Positions 1 through 64,000 of a DNA stretch of 64,000 nucleotides are shown piece by piece (the first letter of the stretch is position 1; every line of letters starts with the position of its first letter). The translations under genes were made by a program, and so were the position numbers. The stretch is taken from the NCBI GenBank assembly GCA_045546995.1, contig JAZQDW010000008.1, positions 3,253 through 67,252 of the forward strand, in the 5' to 3' direction. The stretch comes from Eubacteriales bacterium. GTDB lineage: Bacteria; Bacillota; Clostridia; Oscillospirales; QAKW01. The notes below the pieces were generated by a model. That model saw only the letters and a list, made by a program, of their open reading frames with translations, was not told the DNA's origin and did not search any database.

Positions 1-558
1 AAGGGGGCTGACCTGATAACGGTCTCCCCGACGGTAGGCCTTTTCCAGCTTTCCGTTTTGTAACGACCAGCTGAAATAGCGATAGGACAGCTGTTTGCCG
101 GCGGTGATGGCACGGTAGATGGCATCAATGTTGTAATAGATAGCCTCGTTGACCGTTTTGTTCCGCGCGGCAAGAAACACCTGACTTTTGAGCTGCTGTC
201 CCTGATAGTGGGAGCAGAGGGTGGTCAGCTTGTCAATGAGCTCCTTGCTCTTTTTTTCGGTGATAAATTGGCTGGATTGAATGGCATCTACCAGCAGATG
301 CAGTTCGGGCATTTCAAATTCCCGTTCTGCCAGATAATAGGTGCCCTTCTTCTCCCCTTTTTGAATGTCCAGCCCCAACAGCTCCAGATAGGCCAGATCG
401 TCGTAAAAGGTTTTACGTTCAATCGCGATATCATAGCGTTCCTCCAACAGCTCGCAAAGGCGGGTGCGGGAGAGGGGGTGCTGTTCATCAGTTTCGGTGC
501 AGAACAAACGGTACAGATAGATCAACCGCAGTTTTTGCATACCGCCGGAACGGGGCAT
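1..558 (-). CDS. HTH + WYL-domain transcriptional regulator (partial; C-terminus lies beyond the left edge)
   Basis: Absent from the ORF track because no stop lies in the window. Hand translation of the minus strand from ATG at 558-556 (AGGAGG about 8 nt upstream) gives MPRSGGMQKLRLIYLYRLFCTETDEQHPLSRTRLCELLEERYDIAIERKTFYDDLAYLELLGLDIQK... This is a winged-HTH-like N-terminus. It continues to ...LSYRYFSWSLQNGKLEKAYRRGDRYQVSP, which resembles the start of a WYL domain. Confidence 0.55.
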   Translation of the reverse strand, partial: MPRSGGMQKLRLIYLYRLFCTETDEQHPLSRTRLCELLEERYDIAIERKTFYDDLAYLELLGLDIQKGEKKGTYYLAEREFEMPELHLLVDAIQSSQFITEKKSKELIDKLTTLCSHYQGQQLKSQVFLAARNKTVNEAIYYNIDAIYRAITAGKQLSYRYFSWSLQNGKLEKAYRRGDRYQVSPL

Positions 559-581
559 GGGCGTTCCTCCTTTGTAAAAAA

Positions 582-1004
582 TCAGTCGTTGTGACAGCAG
601 CTGCCGCAGGTGCTGGGTACTTCAAAGTCCAGCTCACGGCCGATCTTCTGATAATAATCTGCCAAAGCGGCCTTGATGGCCTCCTCCGCCAGTACGGAGC
701 AATGGACCTTGACGGGCGGCAGACCGTCAAGAGCCTCCATAACGGCCTTGTTGGTCAATTGCAATGCTTCGGCAATGGTTTTGCCCTTGACCAGCTCGGT
801 GGCCATGGAAGAGGTGGCGATGGCGGCGCCGCAACCGTAGGTCTTGAATTTGCAATCGACAATGACGTCGTTCTCAATTTTGAGATACATCTTCATAATA
901 TCGCCGCATTTTTGGTTACCGACCTCGCCGATACCGTCGGCATCCGGGATCTCGCCCACGTTGCGGGGATTTTGAAAATGGTCTTTTACTTTTTCGCTGT
1001 ACAT
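582..1004 (-). CDS. nifU: Fe-S cluster assembly scaffold NifU/IscU
   Basis: 140 aa. Conserved scaffold cysteines sit in GNQKCGD, YGCGAAIA and VHCSVLA contexts. It lies directly downstream of the cysteine desulfurase gene. Confidence 0.9.
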   Translation of the reverse strand: MYSEKVKDHFQNPRNVGEIPDADGIGEVGNQKCGDIMKMYLKIENDVIVDCKFKTYGCGAAIATSSMATELVKGKTIAEALQLTNKAVMEALDGLPPVKVHCSVLAEEAIKAALADYYQKIGRELDFEVPSTCGSCCHND

Positions 1005-1020
1005 AGGTATACTCCTTTAT

Positions 1021-2211
1021 TTATAAGCTATAGTCCTCGGCAATGCCGGCCTTGATGGCATCCTCCCATACGGGGGACATATCCCGCAGGCGCTTTACGA
1101 TGCCGGGCAGGGTGTTCAAAATATAATCCACGTCCTCCTCGGTATTGTCCTCCCCCAGCGTGATCCGCAGGGAGCCGTGGGCCACTTCATGGGTCAGCCC
1201 GATGGCGAGCAGTACGTGAGAGGGATCGAGCGAGCCGGTGGTACAGGCCGAGCCGGAGGAGGCAAGAATGCCGTTCATATCCAGCATCAGCAGCAACGCC
1301 TCCCCTTCGATAAATTCGATGGAAATATTCACGTTGGAGGGGACTCTCTGTTCTCTCGAGCCGTTGAGACGGCAGTACGGGATCTTTTCGAGAATTCCGT
1401 CCATCAGCCGATCCCGCAGGCCCAGAAGGCGCGCATTGGTGGCCTCCATTTCCTTGCAGGACAGCTCCAACGCCTTGGCCATGGCAACGATAAAGGCGGT
1501 ATTTTCGGTACCGGCGCGCTTACCGCGCTCCTGCCCGCCGCCGTGAATGAGGGGCTTGACGTATACGCCGCCACGGACGTATAAAAAGCCGATGCCCTTG
1601 GGGGCGCCGAATTTATGGCCGCTGGCAGACAGCATATCCACACCCAATTCCTTAACGTTGATGGGCAGATGACCCACTGCCTGTACGGCGTCGGTGTGGA
1701 AGGGGATCTTGTGCGCTTTGGCAACGGCGGCCAGCTCCCGGATGGGTTGGATGGTACCGATCTCGTTGTTGGCGGTCATAATGGTGATCAGCTTGGTGTC
1801 GGGACGGATGGCCGCCTCCAGCTGTTCGGGGGTGATCAGACCGTTGGCATCTGCCGGCAGATAGGTGGCGGTACAGCCCTCTTTTTCCAGGGCCGCCACG
1901 GTGTGCAGGATGGCGTGATGCTCGATATTGGTGGTGATGATGTGACCGGGTTCCTTTTTCAGGATCCCGTAGAGAGCCATATTGTTGCTCTCCGAACCAC
2001 AGGAGGTGAAAATGATCTCCTGCTCCTTGGCGCCGATACACGCAGCAATGGTACGGCGGGCGTCCAGCACGGCCTGCTCGGTGATGTCCGAGATGGAGTA
2101 CATACTGGATACGTTGCCGTAATACTCTGTCAGATACGGCATCATGGCCTCCACCGCTTCGGGACGGATCCGGGTGGTAGCGGCGTGGTCTACATAGATC
2201 AGTTTACTCAT
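1021..2211 (-). CDS. nifS: cysteine desulfurase NifS (class V aminotransferase)
   Basis: 396 aa. N-terminus is IYVDHAATT. The PLP-lysine context is SASGHKFGAPKG and the active-site cysteine is in SSGSACTTG. Confidence 0.9.
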   Translation of the reverse strand: MSKLIYVDHAATTRIRPEAVEAMMPYLTEYYGNVSSMYSISDITEQAVLDARRTIAACIGAKEQEIIFTSCGSESNNMALYGILKKEPGHIITTNIEHHAILHTVAALEKEGCTATYLPADANGLITPEQLEAAIRPDTKLITIMTANNEIGTIQPIRELAAVAKAHKIPFHTDAVQAVGHLPINVKELGVDMLSASGHKFGAPKGIGFLYVRGGVYVKPLIHGGGQERGKRAGTENTAFIVAMAKALELSCKEMEATNARLLGLRDRLMDGILEKIPYCRLNGSREQRVPSNVNISIEFIEGEALLLMLDMNGILASSGSACTTGSLDPSHVLLAIGLTHEVAHGSLRITLGEDNTEEDVDYILNTLPGIVKRLRDMSPVWEDAIKAGIAEDYSL

Positions 2212-2244
2212 AAATTTTCTTCGCTTCCTTATTGACGAAATTGA

Positions 2245-2685
2245 CTATTTTGCGATGGCTTCTCTGGCGGCAACGGCCAGCGTGTCACACCGTTCGTTCA
2301 TGGGATGGCCGGCGTGACCCTTGATCCAGATAAAGCTTACCTGATGGGTCTCCAGCAGGGGCAGCAATCGTTGCCATAGATCCACGTTGAGCGCCGGCTT
2401 TTTATCGGCCTTTTTCCAGCCGCGGGCCTGCCAGCCGTATACCCAGCGTTGATTGACCGATTCACAAAGATAGCGTGAATCGCTGTACAGCGTGACCTCA
2501 CATGGCTCTTTGAGCGCCTCCAGCCCGACGATGGCGCCCAACAGCTCCATACGGTTGTTGGTGGTGTCGGCAAAGCCCTCGGAGAACTCCTTGGTCACAC
2601 CGTTGTATTCTATTACGGTGCCGTAGCCCCCGGGACCGGGGTTGCCGCTGCAGGCGCCGTCGGAATAGATATTAACGTGTTTCAT
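2245..2685 (-). CDS. rnhA: ribonuclease HI
   Basis: 146 aa. Shows the typical RNase H1 pattern: [16 protein letters not shown]...TNNRMELLG...SDSRY...[15 protein letters not shown]. Confidence 0.9.
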
Positions 2686-3962
2686 TATTTCTTTTCGATC
2701 TTGCTGACACCGCCCATATAGGGACGCAGCGCCTCGGGAATGGTGATACTGCCGTCCTCGTTCTGGAAGTTTTCCAAAATGGCGGCGGTGGTGCGGCCGA
2801 CGGCTACGCCCGAGCCGTTGAGGGTGTGGACGAACTGGGCCTTGCCCTTGATATCATCCTTAAACTTGATGCCGGCGCGGCGTGCCTGGAAGTCCAGGAA
2901 GTTGGAACAGGAGGAGATCTCCACGTATCTGCCGTAGGAGGGCATCCATACTTCGATGTCGTAGGTCATGGCGCTGGAAAAGCCCAGATCGCCGCTGCAC
3001 AAACGAACCACACGGTACGGCAGACCCAGATCCTTCAGGCATTGTTCGGCGGAATCGGTCAGCGTCTCCAGTTCTTCCCAGCTTTGATCGGGTCGGGTGA
3101 ATTTTACCAGCTCGACCTTGTTGAATTGATGCTGACGGATCAGACCTCTTGTATCACGGCCGGCGCTGCCCGCTTCGGCGCGGAAGCAGGCGGAATAGGC
3201 ACAGTAACGGATGGGCAGCTTGCTGCCGTCCAAAATATCACCGCGGTACATATTGGTTACTGGGACTTCAGCGGTGGGAATGAGGAAAAGATCGTCGGTG
3301 GTCTTGAAGGCATCTTCCTCAAATTTGGGCAACTGACCGGTGCCGGTCATCGAGGCGCGGTTGACCAGATAGGGGGGCAGGATCTCTTCGTAACCGCGGC
3401 TGGAGTGGCTGTCCAGGAAAAAGCTGATGATGGCGCGCTCCAGCTTGGCGCCCAAACCTTTGTAGAAATGGAAACGGGCGCCGCTGACCTTTCCGGCGAT
3501 CTCGGGATCCAGAATGTCCAGCTCCTTGCCCAGCTCCCAGTGGGGCTTGGGCTCGAAGGTAAATTCCTTGGGCGTGCCGAAACGGCGCAGTTCTTCATTA
3601 TCGCTATCATCCTTACCGATAGGAACCATATCGGCAGGAACGTTGGGAATTTCGTACAGCAGCTGTTGGATGCGCTGTTCGATCTCGCTCTGTCGGGCGT
3701 CGTCCTGCTTGATCTGCTCGCTGAGCGTTTTCATCTCGGCAAAAATGGGAGCAACGTCCTTGCCTTCCTTTTTCAGTTGAGGGATCTGCTTGGATACGGC
3801 GTTTTGCTTGGCCTTGTTTTGCTCGGAGGCAAAAATGAGCGCCTTACGCTCGTCATCCAGCGTGCACAGCTCGTCGATGACGGCATCCAGATCCATACAG
3901 CGGTTATGCATGGCCGCCTTGACGGCCTCTTTGTTTTCTTTGATATATCTTACGTCCAGCAT
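2685..3962 (-). CDS. serS: seryl-tRNA synthetase
   Basis: 425 aa. N-terminal coiled-coil arm ([12 protein letters not shown]...) followed by class II aaRS core motifs ([30 protein letters not shown]). Confidence 0.95.
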
Positions 3963-3963
3963 C

Positions 3964-4548
3964 TTATTTCAATCTCTCCTCATAGTATGTGTATATGGCT
4001 TTGCTTTCCTCGGGCAGATTTTCTGCTTTGATCAGGGCAAAGGCCTCCTTGGCCTCCGTGATTTTATTTTGCCCATAGAGATCTATGGCCTGCAACAGCA
4101 ACTGCTGTTGATGGATGATCTCCTCCCCTTTGGTGATCAGGGCTTCGTCGAGCTCTGCGCCGGCCTGGAGGGTGGCGTTTTCCTTGGTAAGGGTTTCCAC
4201 CTGCTTGGTCAGCTGTTGGTTTTTCTCGGTAATGGTGGACAGACGGGACTTGTTTTGCGCATCCGATTGGGTGGCGCTTTCCGCCTGACTCTTATAATCG
4301 TCCATTTCCGCATGGATCTTGTTCTGGATGATATAACTGCCGCCGATCAGCGCCAGGGCGACCAGACAGAACACCGTACTGTAGATCCACAAAAATTTGA
4401 TATCTTTTTTGTATTCAACAACCTTTTTGGCTTTCTTTTCCAACTGTTGCTCCACACGGGTGGTGGGAGTTTCGGGGGCTTTCGCCTGTTCCGGCACCTC
4501 CGGTGCTAAGGGATCGGTGGGAACGTTCTTCTTTTCTTCCTGACTCAT
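3964..4548 (-). CDS. hypothetical single-pass membrane protein with coiled-coil ectodomain
   Basis: 194 aa. One hydrophobic helix ([22 protein letters not shown]), then a Q/E/K-rich heptad-like region. Its start overlaps the parB stop (ATGA) and its stop abuts the serS start. Confidence 0.6.
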
Positions 4549-5414
4549 TTCCCTTCACCGCCTTTCAAAATTTCCATAATTTTTTCCAGCTCTGCCACGC
4601 TGTGGTAGCTGATCTCGATCTTACCGCTGTTTTTGGGAGTATGTCGGATCTGTACCTTGCTGCCCACGTGTTCACGGGCGGCGCGTTCCATCTCCTGCAG
4701 CGCCAGGGTGACCTCTCGGTCAAAGACGGGCAACTCCTTGGCGGGGGCCAGCGCTTTTTTAACCAGCCCCTCGGTTTGCCGTACCGTCAGTCCGTCGGAA
4801 ATGATGCGATTGGCCAGCATCAGCATTTTTTCTGCATCCAGCGGCATCAAGGCTTTGGCGTGGCCGGTGGATAGCTCGCCCCCTGCTACGAAATCCATGA
4901 TCTGCTCGGGCAGGGACAACAGCCGCAGCGCATTGGCGATGGCAGGACGGGACTTGCCCACCGAACGGGCGATCTCCTCCTGGGTCATGTGATACACGTC
5001 CTGCAGGGAGCGATAGCCGCGCGCTTCTTCAATGGGATTGAGATCCTCACGTTGCAGGTTTTCAATCAGCGCGATCTCCATATTTTGTTGTTTGGTAACG
5101 GTGCGGATGACGGCGGGCACCTCCTCTACCCCGGCGATGCGGCAGGCGCGCCAACGGCGCTCACCGGCAATGATGCGATAGCGGTCCCCCTCCAGGGGTT
5201 CCACCAGCAGGGGTTGGATCAGGCCGTGTTGCTCGATGGAGGCGGCAAGGGCCTGCAGTGCTTCTTCGTCAAAGTGTTTACGGGGTTGGTCCCGATTGGG
5301 CTCGATATCGCTGATCCGCAGGGTGCGGATGCCTTCGTCAGCGCGGGGCTGTTCGATGATGAAATCGTTATCTTCCCAAATGGCGTCCATTCGTTTTCCA
5401 AGACCTTTTTTCAT
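4545..5414 (-). CDS. parB: chromosome partitioning protein ParB/Spo0J
   Basis: 289 aa. ParB box GLIQPLLV...IIAGERRWRA, an HTH region, and a start that overlaps the end of parA. Confidence 0.9.
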   Translation of the reverse strand: MKKGLGKRMDAIWEDNDFIIEQPRADEGIRTLRISDIEPNRDQPRKHFDEEALQALAASIEQHGLIQPLLVEPLEGDRYRIIAGERRWRACRIAGVEEVPAVIRTVTKQQNMEIALIENLQREDLNPIEEARGYRSLQDVYHMTQEEIARSVGKSRPAIANALRLLSLPEQIMDFVAGGELSTGHAKALMPLDAEKMLMLANRIISDGLTVRQTEGLVKKALAPAKELPVFDREVTLALQEMERAAREHVGSKVQIRHTPKNSGKIEISYHSVAELEKIMEILKGGEGK

Positions 5415-6187
5415 CCCGTCACTCCTTTCTGATGCTCCAAAAACTCTCTTGCCAGCTCACGATATGCCAGCGCACCCTTGGAATAACGGTCGTACAGCTG
5501 TACCGGAACGCCGTGGCTGGGCGCTTCGCTGAGACGCACGTTGCGGGTAATGACGTTTTTGTATACTTTTTCACCAAAAAATTTTTTGACCTCATCCTTG
5601 ACCTGTACCGTCAGATTCAGTCTGCCGTCGTACATGGTCAGCAAGACGCCCTCCAAATGCAGGCCGGGATTGAAGTTTTGTTTGACCTTTTTAATGATAG
5701 AGATCAATTGGGACAAGCCTTCCAATGCATAGTATTCGCATTGGATGGGTGCCAGTACGGAATTGGCGGCGGTCAGCGCATTGAGGGTCAACAGCCCCAG
5801 ACTGGGGGGACAATCTATAAAGATAAAGTCATAGAGATGGCGTACCCGATCCAACGCCTGCTTGAGTAAGGAGGTGCGGTGGTCGGCGTTGACCAATTCG
5901 ATTTCTGCGCCCGCCAGATCTTTGGTGGCGGGAAGGATGTCCACGCCCTCCACGGCGGTCTTTTGAATGCAATCCCGCACGTCAACCTGTCCTACCAGCG
6001 CATCATATACGCTTTTTTCCAGCGATCGTCTGGAAATGCCATAGCCGCTGGTGGCGTTTGCCTGCGCATCAAAGTCCACCAGCAGGACCTTTTTGCCCAT
6101 TTCCGCAATGGCACAGGACAAATTGACGGCTGTGGTGGTTTTGCCGACGCCGCCCTTTTGATTTGTGATTGCGATTATTTTTCCCAT
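5411..6187 (-). CDS. parA: chromosome partitioning ATPase ParA/Soj
   Basis: 258 aa with the deviant Walker A KGGVGKTT near the N-terminus (IAITNQKGGVGKTTTAVNL). Confidence 0.95.
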   Translation of the reverse strand: MGKIIAITNQKGGVGKTTTAVNLSCAIAEMGKKVLLVDFDAQANATSGYGISRRSLEKSVYDALVGQVDVRDCIQKTAVEGVDILPATKDLAGAEIELVNADHRTSLLKQALDRVRHLYDFIFIDCPPSLGLLTLNALTAANSVLAPIQCEYYALEGLSQLISIIKKVKQNFNPGLHLEGVLLTMYDGRLNLTVQVKDEVKKFFGEKVYKNVITRNVRLSEAPSHGVPVQLYDRYSKGALAYRELAREFLEHQKGVTG

Positions 6188-6292
6188 AAATTTCTTCCTT
6201 TATGCGGTTGTTTCTTATTATATAATAGGTTGCTTTCACAGTATAGCACACTTGTTTGCATTTTTAAAGAGTTTTTTACGAAATTTTACAAA

Positions 6293-6308
6293 TGTTCCAC
6301 GTGAAACA
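6293..6308. promoter_or_regulatory. parS centromere site (perfect consensus)
   Basis: TGTTCCACGTGAAACA is an exact match to the Firmicutes parS 16-mer palindrome. It lies in the noc-soj intergenic region. Confidence 0.8.
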
Positions 6309-6330
6309 TTTTTTCTGCTTTCCTGCGGAG

Positions 6331-6346
6331 AGTTCTACGTGGAACA
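6331..6346. promoter_or_regulatory. degenerate parS-like site
   Basis: AGTTCTACGTGGAACA has 3 mismatches to the parS consensus and lies 22 bp after the perfect site. Confidence 0.35.
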
Positions 6347-6505
6347 TTCTGCCTTGCTTTGTTACCTTCGAGCAACCAAGATGATTCCAATCCCTCTTTG
6401 CAACATCGGCTCTGTCGGCGCAGACCGACGCTGCTTGCCAATCGCCGTGTTGCGGCAGCCGCTGACCTGCTCCCTTCCTCTGCCACCGGCAGCGGTCGCA
6501 GTCGC

Positions 6506-6521
6506 GATCCACGTGAAACAT
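6506..6521. promoter_or_regulatory. parS-like half-conserved site
   Basis: CGATCCACGTGAAACA has a perfect right half and 2 mismatches in the left half. It is embedded in a direct repeat of the region around the perfect parS. Confidence 0.45.
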
Positions 6522-6553
6522 TTTTTTCGCTGCTTTCCTGCGGAGATGCTCCA

Positions 6554-6586
6554 CAAAAAAAGGCGACCGAAATCATTTCGGTCGCC
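6554..6586 (-). terminator. rho-independent terminator of the noc-like gene
   Basis: GGCGACCGAAATCATTTCGGTCGCC hairpin. The A-run on the plus strand gives a T-run on the minus strand. Confidence 0.7.
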
Positions 6587-6623
6587 GGGGAAAGAGAACG
6601 GGCGGAATGTAAGGGGAAACATT

Positions 6624-7409
6624 CTACCCTTTGGGGATGCGAATAACGTATTCAATAAAGGTATCGTTTTCACTGCTGGTGGAACGGGCGTGGATGCCTG
6701 CCTTGCGGATCAGCTTGACAGCGTGCTCAATGGTGTTGCGGCAGATGCGGCGGTCCCGCACCAGTGGCGTTTGCTTGCCACGGGGCGGTTTCGGCGCCAA
6801 CAGACGAGCGACGTATTCCTCGGTGCGCGCCACGTTGTATTGGCGACGGATAATGGTCTCCAACGCATTGTACAGTTGTTCGGTGTCGTTTAGCTGTAGT
6901 AAGGCGCGGGCGTGCCGTTCGGTCAGATGATGGCCGGCCAGCTTGGATTGTACCGGAATGGGCAGTCGGAGCAACCGTAGCTTGTTGGCGACGGCCGATT
7001 GGCTTTTGCCCAGCTTTTGTGCCAGTTGCTCCTGCGTAAAGCCGAACTGATCCATCAACGCCTTATAGCCGTAGGCCTCCTCCCAATAGCTCAGGTTTTG
7101 CCGTTGCAGGTTTTCCAGCATAGTGGCCACGGCGCAATCTTCGGTGGGGCGGTCGTATACGATGCAGGGCAAACGGTGCAGACCGGCCAGCCGCGCGGCC
7201 CGCAGGCGGCGTTCTCCCGCCACCAAAATATAGCCGGAGCTACCGGGTGTTACTACCAAAGGTTGTAACACCCCATAACTGCGGATGCTGTCTGCCAGCG
7301 TGGCCAGCTCGTCGGCGGGAAAGATGCGACGCGGTTGGTGCGGTGAGGGTGTGATCTGTTCGGCAGGAATATAAAGAATATCGGTTTTTTGCCGGGGCGA
7401 GAGGGTCAT
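6624..7409 (-). CDS. noc: ParB-family protein, Noc-like (nucleoid occlusion / second ParB paralog)
   Basis: ParB box GVLQPLVV...VAGERRLRAARLAG. The ORF track start is 7442. I prefer ATG at 7409 (MTLSPRQ...) because GGAGGG lies about 9 nt upstream. The noc-soj-spo0J order matches the Bacillus arrangement. Confidence 0.75.
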   Translation of the reverse strand: MTLSPRQKTDILYIPAEQITPSPHQPRRIFPADELATLADSIRSYGVLQPLVVTPGSSGYILVAGERRLRAARLAGLHRLPCIVYDRPTEDCAVATMLENLQRQNLSYWEEAYGYKALMDQFGFTQEQLAQKLGKSQSAVANKLRLLRLPIPVQSKLAGHHLTERHARALLQLNDTEQLYNALETIIRRQYNVARTEEYVARLLAPKPPRGKQTPLVRDRRICRNTIEHAVKLIRKAGIHARSTSSENDTFIEYVIRIPKG

Positions 7410-7587
7410 GGAAGGGCGCCCTCCTTTCTTTGAGATCATCATACCGCTTTGCCGGTGGACAAGTCAAGAAAAAACGCTCGACAAATACAGACATAAAACC
7501 GACAAAAACCATTATATACCAACGGTTTGCGTGGGTTTATACGGTTTGCTTTTTCGGCGTTTTGGCGACCGTATTTTTTAAAAATCG

Positions 7588-7617
7588 ACAAAGAAAAAGG
7601 GACCCTTAGGTCCCTTT
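7588..7617 (-). terminator. terminator hairpin overlapping the PAP2 gene stop
   Basis: AAAGGGACC-ctta-GGTCCCTTT, followed by a U-rich tract on the minus strand. Confidence 0.55.
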
Positions 7618-8500
7618 ATTTCGTTTCATTTTTGGCTTGTTTTTTGTGATTATATCGATTTAAAATTACCGGATAGAGAAAACTGAGCCACAGGGCGATC
7701 AGCGCATAGTTGAGGCATTTCAGCCAGAGCACGTTGCCCAGCCACAGCAGCTTGGGCCACACGTTGAGCACTATCACGACGATCACGCCCAAAGCATATT
7801 GGAGGGCGCGGGTGGTCTTGCTTTCCGCCGGCTGATAATGGACCAGTCGCTGTTCCAGGAAAAAGCCGATCAGCGCGCTCAGCCCGAAGGACAGCATTTT
7901 GATGATATCCTCATCCGTACCGGTGGTCAGCGATACGGCGGAAAACACCATGGGAACGGCGTAAAGGAAGATAAACCAGTCGCTTTTGGGCAACAGACGG
8001 TCGTATAGATAGGTGGACAGCCAGATCCAACCGATGCTCAGTACCAGCGCGGTCACCACGTCAAAGGAGGTGTGACAGCCCAAAAAGATGCGGGACAGGC
8101 CGATCAGACCGACCACCGCCCATAAGATCGTCTTGATCCACCATTTGCCGGCGCCCTTGGCAAAATAGCCGTAAACGTTGGCGCCGATGGTGGTATGCCC
8201 GCTGGGGAAGGAATAACCGGTGGCGGTATGGCCCCGTACCACCTGCTCGCGGGAAAGGATGCCCAGATCCCACGGACGGGGGATCTTACAGAAGTTTTTC
8301 AGGCCCAGCGTCCACATCAGGCCGCCCATGGCGGTGCAGGCCATTCGCTTACCCGCATTCGGGTTGACGCACCAGTACAGAAAGGCGCCCACCAGAATGA
8401 TGATGGAATCCTCCGCCAATAGGGAAAACAGCTCCGCCAGACCTTTGAGTATGAAGTTGTCGTGCAGGGGCAAAAAATAGGTGATCAGACTTAGATCCAT
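7616..8500 (-). CDS. PAP2-family membrane phosphatase
   Basis: 294 aa and polytopic. All three PAP2 motifs are present: KIPRP, PSGHT and SRIFLGCHTSFD. Confidence 0.85.
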   Translation of the reverse strand: MDLSLITYFLPLHDNFILKGLAELFSLLAEDSIIILVGAFLYWCVNPNAGKRMACTAMGGLMWTLGLKNFCKIPRPWDLGILSREQVVRGHTATGYSFPSGHTTIGANVYGYFAKGAGKWWIKTILWAVVGLIGLSRIFLGCHTSFDVVTALVLSIGWIWLSTYLYDRLLPKSDWFIFLYAVPMVFSAVSLTTGTDEDIIKMLSFGLSALIGFFLEQRLVHYQPAESKTTRALQYALGVIVVIVLNVWPKLLWLGNVLWLKCLNYALIALWLSFLYPVILNRYNHKKQAKNETK

Positions 8501-8517
8501 AATAACAGCTCCTTTTG

Positions 8518-9999
8518 TCAGTCGTTATCCTGCTCTTGGAGAGGCAGGGTGATGGTAACGGTGGTGCCTTCTCCCAGCGTGCTTTGGATATCCAGGGTGC
8601 CACCGTGCTTTTTGACGATCTCGTCGGCCACGCCCAGGCCGATACCGCTACCACGCTTTTGCGAGTGGCCTTTATAAAACATCTGCTTGATGAAGGGCAG
8701 ATCCTCCGGCGAGATGCCCTCACCGAAATCCTGCACCGAGATGTAGACCGCCTGCTCGTCACAGGTGACGGCGGTCAGGATCTTACCGTCCGAGGCGGAA
8801 TGCTTGATGGCGTTGTCAATGATATTGAAAAATACCTGCTTAAGGCGGTTTTTGTCGCCCAACAGATGGACCTCATCCAGCTCGGGCGTGTATTCGATGG
8901 TCACACCCTCGATGCGGCCGCGCTCCATCATCATAAATACCGTGTCCTCAAATTCCGCCACCACGTTCATCGGCCCGACCATCAGCTTAAAGCGGCCGTT
9001 TTGGATGCGGGAGGTATCCAACAGCTCCTCCACCAGTCGGCTCAGCCGTTCGGTCTCTTTATAAATGACCTCGATGCCCCGTCGGGTGGTGGGATCCATC
9101 CCCTCGCTCTGGGTGGCGATCATCGTCTCACTCCAGCCGCGGATGGCGGTCAGCGGGGTGCGAAGCTCGTGGGAGACGGAGGAGATAAAGTCGTTTTTGA
9201 TTTTTTCGCTCTCGCCCAACTCCTGCGCCATGGCGTTGATGGTGGTACACAGATCACCCAGCTCGTCATCCTTGTAATAATGTTCGATGCGGGTGGTCAT
9301 ATTACCCTTGGCAATGGCCTTGGCCGTGTCGGAGATCTGCGCCACGGGCACCACGATGGATTTGATAAAATACAGACCGCTGAAGGCGGTGATGACGATA
9401 ACGGCCAGACCGATGAGAACCGCCGCCCCATACAGAGTGTATAAATAGCGATCGGTAGGTTGTAGGGCGGTCAGCAGACGCACCGTGCCCCGTACGTTGC
9501 CGTAGTTGTCCAGTAGCGGAGCGCTGTAGCTCATTACCTTTTCACCGGTGTTGACCAGATCCCCTACCCAATCCCCGGCCGTGCCCTGCCGCGCGGCGGC
9601 AAGATCGGGGGTGGCCACCATATCGTTGAGGGGGAAGCCCGAGGAGGAAACGGCCACCTTGCCGGTCAGATCGGAGATCTGGATCTCACAGAGTTCCTTG
9701 TCCTCAAAATCATCCACCATATCGTGGGCGGCGCCGGTAAAGGAGTCGGCGGAAATGTAATTTGAATAGTAATGTTCGACGTTGTCGGCATCGGCGCGCA
9801 GACGGCCCCGTACCAGATTGTAATAGGAACTGCGGGCAAAGGCGCAGAACAACAATACCAGCAAAATGTCCGCGATCAGTATGGTGCCGAAAATGTTATA
9901 CAGCCAACGGCGTGTGATGCCCGAAAAGAAGGTGCGCTTTAAACTGCGCAGCATACGGCGAAAATCCTTCCACAGGCGTGAAAACAGGCGTGGTTTCAT
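8518..9999 (-). CDS. sensor histidine kinase (2 TM, HAMP, HisKA, HATPase_c)
   Basis: 493 aa. H-box SHELRTPLTAI, N-box NIIDNAIKH, and G-boxes DFGEGI / GSGIGLG. Confidence 0.9.
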   Translation of the reverse strand: MKPRLFSRLWKDFRRMLRSLKRTFFSGITRRWLYNIFGTILIADILLVLLFCAFARSSYYNLVRGRLRADADNVEHYYSNYISADSFTGAAHDMVDDFEDKELCEIQISDLTGKVAVSSSGFPLNDMVATPDLAAARQGTAGDWVGDLVNTGEKVMSYSAPLLDNYGNVRGTVRLLTALQPTDRYLYTLYGAAVLIGLAVIVITAFSGLYFIKSIVVPVAQISDTAKAIAKGNMTTRIEHYYKDDELGDLCTTINAMAQELGESEKIKNDFISSVSHELRTPLTAIRGWSETMIATQSEGMDPTTRRGIEVIYKETERLSRLVEELLDTSRIQNGRFKLMVGPMNVVAEFEDTVFMMMERGRIEGVTIEYTPELDEVHLLGDKNRLKQVFFNIIDNAIKHSASDGKILTAVTCDEQAVYISVQDFGEGISPEDLPFIKQMFYKGHSQKRGSGIGLGVADEIVKKHGGTLDIQSTLGEGTTVTITLPLQEQDND

Positions 10000-10002
10000 A
10001 CA

Positions 10003-10707
10003 CTATTTTCCCCAGCGATAGCCAAAGCCCCAAACGGTCTGCAGATATTCGGGGTTGCTGGGTTCATCCTCCAATTTCATACGCAATCTGCGGATGTTGA
10101 CATCCACGATCTTATGTTTGCTGCGATCCCCCGTGGAGGTCTCGCCCCAGACGGCGGCGGTGATATCCTCACGGGTGCGGGCGGTACCGGGAGAGGAAAG
10201 AAAATACTTGAGAATCTGATACTCCACCTGGGTGATCTCCACCTTTTCGCCGTTTTTGGTGAGGATACGGCTGGTGGTGGACAGACGGAAGGGGCCGAAG
10301 GTCAGATCGGTGTCCTCGCCCTGCTGTTGTCCTTTGAGCAGCTGGACCCGACGGTAAAGCGAATCCACCCGAACGATCAGCTCCAACGGAGAGAAGGGTT
10401 TGGCAATATAATCGTCGGCGCCGCTCATCAGTCCCTCCACCTTGTCGGTCTCCTGGGCCTTGGCGGTCAGCATAATGATCCCGATCTTCTGATTGGAAGC
10501 GCGCAGCGTCTTGCAGACCTCTACGCCGCTGATGCCGGGAAGCATCACGTCCAACACCGCAATGTCGATGTCCGGATTTTGGTCATATTTTTCCAGAGCC
10601 TCTTCTCCCGTGCCTGCCTCAATGATATCATAGCCGGCGCGCTTTAAATTCAGTACGACAAAGGCGCGGATCGCCTCTTCGTCTTCCAAAACCAACAGTT
10701 TTTTCAT
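10003..10707 (-). CDS. OmpR-family response regulator
   Basis: Receiver domain (LVLEDEE...DVMLPG...LTAK) plus a winged-helix C-terminus (...LQTVWGFGYRW). I moved the start to MKKLLVLEDE at 10707, which has GAAAGGAG upstream. The ORF-track start at 10749 would overlap the upstream gene. Confidence 0.9.
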   Translation of the reverse strand: MKKLLVLEDEEAIRAFVVLNLKRAGYDIIEAGTGEEALEKYDQNPDIDIAVLDVMLPGISGVEVCKTLRASNQKIGIIMLTAKAQETDKVEGLMSGADDYIAKPFSPLELIVRVDSLYRRVQLLKGQQQGEDTDLTFGPFRLSTTSRILTKNGEKVEITQVEYQILKYFLSSPGTARTREDITAAVWGETSTGDRSKHKIVDVNIRRLRMKLEDEPSNPEYLQTVWGFGYRWGK

Positions 10708-10721
10708 GTGTTGCTCCTTTC

Positions 10722-11969
10722 TCAGTAGGTGCGCAGGGCCTTGCCCCACTCGGCGGTGGTCAGCGCAAATTTTTCATCGCTGACGTCGCCCTTGCGGTAG
10801 GCGATCACCTTATCGGTGCTTTCCACCAAGGTGACCCAGCCTTCGCTGACGTAGATCTGACTGTATTCGGTGACGGTAAACACCCGCAGAGAATACAGAA
10901 TATCGTCCTTTTTGTTGATAAAATGATACAGCCGCTGCATCTTGGAGTCCTGTCGGACGAAGATCTCGCCCCGCCATTTGTCGGGATAGACCAGATAAAA
11001 CTGGTCGGAGGCGGCGGTGTAGGTGACCAACGGCGCGCTCAGTGTGGCGCCGTCAAAATCGGACCATTCGGTATAATAGGCGGAGGAATCGCCGTTTTCC
11101 ATTACACGGGTGTTCGGCACCTCGGGAACGCCGTCGTTGTCAATGTCGGTGCAATGCACGTTGTAGGGGCGGGTGCGGTACAGCGCTTCCTCGGTAAAGA
11201 GCTTGTTTTCCAGATATTTTTTGGATTTGATGACCAAAACCTCGGTATGGAAGGAGTGATCCTCGGTCTGCACGTCCAGATAAATGGCCGGATTGCCGTC
11301 AGCGGTGGAGACGGTCAAGGCCGTAAAGGAAGTAATATCGGGCGCCATAGAGACGGAGGAAAGAGAGGTGATCTTGGTTTTTTTGTGTCCCAGCAGGGTG
11401 GCCGCCCCCTGCTCAATGACCACGACCTGCCCGTCGGCAATGGCAAAGCGGGTATGCTTTTGCTTGTATTTGGAGGAGAGCTTATCGTCCCCCAGCTGTA
11501 AGACCTCCATCAGTTTTTCGCTGCCGGTCAGATAGCTCCAGCCCACCACCAGCTCGGTGATGCCGTCCTCGTTGAGGTCGGTGAAGGCCAATTGTTCCAC
11601 CTTGGTAGCGTCCGAGCTGAAACGGCCCCAACGGACCCATTCCTTGCCCTGCTTGCGCAGTACCAGCACGTCCAACAGCTGAATGTCGCCGATGGTAAAA
11701 AAGCAGATGGCCTCATTTTGCCCGTCGTTGTCCAGATCCTGCAGATTGATGCTGCTGCGATGCTCCCCGCCGGCGGGGGCGATGAGCTGATAGGAGGTGC
11801 CCAGCAGCTCCTGAATGGCCTGCTGTACCTGCTGACGGGATTGGGTCAGCTGAGGGGGACGCATCAACTCGTCAATACTGGTATCGGTCAGCGAACAGGC
11901 GCACGTTGACAGCGCCAGCGATACGCACAATACCAACCCTATGCACTTTTTAAGCAAATTCTGTTTCAT
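10722..11969 (-). CDS. lipoprotein with FG-GAP/VCBS-like Asp-rich repeats
   Basis: 415 aa. Signal peptide with a lipobox-like LSTC. Repeated DxDxDG loops (DLDNDGQNE, DLNEDGITE, DIDNDGVPE). It is the first gene of the lipoprotein-RR-HK string. Confidence 0.7.
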   Translation of the reverse strand: MKQNLLKKCIGLVLCVSLALSTCACSLTDTSIDELMRPPQLTQSRQQVQQAIQELLGTSYQLIAPAGGEHRSSINLQDLDNDGQNEAICFFTIGDIQLLDVLVLRKQGKEWVRWGRFSSDATKVEQLAFTDLNEDGITELVVGWSYLTGSEKLMEVLQLGDDKLSSKYKQKHTRFAIADGQVVVIEQGAATLLGHKKTKITSLSSVSMAPDITSFTALTVSTADGNPAIYLDVQTEDHSFHTEVLVIKSKKYLENKLFTEEALYRTRPYNVHCTDIDNDGVPEVPNTRVMENGDSSAYYTEWSDFDGATLSAPLVTYTAASDQFYLVYPDKWRGEIFVRQDSKMQRLYHFINKKDDILYSLRVFTVTEYSQIYVSEGWVTLVESTDKVIAYRKGDVSDEKFALTTAEWGKALRTY

Positions 11970-12097
11970 AACGGCCTCGATTACATAATAATACAGTTTA
12001 ATTATATCTCAAAATCAAAAGAAAAGCAACAAAATGTATTTAAAAAAATAACATTATGTGTTAGAATAAAAATATAACGATTAAAGGAAGTGAGCCT

Positions 12098-13141
12098 ATG
12101 CGCTTTATACATACTGCTGATCTGCATCTGGACGCCCCGGTACAGGGTCTGCCCCAACGGGCGGCCATCCGTCGAAACGGGCTGGAGGCGTTACAGCAAA
12201 TGATCGATTATGCCCTGGGAAAGGAGATCCGTTTTTTTGTCATTGCCGGCGATCTGTTTGATACGCCCACTCCGTCACCGGCGGTGGTTGGCGCCGTAGC
12301 ACAGCTGTTTGCGCAGGCAAAGGAGATCACCTTTCTGTTGGTGGCGGGCAATCACGATCCCTTGTCAAGAGAGGGAAAATGGTGTGATATGGAACTGCCG
12401 GAAAACGTGCATTTGTTTGGCAGTGAGCTGCAACAGCTCAGCTTTCCGGGCGGCAGCTTCGTAGGGGCGAGCCTGCAACAGGGCGCCGCTGCCCATCCTT
12501 TTGCTCCGGTGGCGCAAAAGACCGGATTGACGGTGGGCATTTTTCACGGCTCCGTGGGGGATACCGAGCCGCTGTATCGGCTGGAGGCGGCCGCAGTGCG
12601 GCAAAGCGGTATGGATTATATCGCGCTGGGACACGTTCATAAACCGGCGGATCCCGAACAACTGGGCGATAGCGTGGTGGCCCATCCGGGCAGCGCTGCC
12701 GCCCACGGCTTTGACGAGTTGGGGAAACGCAGTTTTCTGGACGTGACGGTCAGTGAGACCGGCGTCAGCGCGGCCCGGGTATTTCTGGACGGTATTTGCT
12801 TTTATGAGGAGATCATCACGGTGGAGGAGACGGACGGTCAGGGCGATATCCTGGGCAAAATGACGGCGACCTGCGCCGCCCACGGCGAAAAGGATATCTA
12901 TCGTTTCCGTCTGCAGGGCGTGACCGCCCACGCCGTGCCGCCGATGCTGGAGGATTATCCGGCGCTGGTGGAGATCATCAACGAGACCACGTTGCCCCGC
13001 TCGCTGGAGCAGTTGGCGCAGGAGCAATCCCTGCGGGGCTTTTTCGTCCGTGGGATGCTGGAAAAAACGGCGTCGCTGACGGGCGAGGAACGGGCGTTGG
13101 CAGAAGAGGCGCTGCGCCTGGGATTGGAGGCGTTTGAATGA
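12098..13141 (+). CDS. Mre11/SbcD-family metallophosphoesterase (YhaO/SbcF-like DNA repair exonuclease)
   Basis: 347 aa. Calcineurin-like motifs are present: HTADLHLD, AGDLFD, GNHD and GHVH. Its stop overlaps the start of the ATPase gene (ATGA). Confidence 0.85.
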   Translation: MRFIHTADLHLDAPVQGLPQRAAIRRNGLEALQQMIDYALGKEIRFFVIAGDLFDTPTPSPAVVGAVAQLFAQAKEITFLLVAGNHDPLSREGKWCDMELPENVHLFGSELQQLSFPGGSFVGASLQQGAAAHPFAPVAQKTGLTVGIFHGSVGDTEPLYRLEAAAVRQSGMDYIALGHVHKPADPEQLGDSVVAHPGSAAAHGFDELGKRSFLDVTVSETGVSAARVFLDGICFYEEIITVEETDGQGDILGKMTATCAAHGEKDIYRFRLQGVTAHAVPPMLEDYPALVEIINETTLPRSLEQLAQEQSLRGFFVRGMLEKTASLTGEERALAEEALRLGLEAFE

Positions 13142-15204
13142 TTATTACAAAATTGGAGCTGATCCGCTTCGGACAGTTCCGTGATACCACCGTTTCTCTA
13201 CAATCCGGCGCCGGTTTTTATACCCGTGAAAACGAAAGCGGCAAGACCACCGTAGCGGATTTTATTCGTTTTATGTTTTACGGTCTGCCCTACAGAGGAC
13301 GGAAAAGTATGTCTCTGCAGGAGGATCTGTTGGAAAAATATCAGCCCTGGGACAGTGAGGACGGCATCAGCGGCGCCATGGAATTTACCGATGAACGGGG
13401 CCGTTGTTGGCGGGTGGAACGCACCCAGAATAAAAAAGGCAAGGGGGAGCACCGCCTGTTGGATGCCGACGGCAATCGGGTGGAGACCGCCGACGTTGGA
13501 CAGACCTTTTTGGGGCTGGACAGCGACACCTTTTCCAATGTATTTTTCATCGGGGCCGGCAGTCCGGCCTTTCATCGGACCGAACAGATGGAGATCGCCA
13601 TGCGAAATCTGGTCACCACCGGCAGTGAAACGGTGGGCTATGACAGCGTGATGGAATTTTTAAACGGCGAGCGGGCCAAATACGTTTCGCCCAAGGGCAA
13701 TTCCGGCAAATTGAAGCGGCTGGAGGCGGAGATCGAACTGCTGCGCCGTCAGTTGGCCGTGGATCGGGTCGGGCTGGAGCAACGGGAAAGCGCCCTCGGC
13801 GCAACCGCAGATATGGAGGAAACCGACGGTGAGCAACTGGCCTATCTGCAGGCGCAAGCGGCGCAAGGGGCGGCCTATGCCGCCTGGCAACGCTATCAGA
13901 AGCAACTGCAATTAACGGCGCAGGCCGAACAGCTCCGCGCCCGCATCGAGGGCAGCAGCCATCCTTTGACCGAGGAGGAAAAGGACGAGCTGAGCGAAGG
14001 CTTTACCGAAAAAGAAGGCGGCGAGTATTTGCTGGCGCAGGCCGAGCGGGCATGGGAACAGTTGCGTCAGCAGTCCCCCCAATTGGAGGAAAAGGACAAA
14101 CAATTATTGCAATATGAGAGCGCCGCGCATATCGGCGGCGGTATGATCGCGCTGTTGGCGGCGCTGGGCGGCGCCTTTGCGGTGACGGCATTGTTGGCAT
14201 TGCTGTGGAACGTCGTTATGTGGATCGCCGCCGGGATCACCGGTCTCGGCTTTTTATTGGCCGGCTTTTTTGCCCTGCGGTTGCCCCGAAGCGTAACGGC
14301 GTTGGGCATTCGTGATCGGGCCGCTCTGCGACGGGAGTTGAGCCGTATCAAGGCGGCGCAGGAACAGCTGTGGCAGCTGCAACGGGAGCAGGCCGCCGCC
14401 CAAAAGGCGGTGGAGGAACGCCGGGAGCATCTGGCGGTGTTGGAGCGCAAATACGCTCCCCTGCGGGAGAAAACCGGTATCTTCGATCGTAAGACGCTGG
14501 AGCAGATTCTGGCCGGCAACCTGCAGGCAGAGGTGCTGGAGCAACGGTTGCAGGACGTCAAGGCGCAGTTGGCGGAGCTGGGTGAGGTGACCCCCGTGAC
14601 GGAGGCAGAGTCCCCTGCCCTTTCGGCGGCGGAAATCGAGCAACGGCGCGCCGCCCTGCAGGCGCAGAAGGATGCGCGTCAACAGCAGCAATTGCGGCTG
14701 GCCGGACAACGGGCCGAGCTGGAACGGGATCGGGCGCAGCTGGCTGTCCGCGCCGAGGAGCTGGAGGATAAATGCCGGCAGGCCGAACAAATGCGACGGG
14801 CCTGTCAGGTGGTCACGTTGGCCATCGAGCAGATGGAGCAGGCCCAGGCAAAGTTGCGGGAAAACTACGCGCCCCGCCTGCGGCAGGCCATGAGCGAAAA
14901 GTTGGCAATGCTGACCGACGGTAAATACGACACGGTTATGCTGGACGAGGCGCTGTCGGTGCGGATCAAGGCGGACGGCGGTATGCGCGCGCTGGGATAT
15001 TTTTCCGGCGGCACCCGCGCGGCGGCCATGCTGGCGTTGCGACTCTCGTTGGTGGAGATCCTGGAGGGCGAGCGACGGCTGCCCATGATCTTTGATGATC
15101 CGTTTTTACATCTGGATGCCTCCCGTATGGCGATTTTGCGCCGATATCTGGAGCAGGAGGGACAGCGGCGGCAGATCCTGCTGTTATCCTGCAGAGAAAT
15201 TTAA
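13138..15204 (+). CDS. Rad50/SbcC-like SMC-type ATPase (YhaN/SbcE-like) with central TM hairpin
   Basis: 688 aa. N-terminal P-loop ENESGKTT, long Q/E/A/R-rich coiled coils, C-terminal signature-like FSGGTRAA and Walker B LPMIFDDPF. Two hydrophobic helices sit mid-protein (nt 14131-14283). Confidence 0.85.
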   Translation: MIITKLELIRFGQFRDTTVSLQSGAGFYTRENESGKTTVADFIRFMFYGLPYRGRKSMSLQEDLLEKYQPWDSEDGISGAMEFTDERGRCWRVERTQNKKGKGEHRLLDADGNRVETADVGQTFLGLDSDTFSNVFFIGAGSPAFHRTEQMEIAMRNLVTTGSETVGYDSVMEFLNGERAKYVSPKGNSGKLKRLEAEIELLRRQLAVDRVGLEQRESALGATADMEETDGEQLAYLQAQAAQGAAYAAWQRYQKQLQLTAQAEQLRARIEGSSHPLTEEEKDELSEGFTEKEGGEYLLAQAERAWEQLRQQSPQLEEKDKQLLQYESAAHIGGGMIALLAALGGAFAVTALLALLWNVVMWIAAGITGLGFLLAGFFALRLPRSVTALGIRDRAALRRELSRIKAAQEQLWQLQREQAAAQKAVEERREHLAVLERKYAPLREKTGIFDRKTLEQILAGNLQAEVLEQRLQDVKAQLAELGEVTPVTEAESPALSAAEIEQRRAALQAQKDARQQQQLRLAGQRAELERDRAQLAVRAEELEDKCRQAEQMRRACQVVTLAIEQMEQAQAKLRENYAPRLRQAMSEKLAMLTDGKYDTVMLDEALSVRIKADGGMRALGYFSGGTRAAAMLALRLSLVEILEGERRLPMIFDDPFLHLDASRMAILRRYLEQEGQRRQILLLSCREI

Positions 15205-15294
15205 TATTTCTTTATTTTATAGGTATTGCAATTTCGGTCAATATTTAGTAATATAAAAAGACAGACTGTATTTTTTCAAGAAAGGGGCGAGCGT

Positions 15295-16659
15295 ATGCCC
15301 GTAGTTCCGGTATTGGTTATACTGTACGTATGGATCATTCTTCTGGTATTCTTTTCCTTCTTCACCACCAAGATCGCGCAGATGAAATTGCGGTCGGCCG
15401 GCTGGGGAATTCTCGGATTCCTGCTGGGGCCGGTGGGTCTGGTGCTGGTATGCTACCTTCCCTCTCGCCGTAAGGACGGGAAAGAGACCAACCCCATCCG
15501 CAGCGGATTTCGTTCCCTGCCCGGACTTTCACAAAAGATCTTTATCGGCCTGTTTGTTCTGGTGGTGCTGGTTTTGGGCGGCATCTATCTCAGTCAGGCC
15601 ATTCCCCGTTGGCAGGAGACTGCAAAATATGAAAAAAGCGTGGGCGCAGGCGTGCTGGCGGAGCTTTCTTACGCCGCCACCGTGGACGGCACTCCCACCA
15701 CCGTCAAAGCGGGACAGGATTCTACCTACCTGCTGACCGAGGAGGGCGAACTGTACGCCTGGGGCTATAACAACCTTTCCCTGCATCAGGAAGATAAAGG
15801 GGCGGCGGCTTCGGACGTGTTGGACGTGGCCCAGCTGGGCAGAGACGTCTATCTGCTGAAAAAAGACCACACCCTGTTGAAAATCAACGAAGAGGGTGAG
15901 GAGACGGAGGTCGCGACCAACGTTGCCAAGGTGACCTGCGGCGCCGACTTCGGTAGTTTTATCAAAACCTCGGGGGACGTATACGTCTGGGGCGACAACA
16001 GTTCACTGCAGCTGGGCGCCGCCGGCGAGGATGCGGAAAAGCCCCGTTGGCTGTGTGGCTCGGCCACCGACGTTTCCGCCGGCGCCAGACATCTGTTGAT
16101 TTTGAAAAAGGACGGCGCGGTGTTCGGTTGCGGCTCCAACGTCAGCGGCGAACTGGGCCTGAAGGATAAGCCTACGCCCGTCACTTTGCAACAACTGGCA
16201 AGCGGCTGTAGCGCCGTTGCCGCCGGTAACGAATTTTCCCTGATCCTGACCAAGGACGGCGTGCTGAAAAGCGCGGGCGCCGACGAATGCGGACAATTGG
16301 GCCGTGTGATCGAGGAGCAGGAGGACGATAAAGAAGAAAACCCCGCCATGACCTTTCAGGAGGTCGCCACGGGCGTTGACAGCTGTGGCGTGGGCGGTAA
16401 ATTCGGCTGGTACATTGCGGATGATGCATTGTATACCTGGGGCCAAAACCATTGCGGTCAGCTGGGCACCGGTGATACCGCCGATCTTAGCGAGCCGAAA
16501 AAGATCCTCGATCAGGTTTCTGCGGCAGCGGCCGGACAGGATCATCTGGCGGCCCTTTCCGGCGGTAAGCTGTACGTTTGCGGTGATAACTCGTACGGAC
16601 AGCTGGGCGCTTTGAAACAAAAGAGTCTGACACCGACAACGGTCGTAACCGTCAAGTAA
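15295..16659 (+). CDS. membrane-anchored RCC1-repeat (beta-propeller) protein
   Basis: N-terminal TM helices followed by repeated RCC1 signatures (YAWGYNN, VYVWGDNSSLQLG, GCGSNVSGELG, YTWGQNHCGQLG, YVCGDNSYGQLG). Start moved to ATG 15295, which has AAAGGGG upstream. Confidence 0.8.
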   Translation: MPVVPVLVILYVWIILLVFFSFFTTKIAQMKLRSAGWGILGFLLGPVGLVLVCYLPSRRKDGKETNPIRSGFRSLPGLSQKIFIGLFVLVVLVLGGIYLSQAIPRWQETAKYEKSVGAGVLAELSYAATVDGTPTTVKAGQDSTYLLTEEGELYAWGYNNLSLHQEDKGAAASDVLDVAQLGRDVYLLKKDHTLLKINEEGEETEVATNVAKVTCGADFGSFIKTSGDVYVWGDNSSLQLGAAGEDAEKPRWLCGSATDVSAGARHLLILKKDGAVFGCGSNVSGELGLKDKPTPVTLQQLASGCSAVAAGNEFSLILTKDGVLKSAGADECGQLGRVIEEQEDDKEENPAMTFQEVATGVDSCGVGGKFGWYIADDALYTWGQNHCGQLGTGDTADLSEPKKILDQVSAAAAGQDHLAALSGGKLYVCGDNSYGQLGALKQKSLTPTTVVTVK

Positions 16660-16672
16660 AGGAGGGCAAACG

Positions 16673-18055
16673 ATGTTAATGATTGTTTCTATTATACTGA
16701 TCCTCGTTTCCCTCGTATTCGGTCTGAGCGCCGTTATTATGGGTCTGAACATCCGTCGGATGCGTACCCCCCGCGCCAAAAAGCGATTGCTGTGGCGCTG
16801 TATCGGTACGGGCTGTTGGACGGTACTTTTGATGGCGGGCGGCATTTTGCTGCTGTTGCAGAGTATCCGACCCATGCAGCAGGCAAAAAGCATCCGGGGC
16901 GACGCGGCCTACGATATCAACGACACTTATAAAACCACCCTGTCTGCGGCCGGTGAGGAAAAGGCCTATCCCCTGTTGCCTTCCTCCGTTTCGGTGACGG
17001 ACGGTACGGTTGCGCTGCGCAACGATCAGGGCGACTGGTTTGTATATGAGGAAACGGAAAACAGCGACGGCGAAATCACCTATCGCTGGGCCAACCGTGG
17101 TATGAACACCGTGCGGTATCAGACGGTGACCATGGACGATGAAACACTGATGACCATCCATCTGGGACAGGACGGCCGCCTGTACGTGACCGGCCAGTTC
17201 CCTTATATGAAATTCGACGTCAACAGCACCGTCTACGATGGCGTGCTGGCCAAAAACGTGCAGGACTTTTTCTGTACCGGCAACACGCTGTTCTATTTGA
17301 CGAAGGAAAACACGCTCTACGCCGTAGGTTTTAACGAATACGGTCAGCTGGGTGATTCCTCCAACCGACACAAGAGCGCACCGGTGCTCGTGCGGGAGGA
17401 TATCGTGCAGGTCTGGTCGGGCGCCAATCATACCATGATGGTGGACGTATTCGGCAATCTGTATTCGGTGGGCGATAATTCCGACTCCCAGCTGGGTGAC
17501 GGTACGATGAACAACACCGTTACCCCCGTGCGCATTATGGCCGGTGTGGCGCAGGTGGCCGTGGGTAACAATTTCTCGGTGGTCATGGCGCAAAACGGTG
17601 AGGTCTATACCTGTGGCCGCACCAATTGGGGCCAATGCGGCAACGGCAGTAAAAACGGTACGGCCAAGCCCATGAAGATCGGCAGCGACGCCATCAAGGT
17701 GGTGGCCTCGGACAACGGCGCCGCCTATATGACCAAAAACGGCAAGGTTTACGCTTGGGGCAAAAACACCGATCAATGCTTTGTTAAAGAAGATACCGAA
17801 TTTTTGAACACGCCCACTCTGGTGGCGGAAAACGCTTATGATATTGCGCTGACCGAGGGCTCGCTCATCGTGTTGGATCGGGAACGGGATATTCAGGTCA
17901 CCGGGAAGCTGCGACCCGAGCAGAAAAAGTACGCCGAGGCGATCTTTACCATCGATGCCAAAGTACCCAAGGACTTTGTTGCTCCCGTGCAGGAGGAGGA
18001 AAAGCCGGACATTTCCGAACTTGGCAAGGAAAAGGATGATAAGAAGGATAAATAA
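16673..18055 (+). CDS. membrane-anchored RCC1-repeat protein (paralog of the upstream gene)
   Basis: 460 aa. N-terminal TM helices and RCC1 signatures (AVGFNEYGQLGD, SVGDNSDSQLGDG, TCGRTNWGQCGNG, YAWGKNTDQC). The C-terminal tail is K/E/D-rich. Confidence 0.8.
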   Translation: MLMIVSIILILVSLVFGLSAVIMGLNIRRMRTPRAKKRLLWRCIGTGCWTVLLMAGGILLLLQSIRPMQQAKSIRGDAAYDINDTYKTTLSAAGEEKAYPLLPSSVSVTDGTVALRNDQGDWFVYEETENSDGEITYRWANRGMNTVRYQTVTMDDETLMTIHLGQDGRLYVTGQFPYMKFDVNSTVYDGVLAKNVQDFFCTGNTLFYLTKENTLYAVGFNEYGQLGDSSNRHKSAPVLVREDIVQVWSGANHTMMVDVFGNLYSVGDNSDSQLGDGTMNNTVTPVRIMAGVAQVAVGNNFSVVMAQNGEVYTCGRTNWGQCGNGSKNGTAKPMKIGSDAIKVVASDNGAAYMTKNGKVYAWGKNTDQCFVKEDTEFLNTPTLVAENAYDIALTEGSLIVLDRERDIQVTGKLRPEQKKYAEAIFTIDAKVPKDFVAPVQEEEKPDISELGKEKDDKKDK

Positions 18056-18087
18056 TTCGGCTACGGCAAAAATATTTGTAAAACCCC

Positions 18088-18116
18088 TTTACATTTTAAA
18101 AAATATATAGTATAAT
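18088..18116 (+). promoter_or_regulatory. sigma-A type promoter of rpsO
   Basis: TTTACA, 17-nt spacer, TATAAT. Confidence 0.55.
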
Positions 18117-18203
18117 AATCAACTGCTGACCGTACCACGGGGACAGGGATCACCGTCCGTCATCTGTGATATGGCCGAATATGATAGAAAGGTGAAGAGA
18201 AAC

Positions 18204-18470
18204 ATGATCAAGAAGGACATCAAGGATCAGGTAATTGCCGCTAACAAGCTGCATGAGACCGATACCGGTTCTCCCGAGGTTCAGATCGCTATTCTGACTG
18301 CCCGTATCAACGAGCTGACGGAGCATCTGAAGCAGCATCCCCACGACCATCATTCCCGTCGTGGTCTGTTGAAAATGGTTGGTAACCGTCGTAATCTGCT
18401 CAACTACCTGACCAAAAAAGATATCAATCGCTATCGTGCTATTATCGAGAAGCTGGGTATCAGAAAGTAA
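18204..18470 (+). CDS. rpsO: 30S ribosomal protein S15
   Basis: 88 aa from MIKKDIKDQ..., with [12 protein letters not shown]...[16 protein letters not shown]...RRNLLNYL. An AAGGTGAAGAG RBS precedes ATG 18204. The ORF-track start at 18171 is an upstream extension. Confidence 0.95.
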
Positions 18471-18476
18471 TTTGCG

Positions 18477-18510
18477 AAAAGGCACAAACCCTGTGGTTTG
18501 TGCCTTTTAT
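18477..18510 (+). terminator. rpsO terminator
   Basis: AAGGCACAAACC-ctgt-GGTTTGTGCCTT followed by Ts. Confidence 0.8.
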
Positions 18511-18682
18511 GCCGTCCAAAAAATGGCGGCACCGGCCTGCTTGCCATTTGGCACCAAATAACCAAAACAAAGAGAGGGTGGAGCTTTTTAGCAGTTACAT
18601 GACCTTACAAAGGCTTTTGTCGGGCGATGTAAGTGCTGAAATCTCTCCTTTCTCTTAAAAAATTATAAAGGAGGTACATTTC

Positions 18683-20788
18683 ATGTACGAAAATCACAAA
18701 ATTTTTAAAACTGTGTTTGCGGGCAGAGAGCTGGTCGTTGAGACCGGTAAGTTTGCCCAGCTGTCCAACGGCAGCGCCCTGATCCGTTACGGTAACTGCG
18801 TGGTGTTGGCCAACGCCACCGCCGCCGCCAAGCCCCGTGACGGTATCGATTTCTTCCCCTTAAGCGTTGATTTTGAGGAGAGAATGTATGCGGCCGGTAA
18901 GATCCCCGGCGGCTTCCTCAAGAGAGAGGGTCGCCCCAGCGAGAAGGCCATTCTGTCCTCCCGCGTCATCGACCGTTCCATCCGTCCCCTCTTCCCCAAG
19001 GATATGAGAAACGACGTCAGCGTACACCTGACCGTTATGAGCACCGATGACGACGCCATTCCCGAGATCGTGGGTATGGTGGGCGCTTCCATCGCGCTGT
19101 CCATTTCCGACATTCCCTTCGCCGGACCCATTTCCGGTATCAGCGTGGGTCTGATCGACGGTGAGTACGTATTCAACCCCGACGCCGCCCAGAGAGAGGC
19201 CTCTCAGATGGCCGTTACCGTTGCTTCCTCCGCCCAGAAGGTCACCATGATCGAGGCCGGCGCCAACGAGGTCGAAGAGGACGTGATGATCGAGGGTATT
19301 ATGGCCGGTCATGCCGAAAACGCCAAGATGGTCGAGTTTATCAACACCATCGTTGCCGAGATCGGTAAAGAAAAATTCACCTTCGAGTCCTGCGCTGTCA
19401 GCGAGGAGCTTTACGCCGCCGTTGCCGCCGCCGTGGGCGAGGATATCAAGGTTGCCTTTGACAACGCCGACAAGATCACCCGTGACAATCTGACCGCCGA
19501 GGCCTGCAAAAAGTGCCACGAGCTGCTGGATGAGCAGTATCCCGAGGATGGCGCTATGATCGACGAGTGCCTGTACAAGCTGCAGAAGATGACCGTTCGT
19601 CATTGGCTCAGCGAGGAGGGCAAGCGTGTGGACGGCCGTGGCATCAACGATATGCGTGAGCTGTATGCCGAGACCGACATTCTGCCCACCGTACACGGCT
19701 CCGGTTTGTTTGCCAGAGGTAAGACCCAGGTGCTCAGCATCGCCACGCTGGGTATGATCTCCGAGGAGCAGATTCTGGACGGTCTGGACAACGAGACCTC
19801 CAAGAGATATATCCATCATTACAATATGCCCGGTTTCACCACCGGTGAGGCCAAGCCCGTTCGTTCCCCCGGCCGTCGTGAGATCGGTCACGGCGCACTG
19901 GCCGAGCGCGCTCTGTTGCCCGTTATTCCCTCCGTTGAGGAGTTCCCCTATACCATCCGTGTGGTCAGCGACGTTCTGACCTCCAACGGCTCCACCTCTC
20001 AGGGCTCTATCTGCGGCTCTACGCTGGCTCTGATGGACGCCGGTGTTCCGATCAAGGCGCCCGTTGCCGGTATCTCCTGTGGTCTGATCACCCGTGAGGA
20101 CGGCAGCTTTATGACCATGGTCGACATTCAGGGTATCGAGGACTTCTTCGGCGATATGGACTTTAAGGTCGCCGGTACCAAGAAGGGTATCACCGCCATT
20201 CAGATGGACATCAAGGTGGACGGTCTGACCCGTGAGATCATTACCGAGGCCATTCATAAGACCCGTGACGCCAGATATCACATTTTGGACAACGTCATCG
20301 CTCCCGTGATTTCCGAGCCTCGCGCCGACGTTAAGGAGTGCGCTCCCAAGGTCATCACCATGAAGATCGATCCCGAAAAGATCCGTGAGGTCATCGGTTC
20401 CGGCGGTAAGGTCATCCAGAAGATCGTTGCCGACACCGGCGCCAAGATCGACATCGAGGACGACGGCAGCGTATTCATCGCCGCCACCGAAAAGGCTTCC
20501 GCCGACGCCGCCAAGGCCATCATCGACGGCATCGTATTCGAGCCCGAGGTTGGCCAGATCTACAAGGCCACCGTCGTGAAGATTATGGAATTCGGCGCAT
20601 TCGTTGAGTTTGCGCCCGGCAAACAGGGTCTGGTACACGTTTCCAAGCTGGACACCAAGCGTGTAGAGCGCGTGGAGGATCTGCTCACCGAGGGTGACGA
20701 GATCATGGTCAAGTTTATGGAGGTCGACTCCAAGGGCCGTTACAACCTGTCCCGCAAGGACGCTCTCCTGGAAATGCAGGGCAAATAA
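18683..20788 (+). CDS. pnp: polynucleotide phosphorylase
   Basis: 701 aa. Two RNase PH domains plus KH and S1 (…GSGGKVIQKI…, …GQIYKATVVKIMEFGAFVEF…). The rpsO-pnp synteny is classic. Confidence 0.97.
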   Translation: MYENHKIFKTVFAGRELVVETGKFAQLSNGSALIRYGNCVVLANATAAAKPRDGIDFFPLSVDFEERMYAAGKIPGGFLKREGRPSEKAILSSRVIDRSIRPLFPKDMRNDVSVHLTVMSTDDDAIPEIVGMVGASIALSISDIPFAGPISGISVGLIDGEYVFNPDAAQREASQMAVTVASSAQKVTMIEAGANEVEEDVMIEGIMAGHAENAKMVEFINTIVAEIGKEKFTFESCAVSEELYAAVAAAVGEDIKVAFDNADKITRDNLTAEACKKCHELLDEQYPEDGAMIDECLYKLQKMTVRHWLSEEGKRVDGRGINDMRELYAETDILPTVHGSGLFARGKTQVLSIATLGMISEEQILDGLDNETSKRYIHHYNMPGFTTGEAKPVRSPGRREIGHGALAERALLPVIPSVEEFPYTIRVVSDVLTSNGSTSQGSICGSTLALMDAGVPIKAPVAGISCGLITREDGSFMTMVDIQGIEDFFGDMDFKVAGTKKGITAIQMDIKVDGLTREIITEAIHKTRDARYHILDNVIAPVISEPRADVKECAPKVITMKIDPEKIREVIGSGGKVIQKIVADTGAKIDIEDDGSVFIAATEKASADAAKAIIDGIVFEPEVGQIYKATVVKIMEFGAFVEFAPGKQGLVHVSKLDTKRVERVEDLLTEGDEIMVKFMEVDSKGRYNLSRKDALLEMQGK

Positions 20789-20789
20789 T

Positions 20790-20873
20790 CCGGCCGGCAA
20801 AAAGCACGACCGACCGCGAAAATGAATCATAAAAGGGAAGAATGTTTCATCACAAACGTTCTTCCCTTTCTGC
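20790..20873 (+). repeat. 84-bp direct repeat, copy 1 (includes the pnp terminator hairpin)
   Basis: CCGGCCGGCAAAAAGCACGACC...ATCATAAAAGGGAAGAA.GTTTCA.CACAA.CGT.CTTCCCTTT recurs at 21004-21086. Confidence 0.85.
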
Positions 20874-20880
20874 TTTTATT
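20832..20880 (+). terminator. pnp terminator; copy 1 of a recurring hairpin family
   Basis: AAAGGGAAGAATGTTT-catcac-AAACGTTCTTCCCTTT (16-bp stem including one G-U pair) followed by a T-rich tract. Confidence 0.75.
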
Positions 20881-21003
20881 GTTCTACAAAAAGCAGGTTG
20901 TTTTGCCTGCGGCAAACTTTTCGCTTTCCGTCGCTCCGCCCTCTACCGTACAAACGTACGCCGACGAGGTCGGATCGGCGAAATCTGCCGCCCTTTTTCC
21001 CAG

Positions 21004-21086
21004 CCGGCCGGCAAAAAGCACGACCCACCGAGAAAACAAATCATAAAAGGGAAGAACGTTTCAACACAAGCGTCCTTCCCTTTTTT
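21004..21086 (+). repeat. 84-bp direct repeat, copy 2 (its 3' part is the outer end of the left long inverted repeat)
   Basis: Hand alignment with 20790-20873 shows a few substitutions and one 1-nt indel. Confidence 0.85.
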
Positions 21087-21240
21087 AGTGAAATTTTTGC
21101 ACCTTTGGTGCAAAAGTGAAATACTGCCTTGCGGCAGTGTGAAATCCGCCATTTTACGCGGCGCACAAAACAGCGGATGAAATGATCTCGCCACCCAAGC
21201 GGCTCGATCGTTTCGGAAACCTTTTGCCCTGCGGGCAAAA
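21045..21240. repeat. left arm of an approximately 197-bp imperfect inverted repeat (IR-L)
   Basis: The reverse complement of 22044-22241 aligns along the whole length. It consists of a hairpin-family copy, then GTGAAAT-plus-hairpin modules, then ...GATGAAATGATCTCGCCACCCAAGCGGCTCGATCGTTTCGGAAACCTTTTGCC... Confidence 0.9.
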
Positions 21241-21256
21241 ACAAACAGGATTTCGC

Positions 21257-21391
21257 TCATTCGTTGGTCAGTTCGTCCTTTTCTGCGTTGATATACAGTT
21301 CTTCGCAACGGCGCTGTGCCTCGATCAGCAGGTTGATAGCCTCCTCGGCGGCATTCATCATAATAAAATACATTTGCTTGTAATCTTCCAT
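21257..21391 (-). CDS. small hypothetical protein (44 aa), below the ORF-track size cut-off
   Basis: Hand translation gives MEDYKQMYFIMMNAAEEAINLLIEAQRRCEELYINAEKDELTNE. A GGAGGA sits about 5 nt upstream of the ATG. It is predicted all-helical and is divergent from the RHH gene. Confidence 0.45.
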   Translation of the reverse strand: MEDYKQMYFIMMNAAEEAINLLIEAQRRCEELYINAEKDELTNE

Positions 21392-21500
21392 ATCGTCCTC
21401 CAAATAGATATAAATTAAACACATTATGTGTTCAATTTGTAATTATAACACATTTTTTATCTAAAATAAACACAAATTATGTTTATTGAGGAGGCAAATT
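21392..21500. promoter_or_regulatory. AT-rich divergent promoter/operator region with three AACACA-containing repeats
   Basis: AACACATTATGTGTT (palindrome, 21418-21432), ATAACACATT (about 21445-21454) and TAAACACAAATTATGTTTA (palindrome, about 21467-21485). This layout is typical of RHH operators. Confidence 0.45.
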
Positions 21501-21671
21501 ATGGCGATCAAAAGCTTGTCGATTCGTATAGAAGAAGAGCTGTTGCATAAACTGCACGTGGTATCCGATTACGAGGCTCGTTCTGCCAATTCTCAAATTT
21601 TGGTTTTGATTCGGGATTGCGTGGAGCGGTACGAGGCAAAGCACGGCAAAATCGAACTGGATAAAAAATAA
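21501..21671 (+). CDS. ribbon-helix-helix (Arc/CopG-like) DNA-binding protein
   Basis: 56 aa from MAIKSLSIRIEEELLHKLHVVSDYEARSANSQILVLIRDCVERYEAKHG. The pattern fits a beta-strand followed by two helices. GAGGAGG lies 7 nt upstream of ATG 21501. The ORF-track start at 21486 is an extension. Confidence 0.7.
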   Translation: MAIKSLSIRIEEELLHKLHVVSDYEARSANSQILVLIRDCVERYEAKHGKIELDKK

Positions 21672-21700
21672 CCGTTGATCTTTTTCGAAACCAACTTAAC

Positions 21701-21741
21701 AAAAAAGGTGTTTGTCCTTTTGCAGGGCAAACACCTTTTTT
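21701..21741 (+). terminator. terminator of the RHH gene
   Basis: GGTGTTTG...CAAACACC hairpin followed by TTTTTT. Confidence 0.7.
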
Positions 21742-22032
21742 GTAACCGAAAACCACGCGATCGTCGCGTGGCCCGATAGAGCTTTGGCGATGAGCAGGAA
21801 AAAGAACGGTCTGAATAAGGAGCAGAGGGCAACTTGTGCCTCGCCTCCCTCTGACGAGGGAGGTGGATTTTTGCGTAGCAAAAAGACGGAGGGAGAGAGG
21901 ATAAGGGCAGAATGAGAAGTTTCGTTATCTCTCCCTCAGTCCTCGCTGACGCTCGGACAGCTCCCTCGTCAGAGGGAGCCAAGGCAGGCTGTGCAGCCCA
22001 TTTATGGGCAGCCAGTAATCAATGAACGGCCT
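21741..22032 (+). repeat. 292-bp hairpin-rich interspersed element, copy A
   Basis: Hand alignment with 33473-33764 shows about 11 substitutions and no indels (about 96% identity). Internal hairpins include CCACGCGA-tcg-TCGCGTGG, CTCCCTC-tgac-GAGGGAG, GAGGGAGAGAGGATAA...TTATCTCTCCCTC and CTCCCTC-gtca-GAGGGAG. Confidence 0.9.
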
Positions 22033-22043
22033 GTTTCAATCAG

Positions 22044-22241
22044 CTTTTGCCGGCGGGCAAAAGGTTTCCGAAACGATCGAGCCGCTTGGGTGGCGAGATC
22101 ATTTCATCCGCTGTTTTGTGCGCCGCGTAAAATAGCGGATTTCACACTGCCGCAAGGCAGTATTTCACTTTTGCGGCCATCGCCGCAAAAACTTCACTAA
22201 AAAAAGGGAAGAGCACTTGTGATGAAGCGTCCTTCCCTTTT
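22044..22241. repeat. right arm of the approximately 197-bp inverted repeat (IR-R), ending in hairpin-family copy 3
   Basis: It is the reverse complement of IR-L with scattered substitutions, including paired stem substitutions that preserve a hairpin. Confidence 0.9.
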
Positions 22242-22344
22242 CTAATGAATAGTGAATCGTTATGGATGGTTTTGATGACAATTTACATTGCTTTAAGGAT
22301 TATTATGTGATATTATAAGACCAAAAGCAAGGAGGGAACGCTTT

Positions 22345-23673
22345 ATGTCATCTTATAAACGCAGAAAAACACCGGGCAATACCGATTGGTTTGTCCGTGA
22401 CCGTTTTGGAATGTTCATCCACTTCGGGCTGTATGCCATGCCGGCGCGTCACGAGTGGGTCAAGTCCAGAGAATTTATTTCCGAGGAAAAATACGACGTA
22501 TATTTCCGTAATTTCAATCCCGATCTTTTTGATGCCAAAGAATGGGCGCGCACGGCCAAGGCCGCGGGTATGAAATACTGCGTGTTGACCACCAAGCATC
22601 ACGAAGGCTTTTGCCTGTTTGACACCAAGTACACCGATTATAAGATCACCAATACACCCTTTGGTCGGGATCTGGTGCGGGAGTACGTGGAGGCCTTCCG
22701 CGCCGAGGGGCTGAAGGTGGGATTTTACTATTCCCTCCTTGACTGGCATCATCCCGATTACGTCATCGACGCTCGCCATCCACTGCGCGGTCATCCTGAC
22801 GGTGCGGCACTGGATGCAGGGCGGGATATGAAGAAATATGCAAAGTATATGCGCGATCAGGTAAGAGAGTTGATGACGAACTACGGCAAGATCGACATAT
22901 TGTGGATGGACTTCACCCCCGCCGCAAAACCCAATATGCCCGACTGGATGCGTAACGGCGGCGCCAAGAATAAGGAGATGTGGGAGAGCGAGGCGCTCAT
23001 TAAGATGGTGCGCGAGCTACAGCCCGGCATCATCATCAACAATCGCGCCGATCTGGAACAGGATCTCTGGACCCCCGAGCAGTATCAGCCCCGTGAGTGG
23101 CAACGCCATAAAGAGACGGGGGAACTGGTCACTTGGGAGGCCGGCCAGACCTTTTCCGGCTCCTGGGGATACTACCGTGACGAGCACAGTTGGAAGAGCC
23201 CCGAAATGCTGATCGATATGCTTACCAACACCGTTTCCTGTGGCGGCAACCTCATTATGAACGTGGGTCCCACCGCCCGTGGTTATTTTGACCACCGCGC
23301 CGTAGAAGCACTGGGGGCTTACGGCGAGTGGATGAAGTACAACAGTCGCTCCATCTACGGTTGCACCATGGCAGAGCCCGGCTTCCAGGCGCCCGAGGGC
23401 ACCGTGCTGACCCAAAGCGAGGATGAAAAACGGCTCTATATCCATCTGCAGACCTATCCGTTCGGCACGCTGCGCTTGCACGGCGTTGCCAAAGAAGACG
23501 TTGAATACGTCTGCTTCCTCTCCGACGGTAGCGAGATCACCTATCAGGATCGTCTGATGAACGACGGTCTGACGGTGGATGCATTCGGAACAGAGGAGAA
23601 GAGCATTTTGCTAAAGCTTCCCACCATCCCACCCAAGGGGTTGCGGCCGGTCATTGAGGTTATTTTGAAATAG
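22345..23673 (+). CDS. alpha-L-fucosidase (GH29)
   Basis: 442 aa. Shows WF..DRFGMFIHFGLYA...KYCVLTTKHHEGFCLFDT...YYSLLDWHHPDY, a typical GH29 catalytic domain. Confidence 0.85.
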   Translation: MSSYKRRKTPGNTDWFVRDRFGMFIHFGLYAMPARHEWVKSREFISEEKYDVYFRNFNPDLFDAKEWARTAKAAGMKYCVLTTKHHEGFCLFDTKYTDYKITNTPFGRDLVREYVEAFRAEGLKVGFYYSLLDWHHPDYVIDARHPLRGHPDGAALDAGRDMKKYAKYMRDQVRELMTNYGKIDILWMDFTPAAKPNMPDWMRNGGAKNKEMWESEALIKMVRELQPGIIINNRADLEQDLWTPEQYQPREWQRHKETGELVTWEAGQTFSGSWGYYRDEHSWKSPEMLIDMLTNTVSCGGNLIMNVGPTARGYFDHRAVEALGAYGEWMKYNSRSIYGCTMAEPGFQAPEGTVLTQSEDEKRLYIHLQTYPFGTLRLHGVAKEDVEYVCFLSDGSEITYQDRLMNDGLTVDAFGTEEKSILLKLPTIPPKGLRPVIEVILK

Positions 23674-23678
23674 CAAAG

Positions 23679-23720
23679 AAAAAAGGAAGAATGTTCGTGA
23701 TGAAACATTCTTCCTTTTTT
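23679..23720. terminator. bidirectional terminator; copy 4 of the hairpin family
   Basis: AAAAAAGGAAGAATGTT-cgtgatga-AACATTCTTCCTTTTTT is a perfect stem lying between convergent genes. Confidence 0.75.
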
Positions 23721-23730
23721 GATGATGGAT

Positions 23731-24507
23731 TTAGTATTTCAGTCGCTCTGCGGGGATTTCGGGGTACAGCTGGACGTTGTTACCGCCGTCCACGATCAGT
23801 TCGGCGCCGGTGGTATTGCGGCTTTGGTCGCTGCCCATATACCAGGCGGCGTTGGCCACGTCCTCAAACTCGGCGATATCCCCGATGGGGGTGTAATTGG
23901 ACAGAGCGTTGCGGCAATTATTATAGTTGGTTTCCCAACGCACGGTTTTGATCATACCGGGAAGTACGCAGTTGACACGGATGCCGTATTTGCCCAGATC
24001 CACTGCCAGCGCGCGGCTCAGGGACAGGATGCCGCCCTTGGAACAGCTGTAGGCGGCGCGGGAGGGAATGGCGCGATAGGCGGTGTTGGAATTGATAAAC
24101 ACGATGGCGCCCTTGCCCTTTTCCTTCATTTGCAGGGCGGCCTCACGGGCCAGCATAAAGTTCCAACCGATGTTGGTGTTGATCACGTCCATAAAGTCTT
24201 TGATATCAACGCTTAAGGTGTCCTGCGCAATGCCCAGATTGGCGGCGTTGCACACCAAGGTGTCCAGCAGATAGCCCTTCTGGCGAATGTCGGCAAAGGC
24301 GGCCTTTACCTGCGCTTCGTTATAGCCCTCCAGCTCGTAGCCGTAGCAATTCCGGCCCGTTTCGGCGGCCAATTTGGCGGCGGCCTCTTCGGCATCCGAT
24401 CGGCGACGGGAAGAGATAAATACGTCGTAGCCCTCCACGGCAAACCGTTTGGCAATGGCATATCCGGTGCCGTTGGTGGCGCCGGTAACAAGTACGCAAG
24501 GATTCAT
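23731..24507 (-). CDS. SDR-family oxidoreductase
   Basis: 258 aa with TGATNGTGYA (cofactor motif), NAA and YSCSK (YxxxK). Confidence 0.85.
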   Translation of the reverse strand: MNPCVLVTGATNGTGYAIAKRFAVEGYDVFISSRRRSDAEEAAAKLAAETGRNCYGYELEGYNEAQVKAAFADIRQKGYLLDTLVCNAANLGIAQDTLSVDIKDFMDVINTNIGWNFMLAREAALQMKEKGKGAIVFINSNTAYRAIPSRAAYSCSKGGILSLSRALAVDLGKYGIRVNCVLPGMIKTVRWETNYNNCRNALSNYTPIGDIAEFEDVANAAWYMGSDQSRNTTGAELIVDGGNNVQLYPEIPAERLKY

Positions 24508-24704
24508 GGGAAAAACGCTCCTTTATTTCAAATTTGCTTTCATTATACAATAAAAACCTCTGAATTTTGAGATTTTTAACGGTGTTTTTAAAGATTTTCT
24601 ATTTAAAAGCCATCTTTTTTCGGTTTTTGGTGAGAGGATTGCCGCCGTCAAACGTATAAGAAGTGAAAAGCATGGATTGTATGGCAAAAAGGAGGCTGAC
24701 AGTT

Positions 24705-25733
24705 ATGAAGAAAACCATTATATGGATCGTATGGATGGTATTGTTATTTGGTTGTACTGCCTGCCGCCTTCCCGCCGATGAGGAGCCGGGACCGGCGAAA
24801 GCGGCGCAAAACCGCCCACAGCAAATGGCTGCCCTGCATAACGACACGGAACCGCCGACCGCGCCCATCGTTGACAGCAAAATTTCCGTCGATACAAAGG
24901 CTGCTGCCGTGGAAAGCAACGATACCGCCGAAAAACGCCCCGTCGGGCAGATGATCAGCTCGGCGCAGCTTGCAGGGCCTGCCCCTACGGCTCAAACGCA
25001 TACGGAAACCGCGGGAAAACGCGGCAATCATGCCGCGCTGTGTGATCCGGTAGCGCCGGAGATGGACTGTCGTATTTTGTTGTATCATCATTTTACCCAG
25101 ACCGCGCCGTCCAAGAAAAAATATTCGGTGATCACAACGCCGCAACGGCTGGAAGAAAATATTAAATATCTGTTGGAGCAGGGCTATACGATCATACCGT
25201 TGCAAGCCTTGGTGGAATATCACCGCGGTACCCGTACACTACCGCAAAAGACCGTGGTGTTGACCATGGACGACGGGTATGAAAGCAATTATACGCTGGC
25301 CTATCCCGTTTTGCAAAAATATCAGGTGCCGGCCACGATTTTTGTGGTTGCTTCCTCGATGAACAGCGGCAACAAAATGAGCTGGGAACAGATGCGTGAA
25401 ATGGAGCAAAGCGGTCTGGTGGATATTCAGTCGCATTCCATCAGCCACTTTGATCATAGCGCCCTGCCGCCGGCGGAGGTTGCGGCGGCGGTGGAAGAAT
25501 CTTTTACGATCATCGAAAAAAATTTAGGGAAACGGAAATATCGGATGTTTGCCTATCCGTACGGAAAACATACCGATCAAACGGTGACGGCATTGCAGGA
25601 GCAAGGCGTCGACGTACAGCTGACTACCCAATATCGGGCGGTGGATCTGACGGCGCTTCGGCCGGAACGTCTGCCACGGCTCAACGTGGCCTATCATTCC
25701 AATTTGGAAACCCTGTTGCAATATACCCCCTGA
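24705..25733 (+). CDS. polysaccharide deacetylase (CE4) lipoprotein
   Basis: Signal/lipobox LLFGC and NodB motifs TMDDGY and HSISH. Start moved to MKKTIIW at 24705, which has AGGAGG upstream. Confidence 0.8.
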   Translation: MKKTIIWIVWMVLLFGCTACRLPADEEPGPAKAAQNRPQQMAALHNDTEPPTAPIVDSKISVDTKAAAVESNDTAEKRPVGQMISSAQLAGPAPTAQTHTETAGKRGNHAALCDPVAPEMDCRILLYHHFTQTAPSKKKYSVITTPQRLEENIKYLLEQGYTIIPLQALVEYHRGTRTLPQKTVVLTMDDGYESNYTLAYPVLQKYQVPATIFVVASSMNSGNKMSWEQMREMEQSGLVDIQSHSISHFDHSALPPAEVAAAVEESFTIIEKNLGKRKYRMFAYPYGKHTDQTVTALQEQGVDVQLTTQYRAVDLTALRPERLPRLNVAYHSNLETLLQYTP

Positions 25734-25750
25734 CCCTCTCTCCTCCTGAA

Positions 25751-25798
25751 AAAGCGATCGCCCCGACCTGCGTTTTGTCAGTTCGGGGCGATCGCTTT
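25751..25798. terminator. bidirectional terminator
   Basis: AAAGCGATCGCCCCGA...TCGGGGCGATCGCTTT (16-bp stem) lying between convergent genes. Confidence 0.75.
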
Positions 25799-25800
25799 AT

Positions 25801-26904
25801 TTACAGTTTTCCGTGGGGTAGGGAGGGATCCATCGGCGCTTCTTTTTCAAAATGAGATGTCATAACGTAGGGGGTCCCTTTAGCGGCGCTCTCCAAAATG
25901 CCGGTCATGGCCTCCAGCACGTGGAAGGTCTGTTTGCTTGTGGTGCGTCCGGGCCGCCCCGTTTCAATGGCCACCGCCAGATCGTCCAGCCCCAGACAGC
26001 GGGAATTTTCGCTGTAATCAAAGGTGAGCGGATACGTTTCCTCGCTTTTGGTTTCACCGTTATAAAAAACGATTGCATCCGTTTGGCCGAAATAGTTGGG
26101 ATCGGGCACGAACAGGGTACCCTTGGTGCCGTAGATCTCAAATCGGTTTTGCTGTGTTTTGTATATGTCGAAGGAGGTCAGCAGCGATACGTTGATGCCG
26201 CTGTCCAGCGACAAAAACGCTTCAATGTGCGTGGGGGTGTTGACCTGTATGATCTCCCCTTCGTGGGGCGCGGCGGTAATGAGACGGGAGGGATAGGAGG
26301 TATGGGCATAGCCGTATACCTGACGAACGCCGCCCAACAGATTGATCAGCGCCGTGATATAATAGGGACCCATATCCAGCAAGGGGCCTCCGCCCCGTTG
26401 ATAGTAAAAATCCGGGTCGGGATGCCAGCTTTCCACCCCGTGGGAGGCCATCACCAAACGGCCGCCGATGGGTTGGCCGATCACGCCCTCTTCGATCAAT
26501 TTGCGGCAGGTCTGAATGCCCGCTCCCATAAAGGTATCGGGCGCGCCGCCGATGAGCAAACCCTTCTCTGCCGCCAGGGCCACCAGCTCCCTGCCTTCGG
26601 CCAGATCGGCGCCCAGTGGCTTTTCCGAATAAACGTGCTTGCCTGCAAGTAGCGCCGCTTTGGAAACGGCGTAATGCTGATAGGGACGGGTGAGATTGAG
26701 CACCACGTCGATCTCGGGATCGGCAAACAGTTCTTCCATGGTGTCGTATAACTTGGGAATGCAGTATTTTTCCTGCGCTTTTTCGGCGCGCTCCCGGATC
26801 AGATCGCATACCGCCACCAGCTCCACGTCCCGGAATACTTCTTTAAAATTTTTTAGATAGATGCCGCTTATGCAACCCACACCTACCATACCGACTTTAA
26901 GCAT
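25801..26904 (-). CDS. Gfo/Idh/MocA-family oxidoreductase
   Basis: 367 aa with an N-terminal Rossmann motif (KVGMVGVGCISG) and the EKP motif (YSEKPLG). Confidence 0.85.
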   Translation of the reverse strand: MLKVGMVGVGCISGIYLKNFKEVFRDVELVAVCDLIRERAEKAQEKYCIPKLYDTMEELFADPEIDVVLNLTRPYQHYAVSKAALLAGKHVYSEKPLGADLAEGRELVALAAEKGLLIGGAPDTFMGAGIQTCRKLIEEGVIGQPIGGRLVMASHGVESWHPDPDFYYQRGGGPLLDMGPYYITALINLLGGVRQVYGYAHTSYPSRLITAAPHEGEIIQVNTPTHIEAFLSLDSGINVSLLTSFDIYKTQQNRFEIYGTKGTLFVPDPNYFGQTDAIVFYNGETKSEETYPLTFDYSENSRCLGLDDLAVAIETGRPGRTTSKQTFHVLEAMTGILESAAKGTPYVMTSHFEKEAPMDPSLPHGKL

Positions 26905-26916
26905 AGCTTTTCTCCT

Positions 26917-27639
26917 TTAATACATTTTAGCGTTGTTTTCGTAAATGGTGGCATCCAATCCGTGAGCCTTGGCAAAGGCCTTGCCTTCGGCGGCCCACAG
27001 CATACCCCGTTCCATCAGCGTGGCGGCGTTGGGAGATTTTTCAAACACGTCGTCGTGATGCCCCAGCGAGCAGTAAAAGACCCGACCCGTGCCCCAGTAT
27101 TTTGTCCACGCCACCGGCATATCCACCGGCTTGTTGGCGGCGTGATAATAATTCACTGCGGGAAAGCGGGTGGTTGCCAGCACCTCGATGGCGGGATCTA
27201 CGTGGAGATAGTAGTGCTCCGAGCAGACCTCGAAATCTGACAATCCCTCGGTGATGGGGCTTGATCCGTGGCAAATGTTGACGGTATAATTCACTCCGTC
27301 GCCGCCGGGATGGGATACCCATTGCCCGCCGGTGATAAATTGCCATTCCACCGACTCCCGAAAGGCGTCGCACATACCGCCGTGGCAACCGGCCATGCCT
27401 ACGCCGTGTCCGATGGCATAGGAAAGATTTTTTTCATATTCCCGTGGCAGTTTGCCCCCAGTGTGGCAGGCCACGATCAGATCGTAGGTCAGTAGCGCCT
27501 CTCTGTCGGCCAGACAATCCAGCGTATCAAAGATTTCGGCGCTGATGCCGTGCTTTTCCAGCATAGCGGCAAAACGAACCGACGTAAGTTCAGGTTGATG
27601 GCCGTCCCAGCCACCACGAAAAATCAATGCTTTTTTCAA
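26917..27639 (-). CDS. ThuA-domain protein (trehalose-utilisation-like)
   Basis: 240 aa starting MKKALIFRGGWDGHQP..., with HGGMCDAF...W.SHPGG. It is frequently paired with Gfo/Idh/MocA genes. Confidence 0.75.
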   Translation of the reverse strand: MKKALIFRGGWDGHQPELTSVRFAAMLEKHGISAEIFDTLDCLADREALLTYDLIVACHTGGKLPREYEKNLSYAIGHGVGMAGCHGGMCDAFRESVEWQFITGGQWVSHPGGDGVNYTVNICHGSSPITEGLSDFEVCSEHYYLHVDPAIEVLATTRFPAVNYYHAANKPVDMPVAWTKYWGTGRVFYCSLGHHDDVFEKSPNAATLMERGMLWAAEGKAFAKAHGLDATIYENNAKMY

Positions 27640-27743
27640 GACAGATCCCTCCTTTTGCTTTCAGTTTATCAACGGATGGTTGCAAAAACAAGAAATTTCC
27701 GTTATAATATCAGACGAAAGTTCAGTTTTAAAGGAGGATCGCC

Positions 27744-28538
27744 GTGCAATATGAGATGACAAGATCCAGAGAAAACCATTATTTTTCCATTTCAACGCAA
27801 ACAAACGTTGATTTCAACTTCCCCCTGCATTTTCACAAAAGCTTTGAGGTGCTGTTCGTGGAGCGAGGAGAGCAGATCGTGCAGATTGACGGCGTAGACT
27901 TTGCCGTATGCGGCGGTGAGGCGGCGCTGATTTTGCCGGGGCAGCTTCACTCCTACCGCACCGAAAGGGGTTCGGAAATTTGGATCTGTATTTTCTCCGC
28001 CGATTTTATGCCGGATCTGGCAAAATATGTCGAACAGGGGCAGAAACACGATCCGATCTTTTCTGCGGCGGGATTTTCCTTGCCGCAATTTACGGCGTTA
28101 CAGGAAAACAGGTTTGCCATCAAGGCCGAATTGTATCAGCTTGCCACCCGTTATACGGCCGGACCGCCGGCTCCGATCCTTGACAAGCGGCGGGAGCCGC
28201 TGTTGTACGAGCTTGTACGGTACGTTGACGGACATTTTACCGAGCCGCTGACGCTGCAACGGTTGGCGACCCATTTCGGGTATAATTACCGCTATCTTTC
28301 GGGTGTTATCAATCGGGCCTTCGGCATTTCCTTTTCCGGGGTGTTGCGGCAATACCGGGTGGATCTTGCCTGTCGTCTGCTGCGGGAGAGCGATGCCGCC
28401 GTTACAGAAATTGCGGGGCGATGTGGCTTTGAAACGTTGCGAAGCTTTAACCGCAGCTTTAAAGCGGAGACCGGCCTGACCCCTACGGAATACAGAAAGC
28501 AGGCTCGTTTTGCAAAAATCGACAAATGCAACATATAA
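27744..28538 (+). CDS. AraC-family transcriptional regulator (cupin + HTH)
   Basis: 264 aa. GTG start with AAGGAGG 6 nt upstream. The C-terminal AraC HTH is ...EIAGRCGFETLRSFNRSFKAETGLTPTEYR. Confidence 0.85.
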   Translation: MQYEMTRSRENHYFSISTQTNVDFNFPLHFHKSFEVLFVERGEQIVQIDGVDFAVCGGEAALILPGQLHSYRTERGSEIWICIFSADFMPDLAKYVEQGQKHDPIFSAAGFSLPQFTALQENRFAIKAELYQLATRYTAGPPAPILDKRREPLLYELVRYVDGHFTEPLTLQRLATHFGYNYRYLSGVINRAFGISFSGVLRQYRVDLACRLLRESDAAVTEIAGRCGFETLRSFNRSFKAETGLTPTEYRKQARFAKIDKCNI

Positions 28539-28544
28539 ATAAAG

Positions 28545-28583
28545 CCCCCTCCCTTGGGCGTTCCACCCAAGGGAGGGGGTTTG
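28545..28583 (+). terminator. terminator of the AraC gene
   Basis: CCCCCTCCCTTGGG-cgttcca-CCCAAGGGAGGGGG followed by TTT. Confidence 0.75.
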
Positions 28584-28613
28584 TCAGTTCGGGGCGATCG
28601 CTTATTATAATAC

Positions 28614-28650
28614 GAAAATATCCTCCCGTTTTTTGCGGGAGGATATTTGT
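28614..28650 (-). terminator. terminator of the lipoprotein/kinase operon
   Basis: AAATATCCTCCCG-ttttttg-CGGGAGGATATTT. Confidence 0.65.
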
Positions 28651-28652
28651 GA

Positions 28653-29126
28653 TCAATGATGGTGCTCCGCTGAGGAAAAGTTGGCCAGGAAAAAGGTGTC
28701 GGCGCCTTTGATGGTGGACAGACTGACCGTGCCCCGTTTCAGGTGCCAGTGGGCGGTGGCGTCCTCCCCTTCGGAGGCGCCGTAGACCTTGTCCATGGCG
28801 GCCCGGGTGGCCTTCATACCCTCTGCCAGACTTTCGCCCTCGTTGAGGAAGATCTGTACGGTGATGTTGGTCAGCCGATCATCGGCGGAGAAAACGTATC
28901 CCACCGAAACGGTACGGTCGCCAAAGACCGTCAGCTCCTTGGTTTGCATCCAATTGAGCACTTGCTCGGATTCACCTTTGATAATGTTTTTCTCGCCTTC
29001 CGCCGCTGTCAGCTCGGCCTTGGTCATATCCCACTTTGCCTTGTGCAATACCCGATCGCCTGTGTTACAGCCGGAAACCAGACACAGCATCACAGCCAAC
29101 AGGATGCAAATGATACGTTTTTTCAT
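28653..29126 (-). CDS. hypothetical lipoprotein
   Basis: 157 aa with signal peptide and lipobox LVSGC. Its start overlaps the stop of the upstream kinase gene. Confidence 0.6.
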   Translation of the reverse strand: MKKRIICILLAVMLCLVSGCNTGDRVLHKAKWDMTKAELTAAEGEKNIIKGESEQVLNWMQTKELTVFGDRTVSVGYVFSADDRLTNITVQIFLNEGESLAEGMKATRAAMDKVYGASEGEDATAHWHLKRGTVSLSTIKGADTFFLANFSSAEHHH

Positions 29127-30754
29127 GCTTTTTTCTCCTTAATCGCCGTTACTTTTTTCATAATACTTTCATATCCGCCCATCACCTCGCACAGCCGCAG
29201 ATACTCGCCGTACAATTCCTGATAAACGTCTCTGGCCAGAAAATCGGCGTAATAACGCCGAAAATCGCTGCTGCACATATCCGTCAGCGTCTTTTCCGCC
29301 TTTTGCTCGGTCAGGGTGAAGGCGCCCTGGATGGCGCTGCCCAACGCGCAGGCATCCTCCGAGGTGCATGCCAGGATCTCACAGTTGAGCACGTCCGCCA
29401 AAATCTGGCAAAACAGCTCGTTTTTGCGGGGAATACCGCCGGTGCAGAATACCCGGGATACCTTGTGCCCGTGCTCCTCGTAAATTTCTTTGATTCGTCT
29501 GGCGCCGAAGGCCGCCGCCTCCAGATGGGCGCGATAGATTTCTTCGGGCTTGGTGTGATTGGTCATACCGACCAATGCGCCGGTGAGGGAATAATCCATC
29601 AACGGGGTACGAACGCCGCCGCACCAATCCAATGCCAGCAGGCCGCTTTCGCCTGCCTTGCATTGCTCGGCCAGTTTGGACAGATGGGTGTGGATGTCCA
29701 CGCCCTCCGCTTTGGCTGCCTTGTGATAGCTTTGGGGCACGAAGGTGTTGACAAAATAATCAAAGGTGTCTCCCACCGAGGTCGAGCCGCCCTCGTGACC
29801 GTAGGTATCCGGCAGGAAGCAATGGGCGGAGGAGGAATAAATGCCGGGCATTCCCGTATCCGAATGGGAGCACAGCAGGGCGACGCCGCTGGTCCCCATA
29901 ACCAGTACCATATCTCCCGGCTTGCCGCCCACGGCGGCCATGGCGGCGTGGGCATCCACCTGCGGCGCGACCACCTGCACGGTGGGCTCCAGCCCCAAGA
30001 TCTCCGCCATTTGCGGGTTGAGAGTGCCGACGCAGGCGCCTACGGGCAATACCTTACCCTTGATTTTCTGTAATACCTTGCCGAATCCGTTGGCGACCGC
30101 TTCAAAATAGTCGTTTTCGGGGTACCCGCGGAAGGGATGATAAAACCGTTTAAAGCAGGCAACGCTCTCGGCGGTGCACAGCTTACCGGTCAACAGCATG
30201 GTCAGCCATTCTCCCACCTCGGCAAAGCAGAGGGTGTTGTCAAAAACGGCGCGGTCATACTCAAAGGTCTCCAACACCTTGGGAAAGAAGGTTTCGGCAT
30301 TGACCTTGCCCCCCAGATCGGACAAAAACCGCTGTCCCTGCTGGACGGCGATCTGCTGCAGACGCTCGGCCTGCGGCGCGGTGGTGTGATGCTTCCATAA
30401 TTTAATATAGGCGTGGGGACTGTTTTTAAACCGATCGTTAAAGCACAGGGGCATACCGCCCTGTCCCAACGGGATGACACTGCAGGAGGTGGCGTCCAGA
30501 CCGATGGACACGATCTCCTCCCGGTCGACGGCCTTTGCTACCGTGGTGATGACGCTTTGCAGGGCCTTCATATAATCTGCCGGATGAGCGTAGGCGCTGT
30601 TTTGCGGCAGGCGGCTGCCATCGGGCATAGCATTCATAATTTTATGAGGATAGGCGTAAGTGGCGCGTGCCATAACATTGCCGTCCTCAACGTTGACCAG
30701 AACGGCGCGGGCACTTAAGGTGCCGAAATCGACACCGATGCTGTATTTTGCCAT
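29123..30754 (-). CDS. araB: FGGY-family carbohydrate kinase, ribulokinase-like
   Basis: 543 aa from MAKYSIGVDFGTLSARAVLV... with FGGY N- and C-domains. The ORF-track start at 31072 adds 106 aa that run through the divergent promoter and into the neighbouring gene, so I rejected it. Confidence 0.7.
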   Translation of the reverse strand: MAKYSIGVDFGTLSARAVLVNVEDGNVMARATYAYPHKIMNAMPDGSRLPQNSAYAHPADYMKALQSVITTVAKAVDREEIVSIGLDATSCSVIPLGQGGMPLCFNDRFKNSPHAYIKLWKHHTTAPQAERLQQIAVQQGQRFLSDLGGKVNAETFFPKVLETFEYDRAVFDNTLCFAEVGEWLTMLLTGKLCTAESVACFKRFYHPFRGYPENDYFEAVANGFGKVLQKIKGKVLPVGACVGTLNPQMAEILGLEPTVQVVAPQVDAHAAMAAVGGKPGDMVLVMGTSGVALLCSHSDTGMPGIYSSSAHCFLPDTYGHEGGSTSVGDTFDYFVNTFVPQSYHKAAKAEGVDIHTHLSKLAEQCKAGESGLLALDWCGGVRTPLMDYSLTGALVGMTNHTKPEEIYRAHLEAAAFGARRIKEIYEEHGHKVSRVFCTGGIPRKNELFCQILADVLNCEILACTSEDACALGSAIQGAFTLTEQKAEKTLTDMCSSDFRRYYADFLARDVYQELYGEYLRLCEVMGGYESIMKKVTAIKEKKA

Positions 30755-30853
30755 AAAGATACCCCTTTCTGTGAGTTTGATATTTTTATTATAGAGAATT
30801 TTTCCTTTAATTGCAATCATATATTTTATCAAAACCGAAAAGGAGAGGATAAA

Positions 30854-32128
30854 ATGTTGATTTATACGGTCAAAGCGGGGGATACGCTCGAAGAGATCTG
30901 TCAGCGTTTTGAGGTGGCGGCGGCGCAGGTCATCGCCATCAACGATCTGTCGCGGCCGGAGGTGCTGGCGGTGGGACAGAGCCTTATTTTGCCCACGGCC
31001 ACCCATCCCTATACCGTCAAGACGGGGGAAACGCTGGGGCAGATCGCCAATCGGCTGGGACAATCGTTGCAACTGTTGTATGCGGACAATCCGGCGTTGC
31101 GTACTCGTCCTCTATTGGCGGACGAGACTATTTTTGTCCGACAGCCCCCCGCCAAACGGGGCACGCTGGAGGTCAACGGCTATGCTTATCCGCAGATCGA
31201 GGCGGGTCTGTTGGAACGGACGTTGCCGTATTTGACCTATCTGACGATTTTCAGCTACGGCGCCCGCGCCGACGGCGGGCTGGTATCGGTAGAGGATAGG
31301 GCGTTGATCACGGCGGCGCGGGCGGCCGGGGTAGCGCCGGTGATGCTGTTGTCCACCATCGGAGAGGACGGCACCTTCAATTCCGAGGTGGCGCGATCGG
31401 TGTTGACCGATGCGACGCTGCAGCAAAAACTCATCGAAAACGTGGCCGCCACCCTGCGGCAAAAGCAGTATGCGGCGGTGGACGTGGACTTTGAGTTTAT
31501 TCCGGTCGAATTGGGGCGGGAATACGCCGCATTTATTGAAAATCTGACGAGAGCCGTGGCGCCGGCCAAAGTGCTGGTGGCCTTGGCGCCCAAGACCTCC
31601 GCCCAACAAAAGGGTCTGCTGTACGAGGCCCACGATTACGCCCTGCTGGGGGCGGCGGCGCAACGGGCGCTGTTGATGACCTACGAATGGGGCTACACCT
31701 ACGGCCCGCCCATGGCAGTGGCGCCGCTGGACGGGGTGCGGTCGGTGTTGGAATATGCAGTCAGCGCCATTCCGCCGGAAAAACTGTTGATGGGGATCCC
31801 CAACTATGCTTACGATTGGCCCTTGCCCTTCGTTCGTGGGAAAAGCGCCGCCCGCAGTCTGGGCAACGGGCAGGCGGCGCTGTTGGCCGGGGAGATGGGG
31901 GCGGAGATCTTTTTTGATCGGAAGGCTGCCTCCCCCACCTTTACCTATTATGCCGACGGCGCGGCGCATGAGGTGTGGTTTGAGGATGCCCGCAGTGTGC
32001 AGGCCAAGCTGGGGCTGGTGGAGGAATTTAAATTGCAGGGGGTGGGCGTTTGGAATATGATGCGCCCCTTCGGAGCGATGTGGTATTTGCTGGATTACTA
32101 CTATAAAATCGCAAAGCTGCCGTTGTAA
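30854..32128 (+). CDS. 2x LysM + GH18 glycosyl hydrolase (YaaH/SleL-like spore peptidoglycan hydrolase)
   Basis: 424 aa. Two LysM repeats (YTVKAGDTLEEICQRF..., YTVKTGETLGQIANRL...). The GH18 catalytic motif is DVDFEF (DxDxE). Confidence 0.8.
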   Translation: MLIYTVKAGDTLEEICQRFEVAAAQVIAINDLSRPEVLAVGQSLILPTATHPYTVKTGETLGQIANRLGQSLQLLYADNPALRTRPLLADETIFVRQPPAKRGTLEVNGYAYPQIEAGLLERTLPYLTYLTIFSYGARADGGLVSVEDRALITAARAAGVAPVMLLSTIGEDGTFNSEVARSVLTDATLQQKLIENVAATLRQKQYAAVDVDFEFIPVELGREYAAFIENLTRAVAPAKVLVALAPKTSAQQKGLLYEAHDYALLGAAAQRALLMTYEWGYTYGPPMAVAPLDGVRSVLEYAVSAIPPEKLLMGIPNYAYDWPLPFVRGKSAARSLGNGQAALLAGEMGAEIFFDRKAASPTFTYYADGAAHEVWFEDARSVQAKLGLVEEFKLQGVGVWNMMRPFGAMWYLLDYYYKIAKLPL

Positions 32129-32132
32129 ATAC

Positions 32133-32161
32133 TTGCTTTTACGCTGACGACGGAGTATAAT
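32133..32161 (+). promoter_or_regulatory. sigma-A type promoter
   Basis: TTGCTT, 17-nt spacer, TATAAT, upstream of the MBL-fold gene. Confidence 0.45.
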
Positions 32162-32194
32162 GGCAGAGAAGAAAAGAAAAGCGAGGAAATACGA

Positions 32195-32959
32195 TTGGCA
32201 ACCTTTATTTCACTATATTCGGGCAGTAAGGGCAACGCCGGCGTGGTCCTGTCCGACAGCGGCACGGCGTTGCTGTTGGATTGCGGCGTCAGCCTGCGCC
32301 GATTGACCGGCGCGCTGGCGGCGGTGGGGCTCAGCCCCGAGAAGCTGGCCGGCGTGCTGTTGACCCACGAGCACAGCGATCATATCAGCGGATTGAGCGT
32401 GCTGTTACGGCATTACGATCTGCCCGTGTACTGTAACCGTCGCACGGCATTGGCCATTCCGTTTATCAGCGAGCAAGCGGTGGTGGCCGAAAACGTCACC
32501 TTTACTGTGGGGGATATTCAGGTCACCCGGTTTTCCACCTATCACGATGCCGCCGGCCCTTGCGGCTACAGCTTTGTGACGGATGGGGTCAAGCTGGCGG
32601 CGCTGACCGATTGCGGCTGTGTGGACAGTGTGATCCTGTCCCATATTCAGGGCTGTGAGATGCTGTATATCGAATCCAATTACGATGAAACCATGCTGCA
32701 AAACGGCCCTTATCCTCCGGTGTTGCAACGGCGGATCCGTTCCTCCCGGGGGCATTTGTCCAATTGCGATTGCGCCGACACGGTGCTCAAGCTGTCTATG
32801 TTGGGGCTGAAAAAGGTAATGCTGGGACACGTCAGCGAGAATAACAACACCTATATGCTGGCCGGCGCCACTACCATGGATCCCTTGCGGCGCTTCGGTT
32901 TGCCGGTGGAAGTGGCCGTGGCGGACGAGAGCGATACGCCGACGGTAATGGAGGTATAA
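32195..32959 (+). CDS. MBL-fold metallo-hydrolase (YycJ/WalJ-like)
   Basis: 254 aa. TTG start with GAGGAAA upstream, and the HEHSDH (HxHxDH) motif. Confidence 0.8.
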   Translation: MATFISLYSGSKGNAGVVLSDSGTALLLDCGVSLRRLTGALAAVGLSPEKLAGVLLTHEHSDHISGLSVLLRHYDLPVYCNRRTALAIPFISEQAVVAENVTFTVGDIQVTRFSTYHDAAGPCGYSFVTDGVKLAALTDCGCVDSVILSHIQGCEMLYIESNYDETMLQNGPYPPVLQRRIRSSRGHLSNCDCADTVLKLSMLGLKKVMLGHVSENNNTYMLAGATTMDPLRRFGLPVEVAVADESDTPTVMEV

Positions 32960-32960
32960 A

Positions 32961-33437
32961 ATGGTACGGATCAACGTGATCACCGTGGGGACCTTGAAGG
33001 AAAAATATCTCACCCAGGCGGTGGCGGAATATGCCAAACGGCTGGGGCGGTTTGCCAAAATACAGGTCTGGGAGCTGAGTGAGGCGTATCTGCCCCCCTC
33101 GCCTTCTGAAGCAGACGTGCAAAAGGCGCTGGAGCGGGAGGCGGACGCCATTTTGAAAAAGCTCTCCCCGGAGGGCACCCATATTGCCCTGTGCGTGGAG
33201 GGTAAAATGAAAAGCAGTGAGGAATTTGCCGCAATGATCGATACGGCGGCCTCCCGGGGCGCCATCGATCTGGTCATCGGCTCCTCCCACGGGCTGAGCG
33301 AACGGGTCAAGCAGGCCTGCGCGATCCGCCTGTCCTTTTCTCCCATGACCTTTCCCCATCAATTGATGCGGGTGATGCTGTTTGAACAGCTTTATCGCGC
33401 TTTCAAGATCCTGCGCGGCGAAAATTATCATAAATAA
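32961..33437 (+). CDS. rlmH: 23S rRNA (pseudouridine1915-N3)-methyltransferase
   Basis: 158 aa SPOUT fold: MVRINVITVGTLKEKYL...LVIGSSHGLS...SFSPMTFPHQLMRVMLFEQLYRAF. Confidence 0.9.
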   Translation: MVRINVITVGTLKEKYLTQAVAEYAKRLGRFAKIQVWELSEAYLPPSPSEADVQKALEREADAILKKLSPEGTHIALCVEGKMKSSEEFAAMIDTAASRGAIDLVIGSSHGLSERVKQACAIRLSFSPMTFPHQLMRVMLFEQLYRAFKILRGENYHK

Positions 33438-33472
33438 AAAAGAGTGGACGGCTGTACCGTCCACTCTTTTGT
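33436..33472 (+). terminator. rlmH terminator
   Basis: AGAGTGGACGG-ctgta-CCGTCCACTCT followed by TTT. Confidence 0.8.
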
Positions 33473-33764
33473 TGTAACCGAAAACCACGCGATCGTCGCG
33501 TGGCCCGATAGAGCTTTAGCGATGAGCAGGAAAAAGAACGGTCTAAAGAAGGAGCGGAGGGCAACTTGTGCCTCGCCTCCCTCTGACGAGGGAGGTGGAT
33601 TTTTGCGTAGCAAAAAGACGGAGGGAGAGAGGATAGGGGCAGAATGGGAAGTTTCGTTATCTCTCCCTCAGTCCTCGCTGACGCTCGGACAGCTCCCTCG
33701 TCAGAGGGAGCCAAGGCAGGCTGTGCAGCCCATTTATGAGCAGCTAGTAATCAATGCACGGCTG
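33473..33764 (+). repeat. 292-bp hairpin-rich interspersed element, copy B
   Basis: Same orientation as copy A and about 96% identical to it. It starts immediately after a terminator T-run, as copy A does. Confidence 0.9.
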
Positions 33765-33916
33765 GCAGGCCAATAAAAAGCACACCCCGGTGCTGCCAGT
33801 AGTATTAGGGCAATGCCCGAAAATGAACCCCCCCCCGCTATGGGGGGATATTTATTGCTCTTGTAAACGGGCGCAACTTGTGATAAGATAAAACAAACAC
33901 AGTGGGAGGGATTTAC

Positions 33917-35020
33917 ATGGATTATCTGCAAAAGCTTACGCACCATTATACCACCGAAAAGGGATGGGTCAACGATCCCAACGGGCTGGTATATTTTGAG
34001 GGATATTATCACGTGTTTTATCAGCACGCGCCCCATCACGAGATTCCGTGGAAAGAGCCGATGCACTGGGGCCACGCCCGCACCAAGGACTTTATCAACT
34101 GGGAGGAACTGCCTGTGGCGCTGTTTCCCGATGCGGACTATGATCGGGACGGATGTTGGTCGGGCACGGCCATCGTAAAGGACGGTCTGCTGTACCTCTT
34201 TTACGCCTCCGTCAAAAAAGTGCCGGGGGAAGAAAAATCCCGCCAGACAGTCAGCATCGCCACCTCTGCCGACGGCATTCATTTTAAAAAATACGAAAAA
34301 AATCCCGTCATCGATCATTTCCCCGCCGACGGCGGCCCGGATTTCCGTGATCCGGCGGTATGTGAGATCGACGGCGTATATTACTGCGTTATGGCCTCGG
34401 GCAATCCCGCAAAACAGACGGGCAATCTGTTACTGTATCGGAGTGAAGATCTGCTGAACTGGGAATATCGGGGCGTTATGTGCGAATGGGAGGGCTGTCG
34501 GTATTGCGAATGTCCCTCCTTTATGCAAGCGGGAGACAAATACCTGCTGACCGCCTCGGTCTGTCCGTTGGATCATACCCACTATTTTTCCGTAATGTAC
34601 GGCAGCTTTGCAAACGAAAAGTTCACCCCGGAGGTAACAAGCGAGGTGGACAAAGGCCCCGATCAATACGCCGGTCAGGCCTTTACCGATCCGCAGGGGC
34701 GCAATATTCTGATCGCCTGGGCGCCCGGCTGGAAATACAAGGGCTACGCCGCTCGTGACGTAGGCTGTATGTCCCTGCCAAGAGAGCTGAAACTGCAAAA
34801 CGGCCGCATTACCGGATACCCCATCGAAGAGGTGGCGCATCTGCTGACCGACAGCGATCCGGCGCTGGAGCGTACCGCCGACGGTTTTATTATCCGCCGC
34901 ACGGGGCGGGAGCCGGTGGTGTACACGGGGGAGATCCGTGAGCTGAAGCTGCTACGGGACGAATATATTTTAGAAGTCTTTATCAACGGCGGTGAAGAGG
35001 TGTTCACCGTTTTGCTGTGA
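33917..35020 (+). CDS. GH32 beta-fructofuranosidase / sucrose-6-phosphate hydrolase-like
   Basis: 367 aa. All three GH32 catalytic motifs are present: WVNDPNG, FRDP and CECP. Start at MDYLQKL, with GGGAGGG upstream. Confidence 0.85.
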   Translation: MDYLQKLTHHYTTEKGWVNDPNGLVYFEGYYHVFYQHAPHHEIPWKEPMHWGHARTKDFINWEELPVALFPDADYDRDGCWSGTAIVKDGLLYLFYASVKKVPGEEKSRQTVSIATSADGIHFKKYEKNPVIDHFPADGGPDFRDPAVCEIDGVYYCVMASGNPAKQTGNLLLYRSEDLLNWEYRGVMCEWEGCRYCECPSFMQAGDKYLLTASVCPLDHTHYFSVMYGSFANEKFTPEVTSEVDKGPDQYAGQAFTDPQGRNILIAWAPGWKYKGYAARDVGCMSLPRELKLQNGRITGYPIEEVAHLLTDSDPALERTADGFIIRRTGREPVVYTGEIRELKLLRDEYILEVFINGGEEVFTVLL

Positions 35021-35028
35021 GGTATACT

Positions 35029-36315
35029 ATGAGTAAAAAATTTACCGGCCGCTTTTGGGCGGCGCTGATCATCTTTTCCCTGGTGGGACAGGTGGCATGG
35101 GTGGTGGAGAATATGTATTTCAACGTCTTTATCTACAAGATGTTTTCCGCCTCTCCTGCCGCCATCTCCGCTATGGTGGCCGCCTCTGCCGTGGCCGCCA
35201 CGCTGACCACCTTATTGATGGGCGCCCTGAGTGATAAACTCGGCAAGCGCAAGCTGTTTATCTGCGGCGGCTATATCGCCTGGGGTATTTCCATCGCCGC
35301 CTTTGCCCTGATCCGTATGGATATTTTAAGCGCCTTCTGGCAGGGCGCCGCCGCGGCCAGCGTCGGCGTTTCGCTGGTGATCATTTTGGACTGTGTGATG
35401 ACCTTTTTCGGTTCCACCGCCAACGACGCCGCCTTCAACGCCTGGCTGACCGACGCTACCGCCCGGGGCGGTCGGGGCAAGGCCGAAGGCATTAACGCCA
35501 TGATGCCGCTGATGGCCATTTTGGTAGTGTTCGGCGGATTTATGGGTTTTGATCTGTCCACCGCCGACGCCTGGAGCGCCATTTTTCTCATCATCGGCGG
35601 CGTAGTACTGCTGATCGGCATTCTGGGGCTGTTTTTATTGGAGGAAACCGCCGCCAGACAGGAGGAAAACGAGCATTATTTTCAAAATATTTTTTACGGT
35701 TTCCGTCCCCGGATCATTCGGGACAACAAGGAGCTGTATTTCACCCTCCTTGCCTTTGCCGTGTTTGGCATTTCCATCCAGATCTTTATGCCCTATCTCA
35801 TCCTTTATTATACCGAGGCGCTGGGAATGGACAATTACGTTTTCGTGATGGCGCCTGCCATATTGCTGGCCGGCGGTATGACCGCCCTGTACGGCAGGGT
35901 GTACGACCGGCACGGCTTTGTCCCCTCCTTGTTGCCTTCGCTGGCATTACTGGGCGGCGGTTATCTCCTGCTGTATTTTTGCCGCGGCACCGCAACGGTT
36001 TTTGCAGGCAGTTTGCTGATGATGTGCGGCTATCTTTCGGGCAGCGCCGTATTCGGCGCCCACATCCGTACCTGCACCCCTGCCGGTAAGGCCGGTATGT
36101 TTCAGGGCCTGCGCATCGTGGGACAGGTGCTCATTCCCGGTATCATCGGCCCTGCCGTCGGCGCCGCCATCCTGCAAAACGCCGCCACGGTGGTGGGGGA
36201 TGACGGTACCACCGCCTTTATTCCCAATCAAAACATCTTTTTAGGAGCGCTGGTAGCCGCGCTTGTCGTACTGCCGCTGCTGCTTTTATTCAGAAAGGAC
36301 AAACGCCATGCGTGA
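35029..36315 (+). CDS. MFS transporter (glycoside/oligosaccharide-type)
   Basis: About 428 aa and about 12 hydrophobic segments. It lies between GH32 and GH2 genes with overlapping junctions. Confidence 0.8.
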   Translation: MSKKFTGRFWAALIIFSLVGQVAWVVENMYFNVFIYKMFSASPAAISAMVAASAVAATLTTLLMGALSDKLGKRKLFICGGYIAWGISIAAFALIRMDILSAFWQGAAAASVGVSLVIILDCVMTFFGSTANDAAFNAWLTDATARGGRGKAEGINAMMPLMAILVVFGGFMGFDLSTADAWSAIFLIIGGVVLLIGILGLFLLEETAARQEENEHYFQNIFYGFRPRIIRDNKELYFTLLAFAVFGISIQIFMPYLILYYTEALGMDNYVFVMAPAILLAGGMTALYGRVYDRHGFVPSLLPSLALLGGGYLLLYFCRGTATVFAGSLLMMCGYLSGSAVFGAHIRTCTPAGKAGMFQGLRIVGQVLIPGIIGPAVGAAILQNAATVVGDDGTTAFIPNQNIFLGALVAALVVLPLLLLFRKDKRHA

Positions 36316-38014
36316 TCTGTATACCCGACAGGGAGAGAATCTGCCTGCCGTCCCCCACAACGTTTATCCCCGTCCCATGCTGCGCCGCGACAGCTTTTTC
36401 TGTCTGAACGGCCGTTGGGATTTTGCCGTCACGCAGGCCGCAAAGGCGCCCGTCTTTGACCGACAGATCGTCGTGCCCTTTGCCCCCGAGACCTTGTTGT
36501 CAGGCATTCACGAAACCTACAACGACAAGGCGGTGCTGTGGTATCGCCGCACCTTTTCCCTGCCCGAGGACTTTCACAAGGGGCGGGTGCTGTTGCATTT
36601 CGGCGCGGTGGATCAATGCTGTGACGTGATGCTGGGTGGGGTGCTGATCGGCTCCCACGAGGGCGGATACACCCCCTTCACCATTGATATCACCGAGCAT
36701 TTACAGCCGGAAAACGAGCTGACGGTACGGGTCACCGACCGATTGGACAGCCACGTGTTGCCCTACGGCAAGCAAAAACGCAAGCGGGGCGGTATGTGGT
36801 ACACCCCCACCACCGGCATCTGGCAGACGGTCTGGCTGGAGAGCGTGCCCGAGCAATATATCACCGCCCTTCATTTTACCGTAAACGCAGACACGGCCGA
36901 TCTGGAGGTGGAGGGCGTGACGGAGGGCACGGTCACCGTGACCACCCCCTTCGGCCCGTTACAGCTGCCGCTGACCGACGGCAAGGCGCACATTGCGCCG
37001 CCCTTTCCCCAACCCTGGACACCGGAGGACCCCTATCTCTACGAGGTGACCGTCCGCACGGCAACGGACTGCGTTTGCTCCTACTTTGCTCTGCGGGAGA
37101 TCTCCACCCGCTTTTATGACGGGATCAACCGCATCTGCCTTAACAAAGAGCCTTATTTTCTCCACGGACTGCTGGATCAGGGCTATTGGTCGGACGGCGG
37201 TATGACTCCCGCCGATCCTGCCTGCTTTGAGGAGGACATCCTGCGGATGAAATCCCTGGGCTTTAACACCCTGCGCAAGCACATCAAGATCGAACCGCAG
37301 CTGTTTTATTATTATTGCGACAAGCTGGGGATGCTGGTGATGCAGGATATGGTCAACAATGCCCATTATTCCTTCCTGCGGGACACCGCCCTGCCCACCC
37401 TGGGACGGTTACGGAAAAAGGATGACAAGCTCCACAGAGACAGCCGCACCCGCGCCGCATTTCTTACGGGTATGGACGAAACGGTGGCGTTACTGAAAAA
37501 TCATCCCTGTATCTGCCTGTGGACCATTTTTAACGAAGGCTGGGGGCAGTTTTGTTCCACCGACGCCTATTATCGGCTGCGCAAGGCCGACCCTACCCGG
37601 CTGATCGACACAGCATCGGGTTGGTTTATTCCCGAAGTCAGCGACGTATGTAGCCGCCACATCTATTTCAAATCTCTGCAGTTGGAGCGCAGTCGCAAGC
37701 CCTACTCCCTATCCGAATTCGGCGGCTTTGTCTACAAGGACAAGGAGCATTCCTTCCATCCCCGTCACACCTACGGCTACGGCAGTTGCAAAACCAGAGA
37801 AGAATTTGTCAGCCGTCTGCAGGCATTGTATCGCGACGAGGTACTGCCGCTGATCCCCCGGGGGCTGTGCGCCGCCGTATATACACAAGTCAGCGACGTG
37901 GAGGACGAATGCAACGGCCTGCTGACCTATGACCGCAAGGTGATGAAGGTCACGCCGGAGGAATTGAGATCCCTGTCCGAGCAATTGTGCAACGCCGTTA
38001 CCCCCGAGGTATGA
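36308..38014 (+). CDS. GH2-family glycoside hydrolase
   Basis: 568 aa from MRDLYTRQ... with sugar-binding, Ig-like and TIM-barrel regions. The acid/base context is TIFNEGWGQ. Its start overlaps the end of the MFS gene. Confidence 0.8.
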   Translation: MRDLYTRQGENLPAVPHNVYPRPMLRRDSFFCLNGRWDFAVTQAAKAPVFDRQIVVPFAPETLLSGIHETYNDKAVLWYRRTFSLPEDFHKGRVLLHFGAVDQCCDVMLGGVLIGSHEGGYTPFTIDITEHLQPENELTVRVTDRLDSHVLPYGKQKRKRGGMWYTPTTGIWQTVWLESVPEQYITALHFTVNADTADLEVEGVTEGTVTVTTPFGPLQLPLTDGKAHIAPPFPQPWTPEDPYLYEVTVRTATDCVCSYFALREISTRFYDGINRICLNKEPYFLHGLLDQGYWSDGGMTPADPACFEEDILRMKSLGFNTLRKHIKIEPQLFYYYCDKLGMLVMQDMVNNAHYSFLRDTALPTLGRLRKKDDKLHRDSRTRAAFLTGMDETVALLKNHPCICLWTIFNEGWGQFCSTDAYYRLRKADPTRLIDTASGWFIPEVSDVCSRHIYFKSLQLERSRKPYSLSEFGGFVYKDKEHSFHPRHTYGYGSCKTREEFVSRLQALYRDEVLPLIPRGLCAAVYTQVSDVEDECNGLLTYDRKVMKVTPEELRSLSEQLCNAVTPEV

Positions 38015-38019
38015 TCTAT

Positions 38020-38048
38020 TGACTTCCCGTCCCATCGATGATATAATC
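38020..38048 (+). promoter_or_regulatory. sigma-A type promoter
   Basis: TTGACT, 17-nt spacer, TATAAT, immediately after the GH2 stop. Confidence 0.5.
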
Positions 38049-38073
38049 CAAAACAGAAAAACGAGGTGATCGG

Positions 38074-39738
38074 ATGAACTTCAAGAAAATCAAAAAACGC
38101 TTTTCCGGGCTTGGCGGCGCACTGACGCTGTCGGTGGCGCTGGCCTTTCTGGCGACCGTCTTTGCGCCCCTTGAATTATTTGTGGGCAGTCAAGCCGATT
38201 TCTGGTTTGATCACAAGCAATTGCTCATCAGCGGCGCGTTGCTGTTTTTACTGGTAGCGGCCGGGCTGTGCCTGCTGTTTTTTTTACTGCGACTGTGCGG
38301 AAAATGGCCCCTTGCCATCGGCACCGCCGTGGGCTTTGGCCTGTTGCTGGCCATGTACGCGCACGGTAATTTCCTTTCCGGCAATCTGCCGCCCATGGAC
38401 GGCACCGAGGTGGACTGGGGTGCCGACCCAACGCAAAGAATCATCAGTCTGGCGGTCTTTATTCTGTTGCCCGTGGCGGGCATCGTGGCGGCCGTCTTTC
38501 TGCGCAAGCTGTTTCCCAAGATCGTTTTGTGGGGCAGCGCGGCGTTGAGCGCCGTATTGTTGTTGACCGCCGGCACCCTGCTGATGACCACCGATTTTGC
38601 CCAAAAAGAGGGCTATCTGGGCCCCACCGCCCTGGGCGATATGACCTACTCCACCGACCAAAACCTCATCGTACTGGTCATTGATGCGGTGGATGCTGGC
38701 GCCCTGCAGCAAGTGATGGAGGCAGATGATGATTTTGCCGACACCTTTGACGACTTTACCTGCTTTACCGATGCGCTGGCCGGCTATCCCTTTACCCGCA
38801 ATTCCCTGCCGTTGATCCTGACCGGACAATGGTTTGAAAACGAGACCGACTTTGACAGCTACGTTGACCAGGCCTTCCGGGCCTCCCCGCTGATGCATAA
38901 GCTGACACAGGACAACTATCGCATCGGTCTGTACAATGACGGCGAGCTGCATTTTGCCGCCCAAAACTTTGAAAACGTATTTGAAAACCAGATCTATTTG
39001 CGTCCCTTCTTCTCCTCCCGCTGGGCCTCCTTTAAGGTACTGCTGAAGATGAGCGCCATCCGCTATGCTCCCTGGGATCTGAAATATTTCGGCTATAACG
39101 TGGCGGATTATGCAAATTCCATCCGCCGTCTGCCCACCAACGATTACGGCACGGTGAAGAAAAAGAATACCGAATTTTACAATGCGCTGTGCAAGGAGGA
39201 TGCCCTGACCCTGGTGGAGGACAAATGCGCCCGCATCCTGCATATCGAGGGCGGTCACGTGCCCTTCCGCTATAACAAAAATATGGAGGTCATCGAAAAC
39301 GGCACCTATCAGGACAATCTGGCCGCCACGCTGACCATCTGCAAGACCTTCCTCCAACGGCTCAAGGACAGCGGCGTATACGACAATTCCGCCATCGTCA
39401 TTATGGCCGACCACGGCTTTAACCCCCAAAAGGGCAGCGGTCTGACCGGCCGCACCCATCCGGCACTGCTGATCAAGGGTGTAAAGGAGACGGGGGAGCA
39501 AATGGTCAAAAACGACACGCCCATCTCCTACGAGCAAATGGCGCAAGCGCTGACCAAGCTGACTGACAAGGCCCCCGCCGCAGAGCTGTTTCCGAAGGAT
39601 GCCTATCCCGACGGGCGCCGCTATATCGGCTATTGGTATCTGTCCGAGCACGCCATGGAAGAATACCGTGTCAGCGGCCGCGCCGACGAGATCGACAAGA
39701 TCAAAACCACGGGTACAAAATACCTGACCGAAAAATAA
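38074..39738 (+). CDS. membrane-anchored alkaline-phosphatase-superfamily protein (LTA synthase / sulfatase-like)
   Basis: 554 aa. About 5 N-terminal TM helices, then an extracellular domain with VLVIDAVDAG (metal Asp), PFTRNS (candidate Thr nucleophile) and IMADHGF. Confidence 0.7.
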   Translation: MNFKKIKKRFSGLGGALTLSVALAFLATVFAPLELFVGSQADFWFDHKQLLISGALLFLLVAAGLCLLFFLLRLCGKWPLAIGTAVGFGLLLAMYAHGNFLSGNLPPMDGTEVDWGADPTQRIISLAVFILLPVAGIVAAVFLRKLFPKIVLWGSAALSAVLLLTAGTLLMTTDFAQKEGYLGPTALGDMTYSTDQNLIVLVIDAVDAGALQQVMEADDDFADTFDDFTCFTDALAGYPFTRNSLPLILTGQWFENETDFDSYVDQAFRASPLMHKLTQDNYRIGLYNDGELHFAAQNFENVFENQIYLRPFFSSRWASFKVLLKMSAIRYAPWDLKYFGYNVADYANSIRRLPTNDYGTVKKKNTEFYNALCKEDALTLVEDKCARILHIEGGHVPFRYNKNMEVIENGTYQDNLAATLTICKTFLQRLKDSGVYDNSAIVIMADHGFNPQKGSGLTGRTHPALLIKGVKETGEQMVKNDTPISYEQMAQALTKLTDKAPAAELFPKDAYPDGRRYIGYWYLSEHAMEEYRVSGRADEIDKIKTTGTKYLTEK

Positions 39739-39744
39739 AGCACA

Positions 39745-39781
39745 TAAAAAATCGCGAGAAAAATTTCTCGCGATTTTTTTA
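39745..39781. terminator. bidirectional terminator
   Basis: AAAAAATCGCGAGAA-aaa-TTCTCGCGATTTTTTT lying between convergent genes. Confidence 0.8.
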
Positions 39782-41164
39782 TAATTTTCTGAAGTTTTCC
39801 ACCCGATGGAAGGTGATGAGATTACTGTCGTGAAAGTCGGCGGCGCCGTTCATCGAGGTGCGGCACAGATACGGGATATCCTCACCGCTGAAAATAAAAT
39901 CAACGTACTGAAAACCGTGCCGATTTATATCCTTATCACGGTAGTCGATCAAATCCTTTGCCACTCTCCAGTCTTTTAAATCATCACTGACCAGCAAGGA
40001 AAGCAGATTGCGGGGCGGCCGTCCCCGACGGGTGCGGGGGCCATCCTCAAAATAGCGGGTAACTACCGAATAATATCGGCGGCTTTGCTCGTCATATAAA
40101 ATCTCAAATTTCGAGTGACCGGCGGGGAAATCCACCGTCCGATCAAATTCGACAGGCGCCGTGGGATCCTTTCCCACTGCATACACGATGGCCTTGGCCG
40201 CCGTACATTCAAAACGCAAAATATCCGTAAGCTTGCCGTCGGGCCATACCGCCACCGTTCCTTCAATGGTAGCGGTCAGGGGGGTCACGTCGGTAAGCTC
40301 CGACACCCATGCGGGATCCAGCGCCTGACGGGCGCTGACGCTCCAATTCCCGGCCTCCAGCAGATCAGCCTCGGCATCACAGCTGAGCACGCCCACCGTA
40401 AATCGGGTCTTTTCCCCCGGGGACGGACGTACGCCCCACTCATAAGAGGTATACAGCCGACCGTTATGCAGTAAAACGTTTTGCGGAGCGCGGTGATAGC
40501 CCTCCGTTCCCGCAGTTGTTGCGCGAGCGATGACGGTAGGGGCGCCGAAGGTCTTACCGCCGTCGGTGGATCTGCCGATGAGCAGGTCCCCGAACTCGGT
40601 GGAGCAGGCCAACATATACAGCTCGTTTTTATGCAAAAACAGCTTACCCCAAAAGCAGGGATGCAACTCGCTGTGATAGCGCCAGCTCTTCCCTTCGTTC
40701 GTGGAGCGAAAGATCAGAGTATGATTTTGGGGCGCAAATTTTGCATACACGTCCATACTTGCCAGCAGAGAGCCGTCGGGCAAACGCACCAGAGAGGGGG
40801 AGGCCAGACAATGGCCGGAAAAGGCATACGCCGAATCCTCGGGATGCAGATAGTTGACCACCACGCCCTCGCACCTACCTGCGCGGGCAAGACGAATGGG
40901 GCTTTTACGCTCTCCGCTTTGTACGAAAAATTCGTACTCGGTGTCGGTTTGCAGACCGTCCAGATCATATCGAGGTTCCACGCAACGCCCGTGGCAGGAA
41001 AATCCTTCCGTCCCACGGACACGAAAGTAAACTTCATATTCCCCGCACTCACCCAACCATTCAATCCGTACAGACGTTTCGGCGGGCGCCAGGCGGCAGA
41101 TATAAATTCCGTCGTCCGCCCCGGACGGGCGATAAGGGGCAAAGCTCCATAACGTTTCCTTCAT
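39779..41164 (-). CDS. BNR/Asp-box repeat glycosidase, sialidase-like, no signal peptide
   Basis: 461 aa from MKETLWSF..., with Asp-boxes STNEGKSW and STDGGKTF. The start shares one nucleotide with the upstream stop (TAATG). The ORF-track start at 41296 would overlap the upstream gene. Confidence 0.65.
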   Translation of the reverse strand: MKETLWSFAPYRPSGADDGIYICRLAPAETSVRIEWLGECGEYEVYFRVRGTEGFSCHGRCVEPRYDLDGLQTDTEYEFFVQSGERKSPIRLARAGRCEGVVVNYLHPEDSAYAFSGHCLASPSLVRLPDGSLLASMDVYAKFAPQNHTLIFRSTNEGKSWRYHSELHPCFWGKLFLHKNELYMLACSTEFGDLLIGRSTDGGKTFGAPTVIARATTAGTEGYHRAPQNVLLHNGRLYTSYEWGVRPSPGEKTRFTVGVLSCDAEADLLEAGNWSVSARQALDPAWVSELTDVTPLTATIEGTVAVWPDGKLTDILRFECTAAKAIVYAVGKDPTAPVEFDRTVDFPAGHSKFEILYDEQSRRYYSVVTRYFEDGPRTRRGRPPRNLLSLLVSDDLKDWRVAKDLIDYRDKDINRHGFQYVDFIFSGEDIPYLCRTSMNGAADFHDSNLITFHRVENFRKL

Positions 41165-42093
41165 TACGCCTGCTCCTTCAACTGTTTTTCCAAAGCATCG
41201 GTGACCGTTTTCATCTGCGCCAGACAGTCCTCTGCATAGGGGGTCATTTCCTCCCCGCGGCGACTGCGGCCGATGATTTCGGTGGGAATACCGCACAAAT
41301 TCATATGATATTTAGCGCTTAAGGGATACGGCAGGCCACTTTCGGTAAAGCAGAAGGTGCCCAGCACGCCCTGCACCAGATCGGCGCGGGGATCGGTATA
41401 ATTTTTGCCCAACCATGCATACAGGGCGGGGTGGAAGTTGGCCATCACGCCGCAATAACCGTCGGCGCCGTCCCGCATGGATTGAAGCAAGGTCTGGCCG
41501 TTGGCGTTGAGCAGTTTAAACTGACTGCCGGCCAGCTGTTTACACCGCTGACGGATGATGTCGATATCGCAGCAGGTATCCTTCATATAGTAAAACCGAC
41601 CGGTGGACAGACACCAATCCAAAATTTTAGGGCTTAACAGCCGCTTGTAAGGATAGGGACATTCGTAAAAGCCCAGTTTTGCCTCCGGCGGCAGCATCGC
41701 AAGCAATTTTTCTCCGTTGGCGATAAACACGTCATCCCCCTCGTTATCCGGATCCAGCCGATTGGTGATGAGGATGAGGGCGTCGGTGCCCGAACGGTAG
41801 ATGGCGTTCAGCTCCTCTGCCTGTTGCTCCAGCGTATTGGAAACGTGACCGGAAGAGACCACGGTAAAGGGACGGCCGTACTGCCGCTCCAGCTGTTTGG
41901 CGCGGGCATAGACTCTGCGATTGAGCTCCACCCGTTCTTCCAGCGTCAGAAAAAAGATCTCGCTGGACTGGCACACGGCAAAAATGCCGTCCAGCCCGTT
42001 TTCAAAATACCAATCCACATAGCGCTCCGCCGTTTCATAGTCCACACTGCGATCCGCCTTATAGGGGGTGATCATCGTCGTAATGATTTCCAT
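41164..42093 (-). CDS. DapA/N-acetylneuraminate-lyase-family (class I aldolase) protein
   Basis: 309 aa with the typical N-terminus ...TPY..D.S.D......YV.W....G.DGIF. It is coupled to the sialidase-like gene. Confidence 0.75.
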   Translation of the reverse strand: MEIITTMITPYKADRSVDYETAERYVDWYFENGLDGIFAVCQSSEIFFLTLEERVELNRRVYARAKQLERQYGRPFTVVSSGHVSNTLEQQAEELNAIYRSGTDALILITNRLDPDNEGDDVFIANGEKLLAMLPPEAKLGFYECPYPYKRLLSPKILDWCLSTGRFYYMKDTCCDIDIIRQRCKQLAGSQFKLLNANGQTLLQSMRDGADGYCGVMANFHPALYAWLGKNYTDPRADLVQGVLGTFCFTESGLPYPLSAKYHMNLCGIPTEIIGRSRRGEEMTPYAEDCLAQMKTVTDALEKQLKEQA

Positions 42094-42242
42094 AACAGAA
42101 GCCTCCGTATTTATTTTACAATTTTATTATAATTTCTTCTCCGGGAAAGGCAATGCAAAAGAAAGACCATATTTTATGTTTTTGGGACATTTAGTTGAAA
42201 ATTGCAAAACCTGCCGTTATACTGTAAAAGAGGTGATTTTCG

Positions 42243-43049
42243 GTGAACATAGTGTACAAACAAGCGTCCTCTTCCGTGCTTGGCGCCCACGGCATCAGCG
42301 ATTGTTATTATAAAAAACTGACCTTGGACGAAAAAAACGACCATGCCAAGTGTCACCATCACACCGGATACGAAATGCACATCGTCCTGCAAGGACAACA
42401 GATCTATCGTATCGGCGATCAAAACTGTACCCTGTCTGCCGGCACCTGTCTGGCAATCGCGCCGGGCGTCCCCCACAGTCTGTTGCGCAATGAAAGCGGC
42501 ACGCAAAAATACAGCCTGACCTTTCGGGCTGCCGCCGTGCCCGTACCCTATCGGTTGTTTCCCCTGTCGCCGCGGATGCGATCGGATCAGGAATTTATAG
42601 AAGAGGAAACGGAACACTCCCGAGAAAGTTCGGGCTGTCTTATCGAGCACGTCGTTTTGGAGATGATCCTCACCACCCTGCGGCAGATGGGTCTGCGGGA
42701 GCAGACGGTGACCATCCCCCGAGAAGAGGGTACTGCCCTCACCCTGGCCAAGCAATACATCCGGGACAATCTGGATCGTGCGCCGTCGGTATCGGAGGTG
42801 GCCGCCTATTGCAATCTCAGTCCCAAACAGCTGACCCGTATTTTCCGCAATCAAAACGGCACCACGCCGGGACAATATCTGACGGCCTGTCGGGTACGGC
42901 GCATCGAAACGCTGTTGGCGGAGGGCAATTTGTCCCTGCGGGAGATCAGCGAACGGCTTTCCTTTTCCTCCGAGTATTATCTAAACGCCTTTTTCAAGGC
43001 AAACGCCGGTATGTCCCCCGGCGCCTACCGCAAAATGCAAGGCAAATAG
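42243..43049 (+). CDS. AraC-family transcriptional regulator
   Basis: 268 aa with a GTG start. Cupin-like N-terminal domain and C-terminal HTH (...EVAAYCNLSPKQLTRIFRNQNGTTPGQY...). Divergent from the lyase/sialidase-like pair. Confidence 0.85.
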   Translation: MNIVYKQASSSVLGAHGISDCYYKKLTLDEKNDHAKCHHHTGYEMHIVLQGQQIYRIGDQNCTLSAGTCLAIAPGVPHSLLRNESGTQKYSLTFRAAAVPVPYRLFPLSPRMRSDQEFIEEETEHSRESSGCLIEHVVLEMILTTLRQMGLREQTVTIPREEGTALTLAKQYIRDNLDRAPSVSEVAAYCNLSPKQLTRIFRNQNGTTPGQYLTACRVRRIETLLAEGNLSLREISERLSFSSEYYLNAFFKANAGMSPGAYRKMQGK

Positions 43050-43052
43050 GTA

Positions 43053-43985
43053 TCATTTGATCAGCGCGCTCAATGCGGCAATGTCCTCCTCCCGGACGAT
43101 CTTGATATTATTGATACTGCTCTCCACGAAATTGATCTCATAGCCCAGATTATAGAGTAGCATCGTGCAACAGGTCTCACTGAAGGAATGCCGTTGCGCC
43201 GCCGCCTTATCAAACACCTGCCACAGCAGCTCCATTCGATGGGCCTCGGGCGATTGCAGGGCGATCATAATATTCCGATCCACGTAACGGGCCTGCTGCC
43301 CCGACACGTTAAACTGTACGTAGTCCCTCATAGAATGGCAAATGGTGGCGCTTCCCTTTTCGTCACAGGCGGTCAGCAGACGGGATATGGTCTCGACGGT
43401 GACCAGCGGGCGGGTGGCCTCCTGAATGATCATACAGTCCTCTTTCTCGCATCGGTGGCGCAGATACTCCACCGCATTTTTCAATGAGGCAATACCGCTG
43501 TTGCCGGCAGGAATGAGCCCCCGCAGCTTGGTGATCCCGTACTGCCCCGCATAGGCGGTAACAATATTTTCCCAACCCTTCAGGCACACCACGTAGATCT
43601 CATCGACCGCCGGATGGGCCTGATAAGCATCCATACTGTACACCAGGATCGGTTTGCCGTGCACGTTAATAAACTGACTGGGAATATTTTGACGATTTCG
43701 CCCGCTTTTACCCCCGGCCAGAATGACCGCAATATGTTTTGGCCGCCCCTCGGGCGCCATCGGCGCAACGACCGGCATTACCGCAGCCGCGCCGCCGATC
43801 AAGGCCTCCACCGTCGTATCCAGCACAGCAGCAAAGCGCTGCAGCTTTTTTTGAGAAACGTCGTTTTCCCCCGATTCGATCTTGGCAATGGTGGAACGGG
43901 TGCGATAGCCCATGGCATCGGCCAGCTCCTGCTGGGACATTTTCAACTCGTATCTTCTTTTTTTAATATTGGCGCCTACCGACAT
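43053..43985 (-). CDS. XRE-type HTH fused to an IspD/TarI-like cytidylyltransferase domain
   Basis: 310 aa from MSVGANIKKRRYELKMSQQELADAMGYRTRSTIAKIESGEND (XRE HTH), then AVILAGGKSGRNRQNIPSQFINVHGKPILVYSM (IspD-like glycine-rich loop). AAGGAGGG lies upstream of ATG 43985. Confidence 0.75.
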   Translation of the reverse strand: MSVGANIKKRRYELKMSQQELADAMGYRTRSTIAKIESGENDVSQKKLQRFAAVLDTTVEALIGGAAAVMPVVAPMAPEGRPKHIAVILAGGKSGRNRQNIPSQFINVHGKPILVYSMDAYQAHPAVDEIYVVCLKGWENIVTAYAGQYGITKLRGLIPAGNSGIASLKNAVEYLRHRCEKEDCMIIQEATRPLVTVETISRLLTACDEKGSATICHSMRDYVQFNVSGQQARYVDRNIMIALQSPEAHRMELLWQVFDKAAAQRHSFSETCCTMLLYNLGYEINFVESSINNIKIVREEDIAALSALIK

Positions 43986-44071
43986 AGTTTTCCCTCCTTG
44001 TTCTTTGTGTATATTATAAATCAACATTTGGTGATTTTCAAGACAAAAAATCTGCCAAAACCGCCCTTTTG

Positions 44072-44100
44072 TTGACAATTGTTATACAAATCAGTATAAT
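44072..44100 (+). promoter_or_regulatory. consensus sigma-A promoter of the LicC-like gene
   Basis: TTGACA, 17-nt spacer, TATAAT. Both hexamers match the consensus exactly. Confidence 0.65.
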
Positions 44101-44142
44101 TATCTCTTGGAAAACCATTATTACGAAAGGATGATTATACAA

Positions 44143-44883
44143 ATGAAAGCAGTTATTTTCAACTCCGGTTTGGGCAACCGTATGGGTGAGTTTACCCAAA
44201 CCCACCACAAATCCATGGCTCGTCTCAAGGATGGAGAGACCATTTTTCACCGTCAGATCCGTCTGCTGAGCGCCGAGGGCATCAAGGAATTTATCATCAC
44301 CACCGGCCCCTTTGAGGACCAACTCAAGGCGGAGGCCGCCGATTTCCCCGAGCTGAGCTTTACCTTTGTCCGCAACGACATTTACGATAAGACCAACTAC
44401 ATCTACTCCATGTTTCTGGCCAGAGAGTATATGAACGACGATCTGGTATTCCTGCACGGCGACCTGGTATTTAACCGCAAGCTGGTCCACGACGTGCTGG
44501 CCTGCGCCGACGCCAACACCGCCACCGTCAACTTCAAAAAGGCTTTGCCCGAAAAGGACTTCAAGGGCAGAGTTAAGGACGGCAAGGTGCTGGAAGTCTC
44601 CATCCACATCTTTGACGAGGATTGCTTTGCCTTCCAGCCCTTCTATAAGATGGAAAAGGCCACTGCCGCCGCCTGGATCGGCAAGGTAGTGGAGTTTATC
44701 CACAAGGGCGAGGACAAATGCTATGCTGAGAATGCCCTCAACGAGATCTTCCCCGCGCTCAACGTGCGCGCCTTCTCTTACGAGAACTATTACATCGACG
44801 AAATCGACAATCTGGACGATTATGCCCGTGTTACCGCCGAGATCCTGTCCTTTGACGAGGCAGACAAGGACATTTTTGCCTGA
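44143..44883 (+). CDS. LicC-like sugar-/alcohol-phosphate nucleotidyltransferase
   Basis: 246 aa from MKAVIFNSGLGNRMGEFTQTHHKSMARL (GxGxRM...K loop). ATG 44131 is an alternative start. The long antisense ORF 44038..44928 is rejected. Confidence 0.75.
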   Translation: MKAVIFNSGLGNRMGEFTQTHHKSMARLKDGETIFHRQIRLLSAEGIKEFIITTGPFEDQLKAEAADFPELSFTFVRNDIYDKTNYIYSMFLAREYMNDDLVFLHGDLVFNRKLVHDVLACADANTATVNFKKALPEKDFKGRVKDGKVLEVSIHIFDEDCFAFQPFYKMEKATAAAWIGKVVEFIHKGEDKCYAENALNEIFPALNVRAFSYENYYIDEIDNLDDYARVTAEILSFDEADKDIFA

Positions 44884-44901
44884 TTCGGCGGCATGATTCC
44901 G

Positions 44902-45177
44902 TAAGCAGTGGAGGAGCCATCCGAACACGCCTGAAAGTGCATAATTTCGGTGCTTTTTGGATTATCGTCGTCGGCAGGCGTCAGCCTTGCCTCCTCCTCT
45001 GCACCAAAAATCTCTTAAAATTCTGCGCTTTCAGGTCGCAGAATTTTGCCGGAGCCGATTTTTGCATCGGCAAGGCATAAAACGCAGCCAATACTTTGTG
45101 TATTGGCGAGTATTTTAACACAGCTGAGGTGAAAATCGGCCCGTCAAAATCAGGTTCGGATACTCCTCCGCTGCTTA
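44902..45177. repeat. 276-bp element bounded by about 25-bp terminal inverted repeats and packed with hairpins (MITE-like or structured RNA)
   Basis: TAAGCAGTGGAGGAGCCATCCGAAC (44902-44926) pairs with GTTCGGATACTCCTCCGCTGCTTA (45154-45177). Internal hairpins include AAAATTCTGCG-ctttcaggt-CGCAGAATTTT, GCCGAT-ttttgc-ATCGGC and GCCAATAC-tttgt-GTATTGGC. Confidence 0.5.
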
Positions 45178-45242
45178 GTTTTACAAAACAAGTGGCGTTT
45201 TTCTATTGTATATAAATAATTAACATAATTTCAAAAAAATGC

Positions 45243-45271
45243 TTGCAAATTGAAAAATTATGTGGTATGAT
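45243..45271 (+). promoter_or_regulatory. rplS promoter (extended -10)
   Basis: TTGCAA, 17-nt spacer, TGgTATGAT. Confidence 0.55.
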
Positions 45272-45344
45272 ATTTTGGCGATTATACGGACAGTCCTCTG
45301 CCTTTGCTCGTACGAATGTCCGGAATTTTAAGGAGGAAGTTACA

Positions 45345-45686
45345 ATGGATTTTATCAAAGCTGTAACAAGTGAGCAAATTAAAGAGAACCGTTTTGAACT
45401 GAACATTGGTGATACAGTTAAGGTTCATGCAAAGATCAAAGAGGGAAACCGTGAAAGAATTCAGGTTTTCGAAGGTACGATCATTTCCAAGCACGGTAGC
45501 GGCATTTCCGAAACCTTCAAGGTTAGAAGAGTTGCTTATGGTGTTGGTGTAGAAAAGACCTTCCTGGTTAACTCTCCCAACGTTGAAAAGGTTGAGATTG
45601 TTCGTAAGGGTAAGGTTCGTCGTGCCAAACTGTTCTATCTGAGAGACCGCGTCGGTAAAGCCGCCAGAGTTAAACAGAAGATCTAA
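45345..45686 (+). CDS. rplS: 50S ribosomal protein L19
   Basis: 113 aa: [62 protein letters not shown]... TAAGGAGG RBS. The ORF-track start at 45243 is an extension. Confidence 0.95.
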
Positions 45687-45696
45687 CTTGCAAAAT

Positions 45697-45730
45697 AAAA
45701 TCGGACAGCATTCGCTGTCCGATTTTTATT
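45697..45730 (+). terminator. rplS terminator
   Basis: ATCGGACAGC-attc-GCTGTCCGAT followed by TTTTT. Confidence 0.8.
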
Positions 45731-45743
45731 TTATGCTAAAAAT

Positions 45744-45777
45744 CAAAGCGCCTTTTCCGTTTGGAAAAGGCGCTTTG
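45744..45777 (-). terminator. terminator of the sigma/giant-protein operon
   Basis: CAAAGCGCCTTTTCC-gttt-GGAAAAGGCGCTTTG, with a T-run on the minus strand. Confidence 0.75.
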
Positions 45778-45779
45778 AA

Positions 45780-48700
45780 TTATGCGACAGGGGCGGGGGC
45801 CTCAGCGTTGGGAGCCAACGGATCTGCGGGTGGCAGAGCGGCCGGATCAACAATGCTGATTGTAGAACTTGTGGAAACAAAGCGTTTGTCATCACCGTCA
45901 ATAATGATCGGCTCAATGACGAATTTTCCGAGCAACGCTGCCTTGCAGGTGAGTGTAACGGTAGTGTTAGCCTTGCTTTCCGAGATGATTGAAATATCGG
46001 AAAGATCGGGGGATAGCGTATAGTCCCAATGGGTTGCATTGCTCTTAATTGATGCGAGTTTTAGACCGGTAGGCAGATGAATACGCAGTGTTCCGGTTGC
46101 CATCAGTTCGGGCGTGAGGGTGATGCTGATGGTGACGTCGGTGTTGAGGCCGGCTTGTGTAGGAACGCTACAAACGATTGCGCCGCTTTTCAGTCCGTCC
46201 TTGGAAAAATCGGTGGCATTCGACGTGACGTGAGCAGTGCAGAGCGTGCTTTCTGTCTCATCAACAATGCTGAATGCATCATTATCGGCGTTGATTTTTG
46301 CAATTTTATATGCGCATTTTGCATAAGTGATCGATTGTTCTCCTATGTCAAAAATACCGAGTTTTACGGTATTTTTGCCGCTGAGAGCCGGGGTGTATTC
46401 TTTGACAAAGCTAATCTTTTCAATGCCATTGAAGGTATCAGGGGCGTCGTTGATCAGCGCATAGGAAAGAATTTGGTCGGCTTCTTTTGCGGAAATTCTT
46501 GCGGTGAGCAGAGAGAGCAGATTGTTGCAAAGATCAGTGTGATCGGCATTGTCGGGTTTGATCATCAGCTTTTCTTCCTGCGGTATCAGCATGGTTTTGA
46601 TGCGATTGATATAAATATCGTTCGCCTTTTGTTGATTGCCGCTGTATGCATAGGCTAGTGCAAAATAAAGCTGTTGTTCATTTGTCAGCCCATTACCTTC
46701 GGCATAATAGTATGCAAGGTCTTTTTCGACTGCTTCTCCCAGTGCGGCTTTGCCCCACAAAGCGCAGAGGACCTGTTCGTATTCAGAATCCACATTGGTC
46801 AAAATGCTGTCAAAATATCCGGAGGTCTTTACACTGTCAACGGAGGCGGGGAAAAGGGAGGCGATTTGCGCTGTCAGCAGCAAATCCGGCTCTTTTTGGT
46901 CGGTGTAGGCACAATAGCCGCCATTGATCTCATAGGCTTTGAGGATATCGGCAATTTTGGAGGTACCATCCTCCTCGGTTCCGCTGAGTACGGATGCAGC
47001 ATACGCTCTGCCGATGACGTGGTCGATGCGCATTCCGCCGTTGCTGTACAGCTGTGTTAACAGCGCCGCAAAACGTTGGTTTTCTTTATCGGACAAGATG
47101 ATGGTTGATACGTTGCCGTTTGCGCGCTCAAGAAGCGCTGCATTTTCAACCGCTTGCAGGCCTTCTTTGACGGAAAAGTCAAATTCGACCGTTGTTGCTT
47201 TTTTGCCGGTGACGGTGATTTTGCAGGTGTAGTCACCAATGGGGAGTGTGCCCAGGTTCACGGTTTGTAAGCCTGTGCCATGCTGTATAGTCTTGGTTGT
47301 GTGGAGCGCAGTACCGCTGTATACGTTGATTTCTGTTTTGCTATTGTCGCTTAAATTACTTCCGCCTGCTGTGAATGCGATGATACAATCGCTGTCTTTG
47401 GCAAATACATTATCTGTGTGATTTTTGACAAATAAATCAGCCTCGGTTTTGATTTTTGTAATGGCGCAGCCGACCTGAGTGGTCGGGGTGATCACAACTG
47501 CTTGCCCGATCCATTGGTCGTTTTCTTCCGGAACGGTGATCTGAATGACTGCGGTGCCGTTTTTGTCGGTTTTGCCACTGACAAAGCCAACAGATACCAG
47601 CTGATCGTTTACGGCATCCTTGTCGGCCTCGCTCGTTTCAACAGCAACGTTTGCAACCGGGACAGAAATGCTGCTTTGCGTCAAATCGTTCAATACGGCT
47701 GTGCCGGAAAGAACGGCGCTATTGGCGGTTGTTAAGTTGAATGCAAAGGGCGCGTTTTTGACCGGCTTTCCGTCAGGGTCGTTGACCTGCAGGGTCAGTT
47801 TGGCTTTTTCTCCCGGTTGATAGCTTTCTTTTTCTGCAGAAACAGTGGCGGTCAAAAGGCTGGTTTTGTCGGATCTTTCCAGTGTTGTCGGTTCAATGGA
47901 GAAATAGTGCTGTCCGCTGAAATAAACGCCGGAGATGCCGATTTTTGCTCCGAGATCGGTTGTATATGTGAAGGAAGCGTTGTTTTCTTCGGTGACAAAC
48001 GAATTGCTGCCCTTACCATTATTTAAATGATAAATGAAATTGCCATCCTTCAGCGCTTGTTTTGCCGAGGGATCATAAACCTTTAAACTGATCACTTCGT
48101 TATAAGCAGCCTGTGTGGGGCATTCGAATTTAAATGCTTTTGCATCGTGATTTACGGGTTGATCAACGTAACAGGTGTATACGCATTCGCGTCCTGCGGA
48201 ATCCTTTGTGATCAGCTTCAGATATCGATAGCCACTGGCGGTGGGAAGGGAAAGATCGTTAAGTGTTAATTTGCCACCTGCTGTTGTGACGGGGAGCGTT
48301 TTAACAACGGTATCTTTTTCGGTGTAGCTGTATTTCAGCTGAACCTTATTGCTGGTGGTATCGTAATACGTGCCGCTTTGCTTGCGTTCGAAGGAAACGT
48401 CGTGAACTTCAATGGTGACGTCTTTTGTCGTAGGTTCACCGGCGTAGTCGGCTGTTGAGAGATCTGTACAAGTCTTTTTAAAAGCCGCATCAGACAGCGC
48501 GTTCAGCTTTTGCAGATCGATTTTTCCGGTTTGAATATCCAGGGTGCAACCGATGGGTGTTTTTTTGCTGACGGTTCCGTAAATGTATTCGTCAGTGTTG
48601 AAAACAAGAATCGGAGATGTGACATTGTTTTCCTCTACACCGTAGATAAACTCCGTTGTAAATAATGTGGGAGCACATTTGGAAAGCGGATCGGTTGCAA

Positions 48701-50627
48701 TGCCTGCACCGTAATTTGCAGCAAAGGTAGTGCCGGCTGTCCCGGTTTTATCGGTAGTTACCGCTACATCTGTGTTATACTTGCCGCTGAGGTTTGCGGC
48801 GGGAAGGCCATTGTTGTAGAAAACCTTTGCCGTGGCGGTGACGTTTTCGCCATGGAGATATGCGTTTTTATTTGTATTCAGCAAAACGGTGTGTGCACGG
48901 TCATCCTCGGAAGTAACAGTGACGTTTTTGCTGGATACAACGGTACCGTTGATGTTTAAGTTGATGGTCAGTGCGCCGGGCTTGATGTTTTCAAGCGGGA
49001 TTTCAGCTGTGTATGCGCCGCCGGTAATATTTACTTCCATAGTTTCGATATCGCGGCTGAAAACGAGAGAGGCCACAGGTTCGTCTGCATCACTATAACG
49101 TTTGCTGATTGTTCCCCAAACAGTGATGGTGTCGTCAACGTTGTAACGTGTGCTGTCGCTGTACAGGAAGGCGTTGAACATATTTTGCGGGCCGGCAGAC
49201 GAAGCGGGTGTTTCGCAACAAAGGATGTACGGGAGCAAGTTGTTGGCATTGATCGTTGCATAGGCGTAACGTTCGTCGCTCTCGGTTTTGATCGTGGCCA
49301 GACCCAAATCATTTGTTTGCGCACCGGTATTGCCTATTTTGATTTTTGCGCCGGAAACAGGCTGTTCGGTTTGCGTGCTGTTGATCCAGAACGTATGCGT
49401 ATCATTGTTGAAAGAACAGTAAACCGCCAAGTCGTGTGACTGAAGCAATTGATAGCACTTCAGTTCATTCCACAGGATTTCTGCGACGTAATAGCCGGTT
49501 TCCAGTTCCTTGGGATAATTAAGATAGTAGGTGTCTTTTATCAGTGGGTCGGGGATGGCCGAGACGGAGAATTGTGCATATACCGTACTGTCTCCACGCT
49601 TGACATCGGTAATGATGGCGGAGGACAAAACGGTGTCGTGGCCATATTTCTTGTGCAATTCAAGATAGGTGTCGGAGTCGGGTAATTTGTGCAGCGTTAC
49701 GTCGGCAGTTGTCGTAGTGGTTCCTTTTGCGCCGATGGTTACGCTGGGGGCTTGTGTTGTTGAAAACGTATTTGCAATGTCAAAGGCGTTCTTTTTGACG
49801 TAAATATACCGATCGCTGTCTCCTGCGCCGGTAGTGAAACTGAAGGTGGTGGATTTGCCTAAAGCATGTTCCTCGTTACCATAAATGGAGCCATCGATTG
49901 TGACGGTATACGTGGTGTAGGGGAGCAGTGCTTCTTTGGGCGTAAATGTCCAGATGCGGCCTTTGTGGGTAAAGGTTCCTTCGACTTCGGGATAAATACT
50001 GAAATATTCCTGGAAGGCGTTGACACCGCTTTCTGTGAAGGTTACGTTGATTGCGGCTTTACGGTCAATATCGTCAGCGTGGTTTTGAGGAAAATATGAA
50101 TCAATGGCAAATGCTGTTTCGGTTTGTAACGACCAACGGAAGGTGGTGGCGTTGTCAACAAGAGAGTTGACGGTGTAACCGGCATTTTTTTGCAAGGGCT
50201 CGTCAAAGCTGAGGGTGAATCGGTTCGTGCCTTTTTTCTTGATGGAGTATGAAACCTCGGGAAACAGGGAAATGTGTTCCTCCAACTGTTTGGCGCTCAT
50301 GCTTTCTTTTGTGATTACGGTAAGGGTCGTATTGCACGCGACGCCTTGCTGTCCTTGCATATCGGCGGATACATATGTGATGGGACTAAGAATTGCTGTA
50401 TCACCGGATAAATTGTTCGAATTATCAAATCTAAAATAATTGTAGGTGTACCATCCCAATCCGGTTAAAATCAGCAAGGAAATGGCGACAAAGGAGATCC
50501 ATTTTGTAAGCAACCCGTTTTTCCTGTTTCTGGCAGTATCTGCCTGTTGCACAATTTCGCTCAGCGTAGTTGCGGGATCCGGTTTGATTTGGGTATTGAG
50601 CGCAGATAAAAGTTCTCGTAATAACAT
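45780..50627 (-). CDS. 1615-aa single-pass membrane protein: short cytoplasmic N-tail, TM, very large Ig-like/beta-sandwich ectodomain with an alpha-helical repeat region (alpha-2-macroglobulin-like architecture; candidate anti-sigma/sensor)
   Basis: The N-terminal 42 aa are cytoplasmic and the TM helix is WISFVAISLLILTGLGWYTY (nt about 50439-50501). Many beta-rich repeats of about 90-110 aa follow. A helical region (about nt 46450-47100) contains LTQLYSNGGMRIDHV..., INGGYCAY... and LYFALAYAYSGNQQKA. No CxEQ thioester motif occurs after any Cys. The start lies 1 nt after the sigma-factor stop, with AGGAGAA upstream. Confidence 0.8.
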   Translation of the reverse strand: MLLRELLSALNTQIKPDPATTLSEIVQQADTARNRKNGLLTKWISFVAISLLILTGLGWYTYNYFRFDNSNNLSGDTAILSPITYVSADMQGQQGVACNTTLTVITKESMSAKQLEEHISLFPEVSYSIKKKGTNRFTLSFDEPLQKNAGYTVNSLVDNATTFRWSLQTETAFAIDSYFPQNHADDIDRKAAINVTFTESGVNAFQEYFSIYPEVEGTFTHKGRIWTFTPKEALLPYTTYTVTIDGSIYGNEEHALGKSTTFSFTTGAGDSDRYIYVKKNAFDIANTFSTTQAPSVTIGAKGTTTTTADVTLHKLPDSDTYLELHKKYGHDTVLSSAIITDVKRGDSTVYAQFSVSAIPDPLIKDTYYLNYPKELETGYYVAEILWNELKCYQLLQSHDLAVYCSFNNDTHTFWINSTQTEQPVSGAKIKIGNTGAQTNDLGLATIKTESDERYAYATINANNLLPYILCCETPASSAGPQNMFNAFLYSDSTRYNVDDTITVWGTISKRYSDADEPVASLVFSRDIETMEVNITGGAYTAEIPLENIKPGALTINLNINGTVVSSKNVTVTSEDDRAHTVLLNTNKNAYLHGENVTATAKVFYNNGLPAANLSGKYNTDVAVTTDKTGTAGTTFAANYGAGIATDPLSKCAPTLFTTEFIYGVEENNVTSPILVFNTDEYIYGTVSKKTPIGCTLDIQTGKIDLQKLNALSDAAFKKTCTDLSTADYAGEPTTKDVTIEVHDVSFERKQSGTYYDTTSNKVQLKYSYTEKDTVVKTLPVTTAGGKLTLNDLSLPTASGYRYLKLITKDSAGRECVYTCYVDQPVNHDAKAFKFECPTQAAYNEVISLKVYDPSAKQALKDGNFIYHLNNGKGSNSFVTEENNASFTYTTDLGAKIGISGVYFSGQHYFSIEPTTLERSDKTSLLTATVSAEKESYQPGEKAKLTLQVNDPDGKPVKNAPFAFNLTTANSAVLSGTAVLNDLTQSSISVPVANVAVETSEADKDAVNDQLVSVGFVSGKTDKNGTAVIQITVPEENDQWIGQAVVITPTTQVGCAITKIKTEADLFVKNHTDNVFAKDSDCIIAFTAGGSNLSDNSKTEINVYSGTALHTTKTIQHGTGLQTVNLGTLPIGDYTCKITVTGKKATTVEFDFSVKEGLQAVENAALLERANGNVSTIILSDKENQRFAALLTQLYSNGGMRIDHVIGRAYAASVLSGTEEDGTSKIADILKAYEINGGYCAYTDQKEPDLLLTAQIASLFPASVDSVKTSGYFDSILTNVDSEYEQVLCALWGKAALGEAVEKDLAYYYAEGNGLTNEQQLYFALAYAYSGNQQKANDIYINRIKTMLIPQEEKLMIKPDNADHTDLCNNLLSLLTARISAKEADQILSYALINDAPDTFNGIEKISFVKEYTPALSGKNTVKLGIFDIGEQSITYAKCAYKIAKINADNDAFSIVDETESTLCTAHVTSNATDFSKDGLKSGAIVCSVPTQAGLNTDVTISITLTPELMATGTLRIHLPTGLKLASIKSNATHWDYTLSPDLSDISIISESKANTTVTLTCKAALLGKFVIEPIIIDGDDKRFVSTSSTISIVDPAALPPADPLAPNAEAPAPVA

Positions 50628-50628
50628 A

Positions 50629-51177
50629 TCAGTTCTCCTGTACTTGTCCTTTGGTCAATTCGGTACGAATGGCCTTTGTTAAGAAATAAACGTAATTGCC
50701 GGCATCGTCGACCTCAATGCCAAGTTCGGCGGCGATTTTATCAAATCCGAAGCCAAACAGATAGTGCAGATAAAAAGCTCGGCGATATTCCAACGGATAG
50801 GTGGCGACAAAATTGAGAATATTCTGTAATTTGCCCTGTAATTCAGTCTTACTTAAAACAGGGGGGATCTCTGCGTCGAGCTCCTTTTCCAATAAGGATT
50901 TATATCTTTTGTATTTTTTGCCGCTATCGACCGGAGTTTCCTCCAAAGATGCAGTGTAAACGTTGATGTTTTTTTGAATAATGCGATATAATTGCGTACG
51001 CTCGTTTTTTTGCTGCTCGTTGGAATCGAAGCCTTTGTACAACTCTGCGAAACTGTTTTTGAGAATTTCTGCAGTGGCGCTCATGTCAGCGGTTTTTGCC
51101 AGCGTGTAGCCATAGGCCTCCTGATAGGTCTTTTTGAAAAATTCTTCAAATAAAATTCGAATTTGCTTCCGTTTCAT
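50629..51177 (-). CDS. ECF-like sigma-70 family factor
   Basis: 182 aa. Region 2-like FEEFFKKTYQEAYGYTLAKTADMSATAEILKNSFAELYK and region 4 HTH LEYRRAFYLHYLFGFGFDKIAAELGIEVDDAGNYVYFLTKAIRTEL. Confidence 0.75.
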   Translation of the reverse strand: MKRKQIRILFEEFFKKTYQEAYGYTLAKTADMSATAEILKNSFAELYKGFDSNEQQKNERTQLYRIIQKNINVYTASLEETPVDSGKKYKRYKSLLEKELDAEIPPVLSKTELQGKLQNILNFVATYPLEYRRAFYLHYLFGFGFDKIAAELGIEVDDAGNYVYFLTKAIRTELTKGQVQEN

Positions 51178-51261
51178 TCAGGTCCCTGCTTTCATAAATT
51201 AAAATGTAATAATTCATTTTAACATAATTTATTGTTTAATGCAAGAATTGAGTTTGGTTTG

Positions 51262-51289
51262 TTGACATCTTATAAAAAAATGTTATAAT
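51262..51289 (+). promoter_or_regulatory. pncB promoter (extended -10)
   Basis: TTGACA, 16-nt spacer, TGtTATAAT. Confidence 0.6.
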
Positions 51290-51326
51290 TCTTGTGTAAG
51301 TTAACAAAAAACAGGAGGCAAAGCTT

Positions 51327-52772
51327 ATGTTTTTCGATCGAGAATTCAATTTGTGTATGTTAAATGATTTTTATGAATTCACAATGAGCAATGGCTATTT
51401 TATTAAAAACAGGGGCGAACAGACGGTATATTTTGATATGTTTTTTCGTAACGTTCCTGACAACGGCGGTTTTGCGATCGCGGCCGGTCTGCAGCAAATA
51501 ATCGATTACATGCAAACGTTGCATTTTGATAAAAAGGACGTTGATTTTTTGCGTTCTAAAAAGATGTTCGACGAAGCGTTTTTACAATATCTTGAAAACT
51601 TTAAATTTGAATGTGACGTCTGGGCTGTTCCCGAGGGTATGCCGATATTCCCCGGAGAACCTATTTTGACGGTCAGAGGGCCTGCTGTGCAAGCGCAACT
51701 GGTGGAGACGATGATCCTTTTGACGATGAATCATCAGTCTTTGATTGCCACAAAAGCAAACCGCATTGTACGTGCTGCTCAAGGGCGTGCGGTTTCCGAG
51801 TTTGGCGCACGCCGCGCACAGGGTTATGCCGGCGCGGTGTTGGGGGCGCGCGCAGCGTATATTGCAGGGTGTAGCGGTACGTCAAACGTCTTGACGGATA
51901 TGGCATACGGCGTACCAAGCAGTGGCACGATGGCGCACAGTTGGGTGCAGACGTTTGATACAGAGTACGAAGCGTTTAAAACCTACGCGGAAGTGTATCC
52001 GGATTCCTGTGTTTTGTTGATCGATACATACAGTGTTCTTAATTCCGGTTTGCCCAACGCTATCAAGGTTTTCAACGAAATTTTGGCTCCTCTTGGAAAG
52101 CGTCCTGTTGCTGTTCGGATTGACTCGGGAGATATTACTTATTTGTCTAAAAAAATCAGAAAGAAATTGGATGAAGCAGGGTATCCGGATTGTAAAATTA
52201 TGGCCTCAAATTCGTTGGACGAATACATCATTCGCGAGATGATTTTGCAAGGGGCGGAAATTGATTTGTTCGGCGTTGGTGAACGCCTTGTTACGTCGAA
52301 AAGTAACCCGGTTTTCGGCGGTGTTTATAAGCTTGCTGCAGTTGAAAAAGATGGGGAAATTATTCCCAAGATCAAGATTTCGGAAAATGCCGAAAAAATC
52401 ACAAATCCGCACTTCAAAAAGGTCTATAGATTGTATTCAAATGAAACCGGAAAGGCGATTGCTGACGTTATTACTTTATATGATGAAACTATTGATGAAA
52501 GTAAGCCGTTTTTGCTGTTTGATCCGGTGCATATCTGGAAGAAAAAATGGGTGGAAAATTTTACCGCTGTGCCGCTTTGCCGTCCGATCTTTGAAAAGGG
52601 AAAATTGGTATACGATATGCCTTCGATACAGGAATCCAGGGCGTTCTGCGCTGCGGAGGTTGACCGACTTTGGGATGAGGTCAAACGCTTTGAGAATCCG
52701 CATAAATATTATGTGGACTTATCTCAAAAACTCTGGAATATCAAACAAAACCTTCTGAATCAAGATCGCTGA
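51327..52772 (+). CDS. pncB: nicotinate phosphoribosyltransferase
   Basis: 481 aa: ...MLNDFYEFTMSNGYF...GARRAQG...GTMAHSWVQ...RIDSGD... Confidence 0.9.
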   Translation: MFFDREFNLCMLNDFYEFTMSNGYFIKNRGEQTVYFDMFFRNVPDNGGFAIAAGLQQIIDYMQTLHFDKKDVDFLRSKKMFDEAFLQYLENFKFECDVWAVPEGMPIFPGEPILTVRGPAVQAQLVETMILLTMNHQSLIATKANRIVRAAQGRAVSEFGARRAQGYAGAVLGARAAYIAGCSGTSNVLTDMAYGVPSSGTMAHSWVQTFDTEYEAFKTYAEVYPDSCVLLIDTYSVLNSGLPNAIKVFNEILAPLGKRPVAVRIDSGDITYLSKKIRKKLDEAGYPDCKIMASNSLDEYIIREMILQGAEIDLFGVGERLVTSKSNPVFGGVYKLAAVEKDGEIIPKIKISENAEKITNPHFKKVYRLYSNETGKAIADVITLYDETIDESKPFLLFDPVHIWKKKWVENFTAVPLCRPIFEKGKLVYDMPSIQESRAFCAAEVDRLWDEVKRFENPHKYYVDLSQKLWNIKQNLLNQDR

Positions 52773-52797
52773 TCTGTCGTTTGTGCATAATAAACAA

Positions 52798-52834
52798 AAA
52801 CACGCCGCAAGAAATTTTGCAGGCGTCTTTTTTG
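52798..52834 (+). terminator. pncB terminator
   Basis: ACGCCGCAA-gaaatt-TTGCaGGCGT followed by a T-run. Confidence 0.7.
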
Positions 52835-53095
52835 TGCAATATTCACAAAAATTGAGACGAAAAGCAATTTTCTCTACCGTAAAAAAACGTGAAAAATGGC
52901 AAAAAAAATTAAAAAAATCGTATATTTTTATTAATAAATTGTTGAATTTGTTTATATAATATGTTAAACTAATTAATATTAAGATGTATTATTTTGTTCT
53001 ATCGTCGTGATTTTATTCAACCTGCAAATCTAAAGTCCGGTGAACCGGCAAAATAACCATCTAGTTTTGTAATCAAAATGTTTGGAGGTAACGCA

Positions 53096-56000
53096 ATGTC
53101 AAACAGAAGTGCAATCAAAAAAATGTTTCGGTCTTCTGTCTGTCTGATGATGGTGTTGATTATGTGCCTGTCGATGGCCGTAGTCGCATTTGCAGACGGG
53201 GAAACGACCGGAGCCGATGACTCCTATCTTGCCGGTCAGCAATCTGCTGATTCCGCCGAGACGGAGAGTTATCTTACCGGTTTTGTCAGAGAAAATCTGT
53301 ATAACGATTACTATGACAAATACCTGCAGTACGATATGATACTTCCCACCGTTGAGGTGGATGGCCCTGCTTTTGCTGCTGCTACCGCAAAAGTTAAAAG
53401 TGAGGCTGTTTTTGAGGAAGCTACTACCGTTGCTGTAATTGAAAAAGAGGGTGTGATTGATTATACGATCAATGTTCCCACGACCGGTATGTATGCTTTG
53501 AAGATGAATTATTTTCCCATCGAGGATCTCAACGGCAACGATATCGAGATTGCTGTCAAGATCGATGGCAAAACTCCTTTTGAGGAAGCGGCAGCGCTGA
53601 ACCTGAAGAGAGTCTGGATCAACGAGTTGGTCGACGGCAAGATTTCTACCGACAGTATCGGTAATGAATTGCTGCCCAATCAGATTCAGAGTTCTCGTTG
53701 GGTTTCCAAAGATCTGTTTGATGCAGAAGGCAGATATTTGGATTCTTTCAAATTCTATCTCACTGCCGGTGAGCATAAACTGAGCCTGATTGTTGAAAAC
53801 GGTTTGTTTGCTCTTGACTCTATGGTTCTTCATAATGAAGGTGCCATGATTTCTTACGATGAGTATCTTAACAATGCTGTTTACAGTGGCGCTCAAGATA
53901 CTGCTGTTCAGTTGGAGCCCGTTGAAGCTGAACAATTCGTTGACAAGAGTGACTCCATTATTCAGATGGCATTTGACCGCAGTGATGCTTTGGTTAGACC
54001 TTACAGCATCAGCACGACCAAATATAATACTTTGGGTGGTACCAACTGGCAGAAGAGCGGTAACCGCGTCAACTGGACAATTGATGTTCCTGAAGATGGT
54101 TTGTATGAACTGTCTTTCCGTTACAGACAGTCTTATCAACGTGGTATGGCTTCTTACCGTACCCTTTATATTGATGATGTCGTGCCCTTTGCTGAGGCTC
54201 GTTGCATCGCATTTGATTACAAAACCGGTTTCCAGTATATGGTTGCAGGCCGTGAGCTGGAAGATGGTACAAAAGAGAACTATAAGTTCTATTTAACTGC
54301 CGGTAAACACACGCTTTCTTTGGAGGCAAGTATTGGTGAAATGTCCAATACTTATCGCGAAGTTGAGAGCATTATCTACCAATTAAATTATATATACAGA
54401 AAAATCGTTCTGATCACCGGTATTACTCCTGATAATAATCGTGACTATCAGCTGTTTACCAGAATCGCCGATTTGGAATCGATGATGACCTCTGCTATCG
54501 AATCCATGAGAACCACAAAGCAGAACGTTGACGCTTTGAATGATGGTAACGGTGGCGGTGATGCTGAGATTTTGAACACGCTGGTTGTTCAGATGGAAGA
54601 CTTCGTTAAGAAGCCCTATTCCATTCCCAGCCGCTTGGACACCTTTAAGGATAACATCAGTACTCTGGGTAACTGGCTGCTGGACATTCGTGATCAGCCT
54701 CTCTGTATTGACAGATTCTTCCTGGCCGGATCGCAAGCCGGTCTGAAACCTCAGAAGAGCAACTTCATTCAGGGTGTTTCTCACGAAATCAGAGGATTTA
54801 TTTCTTCCTTCGTTGATGACTATACTGCTGTTGGTGGCTCCGCCGATGAGGATGAGCGCGCTATCAGCGTTTGGGTTGGTACCGGTCGTGACCAGGCAAT
54901 TGCACTGAAAACATTGACGGACAACTATTTTACTCCCGAAACCAATATCGGTGTTAACATCTCTCTGGTTCCTCTGGGCATTTTGTCCAAGGCGATCATT
55001 GCAGGTAAGGGCCCCAACGTTGCACTTCACGTTTCCAGAACCGAGCCGATCAACCTTGGTATCCGCGGTGCCTTGGTCGATATTCAAGATATGGAAGGTT
55101 ACGAGGACGTACAGGCACGCTTCTCTAAGTATGCGATGGCGCCTTACACCTTTACTTCCACGCTGGAGGATGGCACTCAGTACAGCAAGACCTTTGGTCT
55201 GCCCGAGACTCAGAACTTCGAAATGATGTTCTATCGTACAGATATTTTTGCTGAACTTGGCATTAAGGTTCCCAACACTTGGGATGAATTTGATGCAATT
55301 CTGCCCGTAATTCAGTCCAACAACATGACCGTTGGTTTGAATCAAAACACCGGTGGCGGTATGTTCTTTACTTTGATTCAGCAGAACGACGGCTTGATCT
55401 ACACTCCCGACGGTTCCAAAACCTGCTTTACTGAGCAGTATGCAGTTGACGCCTTTACTAAATGGACCGACTATTACAGAATGTACGATTTTCCGTTGAC
55501 CTACAGTTTCTATGCTCGCTTTAGAAGCGGTGAAATGCCTCTGGCATTCCAGCCCTATTCTCAGGCCACCTTTATTGAGGAGTCTGCACCTGAATTGCGT
55601 GGCTTATGGGCAATGGCACCCGTTCCCGGCACTTTGGATGAGAACGGCAAGCTGAACCGTACGGAAGAATCCTCCGGTTTGACCGCCAGTATCATTATTA
55701 AGAGCATTGCTAAGAGTGAAGCTAAGAGACAGCAAGAGGAAGCAGATTCCTGGACCTTTATTAAATGGTGGACTTCTGCTGACATTGCTGCACAGTATGG
55801 TAAGCGTGTAGAAATGGCTATCGGCCCTGTTGCCCGTTATACCACCGCCAATCTGGAAGCCTTTGATATGATCGGCTGGGATCACGATCACGCCGTCAGC
55901 ATTAAAGAGCAGAGAGCCAGTGTTAAGGAAATTCCCGAAGTAATTGGTGGTTATTACGTATCCCGTATGGTAACCAACGCATTCCGTGCAGTTACCAACG

Positions 56001-56113
56001 ACTACAGCAACCAGCGCGAGATGCTGTTCTATTATGACGATCAAATTAACAATGAGATTTGGAGAAAACGTCAAGAGTACAATTTCTCCATTCCGGAGGA
56101 GGCTGATATTTAA
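53096..56113 (+). CDS. giant ABC-transporter solute-binding protein with two tandem CBM-like beta-sandwich domains
   Basis: 1005 aa from MSNRSAIKK (GGAGG 7 nt upstream). It has an N-terminal signal/anchor. The internal duplication pairs IDYTINVPTTGMYALKMNYFP...FKFYLTAGEHKLSL with VNWTIDVPEDGLYELSFRYRQ...YKFYLTAGKHTLSL. The C-terminal about 430 aa resemble a family-1 sugar-binding protein (ISVWVGTGRDQAIALKTL...). Confidence 0.8.
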   Translation: MSNRSAIKKMFRSSVCLMMVLIMCLSMAVVAFADGETTGADDSYLAGQQSADSAETESYLTGFVRENLYNDYYDKYLQYDMILPTVEVDGPAFAAATAKVKSEAVFEEATTVAVIEKEGVIDYTINVPTTGMYALKMNYFPIEDLNGNDIEIAVKIDGKTPFEEAAALNLKRVWINELVDGKISTDSIGNELLPNQIQSSRWVSKDLFDAEGRYLDSFKFYLTAGEHKLSLIVENGLFALDSMVLHNEGAMISYDEYLNNAVYSGAQDTAVQLEPVEAEQFVDKSDSIIQMAFDRSDALVRPYSISTTKYNTLGGTNWQKSGNRVNWTIDVPEDGLYELSFRYRQSYQRGMASYRTLYIDDVVPFAEARCIAFDYKTGFQYMVAGRELEDGTKENYKFYLTAGKHTLSLEASIGEMSNTYREVESIIYQLNYIYRKIVLITGITPDNNRDYQLFTRIADLESMMTSAIESMRTTKQNVDALNDGNGGGDAEILNTLVVQMEDFVKKPYSIPSRLDTFKDNISTLGNWLLDIRDQPLCIDRFFLAGSQAGLKPQKSNFIQGVSHEIRGFISSFVDDYTAVGGSADEDERAISVWVGTGRDQAIALKTLTDNYFTPETNIGVNISLVPLGILSKAIIAGKGPNVALHVSRTEPINLGIRGALVDIQDMEGYEDVQARFSKYAMAPYTFTSTLEDGTQYSKTFGLPETQNFEMMFYRTDIFAELGIKVPNTWDEFDAILPVIQSNNMTVGLNQNTGGGMFFTLIQQNDGLIYTPDGSKTCFTEQYAVDAFTKWTDYYRMYDFPLTYSFYARFRSGEMPLAFQPYSQATFIEESAPELRGLWAMAPVPGTLDENGKLNRTEESSGLTASIIIKSIAKSEAKRQQEEADSWTFIKWWTSADIAAQYGKRVEMAIGPVARYTTANLEAFDMIGWDHDHAVSIKEQRASVKEIPEVIGGYYVSRMVTNAFRAVTNDYSNQREMLFYYDDQINNEIWRKRQEYNFSIPEEADI

Positions 56114-57081
56114 TGGCAGCGGCTTTGAATAAAAAAGAAAAAGAACTTGAACTGCTTAAAAAGAAAAAATTATCCTTCTCTGAGAAGATGTCCCTTACGT
56201 GGCGTCAGATGAAGGAAGGCTATTGGAACTATATTCTGATGGCTCCGTTTTTGATCTTCTTTGCATTGTTCACTATTATTCCCGTTGTTTCTTGCTTTGT
56301 CTTGTCTTTTACCAGATATGACATCATCAATGCACCGATGTTCATCGGCTGGGATAACTATTTGAGAATGTTCCTCGAAGATGATGTTTTCCTGATCGCA
56401 TTGAGAAACACCATCGAGTTTGCAATCATTACCGGCCCGGTTGGTTACATTCTCTGCTTTGTGTTTGCGTGGTTTATCAACGATTTGCCGCCGTTTGGCC
56501 GTGCATTCTTCACCGTTTTGTTCTACGCACCTACACTTGCAAACATTTACTTTATCTTCCAGTACATCTTTTCCGGCGATATGTACGGTTTGCTGAACTC
56601 TACGCTGATTCAGCTCAACGTTATTTCTGAACCGATTCAGTGGCTACAAGATACAGACTATATGCTTACGATTTGTATCATCGTTCAGTTGTGGTGTAGC
56701 TTGGGTACCGGCTTCCTTGCGTTGGTCGCCGGCTTGCAGAGCTTGGATCCCGCATTGAACGAGGCCGGTGCAATCGACGGTGTCAGAAACAGATTCCAGG
56801 AATTGATTTACATCATTCTTCCGCAGATGGGTCCCTCGTTGATGTTTAGTGCTGTTATGCAGATCTCCAGCGCATTTGCAGTTGGTAGTATTTCTTCGGC
56901 ACTGGTTGGTTTCCCGTCTGTCGACTATGCAGCTCATACCATTGTGTTGCACGTTTCCGACTTTGCACATACTCGTTTCGAAATGGGTTACGCCGCAGCC
57001 TTGTCGGTCATCCTCTTCTTGATGATGCTTGGCTTTAAGGCAATTGTTAATCTCTTGCTTAAGAGATATTCTGATGATTAA
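56113..57081 (+). CDS. sugar ABC transporter permease (MalF/LplB-like), pair 1
   Basis: 322 aa with 6 TM helices and an EAA-loop-like region (LNEAGAIDGVRNRFQELIYIILPQM). Its start overlaps the SBP stop. Confidence 0.85.
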   Translation: MAAALNKKEKELELLKKKKLSFSEKMSLTWRQMKEGYWNYILMAPFLIFFALFTIIPVVSCFVLSFTRYDIINAPMFIGWDNYLRMFLEDDVFLIALRNTIEFAIITGPVGYILCFVFAWFINDLPPFGRAFFTVLFYAPTLANIYFIFQYIFSGDMYGLLNSTLIQLNVISEPIQWLQDTDYMLTICIIVQLWCSLGTGFLALVAGLQSLDPALNEAGAIDGVRNRFQELIYIILPQMGPSLMFSAVMQISSAFAVGSISSALVGFPSVDYAAHTIVLHVSDFAHTRFEMGYAAALSVILFLMMLGFKAIVNLLLKRYSDD

Positions 57082-57099
57082 GGAGGTGGAAAAAGAACT

Positions 57100-57954
57100 A
57101 TGTCAAAACTTAGAAGAAATAAAATCGCCATTATGGGCGATATCACAACTTATTTGTTGTTGTTGGTTTACGGTTTGCTGATGTCTCTGCCGTTGATTTA
57201 TGCGGTTTTGCAGGCGTTTAAACCTTACAACGAATTGTTCATTTTCCCGCCTCGGTTTTTTGTTAAAAACCCCACGATTTCAAACTTTACACAGTTGTTT
57301 GATCTCACGTCTTCTTCCTGGGTTCCGTTTTCCAGATACGTATTTAACTCTGTGTTGAATACGATTGTTGGTACGGTTATTCACATTCTTGCCGCCGCAA
57401 TGTGCGCCTATCCTTTGGCAAAGAACCAATTCCCCGGTAAGAAAATCATTTTCCAGATCGTAGTTTGGGCTTTGTTGTTCCACTCCGCTGTTCTTGAAGT
57501 TCCTACCTATTTGGTGATGGCTTACCTCGGCATCATTGATACTTATTTTGCATATTGGTTGCCCGAAATCGGTGCCACGATGGGTGTGTTCCTTTTGAAA
57601 CAGAATATGGATTCAATTCCCACTGCTATGATTGAGGCTTGTAAAATTGATGGTGCCAGTGAATGGACAATTCTTTGGAACATCATTATGCCTTGCGTCA
57701 AACCCGCTTGGCTGACTCTTGCCATCTTTGCATTCCAACGTAACTGGAACGCAACATCTTCTTCCTATATATATACTGAAACGCTGAAAACCCTGCCCGC
57801 TGCTTTGAGCCAGATCACAGCCGTTGGTAGTGTCAGCCGTGCCGGTGAAGCGTATGCGGCTTCTGTCATTATGATGATTCCTGCAATTATATTCTTCATC
57901 TTTGCACAAGGTAATACGGTTAAGACGATGTCGCATGCCGGTATTAAGGGTTAA
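57100..57954 (+). CDS. carbohydrate ABC transporter permease (MalG/LplC-like), pair 1
   Basis: 284 aa with the EAA loop MIEACKIDGASEWTILWNIIMP. Confidence 0.85.
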   Translation: MSKLRRNKIAIMGDITTYLLLLVYGLLMSLPLIYAVLQAFKPYNELFIFPPRFFVKNPTISNFTQLFDLTSSSWVPFSRYVFNSVLNTIVGTVIHILAAAMCAYPLAKNQFPGKKIIFQIVVWALLFHSAVLEVPTYLVMAYLGIIDTYFAYWLPEIGATMGVFLLKQNMDSIPTAMIEACKIDGASEWTILWNIIMPCVKPAWLTLAIFAFQRNWNATSSSYIYTETLKTLPAALSQITAVGSVSRAGEAYAASVIMMIPAIIFFIFAQGNTVKTMSHAGIKG

Positions 57955-57969
57955 GGAGGGGAGTTACAT

Positions 57970-59520
57970 ATGAATAGAAAATTTAAAAAGCTGAGTGTAC
58001 TCCTGATCTCCGTTATTCTTGTAAGTATGCTGATCACAACCGGTGCATTTGCTTATATTCCTTACACCGGTTACAACTTTGACTTTTATGGCGAAATCGT
58101 AAACGGTCCTTCTGGCTATGTTCCCGAAAAGATCATTTATGGTTCTGACGTCGGCCTGGAGTCTTTTGTTAATCCCTTGGATATGTATATTACCAAGGAT
58201 AACCGAATTCTTGTGGTTGACAGTGGTGGTGCAGGCGCTACCTCTCGTGTTATCATTATGGATTCCAACTTCAAACTGATTAAAATCATTGATAAGTTTA
58301 TCGGTTTGAACGGGGAACCGCTGAACGTTATCAATGCAAACGGTCTTTGCGTTGACAAGGAAGGTTTTATTTATCTTTGCGACCCCGACAGCTTCCGTGT
58401 TTTGAAGTTTGACACAAACGGTCAGGTGCATTTGATTTACGGTGCTCCTCCTAAAGAGTTTGTTGACGACGCTTTCGTTTATCGTCCTCAAAAGCTGGGT
58501 ATTGGTATCAATGGTTCGATCTTTGTTATCTCCAAGGGTTGTACCGACGGTATTATGGAGTTTGATACCAAGGGGTCGTTTGTAAGATTCTTTGGCGCTC
58601 CTGAGGTTGAACTTTCTGTTACCGACTATTTGAATATTTATTGGAGAAACATCTACCGTGTTATCGGTGGCGATAGCGTAGACGCTTACTTTGCCACCTA
58701 TGTTCCCAGTGAATTCGCCAATATGTCCGTTGATGATAATGGTTTCGTTTACACAATGATTGCTGCAAACGAAAAATCCACGGACGAGATGTATAAACTG
58801 AACTTCCAGGGTACCAATATTTTGGATCCTGCACAGAAGAGTACCAGTAAAAAGACCGCCGCTTTGTCTGCAAACTACGGTGACTTGATCACTCGTTCAA
58901 CCTCCGGCGCGGGTAACGTATTTAACGACGTTTGTCTTGATTCGGATGGTTTCTTCACTTTACTTGATACCAATCTTGGTCGTGTTTTTGAGTACGACAA
59001 GGAAGGTAACCTGATTTTTGTTTACGGTAATAAGGGTAATCAGATCAATCAGGTTCAGAATGGTCTGCTTGTCAGCCCATCTGCAATCATCAAATTAGGG
59101 GATAAGACTGTTGTATTGGATGCCGGTACCGGCTCGATCACTGTTTTCAAACTGTCTGATTTCGGTGAACAGTTGCATGAAGCTGTCAGCCTGTATAACG
59201 AAGGTAAATACGATTTGGCTGAAGAGCCCTGGAGAAACGTACTGAAATACGATGCCAATTCCGAACTTGCACATATCGGTCTTGGTAAGGTACATTATTT
59301 GCGTGGTAATTATGCGGAAGCATTGGATGAGTTTAAACTTGGCAATGACCGCAACAATTATTCCAGAACTTACAAATTGTATCGTGACGATGTAATCAGA
59401 AGTAACTTCACCTGGGTTGTTACCATTATCGTTGTTTTGTTGATCCTGCTGATCGTCTGGAAAAAATATGGTAAGCAGATCAAGGCTCGTCTTAAAGCAA
59501 AAAAGGGAGGTGATCAATAA
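57970..59520 (+). CDS. extracytoplasmic NHL-repeat beta-propeller + TPR protein with N-terminal signal/TM and C-terminal TM anchor
   Basis: 516 aa. NHL-like blades (ITKDNRILVVDSGG..., GLCVDKEGFIYLCDPDSFRVLKFD..., ...FVISKGCTDGIMEFD...), a TPR-like segment (LGKVHYLRGNYAEALDEFKLG) and a C-terminal helix WVVTIIVVLLILLIVW followed by a basic tail. Confidence 0.7.
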   Translation: MNRKFKKLSVLLISVILVSMLITTGAFAYIPYTGYNFDFYGEIVNGPSGYVPEKIIYGSDVGLESFVNPLDMYITKDNRILVVDSGGAGATSRVIIMDSNFKLIKIIDKFIGLNGEPLNVINANGLCVDKEGFIYLCDPDSFRVLKFDTNGQVHLIYGAPPKEFVDDAFVYRPQKLGIGINGSIFVISKGCTDGIMEFDTKGSFVRFFGAPEVELSVTDYLNIYWRNIYRVIGGDSVDAYFATYVPSEFANMSVDDNGFVYTMIAANEKSTDEMYKLNFQGTNILDPAQKSTSKKTAALSANYGDLITRSTSGAGNVFNDVCLDSDGFFTLLDTNLGRVFEYDKEGNLIFVYGNKGNQINQVQNGLLVSPSAIIKLGDKTVVLDAGTGSITVFKLSDFGEQLHEAVSLYNEGKYDLAEEPWRNVLKYDANSELAHIGLGKVHYLRGNYAEALDEFKLGNDRNNYSRTYKLYRDDVIRSNFTWVVTIIVVLLILLIVWKKYGKQIKARLKAKKGGDQ

Positions 59521-60191
59521 TGAAATTTTTTAGTGCAATTAAAGATTTTTGCGTACGTCTTTACGAACGTGAAAAGGTTAAGAAAAATCCGTTATTGATC
59601 CTGACTCATCCCATTGACACGGTTGAGGAAATGAAAGAAAAGCGTAATGGTTCTGTGTTTTGGGCCACCGTTCTTCTGTTCCTCTTCACCTTGTCCGAAA
59701 TTATTGTAACCGTTGCAAAAGGCTTTTTGTTTAATTCTGCTAAGGCTGAAGATTTCAATCTGTTCTATGTTTTGATGCGTTCTTGCTTCCTTGTACTGTT
59801 GTACGTTGTTGGAAACTGGGCACTGTGTACCTTGCTGGAAGGCGAGGGTAGAATGGTAGACATCTACGTTTACACCTGTTACTGCCTGACGCCTCTCACG
59901 ATATATAGAATTTTTGATACGATTTTTTCCAATGTGGTTACAACGGATGAATACGTTTTCATCAACATGGTCAATGCGTGTGCTTGGATATGGTTCATTG
60001 CTATGCTGACCTTCTCGATGAAGCGATTGCATAACTACACAATGGGTAAAACGATTCTGTGTATGCTGTTTTCTGTGGTAGCAATGGCAATTATTTTCTT
60101 CTTGATTTATTTGTTTGTTATCTTGATTCAGCAGTTGGCAGTATTTGTAATGACGATCTATACTGAGATTGTCATGAGAACCATAGCATAG
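59520..60191 (+). CDS. Yip1-family polytopic membrane protein
   Basis: 223 aa with an N-terminal soluble segment of about 40 aa, then 5 hydrophobic helices. Size and topology are typical of bacterial Yip1-domain proteins. Its start overlaps the upstream stop (TAATG). Confidence 0.6.
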   Translation: MKFFSAIKDFCVRLYEREKVKKNPLLILTHPIDTVEEMKEKRNGSVFWATVLLFLFTLSEIIVTVAKGFLFNSAKAEDFNLFYVLMRSCFLVLLYVVGNWALCTLLEGEGRMVDIYVYTCYCLTPLTIYRIFDTIFSNVVTTDEYVFINMVNACAWIWFIAMLTFSMKRLHNYTMGKTILCMLFSVVAMAIIFFLIYLFVILIQQLAVFVMTIYTEIVMRTIA

Positions 60192-60207
60192 GAAGGAGGA
60201 GTATAAA

Positions 60208-62532
60208 ATGAAAAAATTTAACAGACTTTTATCTTTGCTCCTGGCACTTCTTATGTGCGTTTCAATGTTCTCTATGTTTGCTTTTGCAGCAGATGAGGAG
60301 GAGGCTGAAGGTGATGGCCCTGCCACCACTGAAACCGAATCCGAAGGCGGCGAAGGGGAATCCGGCGGTATCAAGCAGAAGGTAGATCCTTCCAGATTCC
60401 AGTCTTCCAGTACGCAAGCCATCCCTGCTTCCTATACCAAGGTTTCTGAAAACAAAAATCTGGCACTGTATCTCGATTATTTGAGCGGCGAATATGCTCT
60501 GCTTGATAAGAGAAATAACACCTCTTTGTTTTCTAACCCCCAGGATCGTAAGCAGGACAATGTAGCGAACAGTGAGACTGAGCGTATTGCTTCTTCTCAT
60601 TTAGGCGTTTCGTTTATTACCTCTTCTTTTAAAACCATCGAAGTTACTTCTCTCGATGCTAAAATCATTACCGAAAAGTTTGGCGATAGTCAGATTGTTT
60701 CTTACTTCTTTGATTCCGATTCTTCTTTCTTTATCATTCCTGTTATGTTCACGCTGAAGGATGATTATCTGGAAGTCGAATTGCTGATCGATTGTATCAA
60801 CGAAATGTCTGATTCTCGTGTTTTGACCGTAAGTCTGATGCAGGTTTTTGCTGCCGGTAACCCGAAAGATCAGGGCTATCTGCTGTTGCCTGACGGTATG
60901 GGCTCGTTGATGAAGTTTAATCAAAACCTGTCCAATATTGACGTTTATAACGGTTGGATCTATGGTGAGGATCCCACTGCAAAGGCGGCAATTAACGAAT
61001 ACAACTACGGCCGTGATCTGACTGAGGGTGTTCGCTTGCCTATATATGGTGTCAAGAAAAATGACAATGGTTTTCTTGCTATCATTACTGAATGCGAATC
61101 CAACGTTATGCTGAAGGCGTACAATTCCGGTATGCTGAACAGTTATAACTTTGTTTATCCCACCGTTACGATTCGTAATTCTCAGACCCGTCGTACCTCC
61201 ACCGGTAATACCGGTGCCGGTGTTTACTATTCCGACGAGTTGCCTGAAAATTTGAAGATCCGCATTTACCCGTTGGTTGGCAATGACGCTAATTACGTGG
61301 GCATGGCCAAAAAGTATCGTCAGTATTTGATCAATGACCTGGGTATGGCTCCTTTGAGTGAGGATGCCGGCGTTCCTATGAACGTTACGATGATCGGCGC
61401 CTACAAGAGAACCAAGCATTTTCTTGGTTTCCCTTATACCGGTGTTGATACGATGACCACCTTTGATCAGGCCGGTGAAATTTTGACTGATCTGGATGAT
61501 AAGGGTGTAGATAACATGATCTGCGGTATGCTTGGCTGGAATAGCGGCGGTTTGGAAAGTGCTGTTAGCACGACCTTTAACCCCGAAAAGAAGCTGGGCG
61601 GCAAAAAAGCGGCAAATGCTTTGCTCGAAACCGCAGATAGCATCGACGTTCCGTTGATGTTTGACGTGGATTTGGTTCATTACTATACCGCTTCCGGTAA
61701 GTATAAGAAATTTAATTCTACTGTTTATGGTTTGGACTTGGCTCCTACAGCAATGTTCCCCTTTATCATTTCTGTAAACCGTGTTGATAAGAACCGTGAA
61801 CCTCACTATTTGTTCCATCCGACCGCAATGCTGAGCGTTGCCAGTGAATTTGTTGATGCCGCTTCCGGCGTTGGTATTGAAAACTTCTCGTTTGAGAGCG
61901 TTGGCTCCGAACCCTATCCTGCGTACAATACAGAAGATGTTTCCACCCGTGATCAGACCGTTGCTGACTTTACTCAGGTCTTCACCAATACCGCAGAAAA
62001 GACTGACGGTATTGTTTCTACCGGTAACGGTAACGCTTACGTGTTCCCTTCGGCAAACAATGTTACGGATGCTCCTTTGTACAGCAGCCATATGTATTTT
62101 GCCGAAACCGAGGTTCCGTTCTATCACATTGCATTGCGTGGTTTGACTCGCATTTCCGGTCCCGCTCTTAACTTAAGTGCCGAGAAGGAAGATTTGATTC
62201 TTCGATCTGCTCAGGTCGGTGCCGGTCTGTACGCTGTTTTGTCGTATGAGTCTTCCAGCAACCTGAAGGATACGTCTTATAACTATTATTATTCAACTCA
62301 GTACTCTCTGCTTGGCGAAGAGATCGTCGATGCTTATAAGAGACTTGATGTTGTATATGATGCTGTTGGTACAGCTGCCATTACCGATTATCAAATCGTT
62401 TCCGAAACGTTGAAGGTTACCACCTTTGATAACGGCGTGAAGGTAATTGTTAACTATGGTGAAAAGGACGCAACTCATAACGGTGTTAAGATTGCGGCCA
62501 ACGATTTTGTTGTAGTAGGAGGTGACAAATAA
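60208..62532 (+). CDS. secreted 774-aa protein of unknown function (DUF5696-like by recollection of the family and its gene context)
   Basis: Signal peptide, then an acidic low-complexity linker (ADEEEAEGDGPATTETESEGGEGESGG), then a large mixed alpha/beta region. I recognised no catalytic motif. The DUF5696 assignment comes from memory of the family, not a search. Confidence 0.55.
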   Translation: MKKFNRLLSLLLALLMCVSMFSMFAFAADEEEAEGDGPATTETESEGGEGESGGIKQKVDPSRFQSSSTQAIPASYTKVSENKNLALYLDYLSGEYALLDKRNNTSLFSNPQDRKQDNVANSETERIASSHLGVSFITSSFKTIEVTSLDAKIITEKFGDSQIVSYFFDSDSSFFIIPVMFTLKDDYLEVELLIDCINEMSDSRVLTVSLMQVFAAGNPKDQGYLLLPDGMGSLMKFNQNLSNIDVYNGWIYGEDPTAKAAINEYNYGRDLTEGVRLPIYGVKKNDNGFLAIITECESNVMLKAYNSGMLNSYNFVYPTVTIRNSQTRRTSTGNTGAGVYYSDELPENLKIRIYPLVGNDANYVGMAKKYRQYLINDLGMAPLSEDAGVPMNVTMIGAYKRTKHFLGFPYTGVDTMTTFDQAGEILTDLDDKGVDNMICGMLGWNSGGLESAVSTTFNPEKKLGGKKAANALLETADSIDVPLMFDVDLVHYYTASGKYKKFNSTVYGLDLAPTAMFPFIISVNRVDKNREPHYLFHPTAMLSVASEFVDAASGVGIENFSFESVGSEPYPAYNTEDVSTRDQTVADFTQVFTNTAEKTDGIVSTGNGNAYVFPSANNVTDAPLYSSHMYFAETEVPFYHIALRGLTRISGPALNLSAEKEDLILRSAQVGAGLYAVLSYESSSNLKDTSYNYYYSTQYSLLGEEIVDAYKRLDVVYDAVGTAAITDYQIVSETLKVTTFDNGVKVIVNYGEKDATHNGVKIAANDFVVVGGDK

Positions 62533-63665
62533 TGGCCAAGAAAATTGATGTTGCTCAACTTGAGGCTGCCAGAGATCTCGCATTTGCTGAGATCGATGAA
62601 AAGTTAAAATCACTTGCTCCTACGAGTAAAGAAGCAAAAAAGCTCAGAAAGCGTCGTCTTAAAATTGCTAAGAAAACGCAAAAACTGAAGATTAAAGCTT
62701 CTAAAAGAAAAGTTGATATCGATGCTGAAAAGAAGAAAAAGAAGAAGGTTGATCCCTCTCTTCCCAAATTCAAGAAAAAGCGCGGCGGCATTTCCTATGA
62801 ACAGCGTCAGGGATTTGTGGGCTTTATGTTTGTCCTTCCTTGGTTTATGGGCTTCTTGTTCTTCTTCCTGCAGCCCTTGCTGATGTCGCTGAACTTCTCT
62901 TTCTCAAAGATCGATTTGTTCAACAACTACGCTACCACTTGGGCAGGCGCCCAAAACTATCTGGATGCTTTCAAAAATGCTGACTTTATCCAGAAAATGT
63001 CCACTACTTTGGGTGATCTGCTCGTTAACGTACCTGTTGTAATCGTTTTCAGTTTGTTTGTTGCTGTACTGTTGAATCGTAAGTTTATCGGTCGTGGTGT
63101 AGCACGTGCAATTTTCTTCTTGCCTGTTATCGTTACCACCGGTGTTGTTATGAAGGCATTTAACGCAGAGTCTGACGCTTCTAAAGTTATGGACGGTGAT
63201 ATCGCCGGCGGTATCCTCTTTGAGGTGACCGACGCAACTGAAATTCTTCAGAATTCCGGTTTGCCCGAAAGCATTTTGGAGTATATGACACAGGTTTCCA
63301 ATCGAATCTTTAACATCGTTTGGGATTCCGGTATTCAGATTCTTTTGTTCTTGGCTGCTTTGCAGGGAATTTCTCCCTCTTTGTACGAGGCATCTGATGT
63401 TGAGGGTGCTACCGCTTGGGAAACCTTCTGGATGATCACGTTCCCCAGTGTTGCTCCTATCATCGTTGTAAACGTTGTTTACACGATCATCGACTCGTTC
63501 TCCAGCAACGATAACGTTTTGTTGACGTTAATTCAGTCCAAGATCAACCAGTTCGACTTTTCGACCGCTTCTGCAATGTCGTGGATGTACTTCGTGGTTA
63601 TCTTTGTAATCATTGCTGTAATCTACGTCTTGCTGCAGAAAGTGCTCGTAAAGAATAACGAGTAA
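62532..63665 (+). CDS. sugar ABC transporter permease (MalF-like), pair 2, with Lys-rich N-terminal extension
   Basis: 377 aa. The first about 85 aa are extremely basic (KKLRKRRLKIAKKTQKLKIKASKRKVDIDAEKKKKKKVDPSLPKFKKKRGG). A 6-TM core follows, with the EAA-like motif LYEASDVEGATAWETFWMITFP. Confidence 0.8.
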   Translation: MAKKIDVAQLEAARDLAFAEIDEKLKSLAPTSKEAKKLRKRRLKIAKKTQKLKIKASKRKVDIDAEKKKKKKVDPSLPKFKKKRGGISYEQRQGFVGFMFVLPWFMGFLFFFLQPLLMSLNFSFSKIDLFNNYATTWAGAQNYLDAFKNADFIQKMSTTLGDLLVNVPVVIVFSLFVAVLLNRKFIGRGVARAIFFLPVIVTTGVVMKAFNAESDASKVMDGDIAGGILFEVTDATEILQNSGLPESILEYMTQVSNRIFNIVWDSGIQILLFLAALQGISPSLYEASDVEGATAWETFWMITFPSVAPIIVVNVVYTIIDSFSSNDNVLLTLIQSKINQFDFSTASAMSWMYFVVIFVIIAVIYVLLQKVLVKNNE

Positions 63666-63680
63666 AGGAGGGATATTGAA

Positions 63681-64000
63681 ATGAGTCTTATTAAATCTAT
63701 TAAGCATCAGGTTACCAAGTCTGAAAAAGGTAAGACTACTGACCGTCGTGCCATTCTTGCCATTCTGGGCAAGATTGTAGTTGGCCTTGCAGTTGCAGTT
63801 GTTTTGATCGGTTTGAGCTATATCGTTTTGTATCCCTTGATCTTCTGTATTTCTTGGGCTATTCGTGATCCGATCGATGTTTACGATTCCACTATCATCT
63901 TGATTCCCAAGCATTTTACGATCAATAACTTCTTCGAAGCTTGGGACTTTATGGATTATGGTACCGCTTTGGTCAATACGTTTAACACTGCAGTTTGGCC
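63681..64000 (+). CDS. carbohydrate ABC transporter permease (MalG-like), pair 2 (partial; runs off the right edge)
   Basis: Hand translation from ATG 63681 (AAAGGAGGG upstream) gives MSLIKSIKHQVTKSEKGKTTDRRAILAILGKIVVGLAVAVVLIGLSYIVLYPLIFCISWAIRDP...IPKHFTINNFFEAW... It is not in the ORF track because no stop lies in the window. Confidence 0.75.
   Translation, partial: MSLIKSIKHQVTKSEKGKTTDRRAILAILGKIVVGLAVAVVLIGLSYIVLYPLIFCISWAIRDPIDVYDSTIILIPKHFTINNFFEAWDFMDYGTALVNTFNTAVW

Follow-up and report, generated by a model that had tools for sequence, protein, structure and literature searches.

Two inverted Gut-1-class RNA units on either side of a small, widely conserved pair of genes for a putative repressor and its partner, in a chromosomal region of a Clostridia bacterium that differs between strains

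The repeats that fill the spacer between the pnp gene and an alpha-L-fucosidase gene of a Eubacteriales bacterium are two copies, in opposite orientation, of the RNA motif Gut-1, known from gut bacteria. Between them lies a small, widely conserved pair of genes, one of them for a putative repressor, and this part of the chromosome varies between strains. The window analyzed here is the whole 64,000-nucleotide stretch of DNA in which this spacer lies, and all coordinates refer to it. At the left boundary, pnp (18683–20788, + strand) encodes polynucleotide phosphorylase with the Pfam RNase_PH, PNPase, KH, and S1 domains, and at the right boundary the fucosidase gene (22345–23673, + strand) encodes a GH29 enzyme (Pfam PF01120, E 6e-86). 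Exact look-ups with the PNPase, the fucosidase, and a 56-aa protein encoded in the spacer gave no match, and close homologues served for the comparisons. The anatomy of the spacer, its conservation, an indel between related strains, and the mosaic pattern of identity among its repeats are directly observed. Taken together, the spacer is probably a mosaic of independent chromosomal elements shaped by recombination and not a single mobile unit.

A sequence-only reading of this DNA had listed several repeats and two small genes in the spacer and had taken the inverted repeats as the bounds of a non-autonomous cassette, or of the footprint of a larger element. All of the repeats on that list are present, and chance is ruled out as their origin. 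The direct repeat, put at 84 bp (20790–20873 and 21004–21086), aligns as 20790–20869 against 21004–21083 with 90% identity over 80 nt. The long inverted repeat, given as 21045–21240 and 22044–22241, is matched by 21040–21240 against 22045–22246. Three AACACA motifs had been noted in the AT-rich spacer between the two small genes, where four are in fact found within 57 bp (21418–21474), compared to 23 in the whole window. The open reading frames of the spacer also bear out that it encodes no transposase or integrase.

The first copy of the direct repeat (20790–20869, + strand) carries the pnp terminator hairpin H1 (20832–20869), which is terminator-like, with 16 pairs and a T-run, and has an orthologue in a sister species (L125). 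The second copy (21004–21083, + strand) carries hairpin H2 (21046–21084) and overlaps the outer end of the left arm of the inverted repeat. In L125, the corresponding position is occupied by a copy that is older and has diverged (26 nt at 81%, spacing 221), and its hairpin is a different one. The 90% identity in the window therefore reflects homogenization. The 80-bp direct repeat probably arose long ago, when the pnp terminator region was duplicated, and its copies were later made alike again in the lineage of the window. Between the two copies lies a conserved non-coding block (20912–21003, + strand) with three small hairpins, the last of which is terminator-like; a terminator-like site is located at 20976–20990. 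This block is near-invariant across the window, a close relative (L001), and L125, exceeding the 86% identity seen across pnp. The terminator-like hairpin AAGGGAAGA-N18-TCTTCCCTT occurs four times in the 64 kb, at 20833, 21047, 22204, and 23682, while shuffled sequence would be expected to give 0.04 copies. The last of these is H4 (23682–23722), an inverted relative of H1 that forms a bidirectional terminator between the fucosidase gene and a short-chain dehydrogenase (SDR) gene; H4 is also found in L040, where it is 88.6% identical to H1. Across pnp homologues at 93–99% identity, the content downstream of the gene differs.

The arms of the inverted repeat each contain an RNA of the Gut-1 class. 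Gut-1 was reported in 2010 from gut metagenomes only, with no function and no genomic context (Weinberg et al. 2010, PMC2864571), and our literature search on Gut-1 found nothing beyond that description. The left arm (21040–21240, + strand) is made up of H2, the Gut-1-class motif (21086–21188), a tail, and an end hairpin (21216–21240), and the right arm (22045–22246, − strand) contains an inverted Gut-1-class unit (22096–22199, − strand) and hairpin H3 (22202–22241). Each arm is a unit of ~200 nt in which a terminator-like hairpin, the Gut-1-class RNA, a tail, and a small end hairpin are combined. In searches of the 64 kb, the left arm scores 46.3 bits (E 6e-6) and the right arm 41.5 bits (E 1e-4) against Rfam RF01706, both below the gathering threshold of 50 bits because the third hairpin contains an insertion of ~23 nt. 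Since their scores fall below this threshold, the arms are best classed as divergent Gut-1-class units rather than curated RF01706 members. Both align end to end with model positions 1–77 with three stems each, and both show the features of Gut-1, namely four single-stranded (G)UGAAAU repeats with three hairpins between them. A scan for the UGAAAU pattern with hairpins recovers both arm clusters, and shuffled sequence gives none. The left-arm orthologue after pnp in L125 scores 55.0 bits, above the gathering score. In addition, double-sided base-pair changes occur in 9 of 51 pairs among the two window arms, L001, L002, and L125, and the RNA fold of the left arm has a z-score of −7.

Identity between the two arms is unevenly distributed. 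It is highest in the central 102 nt (99%) and in the end hairpin (92%) and lower in the terminator-like hairpin (78%) and in stem 1 (75%); a core of 130 nt is 96% identical. Stem 1 differs between the arms yet stays paired through compensatory changes, and the left arm and L125 have the same stem 1 sequence. This mosaic pattern indicates gene conversion at this site. The left unit would be a resident element of the pnp 3′ region, vertically inherited and under structural selection, and the right unit would be an older paralogue in inverse orientation, the central 102 nt of which were recently overwritten by gene conversion from the left. Both copies may be transcribed, although no promoter is evident for either, and the right copy has no co-oriented gene directly upstream. 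In other Clostridia, clear Gut-1 copies lie 20–300 nt downstream of co-oriented genes or a tRNA, and at three of seven loci the copies themselves are arranged as convergent pairs. Downstream terminators accompany Gut-1 at other loci and, like the co-orientation with upstream genes, would agree indirectly with expression as an RNA. No match to the Gut-1 pattern was found in viral contigs.

Long, well-matched inverted repeats around a small cargo that lacks a recombinase are also what a MITE-like non-autonomous cassette at 21045–22241, or the footprint of a larger element, would present, with terminal inverted repeats of ~197 bp and a transposase encoded elsewhere; a second lineage likewise has the two-gene module between inverted repeats. 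This explanation is nevertheless very improbable, and the comparison of strains largely refutes it. Four contigs from related strains (L001–L004, 96% identical) keep 19972–21740 and resume at 23729, without 21741–23728. In these strains pnp, the two direct repeats, the left arm, and the two small genes are all present and the right arm is absent, which means that the inverted repeat delimits no moving unit. What these relatives lack is only the right third of the spacer together with the fucosidase gene, not a segment bounded by the repeats, and no empty site corresponding to 21045–22241 is seen among them. The variable part of the spacer does not coincide with the inverted repeat. The right arm is missing from L125 as well, and the left arm is kept there, 3′ of pnp, next to different cargo. 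Moreover, the arms belong to a known RNA motif with compensatory evolution, no arm copies beyond these two exist in the 64-kb window, and the bases just outside the arms, on reading the sequence, form no target-site duplication or flanking direct repeat. Plasmid and phage collections contain no DNA match to the whole spacer or to the arms. Finally, when distinct modules containing the ribbon-helix-helix (RHH) gene were compared with 700-nt flanks, 27 of 30 had no flanking inverted repeat, and only the window and one other lineage stood out.

The strain-variable segment of 1,988 bp (21741–23728) comprises a 292-nt element, the right arm, the fucosidase gene, and H4, and the right unit is part of this haplotype-specific segment. 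The copy of the 292-bp element described by the sequence-only reading is confirmed as copy A of a 292–300-nt structured repeat (21738–22030, + strand; core 21843–21980), in that 21731–22030 is 96% identical to 33463–33762. Copy A directly follows the T-run of a terminator, and the copy at 33463 also follows one. The core is 77–83% identical to the elements of another species, with hairpins kept by compensatory changes. The terminator in question is a bidirectional hairpin after the RHH gene (21699–21743; inverted repeat I8, 20 nt at 95%), which in related strains also serves the convergent SDR gene; in L001 the hairpin is immediately followed by the SDR stop codon. The fucosidase gene has its own promoter region from ~22270, and homology to other fucosidase loci begins at 22270–22272. 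An insertion would fit the left end of the segment, which is exactly the left end of the 292-nt element. A deletion in the L001 lineage would fit the arrangement in L125, where a fucosidase gene is also found downstream of pnp and Gut-1, and the age of the outer right arm. The SNP pattern in the SDR gene, checked for a recombination breakpoint that bears on the direction of the indel, is mosaic and uninformative.

Between the arms lie the two small genes, and both of the reading frames first proposed there prove to be real, conserved genes. The 44-aa acidic single-helix protein (21257–21391, − strand), with GGAGG 5 nt upstream of its ATG, is 100% conserved in L001–L004. Its family, termed s44, comprises 371 representative clusters at E<=1e-3 with the consensus MPDYKEMYL..A.E.AINILIEAQR.CEELYI. 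The AlphaFold2 model of the protein is a single helix (pLDDT 94), Pfam, NCBIfam, PHROGs, and PADLOC contain no match to it, and its family profile has no match in the PDB. This gene is the divergent partner of the RHH gene at ~30 of 80 metagenome loci.

The 56-aa protein (21501–21671, + strand) had been recognized as an RHH protein, and its homologues and family profile suggest that it is of the Arc/Mnt type. It has 1,115 homologues, the best 120 of which are 75–98% identical, and the sequence of the family is near-invariant. Some of these homologues are named “Arc family DNA-binding protein,” and many at 75–85% identity carry a precomputed PF03869 hit, while the 56-aa protein itself scores 15.1 bits against this Pfam Arc model, the cut-off of which is 20.4. 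The family profile matches pArc, an engineered Arc construct, in the PDB at E 0.0026, Mnt at 0.028, and Arc at 0.6, and Arc-like repressor families in PHROGs match the protein at E 0.005. The AlphaFold2 monomer has an extended N-terminus and helices at residues 12–23 and 29–48 (pLDDT 67). The β-strand of the β-α-α fold of RHH proteins forms in the dimer only, and Foldseek of this monomer model against the PDB gave no significant match. Phage and plasmid collections contain one close match, on an unannotated 6-kb “Bacteriophage sp.” contig, and the remaining matches there are phage Arc-like or plasmid-encoded at ~42–44% identity. The family is chromosomal, with close relatives almost absent from these collections.

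An addiction or partition role had also been suggested for this pair. RHH antitoxins are common, and a weak ParD_like match (E 0.08) would agree with a toxin-antitoxin pair or a plasmid-type partition or addiction pair, but such a role is extremely unlikely. The two genes are divergent and not co-transcribed, the chromosomal RHH family has no C-terminal toxin-binding extension, and the acidic single helix of the 44-aa protein matches no toxin family or defense model. No toxin-like or ParA-like partner is present, no defense-system match was found, and the same RHH protein pairs with SLOG-domain proteins at other loci. The two genes most likely form an autoregulated divergent operon, and the earlier suggestion of an autoregulated regulatory module is reasonable, given that the AT-rich spacer between them is a conserved bidirectional control region.

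This control region (21392–21500) contains the AACACA cluster, two candidate operators, and a TG-extended −10 element. The first candidate operator is the palindrome AACACATTATGTGTT (21418–21432), the −10 element of the 44-aa gene is TGTTATAAT (21442–21450, − strand), and the second candidate is the imperfect palindrome ATAAACA-N7-TGTTTAT (21466–21486), which adjoins the RHH ribosome-binding site. The layout of promoter and palindromes is conserved in 68 unique homologous spacers of ~110 bp. TGNTAYAAT is found on the partner strand in 32 of these, at −59 from the RHH ATG in 30 of the 32, and palindromes cluster at −86. Where it can be called, the partner start lies 106–115 bp away from the RHH gene, with few exceptions. 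We infer operator function for the palindromes from sequence. RHH dimers would occupy two sites, the palindrome that lies immediately downstream of the TG-extended −10 of the 44-aa gene and the imperfect palindrome adjoining the ribosome-binding site of the RHH gene itself. The partner gene would thereby be repressed, and the RHH gene would control its own expression.

The inverted repeat also serves as a substrate for homologous recombination, and inversion of the enclosed module, which is seen only in another lineage, is possible. In that lineage (L113–L122), inverted hairpin arrays of ~100–125 nt, ~0.9 kb apart, enclose a homologous s50-RHH module. Strains differ in how the module is oriented relative to its flanks, which are the same in each case; both orientations are found, and the breakpoints fall inside the arms. 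Several different inversions have affected the region. Rfam assigns the arms of L118 to no family. L118 and L120 carry an s44-RHH module between inverted hairpin arrays, so that the pairing of such modules with inverted repeats may be more than chance.

It is conceivable that the arms in the window are likewise recombination sites that recurrently flip a module of ~800 bp (the 44-aa gene, the RHH gene, and the 292-nt element), possibly as a phase-variable switch. The two orientations in L113–L122 would agree with this, and arms of ~200 nt with a 99% identical core suit homologous recombination. Such a switch is nonetheless considered unlikely, in that only a single orientation is seen for the species of the window, the close relatives all lack the right arm, and there is no adjacent invertase gene. 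The module also carries its own divergent promoters, and flipping would have no obvious regulatory output. For the inversions of L113–L122 themselves, a dedicated switch is a poorer fit than passive recombination between dispersed hairpin repeats.

In L125, a different two-gene cassette occupies the interval that separates the fucosidase gene from the Gut-1 end hairpin, with an XRE-type HTH gene and a YpsA-like SLOG gene on the two sides of a 114-bp spacer. YpsA-like SLOG proteins are related to a known cell-division inhibitor (PMC6459960). On each side of the cassette is a copy of this end hairpin, the two forming 31-nt direct repeats (84%), and it is inside the hairpin, at 21227, that the window and L125 cease to be homologous. 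These features raise the possibility that two-gene “regulator plus effector” cassettes insert site-specifically into the Gut-1 end hairpin and duplicate it. The 3′ flank of the RHH gene in the window weakly resembles the Gut-1 tail and hairpin, and RHH modules elsewhere are found at strain-variable junctions, both of which would agree with such exchange. This explanation remains doubtful, however. The second repeat of the Gut-1 tail, 3′ of the RHH gene, is weak and only marginal, being equalled in 2 of 500 shuffles and in 21 of 2,490 genomic windows, and no recombinase is associated with the module. Among 48 distinct RHH modules with 250-nt flanks, direct and inverted repeat scores equal those of controls, and flanking repeats are not a general property of these modules. 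A general association of Gut-1 with RHH genes was also rejected, since neither the 80 metagenome RHH loci nor L005–L012 contain any UGAAAU-hairpin cluster.

A broader reading can be put forward only tentatively, and its probability is low. The RHH gene might be the invariable part of a common but so far undescribed type of two-gene cassette, a “regulator plus small effector” unit, and Gut-1 an RNA element in the 3′ regions of housekeeping genes. The hosts of the cassette might be Oscillospiraceae-like gut Clostridia, in which a near-invariant repressor and a fixed control region of ~110 bp could conceivably drive partners that replace one another, namely a 44-aa family protein, a YAcAr-type SLOG protein, or a YpsA-like SLOG protein. 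At the strain-variable junctions where the cassettes sit, they might be exchanged in the hairpin that closes the Gut-1 unit (the case of L125) or flipped between inverted hairpin arrays (the case of L118 and L120). The UGAAAU repeats of Gut-1, speculatively, might titrate an RNA-binding protein.

The mosaic of independent elements favored here has several consequences. It gives the orphan RNA family Gut-1 a genomic setting, 3′ of pnp and of further housekeeping genes and often as convergent pairs, which makes expression mapping and protein pull-down feasible. It also draws attention to an RHH/small-protein pair that is abundant and very conserved in gut Clostridia and whose predicted operator layout is directly testable. 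For genome scans, it is a caution that a long inverted repeat enclosing small genes may consist of paralogous RNA elements that gene conversion has homogenized, and comparison of related strains tells such cases from mobile elements.

The spacer resembles several known systems in part. As in type II toxin-antitoxin systems of the ParD and CopG/RelB type, there is a small RHH DNA-binding protein that is probably autoregulated, but here the gene order is divergent, and a toxin-like partner and a toxin-binding tail are absent. As in MITEs, long terminal inverted repeats enclose a short segment free of transposase, whereas here the arms are a structured-RNA family, target-site duplications are absent, the 64 kb contain no further copies, and none of the related strains has an empty site that coincides with the ends of the inverted repeat. 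The terminator-like hairpins are duplicated locally in both orientations, as are hairpin repeats of the REP/BIME type, and the likeness extends to a mosaic identity that points to gene conversion and to inversion polymorphism between hairpin arrays in another lineage. In contrast to REP/BIME repeats, the four copies of the hairpin family are not dispersed across the 64-kb window but all lie within one 3-kb stretch of it.

Arc and Mnt of phage P22 (immI region) share with the pair described here a small RHH protein with the GRS-NS-I/L signature and a family profile that matches Mnt and, at E 0.6 only, Arc, as well as divergent promoters in a spacer of ~100 bp with palindromic sites, which here are candidate operators. 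However, the partner here is a 44-aa helix or a SLOG protein instead of an antirepressor, and the family is chromosomal, highly conserved, and widespread in Oscillospiraceae-like Clostridia. The closest likeness in the arms is to Gut-1 itself (RF01706; PMC2864571), with which both share the full 77-position alignment, the four UGAAAU repeats, the three hairpins, and hosts that are Clostridia from gut-type metagenomes. Compared to Gut-1 as described, the units are longer (~200 nt) and, besides a fourth stem, have a terminator-like hairpin on the 5′ side as well as the end hairpin.

The spacer between pnp and the fucosidase (GH29) gene contains every feature that an earlier sequence-only reading had described, but the interpretation given there is only partly supported. 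The direct repeat is present at 20790–20869 and 21004–21083 with 90% identity, and the inverted repeat pairs a left arm (21040–21240) with a right arm (22045–22246), with a core of 130 nt at 96% identity. The 292–300-nt repeat also has its copy A in the spacer (21731–22030), with a second copy at 33463–33762 and 96% identity between them. In addition, the 64-kb window holds four copies of the terminator-like hairpin AAGGGAAGA-N18-TCTTCCCTT, at 20833 (H1, after pnp), 21047 (H2, left arm), 22204 (H3, right arm) and 23682 (H4, between the fucosidase and short-chain dehydrogenase (SDR) genes). All four copies lie within 3 kb, against a chance expectation of 0.04; H1 and H2 share one orientation, and H3 and H4 have the opposite one. 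The spacer is a juxtaposition of two paralogous Gut-1-class RNA units, a conserved ribbon-helix-helix (RHH) regulatory gene pair, a structured 292-nt repeat and duplicated terminators, and an indel, duplication and gene conversion have shaped it in a variable region 3′ of pnp.

Both arms match the Rfam Gut-1 family (RF01706) across the full model. The left-arm match (21086–21188, forward strand) scores 46.3 bits with an E value of 6e-6 over the whole window, and the right-arm match (22096–22199, reverse strand) scores 41.5 bits with an E value of 1e-4 over the whole window. Both fall below the gathering score of 50 bits because about 23 nt are inserted in the third hairpin. The Gut-1 motif consists of three hairpins separating four single-stranded (G)UGAAAU repeats, and each arm of about 200 nt combines a terminator-like hairpin, this motif, a tail containing a fourth stem, and a small end hairpin. 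The folding of the arm unit is well beyond that of shuffled sequence (z = −7).

The 2010 description of Gut-1 (PMC2864571) drew solely on human-gut metagenomes and gave neither a function nor an organism, and we found no later literature on the motif. When GTDB genomes were scanned with a degenerate pattern and the matches were passed to Rfam, clear copies of 54–66 bits emerged in metagenome-assembled genomes of Eubacteriales and Oscillospiraceae. These copies sit 20–300 nt 3′ of co-oriented genes or a tRNA, frequently immediately after the terminator of the upstream gene. The upstream genes include pnp and, judged by eye from C-terminal peptides, genes that look like recR, fmt and enolase. 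Convergent +/− pairs with 18–115 nt spacing occur in three of seven loci. This trailing position, together with the convergent pairs, suggests that Gut-1 is a 3′-region element rather than a free-standing sRNA gene. The loci carrying clear Gut-1 RNAs are L018, L019, L022, L024, L026, L027, L035 and L125.

Other structured sequences were observed in the same spacer. A block of about 90–100 nt (20912–21003) that separates the pnp terminator from the second copy of the direct repeat is near-invariant among the window, the related contig L001 (about 950–1035) and the sister-lineage contig L125 (about 9232–9322), and is better conserved than pnp itself (86% identity). It forms three small hairpins, the last of them terminator-like, has no match in Rfam, and may be another 3′-region RNA element. 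Both window copies of the 292–300-nt repeat (21738–22030 and 33463–33762) begin directly after a terminator T-run. Its core of about 140 nt (21843–21980) is 77–83% identical to elements of another species (L005 3581–3705 and 4183–4325; L044–L046), which lie near the RHH partner gene, and its three hairpins are preserved via compensatory changes. The repeat has no significant match in Rfam and is a candidate structured RNA or small terminator-targeting element.

Comparison of strains argues against a mobile cassette bounded by the inverted repeats, as had been proposed. Four related contigs (L001–L004, 96% identity) keep pnp, both direct-repeat copies, the left arm, the 44-aa gene, and the RHH gene with its terminator, which is followed at once by the stop codon of the convergent SDR gene. 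They lack 21741–23728, which comprises the 292-nt element, the right arm, the fucosidase gene and H4. Therefore, the ends of the polymorphism do not coincide with the boundaries of the repeat.

In the sister lineage L125/L126 (PNPase 97% identical in protein, region 86% in DNA), homology to the window extends from pnp across the direct-repeat region and the Gut-1 unit, stopping at 21227, within the end hairpin. The L125 Gut-1 copy scores 55 bits and differs from that of the window by compensatory changes in stems 2, 3 and 4. At the position of the RHH module, L125 has a different divergent pair, an XRE-type helix-turn-helix (HTH) regulator and a YpsA-like SLOG protein separated by a 114-bp spacer, and then a fucosidase gene 81% identical to that of the window. 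Copies of the Gut-1 end hairpin, 31 nt long and 84% identical, flank this cassette as direct repeats at 9525–9555 and 10638–10668 and look like a duplicated insertion target.

The arms are themselves mosaic, with a central 102 nt at 99% identity and a terminator hairpin and stem 1 at only 75–78%, the pairing of stem 1 being retained via compensatory changes. The left arm and L125 have an identical stem 1, from which that of the right arm differs, so the outer part of the right arm predates the species split. The right-arm centre shares one base with the window's left arm that is absent from L001 and L002, so this centre was recently converted. The direct repeat follows a similar pattern: its counterpart in L125 is an older copy with a different hairpin (26 nt at 81%, spacing 221), so the 90% identity of the window's 80-bp repeat is attributed to homogenisation.

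The 1,988-bp segment could have been either inserted in the window lineage or deleted in the L001 lineage. Insertion is favoured by the left end of the segment, which is exactly that of the 292-nt element, and by the second copy of this element also lying directly after a terminator. Deletion is favoured by the age of the right arm's outer part and by the fucosidase gene found 3′ of pnp and Gut-1 in L125. H3 and H4 form direct repeats around the fucosidase gene, which would leave an SDR, hairpin, Gut-1(−) arrangement resembling the convergent Gut-1 pairs at other loci, and this too speaks for deletion. SNPs in the SDR gene form a mosaic that favours neither.

The variable content extends further. 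In L128 (PNPase 95%), pnp is almost directly joined to genes found at or beyond 28.6 kb in the window, with a 57-nt SDR remnant between (L128 9107–9978, compared with 20790 to about 28600). The whole stretch of about 7.8 kb, with Gut-1, the RHH pair, fucosidase, SDR, deacetylase and GFO/ThuA/AraC genes, is therefore variable. The fucosidase-H4-SDR block (22272–24507) is 97% identical to L040 61–2296, while the flanking AraC-ThuA-GFO genes of L040 are only 84% identical and inverted, which suggests that the block was recently exchanged between lineages. Thus, the stretch 3′ of pnp is strain-variable and recombining.

Inverted repeats are not a general companion of RHH modules. Among 48 distinct modules, neither direct nor inverted repeats were in excess in the 250 nt to either side; when flanks of 700 nt were compared for 30 distinct modules, scores above controls came from the window and the single lineage L118/L120 alone. 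In that lineage, a homologous s50-RHH module lies between inverted hairpin arrays of about 100–125 nt each, about 0.9 kb apart; strains carry it in opposite orientations between the same flanks, and the breakpoints fall within the arms. Several further inversions occur in this region (L113–L122) and no invertase gene lies near the module, so these events look like passive recombination between hairpin repeats. They show what the window's inverted repeat could do; a single orientation is documented in the window species. At least three arrangements of neighbouring segments were observed when L118 3391–4541 was compared with L120 and L113–L122.

The two divergent small ORFs reported earlier are both present, sharing a 109-bp AT-rich spacer: a 44-aa ORF with a GGAGG ribosome-binding site (21257–21391, reverse strand) and a 56-aa RHH ORF (21501–21671, forward strand). 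The 44-aa protein is identical across L001–L004, and its family comprises 371 representative clusters (consensus MPDYKEMYL..A.E.AINILIEAQR.CEELYI); it is predicted to form a single long helix (pLDDT 94) and was recognised by no library searched. For the RHH protein there are 1,115 homologues, of which the best 120 are 75–98% identical, in Oscillibacter, Faecalispora, Butyricicoccus and Oscillospiraceae genomes, frequently named "Arc family DNA-binding protein". Between two strains of an Oscillibacter-like species (L008 and L010), homology stops 3 nt past the RHH stop codon, at position 5183. One of the two strains has a block there that encodes a large serine recombinase alongside an HTH protein and a GGGtGRT protein, and the 3′ end of the RHH gene is a possible integration junction.

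A protein scan yielded 80 metagenome loci (L044–L123); in these, together with L005–L012, the divergent partner starts 106–115 bp from the RHH start in nearly every locus with a callable partner. Partners fall into three kinds: the 44-aa family (helical, 44–73 aa, about 30 loci), YAcAr-type SLOG proteins (PF10686) of about 112 aa, and SLOG proteins of about 148 aa, judged YpsA-like from sequence; the Pfam scan of this last type covered the L125 partner, whose YpsA score is just under the cut-off. Among 68 unique spacers, the promoter and palindrome layout is kept for all three types. TGNTAYAAT occurs on the partner strand in 32 of them, 30 times exactly 59 nt before the RHH ATG. Just 3′ of it lies a palindrome, mostly TAGATAT..ATATCTA and in the window AACACAT.ATGTGTT, and a second, imperfect palindrome adjoins the RHH ribosome-binding site. 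The AACACA repeats noted previously are clustered (four hexamers in 57 bp, versus 23 window-wide), but this conserved layout assigns one of them to the extended −10 of the 44-aa gene rather than to an operator. The RHH protein is inferred to act as a repressor at two promoters, that of the partner and its own. Of the addiction, partition or regulatory roles once suggested, the regulatory one is retained on this basis, in preference to a toxin-antitoxin or partition pair.

The main interest of the region lies in the genomic context of Gut-1 and in an abundant RHH module with interchangeable partners. The window RHH protein as a single sequence falls under the Pfam Arc cut-off. Its AlphaFold2 monomer has an extended N-terminus and two helices, and gave no significant Foldseek match. 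The family alignment is near-invariant, and its profile matches pArc, an engineered Arc construct, and Mnt in the PDB, and Arc itself more weakly.

Follow-up and report, generated by a model that had tools for sequence, protein, structure and literature searches.

The locus raises the question of whether a small sigma-like protein and the giant surface protein encoded directly behind it form one signalling unit. Both genes lie in the window, by which we mean the whole 64,000-nucleotide stretch of a Eubacteriales bacterium analysed here. Our best explanation, to which we assign a probability of roughly 0.6, is that the two genes make up a bicistronic ECF-type sigma/anti-sigma module, with a thioester-less alpha-2-macroglobulin (A2M) as the anti-sigma factor. 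The elements of the operon are as follows.

50629..51177, minus strand: sigma gene (ORF call), 182 aa; putative divergent ECF-like sigma with sigma2 and sigma4 only (profile matches below cut-offs, hhalign, relatives)
45780..50627, minus strand: giant ORF (ORF call), 1615 aa; single-pass membrane protein, putative anti-sigma with thioester-less A2M ectodomain
50633..50639, minus strand: ribosome-binding site AGGAGAA for the giant ORF, within the 3' end of the sigma gene (sequence reading)
51216..51244, minus strand: sigma-A-type operon promoter (sequence reading and alignment of related loci)
45743..45778, minus strand: intrinsic terminator, 16-bp stem and T-run, directly 3' of the giant stop codon (sequence reading)

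Both ORFs are real genes: the giant protein has 13 full-length homologues (33-49% identity) and the same pair occurs in seven related loci. Specifically, the minus-strand junction reads AGGAGAA (50639-50633), C, the sigma stop TGA (50631-50629), T (50628) and the giant start ATG (50627-50625); the 1-nt gap (TGA-T-ATG) and the ribosome-binding site inside the sigma gene, both reported in the original prediction, were thus correct when the coordinates were re-read. Such a junction fits translational coupling, which would supply sigma and giant protein in matched amounts. The operon promoter consists of a -35 element TTGCAT (51244-51239), a 17-nt spacer and an extended -10 element, TGTTAAAAT (51224-51216), and in the alignment the TG and both hexamers are unchanged across the seven related loci. 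Promoter and terminator enclose only the sigma and A2M genes, between pncB and rplS, and the operon is likewise limited to these two genes in the seven related loci; the two-gene operon holds no further anti-sigma candidate. A second sigma-A promoter, a perfect TTGACA-16-TATAAT placed back-to-back with the first, serves pncB.

Judged from sequence, the 182-aa protein is a very divergent ECF-type sigma whose sigma activity is putative. The original description as ECF-like thus stands, with divergence added. The protein has the domain content and size of ECF sigmas (sigma2 and sigma4 only, ~170-200 aa) and aligns over its full length with the SigM and SigY models and with M. tuberculosis SigL, and hhalign matched it to canonical ECF sigmas (90%, E 1.5e-6, columns 7-161). 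It misses every curated sigma cut-off in Pfam and NCBIfam: Sigma70_r4_2 reached E 1.4e-5 (25.1 bits against a cut-off of 25.7), the Pfam scan gave no match to Sigma70_r2, and full-length matches were obtained under the cut-offs for TIGR02985 (E 1e-9), TIGR02937 (E 1.6e-5; 24.6 against 42.9 bits) and, weakly and far under the cut-off, the SigY model (E 5.2e-6). Support for its homology to ECF sigmas comes from the profile comparisons and, transitively, from its 66 best relatives, of which 61 carry Sigma70_r4_2 and 23 carry Sigma70_r2. The AF2 model has eight helices and is poor (pLDDT 48), owing to the 2-sequence alignment from which it was built. Its region 4 helix-turn-helix, modelled with moderate confidence, superposes on region 4 of sigma-E, SigC and SigD at 1.2-1.5 A. 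All Foldseek matches of the model were ECF sigmas (nearest SigL, SigH, sigmaE, AlgU and SigW), but with E >= 1.6e-3. Mean column identity within the sigma family is 58%. The family is about as small as that of the giant protein, with 5 clusters (E<=1e-30) recovered from 1.84 billion representatives, which fits a dedicated pair.

The giant protein was resolved into the following parts.

50502..50627, minus strand: cytoplasmic tail, residues 1-42, putative sigma-binding peptide (conservation)
50439..50501, minus strand: single TM helix, residues ~43-63, WISFVAISLLILTGLGWYTYN (hydropathy scan)
49830..50120, minus strand: Big_5 bacterial Ig-like domain, residues 170-266 (Pfam E 1.3e-12, over cut-off)
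47598..47672, minus strand: bait-region-like loop, residues ~986-1010, disordered and hypervariable (model and family alignment)
46398..47087, minus strand: TED-like alpha/alpha toroid, residues ~1181-1410, without thioester (model)

The hydropathy scan found one strong hydrophobic segment (~43-63), with the runner-up window far weaker, in agreement with the single-pass topology and 42-aa tail first proposed. Because RNRKNGLLTK precedes the TM helix and places basic residues on its N-terminal side, the protein is predicted to insert N-in, leaving the 42-aa tail in the cytoplasm. Residues 1-20 of the tail are conserved among 14 family members, and the family consensus is MKLKDxLxxLKxxIxPxP... 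As had been noted before, the tail carries neither a zinc-finger nor an RsgI-N signature: it has no His or Cys and hence no HxxxCxxC motif, and the Pfam scan gave no match to zf-HC2 or RskA even at E<=10. RsgI_N and SigI were likewise absent from the Pfam results for the sigma, for the tail and for the giant protein as a whole. At 42 aa the tail differs from class I anti-sigma domains (ASDs; ~80 aa, four helices) and from the zinc-binding ZAS type with its HxxxCxxC. Tails compared with anti-sigma domain families gave non-significant matches only, to DUF5345 (E 0.0075; a family that we take to be that of YxlC), Sigma_reg_N (0.02), DUF3379, DUF4179 and NF052375, and these are probably driven in part by the TM helix.

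The ectodomain of ~1550 residues is, on the structural model, a true A2M/TEP fold. Modelled with AF2 (mean pLDDT 82), residues 416-1615 show the beta-sandwich array and helical block that had been read from the sequence. In Foldseek the model matched E. coli ECAM (2.5e-37) and Salmonella A2M (1.3e-36), at ~10% identity in both alignments, followed by TEP1, CD109 and C5 at about 1e-28 and also by A2ML1. The family profile of the giant protein matches YfhM/ECAM (E 2.4e-7, collinear segments) and human A2M. In the window protein the Pfam scores lie just below the cut-offs (A2M 20.5/21, MG2 19.2/32.8 and A2M_BRD 17.4/22.7 bits); homologues have precomputed Pfam matches to the same three domains, and one relative from a second clade described below (L004) scores 55 bits for MG2, 41 for A2M and 39 for A2M_BRD. 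All components expected of the A2M/TEP superfamily are present in the ectodomain: the ordered array of MG beta-sandwich domains, the bait-region domain and helical TED, and at the C-terminus an MG/receptor-binding-like domain. Both the profile matches and Foldseek thus bear out an A2M-like ectodomain rather than an ordinary adhesin. A sortase-anchored adhesin was likewise rejected, as no LPXTG was seen when the C-terminus was read by eye.

Within this fold, the reported absence of a CxEQ thioester holds for the window protein and for 37 relatives in our motif scan, and a thioester A2M was rejected on that ground. GGY(A/C)xY, near the start of the TED-like domain, may mark the spot where CxEQ would lie. 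The toroid has 12 helices in the model and includes the most conserved stretch of the giant protein (residues 1281-1340), and residues 61-400, with Big_5, form the most conserved N-terminal block of the ectodomain. The bait-like loop has pLDDT 21-32, is rich in indels across the family and aligns to the ECAM segment between A2M_BRD and A2M; three family members have a loop shortened by ~25 residues, and in the window protein the A2M motif next to it on the C-terminal side (RxDFxDTxxF) is decayed.

We compared the window with 30 related A2M loci from Bacillota and metagenomes. Where the A2M has an N-terminal cytoplasmic tail, a sigma gene was always found (16/16 loci); where the A2M begins with a signal, a lipoprotein N-terminus or a short one, it never was (0/14). 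The sigma-less relatives anchor the A2M by a plain signal peptide or lipobox. It had been suggested that homologues usually lacking an adjacent sigma gene would speak against the module. Instead, close homologues always have the sigma, and the wider family has it exactly when the tail is present. The pair is found in all eight loci of class i (the window and the seven related loci, where the gap is -4 to +14 nt). However, class i synteny is vertically inherited, so that its eight loci amount to one evolutionary observation. The second clade, class ii (~22% identity), comprises Gracilibacter, Peptococcaceae, Desulfitobacteriia and metagenomes; there a canonical ECF sigma overlaps the tailed A2M by 8-14 nt in seven loci and lies three genes upstream in one. 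The two clades have related sigmas, as HMM cross-matches indicate (A3 HMM with a class i sigma, 7e-11; A2 HMM with the sigma of L026, 1.8e-9). Class i comprises about 14 sigma-giant pairs, and tailed class ii proteins number at least 29. Homology of their tails was rejected (hhalign E 0.09-0.9), and the helix-P-x-P-helix pattern common to both is a resemblance only. One of the 14 sigma-less A2Ms, that of Desulfitobacterium sp. PCE1, is 60% identical to a sigma-linked member. Desulfitobacteriia, Peptococcaceae and others also have the operon form sigma-A2M-Memo, with a conserved Memo-like gene. We note that gene callers at times clip N-terminal extensions; the NCBI start of the Gracilibacter protein drops 76 conserved codons.

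Class ii sigmas are preceded by a textbook autoregulatory ECF promoter, CGTAAC-N16/17-TCGTTAATAC. An ECF-type promoter had also been envisaged upstream of 51177, but none that combines the AAC-type -35 with the CGT-type -10 was found upstream of the class i sigma. The two back-to-back sigma-A promoters account for all conserved blocks there, and this candidate was rejected. Across the window, the class ii motif GTAAC-N15-18-CGTT occurs at chance-level frequency, and no target promoter of the sigma was found. A conserved operon next to the pair codes for ABC permeases, DUF5696 and a solute-binding protein of 1011 aa (SBP; weak CBM35 match), with synteny that is probably a result of shared ancestry. 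Its promoter region contains an invariant block of ~60 nt; the 32-nt core of this block has a single occurrence in the window and resembles an extended -10 promoter of the sigma-A type. The operon was dropped as a sigma target, as nothing ties its promoter to the sigma.

Taken as sequence evidence, the gene order, 1-nt junction, internal ribosome-binding site and bounding promoter and terminator count for the pairing of the two genes as sigma and anti-sigma, and so do the N-in single-pass topology, the conserved N-terminal peptide, the A2M/TEP fold of the ectodomain, the covariation of tail and sigma across the family, and the kinship of the class i and class ii sigmas. The short tail with no significant match to an anti-sigma family, the failure of hhalign to connect the tails of the two classes, the sigma scores under all cut-offs, the pLDDT of 48, and the missing ECF autoregulatory promoter in class i count against it, as does the lack of a target promoter among those found. 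On balance we consider the pairing probable. The operon, by its sequence, would be transcribed from the conserved housekeeping-type promoter; the 42-residue cytoplasmic peptide would sequester the sigma at the membrane, and the ~1550-residue ectodomain would act as the sensor. By analogy with known A2Ms and single-pass anti-sigmas, the likeliest trigger may be foreign proteases that attack the exposed bait-like loop. An A2M-type conformational change or destabilisation could then open the membrane-proximal part to site-1 and site-2 (RasP-type) proteolysis, after which the tail would be degraded and the free sigma would steer RNA polymerase to its regulon. That a protease is the activating signal is a tentative reading of our analyses. 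Some 920 residues separate the loop from the membrane, so that cutting it would not by itself yield a site-2 substrate, and this distance, the shortened loop in three members and the decayed RxDFxDTxxF all count against the protease step. Somewhat more doubtful still is the extended proposal that a bait-cleaved A2M acts as a signalling receptor and frees a dedicated ECF sigma through regulated intramembrane proteolysis, a design that two or more A2M clades would have evolved or retained.

It is also conceivable, though unlikely, that the two genes form a sigma/anti-sigma module whose signal is a glycan, a cell-wall fragment, a polymer or a partner protein, with no bait cleavage. The conserved N-terminal domains or the TED-like toroid would then bind a non-protease ligand, with the A2M scaffold turned over to ligand binding. 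Conservation does peak at residues 61-400 and in the TED-like helices 1281-1340 and not in the bait loop, whose shortening and decayed following motif point the same way, as does the missing thioester. However, no ligand-binding family was detected in the giant protein, which retains all A2M domains in their order, down to a disordered loop where the bait would lie, and MagD, also thioester-less, still traps a protease (PMC5764988). The conserved SBP operon next door would also speak for this reading, but its synteny probably reflects shared ancestry.

The other two alternatives dispense with the module. We regard it as improbable that the giant protein is a membrane-anchored protease trap or surface shield, with its N-terminus as a signal anchor and a sigma that is controlled otherwise or constitutive. 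In favour of this reading, the bacterial A2Ms inhibit proteases while anchored to a membrane (PMC5764988, PMC3735191), no anti-sigma domain was matched by the tail, and the operon promoter is of the sigma-A type. Nonetheless, a plain trap does not account for a tail seen in every locus with an upstream sigma and in no locus lacking one (16/16 against 0/14), for the conservation of residues 1-20 of the tail or for the 8-14 nt gene overlaps of class ii, and a plain signal peptide or lipobox suffices for anchoring in the sigma-less relatives. Least probable of all, to a degree that we would call slight, is a protein that has lost sigma activity and serves the giant protein as a cytoplasmic adaptor or chaperone. 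The failure of Pfam to find region 2, the scores under all curated cut-offs, the lack of an ECF promoter and the poor model would be consistent with such a loss, but the full-length collinear alignment to ECF sigmas, the superposition of region 4, the strong family conservation and the nearest relatives, which are mostly recognisable sigmas, argue for a sigma factor.

The prevailing picture of bacterial A2Ms is one of passive traps for proteases in Gram-negative periplasms. ECF anti-sigmas are known with many sensor domains, and our full-text literature searches returned no paper linking a bacterial A2M with an ECF sigma/anti-sigma. A pairing that proves functional would bring a new class of input to ECF signalling (protease attack or another ligand of the A2M scaffold), give bacterial A2Ms a signalling role, and explain the N-terminal extensions of some Bacillota A2Ms. 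It would also offer a simple two-gene system in which to study an A2M conformational change read across a membrane. Gut Clostridia live among host proteases. Should bait cleavage prove to be the trigger, Bacillota (here gut Clostridia) would gain a direct transcriptional sensor of protease attack, which could matter for their colonisation.

Among known systems, RseA/sigmaE, RsiW/sigmaW and RsiV/sigmaV have the same sigma to anti-sigma order and coupled translation, and their anti-sigmas are likewise N-in single-pass proteins with a cytoplasmic sigma-binding peptide (putative here) and an extracytoplasmic sensor. The window protein differs in its 42-aa tail with neither ASD nor zinc motif and in a far larger ectodomain (~1550 aa) of A2M fold, and its clade shows no autoregulatory ECF promoter. 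In the SigI/RsgI pairs of Clostridia, too, the anti-sigma crosses the membrane once, with a short N-terminal domain in the cytoplasm and a large, modular polysaccharide sensor outside the cell. This layout resembles that of the window pair, but the window sigma is ECF-like, 182 aa and not SigI, and an SigI/RsgI assignment was rejected for want of RsgI_N or SigI matches in the Pfam scans. A ZAS was rejected because the 42-aa tail has no His or Cys. SigY/YxlC (ECF31) and short class II anti-sigma peptides such as CnrY (PDB 4cxf) are cases of small anti-sigma elements encoded at +1, the position that the giant gene has relative to the sigma gene; YxlC, at +1, is the SigY anti-sigma (PMC7826278). 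All window scores are far below the SigY/YxlC cut-offs, and no YxlD-like gene follows. On the A2M side, the type II proteins, defined by a missing thioester (PMC5764988), include P. aeruginosa MagD and E. coli YfaS, which share the domain order, the lack of CxEQ and membrane association with the window protein. The window host is in contrast a monoderm (Bacillota), and its protein has a TM helix and cytoplasmic tail and is not periplasmic; the six-gene operon of mag/yfa type, with its MagA, MagB and MagF partners, is absent at the window and seven related loci, where the partner is the sigma. Unlike the type I A2Ms ECAM/YfhM and Salmonella A2M (PDB 5a42, 4ziq, 4rtd, 4u48), the window protein has no thioester and is not a lipoprotein, yet these are its best structural and profile matches, collinear across the ectodomain, and have in common with it the flexible loop at the bait position and the TED-like toroid.

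The 182-aa ECF-like protein (here sigma) and the 1615-aa membrane protein encoded next to it (here the giant protein) form a two-gene operon, and both ORFs lie where the original prediction had placed them.

Features of the operon (window positions)
50629..51177, minus strand: sigma ORF, 182 aa, read from the sequence
45780..50627, minus strand: giant ORF, 1615 aa, read from the sequence
45778-45743: terminator with a 16-bp stem, directly 3' of the giant ORF

The minus-strand junction reads AGGAGAA-C-TGA-T-ATG; as predicted, one base separates the sigma stop from the giant start, and the AGGAGAA within the sigma gene is a good Shine-Dalgarno sequence 5 nt 5' of the giant ATG. The convergent rplS has its own terminator, and the gap that separates rplS (+) from the giant ORF (-) contains back-to-back intrinsic terminators (45697-45778). 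The same positions gave a sub-threshold match to Rfam NrrF (28.8 vs 60 bits), which most likely arose by chance on the hairpins. The 149-bp spacer between sigma and the divergent pncB contains two conserved promoters, TTGCAT-17-TGTTAAAAT for the operon and a perfect TTGACA-16-TATAAT for pncB. A search for ECF-type promoters, for example before the sigma gene, had been suggested; both of these are of the sigma-A type, and promoter searches in the window and related loci identified no target promoter of sigma.

In the Pfam search, sigma gave no match to Sigma70_r2 and 25.1 bits against Sigma70_r4_2 (cut-off 25.7), and its matches to TIGR02985 (E 1e-9), TIGR02937 (1.6e-5) and a SigY model (5.2e-6) were all far under the cut-offs. 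Although sigma passes none of the curated family thresholds, its alignments to curated models span the full length, and profile comparisons in both directions favoured the proposed ECF-like identity: a canonical-ECF HMM recovered a sigma of class i (the window and seven related loci) at 7e-11, and the class i sigma HMM recovered a canonical ECF sigma at 1.8e-9. An 8-sequence sigma-family profile aligned with canonical ECF sigmas (hhalign; 90% probability, E 1.5e-6, columns 7-161) and, weakly but over the whole length, with M. tuberculosis SigL (E 0.026). Exhaustive HMMER searching of 1.84 billion representatives returned only 146 relatives, five at E<=1e-30; among the best 66 of the 146, Sigma70_r4_2 was found in 61 and Sigma70_r2 in 23. 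The AF2 model, built from a two-sequence input, was all-helical and poor (pLDDT 48); its best Foldseek matches were all ECF sigmas, and its region 4 superposed on region 4 of sigma-E, SigC and SigD at 1.2-1.5 A. Because the full-length alignments and these independent profile, HMM and Foldseek lines agree, we conclude that sigma is a predicted ECF-type sigma factor, strongly diverged and belonging to a very small family.

In a hydropathy scan of the whole giant protein, residues ~43-63, which follow RNRKNGLLTK, formed the one strong hydrophobic segment, and no second segment was comparable. Together with the positive-inside rule, this predicts an N-in, single-pass topology with the 42-residue cytoplasmic tail originally described; the tail contains neither His nor Cys, in keeping with the reported lack of a zinc-finger signature. 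For the ectodomain, Big_5 (residues 170-266) exceeded the Pfam threshold and A2M, MG2, A2M_BRD and bMG3 fell just under theirs; these last four are present in the precomputed annotation of 13 full-length homologues (33-49% identity). The giant-family profile matched E. coli YfhM/ECAM with collinear segments (E 2.4e-7), as well as human and Salmonella alpha-2-macroglobulins (A2Ms). The AF2 model of residues 416-1615 (pLDDT 82, pTM 0.62) contained the anticipated beta-sandwich array and helical block, as successive beta-sandwich domains, a single disordered loop (986-1010), a 12-helix toroid (~1181-1410) and C-terminal beta domains. Foldseek ranked ECAM (2.5e-37) and Salmonella A2M (1.3e-36) first, followed by TEP1, CD109, C5 and A2ML1. 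This loop lies where the bait region would be expected, and across the family it is hypervariable with many indels. The thioester motif CxEQ is absent from the giant protein, as predicted, and from 37 relatives; a GGY(A/C)xY sequence early in the helical domain may mark the thioester position. Since profile, model and Foldseek all match A2M and CxEQ is absent, the giant protein is, by sequence and predicted structure, a thioester-less A2M.

Class i ectodomains are rich in Cys (10-25 residues each, 21 for the giant protein), an unusual feature when an anaerobe's protein is extracellular; most class ii and iii relatives, described below, have 0-3 (maximum 8), and no Cys is invariant. Distant relatives of ~1780-1910 aa (P0018, P0086, P0087, P0108, P0109, P0112, P0119, P0128) join the A2M array to PF07591, PF14623 and PF05203 (precomputed Pfam); P0018, from Candidatus Peregrinibacteria, carries the NCBI name 'polymorphic toxin-type HINT domain-containing protein'.

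Thirty related loci, obtained by a genome scan and contig look-ups, were sorted into three classes. Class i hosts, where named, are uncultured Eubacteriales MAGs, and one comes from a Hadza gut sample. The class i loci all share the gene order SBP-pncB <> sigma-giant <- rplS (SBP, solute-binding protein gene), have the sigma and giant genes -4 to +14 nt apart, and encode a conserved tail, MKLKDxLxxLKxxIxPxP, with a TM helix. Class ii A2Ms (~22% identity; Gracilibacter, Peptococcaceae, Desulfitobacteriia and GC-rich metagenome lineages) have an N-terminal cytoplasmic extension of 75-115 aa with the strongly conserved motif ELxELEKxM..F..L..APLRAEF..ELR..L. Their sigmas are canonical ECF proteins (Sigma70_r2 and r4_2 both above threshold); the sigma gene extends 8-14 nt past the A2M start in seven loci and lies 3 genes upstream in the eighth. 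The class ii sigma genes are preceded by a textbook ECF promoter.

Conserved promoter CGTAAC-N16/17-TCGTTAATAC upstream of class ii sigmas
L004 6984-7008
L009 4444-4468
L014 6948-6972

This promoter implies autoregulation in class ii, whereas in class i a sigma-A promoter, and not the operon's own sigma, appears to drive transcription. Class iii A2Ms start with a signal peptide, a lipobox or a short anchor, and no sigma ORF was found in any of the 14 informative class iii loci; one of these, from Desulfitobacterium sp. PCE1, encodes an A2M that shares 60% identity with a sigma-linked A2M. The expectation that A2M relatives are preceded by a sigma gene therefore held for loci with a tail (16/16) and failed for those without (0/14): sigma and tail covary. 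In a neighbour-joining tree, class ii was nested among class iii forms and apart from class i, which argues that the association is not a single inherited accident; independent events are few, perhaps 2-4. The class i and class ii sigmas are related to each other, and no homology was detectable between the two types of tail. In public annotation these proteins go by the names 'alpha-2-macroglobulin' or 'Ig-like domain-containing protein' alone, and the annotated start sometimes falls past the tail: the NCBI Gracilibacter protein (P0021) begins 76 codons inside the ORF (L004 7599-7829), and the P0038 call begins after the TM helix. Such shortened calls of some class ii A2Ms drop the conserved tail and conceal an anti-sigma-like architecture.

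In the mechanism we propose, the tail would bind and inactivate sigma and the ectodomain would act as the sensor. Activation would follow the general route of single-pass anti-sigma factors, in which damage to or cleavage of the ectodomain is followed by site-2 proteolysis, degradation of the tail and release of sigma. A2Ms are built for cleavage at the bait loop and a conformational change thereafter, which makes a protease an attractive trigger. It is also the weakest step, because the bait-like loop lies ~920 residues from the membrane and is shortened in three family members, and because class i conservation is highest elsewhere, in the N-terminal domains and on a face (residues 1281-1340) resembling the helical TED domain. 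A non-protease ligand is therefore a serious alternative as the signal for the ectodomain.

Several observations concern the surrounding genes. G+C drops near 44000-45000, from ~52-59% (1-44 kb) to ~41-48% (44-64 kb). Beyond rplS, the related loci carry a 204-aa ORF, a YfbR-like HD protein, DUF4364 and gyrB; the window carries a 296-aa ORF without a Pfam match and an HTH+IspD fusion. Possible causes are a rearrangement, a genomic island or mis-joined sequence in the MAG. On the other side lies a probable glycan-uptake system.

Operon beside pncB
53078-63665: first product a 1011-aa SBP (SBP_bac_8 and a weak CBM35 match), then two ABC permeases, an NHL/TPR protein, a Yip1 membrane protein, DUF5696 and another permease

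In six class i loci (L001, L002, L020-L023), the first gene of this operon, at least, is likewise next to pncB. The pncB-SBP intergenic region (52773-53077) contains a ~60-nt block, including TTGAAT-17-TGTTAAACT, that is invariant in seven genomes even though protein identity among them is only 35-50%; its 32-nt core (52939-52970) occurs once in the window. Conserved palindromes TTGTRCAAAATA and TTTTTGTGCA..CACAAAA flank the pncB terminator. In 14 class ii and iii loci, both with and without sigma, a Memo-family gene (PF01875) lies directly 3' of the A2M gene, often overlapping it; neither the window nor any class i locus has one.

Memo-family genes
L004 12710-13597
L009 10253-11197
L014 12766-13905
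L026 8684-9586
Also in L024, L025, L028-L030, L005, L006, L008, L017 and L019

Full-text searches found no literature linking anti-sigma factors or ECF sigmas to A2Ms, and the text of the 2021 ECF re-classification does not mention A2M domains. What appears to be new is a predicted ECF sigma/anti-sigma pair with an A2M sensor, whose binding, signal and regulon are putative. Lacking a thioester, the giant protein falls outside type I A2Ms. The type II A2Ms MagD/YfaS are likewise thioester-less (PMC5764988); unlike them, it belongs to a monoderm host, is TM-anchored and has no mag partners. It is thus an A2M by structure that is neither type I nor mag-operon type II, and the pair, proposed by analogy to work like RsiW, RsiV, RseA or RsgI-type modules, fits the domain definition of none of them.

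Follow-up and report, generated by a model that had tools for sequence, protein, structure and literature searches.

What purpose may be served by an operon that encodes one giant binding protein, two pairs of sugar-type ABC permeases, and three further extracytoplasmic or membrane proteins between these pairs? We have analysed such a locus at the end of a 64,000-nucleotide stretch of DNA from a Eubacteriales bacterium (hereafter the window), and have found the operon to be one instance of a Gram-positive cassette that is widespread yet hitherto undescribed, and on which no publication was found in the literature. The eight ORFs all lie on the + strand, from 53096 to beyond 64000, with the following features:

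36263-38014: GH2, elsewhere in the 64-kb window
52931..52960, + strand: promoter-like site (TTAATA, 18-nt spacer, TATAAT), ~135 nt 5' of gene 1
53096..56113, + strand: gene 1, 1005-aa extracytoplasmic binding protein
53456..53788, + strand: internal repeat copy 1 of gene 1, CBM35/6-like module 1, residues ~121-231 (self-BLAST)
54068..54322, + strand: internal repeat copy 2 of gene 1, CBM35/6-like module 2, residues ~325-409 (self-BLAST)
54983..55804, + strand: core of the solute-binding domain of gene 1, SBP_bac_8 match, residues 636-909 of the 1011-aa ORF
56113..57081, + strand: gene 2 (P1a), MalF/UgpA-like permease, 322 aa, EAG/EAA coupling loop
57100..57954, + strand: gene 3 (P1b), MalG/UgpE-like permease, 284 aa, EAA loop
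57970..59520, + strand: gene 4, 516 aa, signal peptide, NHL propeller, TPR-like repeats and C-terminal transmembrane helix
59520..60191, + strand: gene 5, 223-aa Yip1-family polytopic membrane protein
60208..62532, + strand: gene 6, 774-aa secreted DUF5696 protein with a DagB/GH129-like three-domain fold
62532..63665, + strand: gene 7 (P2a), permease, 377 aa, EAA-type loop
63681..64000, + strand: gene 8 (P2b), cut by the window end, 336 aa in orthologs

A recheck of the letters agrees with the ORF positions, strand and overlapping junctions originally reported. The junctions 56113, 59520 and 62532 are TAATG overlaps, the remaining gaps are 18, 15, 16 and 15 nt, and a GGAGG-type Shine-Dalgarno sequence precedes each of the eight genes. 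The promoter-like site is no more than a match to the consensus (10 of 12 positions, with 3 such sites in the region versus 2.2 expected from shuffles), and the leader contains no Rfam family above its threshold. In orthologs, including the ortholog locus L087, a strong terminator lies 3' of gene 8. The promoter-like site, the terminator in L087, and the overlaps and short gaps together support the tight operon of the original prediction, and Pfam confirms its domain calls (SBP_bac_8, BPD_transp_1, NHL plus TPR-like, Yip1 and DUF5696). Its statement that the window holds no recognisable glycoside hydrolase is wrong, since the GH2 is present and the DUF5696 protein is homologous to a characterised glycosidase.

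The order SBP, P1a, P1b, NHL, Yip1, DUF5696, P2a and P2b is kept on one strand at every locus with enough contig. Actually, more than 70 complete loci from different orders and phyla all agree in gene order and strand, and the order holds at DUF5696 identities from 81% down to 21% and at GC contents from 0.31 to 0.62. The carriers include Paenibacillus, Cohnella, Gracilibacillus and Clostridia as well as the wall-less Acholeplasma and Izimaplasma. At least 570 matches in species-representative genomes encode a relative (570 of the 600 pattern matches listed), and the NHL protein of gene 4 has 1070 cluster representatives at E<=1e-30. Among the loci read, no cassette-type DUF5696 was seen outside the cassette. 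The original prediction had looked to related genomes for a conserved co-occurrence of these genes, and the conservation observed goes far beyond that.

The protein of gene 1 opens with an N-terminal signal/anchor. Two beta-sandwiches resembling CBM35/6 follow, then a region that is helical or forms a coiled coil, and the C-terminal part is a solute-binding domain of the sugar type. Its longest ORF (1011 aa) begins at 53078, but the Shine-Dalgarno sequence favours the ATG at 53096, the start originally assigned, and the gene caller took the 1005-aa form in the 81%-identical L087. The internal duplication noticed earlier is real: residues ~121-231 and 325-409 align with 26% identity (E=1e-5, self-BLAST), including FYLTAGEHKLSL and FYLTAGKHTLSL. 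Module 1 matches CsxA CBM35 and CBM6 modules at profile positions 74-147. Module 2 matches the CBM35 of cycloisomaltooligosaccharide glucanotransferase (CITase) with a profile E of 3.6e-9, which bears out the N-terminal half as a tandem CBM35/CBM6-like pair; the CBM_35 and Golvesin_C matches of module 2 in Pfam are below cut-off. The C-terminal half scores 61 bits against PF13416 (SBP_bac_8); among solved structures, Lin1841 is its best relative (E=5e-13). Between the window and L087, the solute-binding half is 95% identical and the N-terminal half 83%. No lipobox was found in the gene 1 protein, that is, it is not a lipoprotein. The claim that a single binding protein goes with two permease pairs holds in the window's clade only, while 41 of 70 related loci have an ordinary ~460-aa binding protein directly upstream.

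The four permeases make up two ABC translocators of type I (MalFG-like) that have diverged from each other. Pfam BPD_transp_1 matches genes 2, 3 and 7, and the visible part of gene 8 is 87% identical to its full-length L087 ortholog. The ATPase-coupling EAA-type loop is conserved in all four permease families, in the P2b family as EEAA..DG, and P2a has a Lys-rich cytoplasmic N-terminal extension of ~90 aa. The P1 and P2 pairs share 21-22% identity (P2a versus P1a, 21%); judged by sequence, they are ancient, not recent, duplicates. No ORF of the whole window contains Walker A together with LSGGQ, as expected from the earlier statement that it encodes no ATPase. This lack, taken then as an oddity, is not odd, since a dedicated MalK-type ATPase is present in none of the related cassettes. 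Firmicutes sugar importers of the CUT1 class use a common orphan ATPase, namely MsmX in B. subtilis and MsmK in streptococci.

Gene 4 encodes an extracellular six-bladed NHL beta-propeller and two TPR-like repeats (NHL in Pfam, 27.9 bits versus a 20-bit cut-off, besides a TPR-like match). Its AF2 model (pLDDT 84.6) has the NHL domains of TRIM71, Thin and Brat as best Foldseek matches (E ~2e-15). The leading matches are all non-enzymatic NHL domains, and no enzyme-like fold match was obtained, so that the idea of a novel polysaccharide-active enzyme is not supported here; the PknD kinase is also represented among the fold matches, by its extracellular NHL propeller. The C-terminal membrane helix leads into the Yip1 membrane protein of gene 5, which has hydrophobic segments and matches PF04893 (Yip1) with 55 bits over model positions 3-172 of 173. 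NHL-TPR and Yip1 form one polypeptide in 15 of the first 86 loci. Among the best 150 of the 1070 NHL representatives, 81 have a length of 670 aa or more and align with the query only through their first ~450-520 residues, and several carry PF04893. Since about half of the family has the two genes as a fusion, the propeller and Yip1 proteins should work together, and this recurrent fusion strongly implies that they physically associate. The physical complex that the original prediction envisaged is thus supported for this pair; the NHL-Yip1 fusion is the sole one, and no fusion ties DUF5696 or either permease pair to another protein. The precedent invoked then is correct: YknW is a Yip1-family protein which modulates the assembly of the ABC transporter YknWXYZ (PMC4887032).

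The genes directly downstream of related cassettes encode GH10 (8 cases), GH30 (7), GH26 (6) and GH43 (3), and also GH5, GH9, GH51 and GH127; the most distant cassettes are flanked by GH32 and GH94. In most other genomes, plant-polysaccharide hydrolases, AraC/two-component regulators, and extra sugar-binding proteins adjoin the cassette. Because the flanking enzymes differ between genomes (GH10, GH26, GH30, GH43, GH32, GH94), the cassette has the appearance of a substrate-neutral chassis. Its flanks in the window's clade are housekeeping genes (NAPRTase, radical SAM, lactate dehydrogenase). Since no hydrolase, regulator or second binding protein adjoins the operon there, we infer its carbohydrate substrate from homologs only.

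The secreted protein of gene 6 comprises an N-terminal beta-sandwich, a (beta/alpha)8 barrel and a C-terminal beta-sandwich (Pfam DUF5696, 519 bits; AF2 pLDDT 86.7, pTM 0.87). It is related to DagB (ZGAL_3152) of Zobellia galactanivorans, a GH129-like exo-alpha-1,3-(3,6-anhydro)-D-galactosidase (PDB 5opq, 8rzk), and to NagBb, a member of GH129 (PDB 5wzn). Foldseek finds 5opq with E=5e-31, a profile search against the PDB finds DagB with E=5e-13, hhalign gives 99.8% over 609 columns, and DagB itself matches PF18952. DUF5696 is therefore a full-length homologue of DagB, a characterised GH129-like glycosidase, and no orphan; it had been put forward as an unknown, and such a relationship had been named in advance as evidence against that proposal.

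What D486, E517 and the subsite residues do in DagB is taken from the literature (PMC5698469). In a profile-profile alignment (15% identity, without structural superposition), the nucleophile D486 falls on N559 of the window's protein, in a column that is mostly Gly, else Asn or Ser, across the cassette family; E517 falls on N607, in a column without a conserved acid; and the subsite residues are not conserved. Apparently, DUF5696 lacks the nucleophile and acid/base of DagB at the aligned positions and is a disarmed relative of a sugar-cutting enzyme, so that the novel enzyme first suggested is not supported. An Asp at column 572, in the loop after barrel strand 560-562, occurs in 78% of 121 sequences, and D229/D255 are conserved to 94-98%, D255 aligning with the essential D202 of DagB (HMMER alignment). 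In most family members, these residues could make up a displaced catalytic centre. Column 572 is Ala in the window's clade, and column 669 is Gln there instead of Glu. Within this clade, DUF5696 is 60-81% identical and under purifying selection; DUF5696 and the CBM half evolve fastest, and P1a/P1b and the binding domain slowest.

Based on the above analyses, the best reading, which we regard as probable on the whole, is that the cassette is ancient and widely distributed in Bacillota and their wall-less relatives, and serves as a machine that captures glycans at the cell surface and imports them, with an assembly subunit built on Yip1. The CBM-bearing binding protein would capture a polymer or long oligosaccharide and pass fragments to the translocators, while NHL-TPR-Yip1, by analogy with YknW in YknWXYZ, may be the assembly or scaffold subunit joining translocators and extracellular parts. 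DUF5696 would be a subunit that binds glycans or processes them in a non-canonical way, and not a classical retaining glycosidase. An orphan MsmX/MsmK-type ATPase encoded elsewhere would presumably supply the ATP hydrolysis. Specificity may be set by the fast-evolving CBM half, DUF5696, and the hydrolases flanking each genome's cassette (none in the window's clade).

A conventional Gram-positive polysaccharide-utilisation locus is a possible but doubtful alternative. DUF5696 would then be an active extracellular exo-alpha-glycosidase, DagB-like with relocated catalytic residues, trimming glycans to oligosaccharides for both transporters, and NHL-TPR-Yip1 would merely tether or position it. Its full-length homology to a proven glycosidase fits this, as do the nearly invariant D229 and D255, the Asp past strand 560-562, the purifying selection, and the remark of the DagB authors that DagB and NagBb do not have the same catalytic residues (PMC5698469). 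Still, the position aligned with the nucleophile common to these two enzymes is Gly, Asn or Ser throughout the cassette family, the window's clade lacks both the column-572 Asp and the column-669 Glu, and neighbours as varied as GH10, GH26, GH30, GH32, GH43 and GH94 are hard to reconcile with one alpha-glycosidase specificity.

We consider it improbable that the cassette, rather than taking up nutrients, recycles, senses or remodels a glycopolymer of the cell's own envelope or surroundings, with the propeller/TPR-Yip1 part as a sensor like the extracellular NHL domain of PknD. Such a role agrees with the PknD fold match, the non-lipoprotein binding protein, and the housekeeping neighbours in the window's clade, without a hydrolase or sugar regulator, but not with the hydrolases, regulators and extra binding proteins beside the cassette in most other genomes. 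Its presence in wall-less Acholeplasma and Izimaplasma speaks against a peptidoglycan or teichoic-acid role, and Pfam assigns a signalling output domain to none of the eight proteins. It is most improbable that two independent, ordinary sugar ABC importers merely share an operon with three functionally unrelated genes and form no joint machine: the low identity of the two pairs and the many loci with two binding proteins, one per pair, would suit this, but the invariant order and strand down to 21% identity, the translational-coupling junctions, the repeated NHL-Yip1 fusion, and the confinement of cassette-type DUF5696 to the cassette among the loci read all argue against it.

Overall, the cassette resembles the CUT1-type (MalEFGK2-like) importers of Firmicutes in its sugar-type solute-binding domain, its MalF/MalG-like pairs with EAA loops, and its lack of an ATPase gene, but differs in that its single operon carries two divergent permease pairs, a ~1000-aa binding protein with tandem CBM-like modules, a helical stalk and no lipobox, and three invariant extra genes between the pairs. 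DUF5696 shares with DagB and NagBb the three-domain fold and a homology detectable over the whole length; identity is ~13-15%, and the aligned positions preserve neither D486 and E517 nor the DagB subsite residues. DagB belongs to a Bacteroidota carrageenan locus (PMC5698469), whereas DUF5696 belongs to an ABC cassette. The cassette shares with YknWXYZ of Bacillus a Yip1-family membrane protein whose gene accompanies those of an ABC transporter, to which the protein presumably binds (PMC4887032). YknYZ, however, is an exporter of the MacB type that has a membrane-fusion protein, while the partners here are type-I importers and an extracellular NHL-propeller/TPR domain is coupled or fused to Yip1. 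In the Gram-positive polysaccharide utilisation loci of Roseburia, Eubacterium and Bifidobacterium, surface glycan binding is likewise linked to an importer, and in many genomes GH10, GH26, GH30, GH43 or GH32 genes and regulators adjoin the cassette; its invariant core, however, is the transporter and accessory proteins, not enzymes, and no canonical hydrolase or regulator lies next to the window's copy. Having neither an outer membrane nor SusC/D, the cassette differs from the Sus-like systems of Bacteroidota, which are its functional analogue.

We have called the ORFs of the window, and the eight plus-strand genes that the original prediction had placed between 53096 and 64000 were recovered at the same positions. 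They encode a giant binding protein (gene 1), a first permease pair (P1a and P1b, genes 2 and 3), an NHL/TPR protein (gene 4), a Yip1 protein (gene 5), a DUF5696 protein (gene 6) and a second permease pair (P2a and P2b, genes 7 and 8), which together are termed the cassette here. The predicted TAATG overlaps at 56113, 59520 and 62532 are indeed present, the remaining four intergenic gaps are 15–18 nt, and GGAGG precedes every one of the eight genes. For gene 1 this motif lies 7 nt before the ATG at 53096, and none is so placed for the longest-ORF ATG at 53078; the ortholog in L087, an ortholog locus of 81% identity, is called at the equivalent 1005-aa start. A promoter-like site (52931–52960) lies upstream of gene 1, and the leader of the operon shows no Rfam family above threshold. 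Gene 8 is cut by the window end and has 336 aa in its orthologs; the region beyond 64 kb was judged from L087, where a terminator with a 13-bp stem stands 15 nt past the eighth gene. Therefore, the unit should consist of eight genes. The predicted domains of these genes were reproduced almost exactly by Pfam. Long ORFs of 320–508 aa also run on the minus strand wholly within the plus-strand genes (53099–54139, 54383–55345 and 60601–62127), and, having no support, are best read as by-products of codon usage.

The cassette is conserved and is not a peculiarity of one genome. The same order, namely large binding protein, two permeases, NHL/TPR, Yip1, DUF5696 and two permeases, was found at DUF5696 homologs of 66%, 28%, 27% and 23% identity, in agreement with the neighbourhood conservation that had been put forward as a check, and the two most distant homologs looked up (21–22% identity) also lie within a cassette. 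A genome scan with one genome per species, seeded with an 11-sequence subset of a 39-sequence DUF5696 alignment, gave at least 570 relatives. The best 80 of these loci were annotated with HMMs built from five cassettes, and every one with enough contig shows the identical order on a single strand. The cassette occurs in Paenibacillus (many species), Cohnella, Gorillibacterium, Gracilibacillus, Lederbergia and Acholeplasma, as well as in Oscillospiraceae/Ruminococcaceae and other Clostridia MAGs, and two of the contigs carrying it have a GC content of 61–62%. For the NHL/TPR protein, 1070 representatives of 50%-identity clusters were found at E≤1e-30.

Some of these loci deserve separate mention. 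The full cassette, with NHL, TPR and Yip1 fused, is present in wall-less Mollicutes, i.e., in two loci of Acholeplasma sp. (L005 and L006) and around P0035 of Candidatus Izimaplasma. Their lack of a wall speaks against a function that depends on one, and we have rejected a cell-wall conduit or wall-remodelling function for this reason. An assembly can carry at least two cassettes, as in Paenibacillus sp. LHD-117 (L012 and L045) and the Bacillota MAG OH_SBB_71 (L032 and L042), which would be expected if the copies were specialised for different glycans. In Paenibacillus sp. 598K (L083), the NHL and Yip1 genes are apparently broken into several ORFs; either the draft assembly contains frameshifts here, or the copy is decaying.

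Gene 4 (57970–59520) had been considered a possible novel polysaccharide-active enzyme, a view that its fold does not bear out. It matches PF01436 (NHL) with 27.9 bits (cut-off 20), and its AF2 model (pLDDT 84.6) consists of a signal peptide, a six-bladed propeller with a helical insert (34–395), four TPR-like helices (397–457) and a long helix with a transmembrane segment (478–496). The Pfam TPR_16 score of 27.4 bits is below the 32.7 cut-off, and the comparison with consensus-TPR proteins in the PDB gives E=1.9e-9. In Foldseek, NHL domains come first, namely those of TRIM71, Thin and Lin41 (E about 2e-15, target TM-score 0.75–0.80), TRIM2 and Brat. Peptidylglycine-hydroxyglycine lyase and virginiamycin B lyase rank lower, and the PknD sensor propeller is also among the matches; nothing in this search pointed toward a glycoside hydrolase or polysaccharide lyase.

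The next gene encodes a protein with four to five hydrophobic segments, and matches PF04893 (Yip1) with 55.4 bits (cut-off 28.6) over model positions 3–172 of 173. Its start overlaps the stop codon of the propeller gene. Actually, NHL/TPR and Yip1 form a single protein of 670–750 aa in many relatives: the fusion was seen in 15 of the first 86 loci and, judged by length and match range, in 81 of the best 150 cluster representatives, and PF04893 is recorded in several fused NHL proteins. The predicted topology fits such a fusion, as the C-terminus of the propeller protein would be cytoplasmic and basic, leading into a cytoplasmic Yip1 N-terminus. The recurrent fusion together with this topology provides strong evidence that NHL/TPR and Yip1 act as one unit. 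The position of the Yip1 gene between the two permease pairs is invariant in those loci with enough contig among the best 80 of at least 570. From this genomic evidence, namely the position and the NHL fusion, a putative physical association of Yip1 with the ABC transporters can be proposed. There is a precedent for a role in assembly, since YknW, a Yip1-family protein of Bacillus, modulates the assembly of the YknXYZ ABC exporter (PMC4887032).

For the permeases, PF00528 (BPD_transp_1) is above the cut-off in genes 2, 3 and 7. The best NCBIfam matches are of the UgpA/UgpE and MalF/MalG types, all far below the equivalog cut-offs. The EAA-type coupling loop is kept in all four permease families (74–78 sequences), with the consensus LyEAGA.DG in P1a, EAAkIDGA in P1b, YEaakiEGAT in P2a and EEAA.iDG in P2b. 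The two pairs share 21–22% identity, and by this measure P1 and P2 are taken as old paralogs. In the clade of the window, P2a carries a strongly Lys-rich, cytoplasmic N-terminal extension of ~90 aa (62532–62810), and the protein has 377 aa in the window, 376–381 aa in L001 and L087, and ~300 aa in Paenibacillus.

As predicted, no ORF in the 64-kb window combines Walker A with LSGGQ. This lack had been regarded as odd, but it is ordinary if an ATPase acts in trans, because it is common for the CUT1 importers of Firmicutes to be served by a shared orphan ATPase (MsmX/MsmK). ATPases are also nearly absent beside related cassettes: an ORF with both motifs occurs within 10 kb in only 7 of 87 related loci, mostly of exporter type (~740 aa), and only 3 of 69 downstream genes match ABC_tran.

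The C-terminal 425 residues of gene 1 form a sugar-type binding domain, with a PF13416 match of 61.4 bits (cut-off 27) at residues 636–909. Its PDB sequence matches are sugar-binding proteins (Lin1841, E=4.7e-13), and the domain, 95% identical to that of L087, is among the most conserved parts of the operon. A self-comparison showed the internal duplication noticed in the N-terminal half to be significant (E=1e-5; 26% identity across 112 columns). The single-sequence CBM_35 score is 20–23 bits, below the 28-bit cut-off, and a profile was built from the N-terminal halves of 46 orthologs. With this profile, the second module matches the CBM35 of cycloisomaltooligosaccharide glucanotransferase (CITase, E=3.6e-9), and the first module matches the CsxA CBM35 and CBM6 modules (E=4e-4 to 0.03). 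Profile positions 440–510 match designed coiled coils, which indicates a probable helical stalk; the architecture of CBMs and stalk is thus a profile-based prediction. In addition, among the large binding proteins encoded by the first cassette gene of L012–L086, only 8 of 73 have anything lipobox-like, which is unusual among Gram-positive binding proteins. In most of them, the N-terminus is made up of basic residues and a single long hydrophobic segment, so that an uncleaved signal anchor seems likelier than attachment through a lipid.

The 774-aa product of gene 6 had been treated as a protein of unknown kind, and this no longer holds. It matches PF18952 with 519 bits and shows no PF11308 match at E≤0.01. 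Its AF2 model (pLDDT 86.7, pTM 0.87) consists of a (beta/alpha)8 barrel between two beta-sandwiches, one N-terminal and one C-terminal. The best Foldseek match is DagB (ZgGH129) of Zobellia galactanivorans (5opq, E=4.8e-31), followed by the GH129 enzyme NagBb at about 1e-25, GH101 at about 1e-18 to 1e-20, and GH31/GH36 at about 1e-13; 5wzq is matched at E=8.4e-26. A PDB search with the single sequence gave no match, and only the family profile reached GH129, with DagB at E=4.9e-13. PF18952 is carried by DagB and its relatives, often together with PF11308, and hhalign aligns the cassette family to the DagB family at 99.8% (E=3.6e-29, 609 columns). DUF5696 can therefore be assigned as GH129-like, and one member of this family, DagB, has been characterised.

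Whether this family has kept the enzymatic activity was judged from HMMER and hhalign alignments. DagB acts as an exo-alpha-1,3-(3,6-anhydro)-D-galactosidase and needs each of D202, D486, E517 and E531; in NagBb, the counterpart of D486 is the nucleophile, D435 (PMC5698469). DagB D486 aligns to N559 of the window, in a column of Gly, Asn, Asp, Ser or Ala (mostly Gly) among 121 cassette proteins; the GH129 catalytic nucleophile Asp thereby appears to be absent from gene 6. E517 aligns to N607 (numbered as in the window), in a column without a conserved acid, and E531 to T620/D621, in a column that is D, E or N in most members. D202 may correspond to D255 (94% conserved), to which it is aligned by HMMER, whereas hhalign places it in an insertion. 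The DagB subsite residues C198, K208, H347, W455 and Q566 are not conserved in the cassette family according to hhalign. The best-conserved acids in or near the barrel are the Asp at column 572 (78%) and the Glu at column 669 (82%), and the clade of the window has Ala and Gln there, respectively. The Glu at column 669 was set aside as a catalytic residue, since in the AF2 model it appears to close a helix that runs into a strand, and so to face away from the catalytic side of the barrel. The clade remains under purifying selection, its members being 60–81% identical. Within the operon, DUF5696 and the CBM half have changed most rapidly. Because the catalytic positions are altered in the alignments, a binding or non-canonical role for DUF5696 is favoured; that it is an active enzyme, as its characterised relative DagB is, we consider unlikely, with a modest chance of being right.

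The genes around the cassette vary. In 41 of 70 loci, the gene immediately upstream, on the strand of the cassette, encodes an ordinary binding protein of ~460 aa, and therefore each of the two permease pairs could have its own binding protein in the commonest form, which has two of each. The predicted single binding protein for two pairs holds in the clade of the window, where a nicotinate phosphoribosyltransferase (NAPRTase) gene takes this upstream place, but not in the commonest form. Directly downstream we counted GH10 (8), GH30 (7), GH26 (6), GH43 (3) and further binding proteins (9), besides GH5, GH9, GH51, GH127 and GH2. The distant loci of 21–22% identity have a GH32 with dockerin and a GH94, and in Acholeplasma L005 the cassette adjoins two GH30 genes, a LacI regulator and an uncharacterised 1037-aa protein. 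Thus, with variable neighbours around a constant core, the core behaves as a substrate-neutral chassis.

The window also contains a glycan-use cluster that is separate from the cassette (36263–43049):
36263–38014, GH2
38074–39738, sulfatase
39779–41296, minus strand, BNR/sialidase-like ORF (weak)
41164–42093, minus strand, DHDPS/NanA-like ORF
42243–43049, AraC regulator
The GH2 gene contradicts the claim that no glycoside hydrolase exists in the window. Next to this cluster, an XRE-type HTH_3 domain is fused to an IspD-like cytidylyltransferase (43053–44078, minus strand), an uncommon fusion of a DNA-binding domain to such an enzyme, back-to-back with a MobA-like nucleotidyltransferase (44107–44883, plus strand). 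At ~44–45 kb the G+C content drops from about 0.55 to 0.41–0.48 and stays low through the window end, for which a compositional domain, an old transfer and an assembly join are candidates. L087 shows synteny across the low-GC part, which includes the sigma and 1615-aa genes, NAPRTase and the cassette; hence the latter does not form an island of its own. In this part (45780–51177, minus strand), the gene of a 182-aa sigma-70 region-4-like protein immediately precedes that of a membrane-anchored protein of 1615 aa, for which Big_5, BIg21 and alpha-2-macroglobulin-like matches were obtained. The pair recurs in L087 and may represent a sigma factor and a giant surface protein that belong together.

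Taking these observations jointly, we favour the following mechanism. The stalked CBM-binding protein would capture a glycan and pass fragments to one or both translocators, while NHL-TPR-Yip1 would organise the assembly, DUF5696 would bind or process the glycan, and an orphan ATPase, assumed in trans, would energise both translocators. Going further, we tentatively propose that bacteria with a single membrane have here a hitherto unrecognised surface machine of several subunits that would functionally correspond to Sus-like systems, though as a whole this further reading is still rather doubtful. In it, a Yip1 hub with an extracellular propeller/TPR arm would join two different ABC translocators, the stalked CBM-binding protein and a pseudo-glycosidase (DagB/GH129 fold without nucleophile). 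Such a machine may import oligosaccharides that are long or branched and chemically diverse, and the swappable flanking enzymes would give it its specificity.

The cassette has a fair chance of being a distinct machine. In the literature searched, neither a mention of DUF5696 or PF18952 nor a description of this gene combination was found, and the Paenibacillus JDR-2 transcriptome paper does not mention the cassette. The import of large plant or host oligosaccharides by Gram-positive bacteria is far less understood than the Sus paradigm of Bacteroidota. Here, a chassis of eight or nine genes is found in hundreds of species, from soil Paenibacillus and gut or rumen Clostridia to wall-less Acholeplasma, and pairs with xylanase, mannanase, GH30, GH32 or GH94 genes, giving context to Pfam DUF5696. 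If the proposal is true, the chassis would be a general part of the Gram-positive glycan-import machinery, and would help as a marker when glycan-use loci are annotated. A bacterial Yip1 protein would, for the first time, have a role linked to an importer, and DUF5696 would be a likely example of a glycosidase fold that serves as a non-catalytic subunit.

Compared with known systems, the parts of the cassette are known families, and its overall kind is an ABC sugar-uptake locus. What appear, from the literature searched, to be undescribed are the invariant combination, the double translocator, NHL-TPR-Yip1 on an importer and the disarmed GH129-like subunit. Relative to a type-I (CUT1/MalFGK2-like) importer, the two BPD_transp_1 subunits with EAA loop are present twice, once per pair, and gene 1 provides a binding protein of the SBP_bac_1/8 class, whereas the MalK/MsmX-like nucleotide-binding subunit is absent from the window. 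A Gram-positive polysaccharide utilisation locus brings hydrolase, transporter and regulator together. The window and its close orthologs have no adjacent polysaccharide-degrading enzyme or regulator, their flanks being NAPRTase and radical-SAM/lactate dehydrogenase genes, whereas in many Paenibacillus and Clostridia loci both a hydrolase and a regulator stand beside the cassette.
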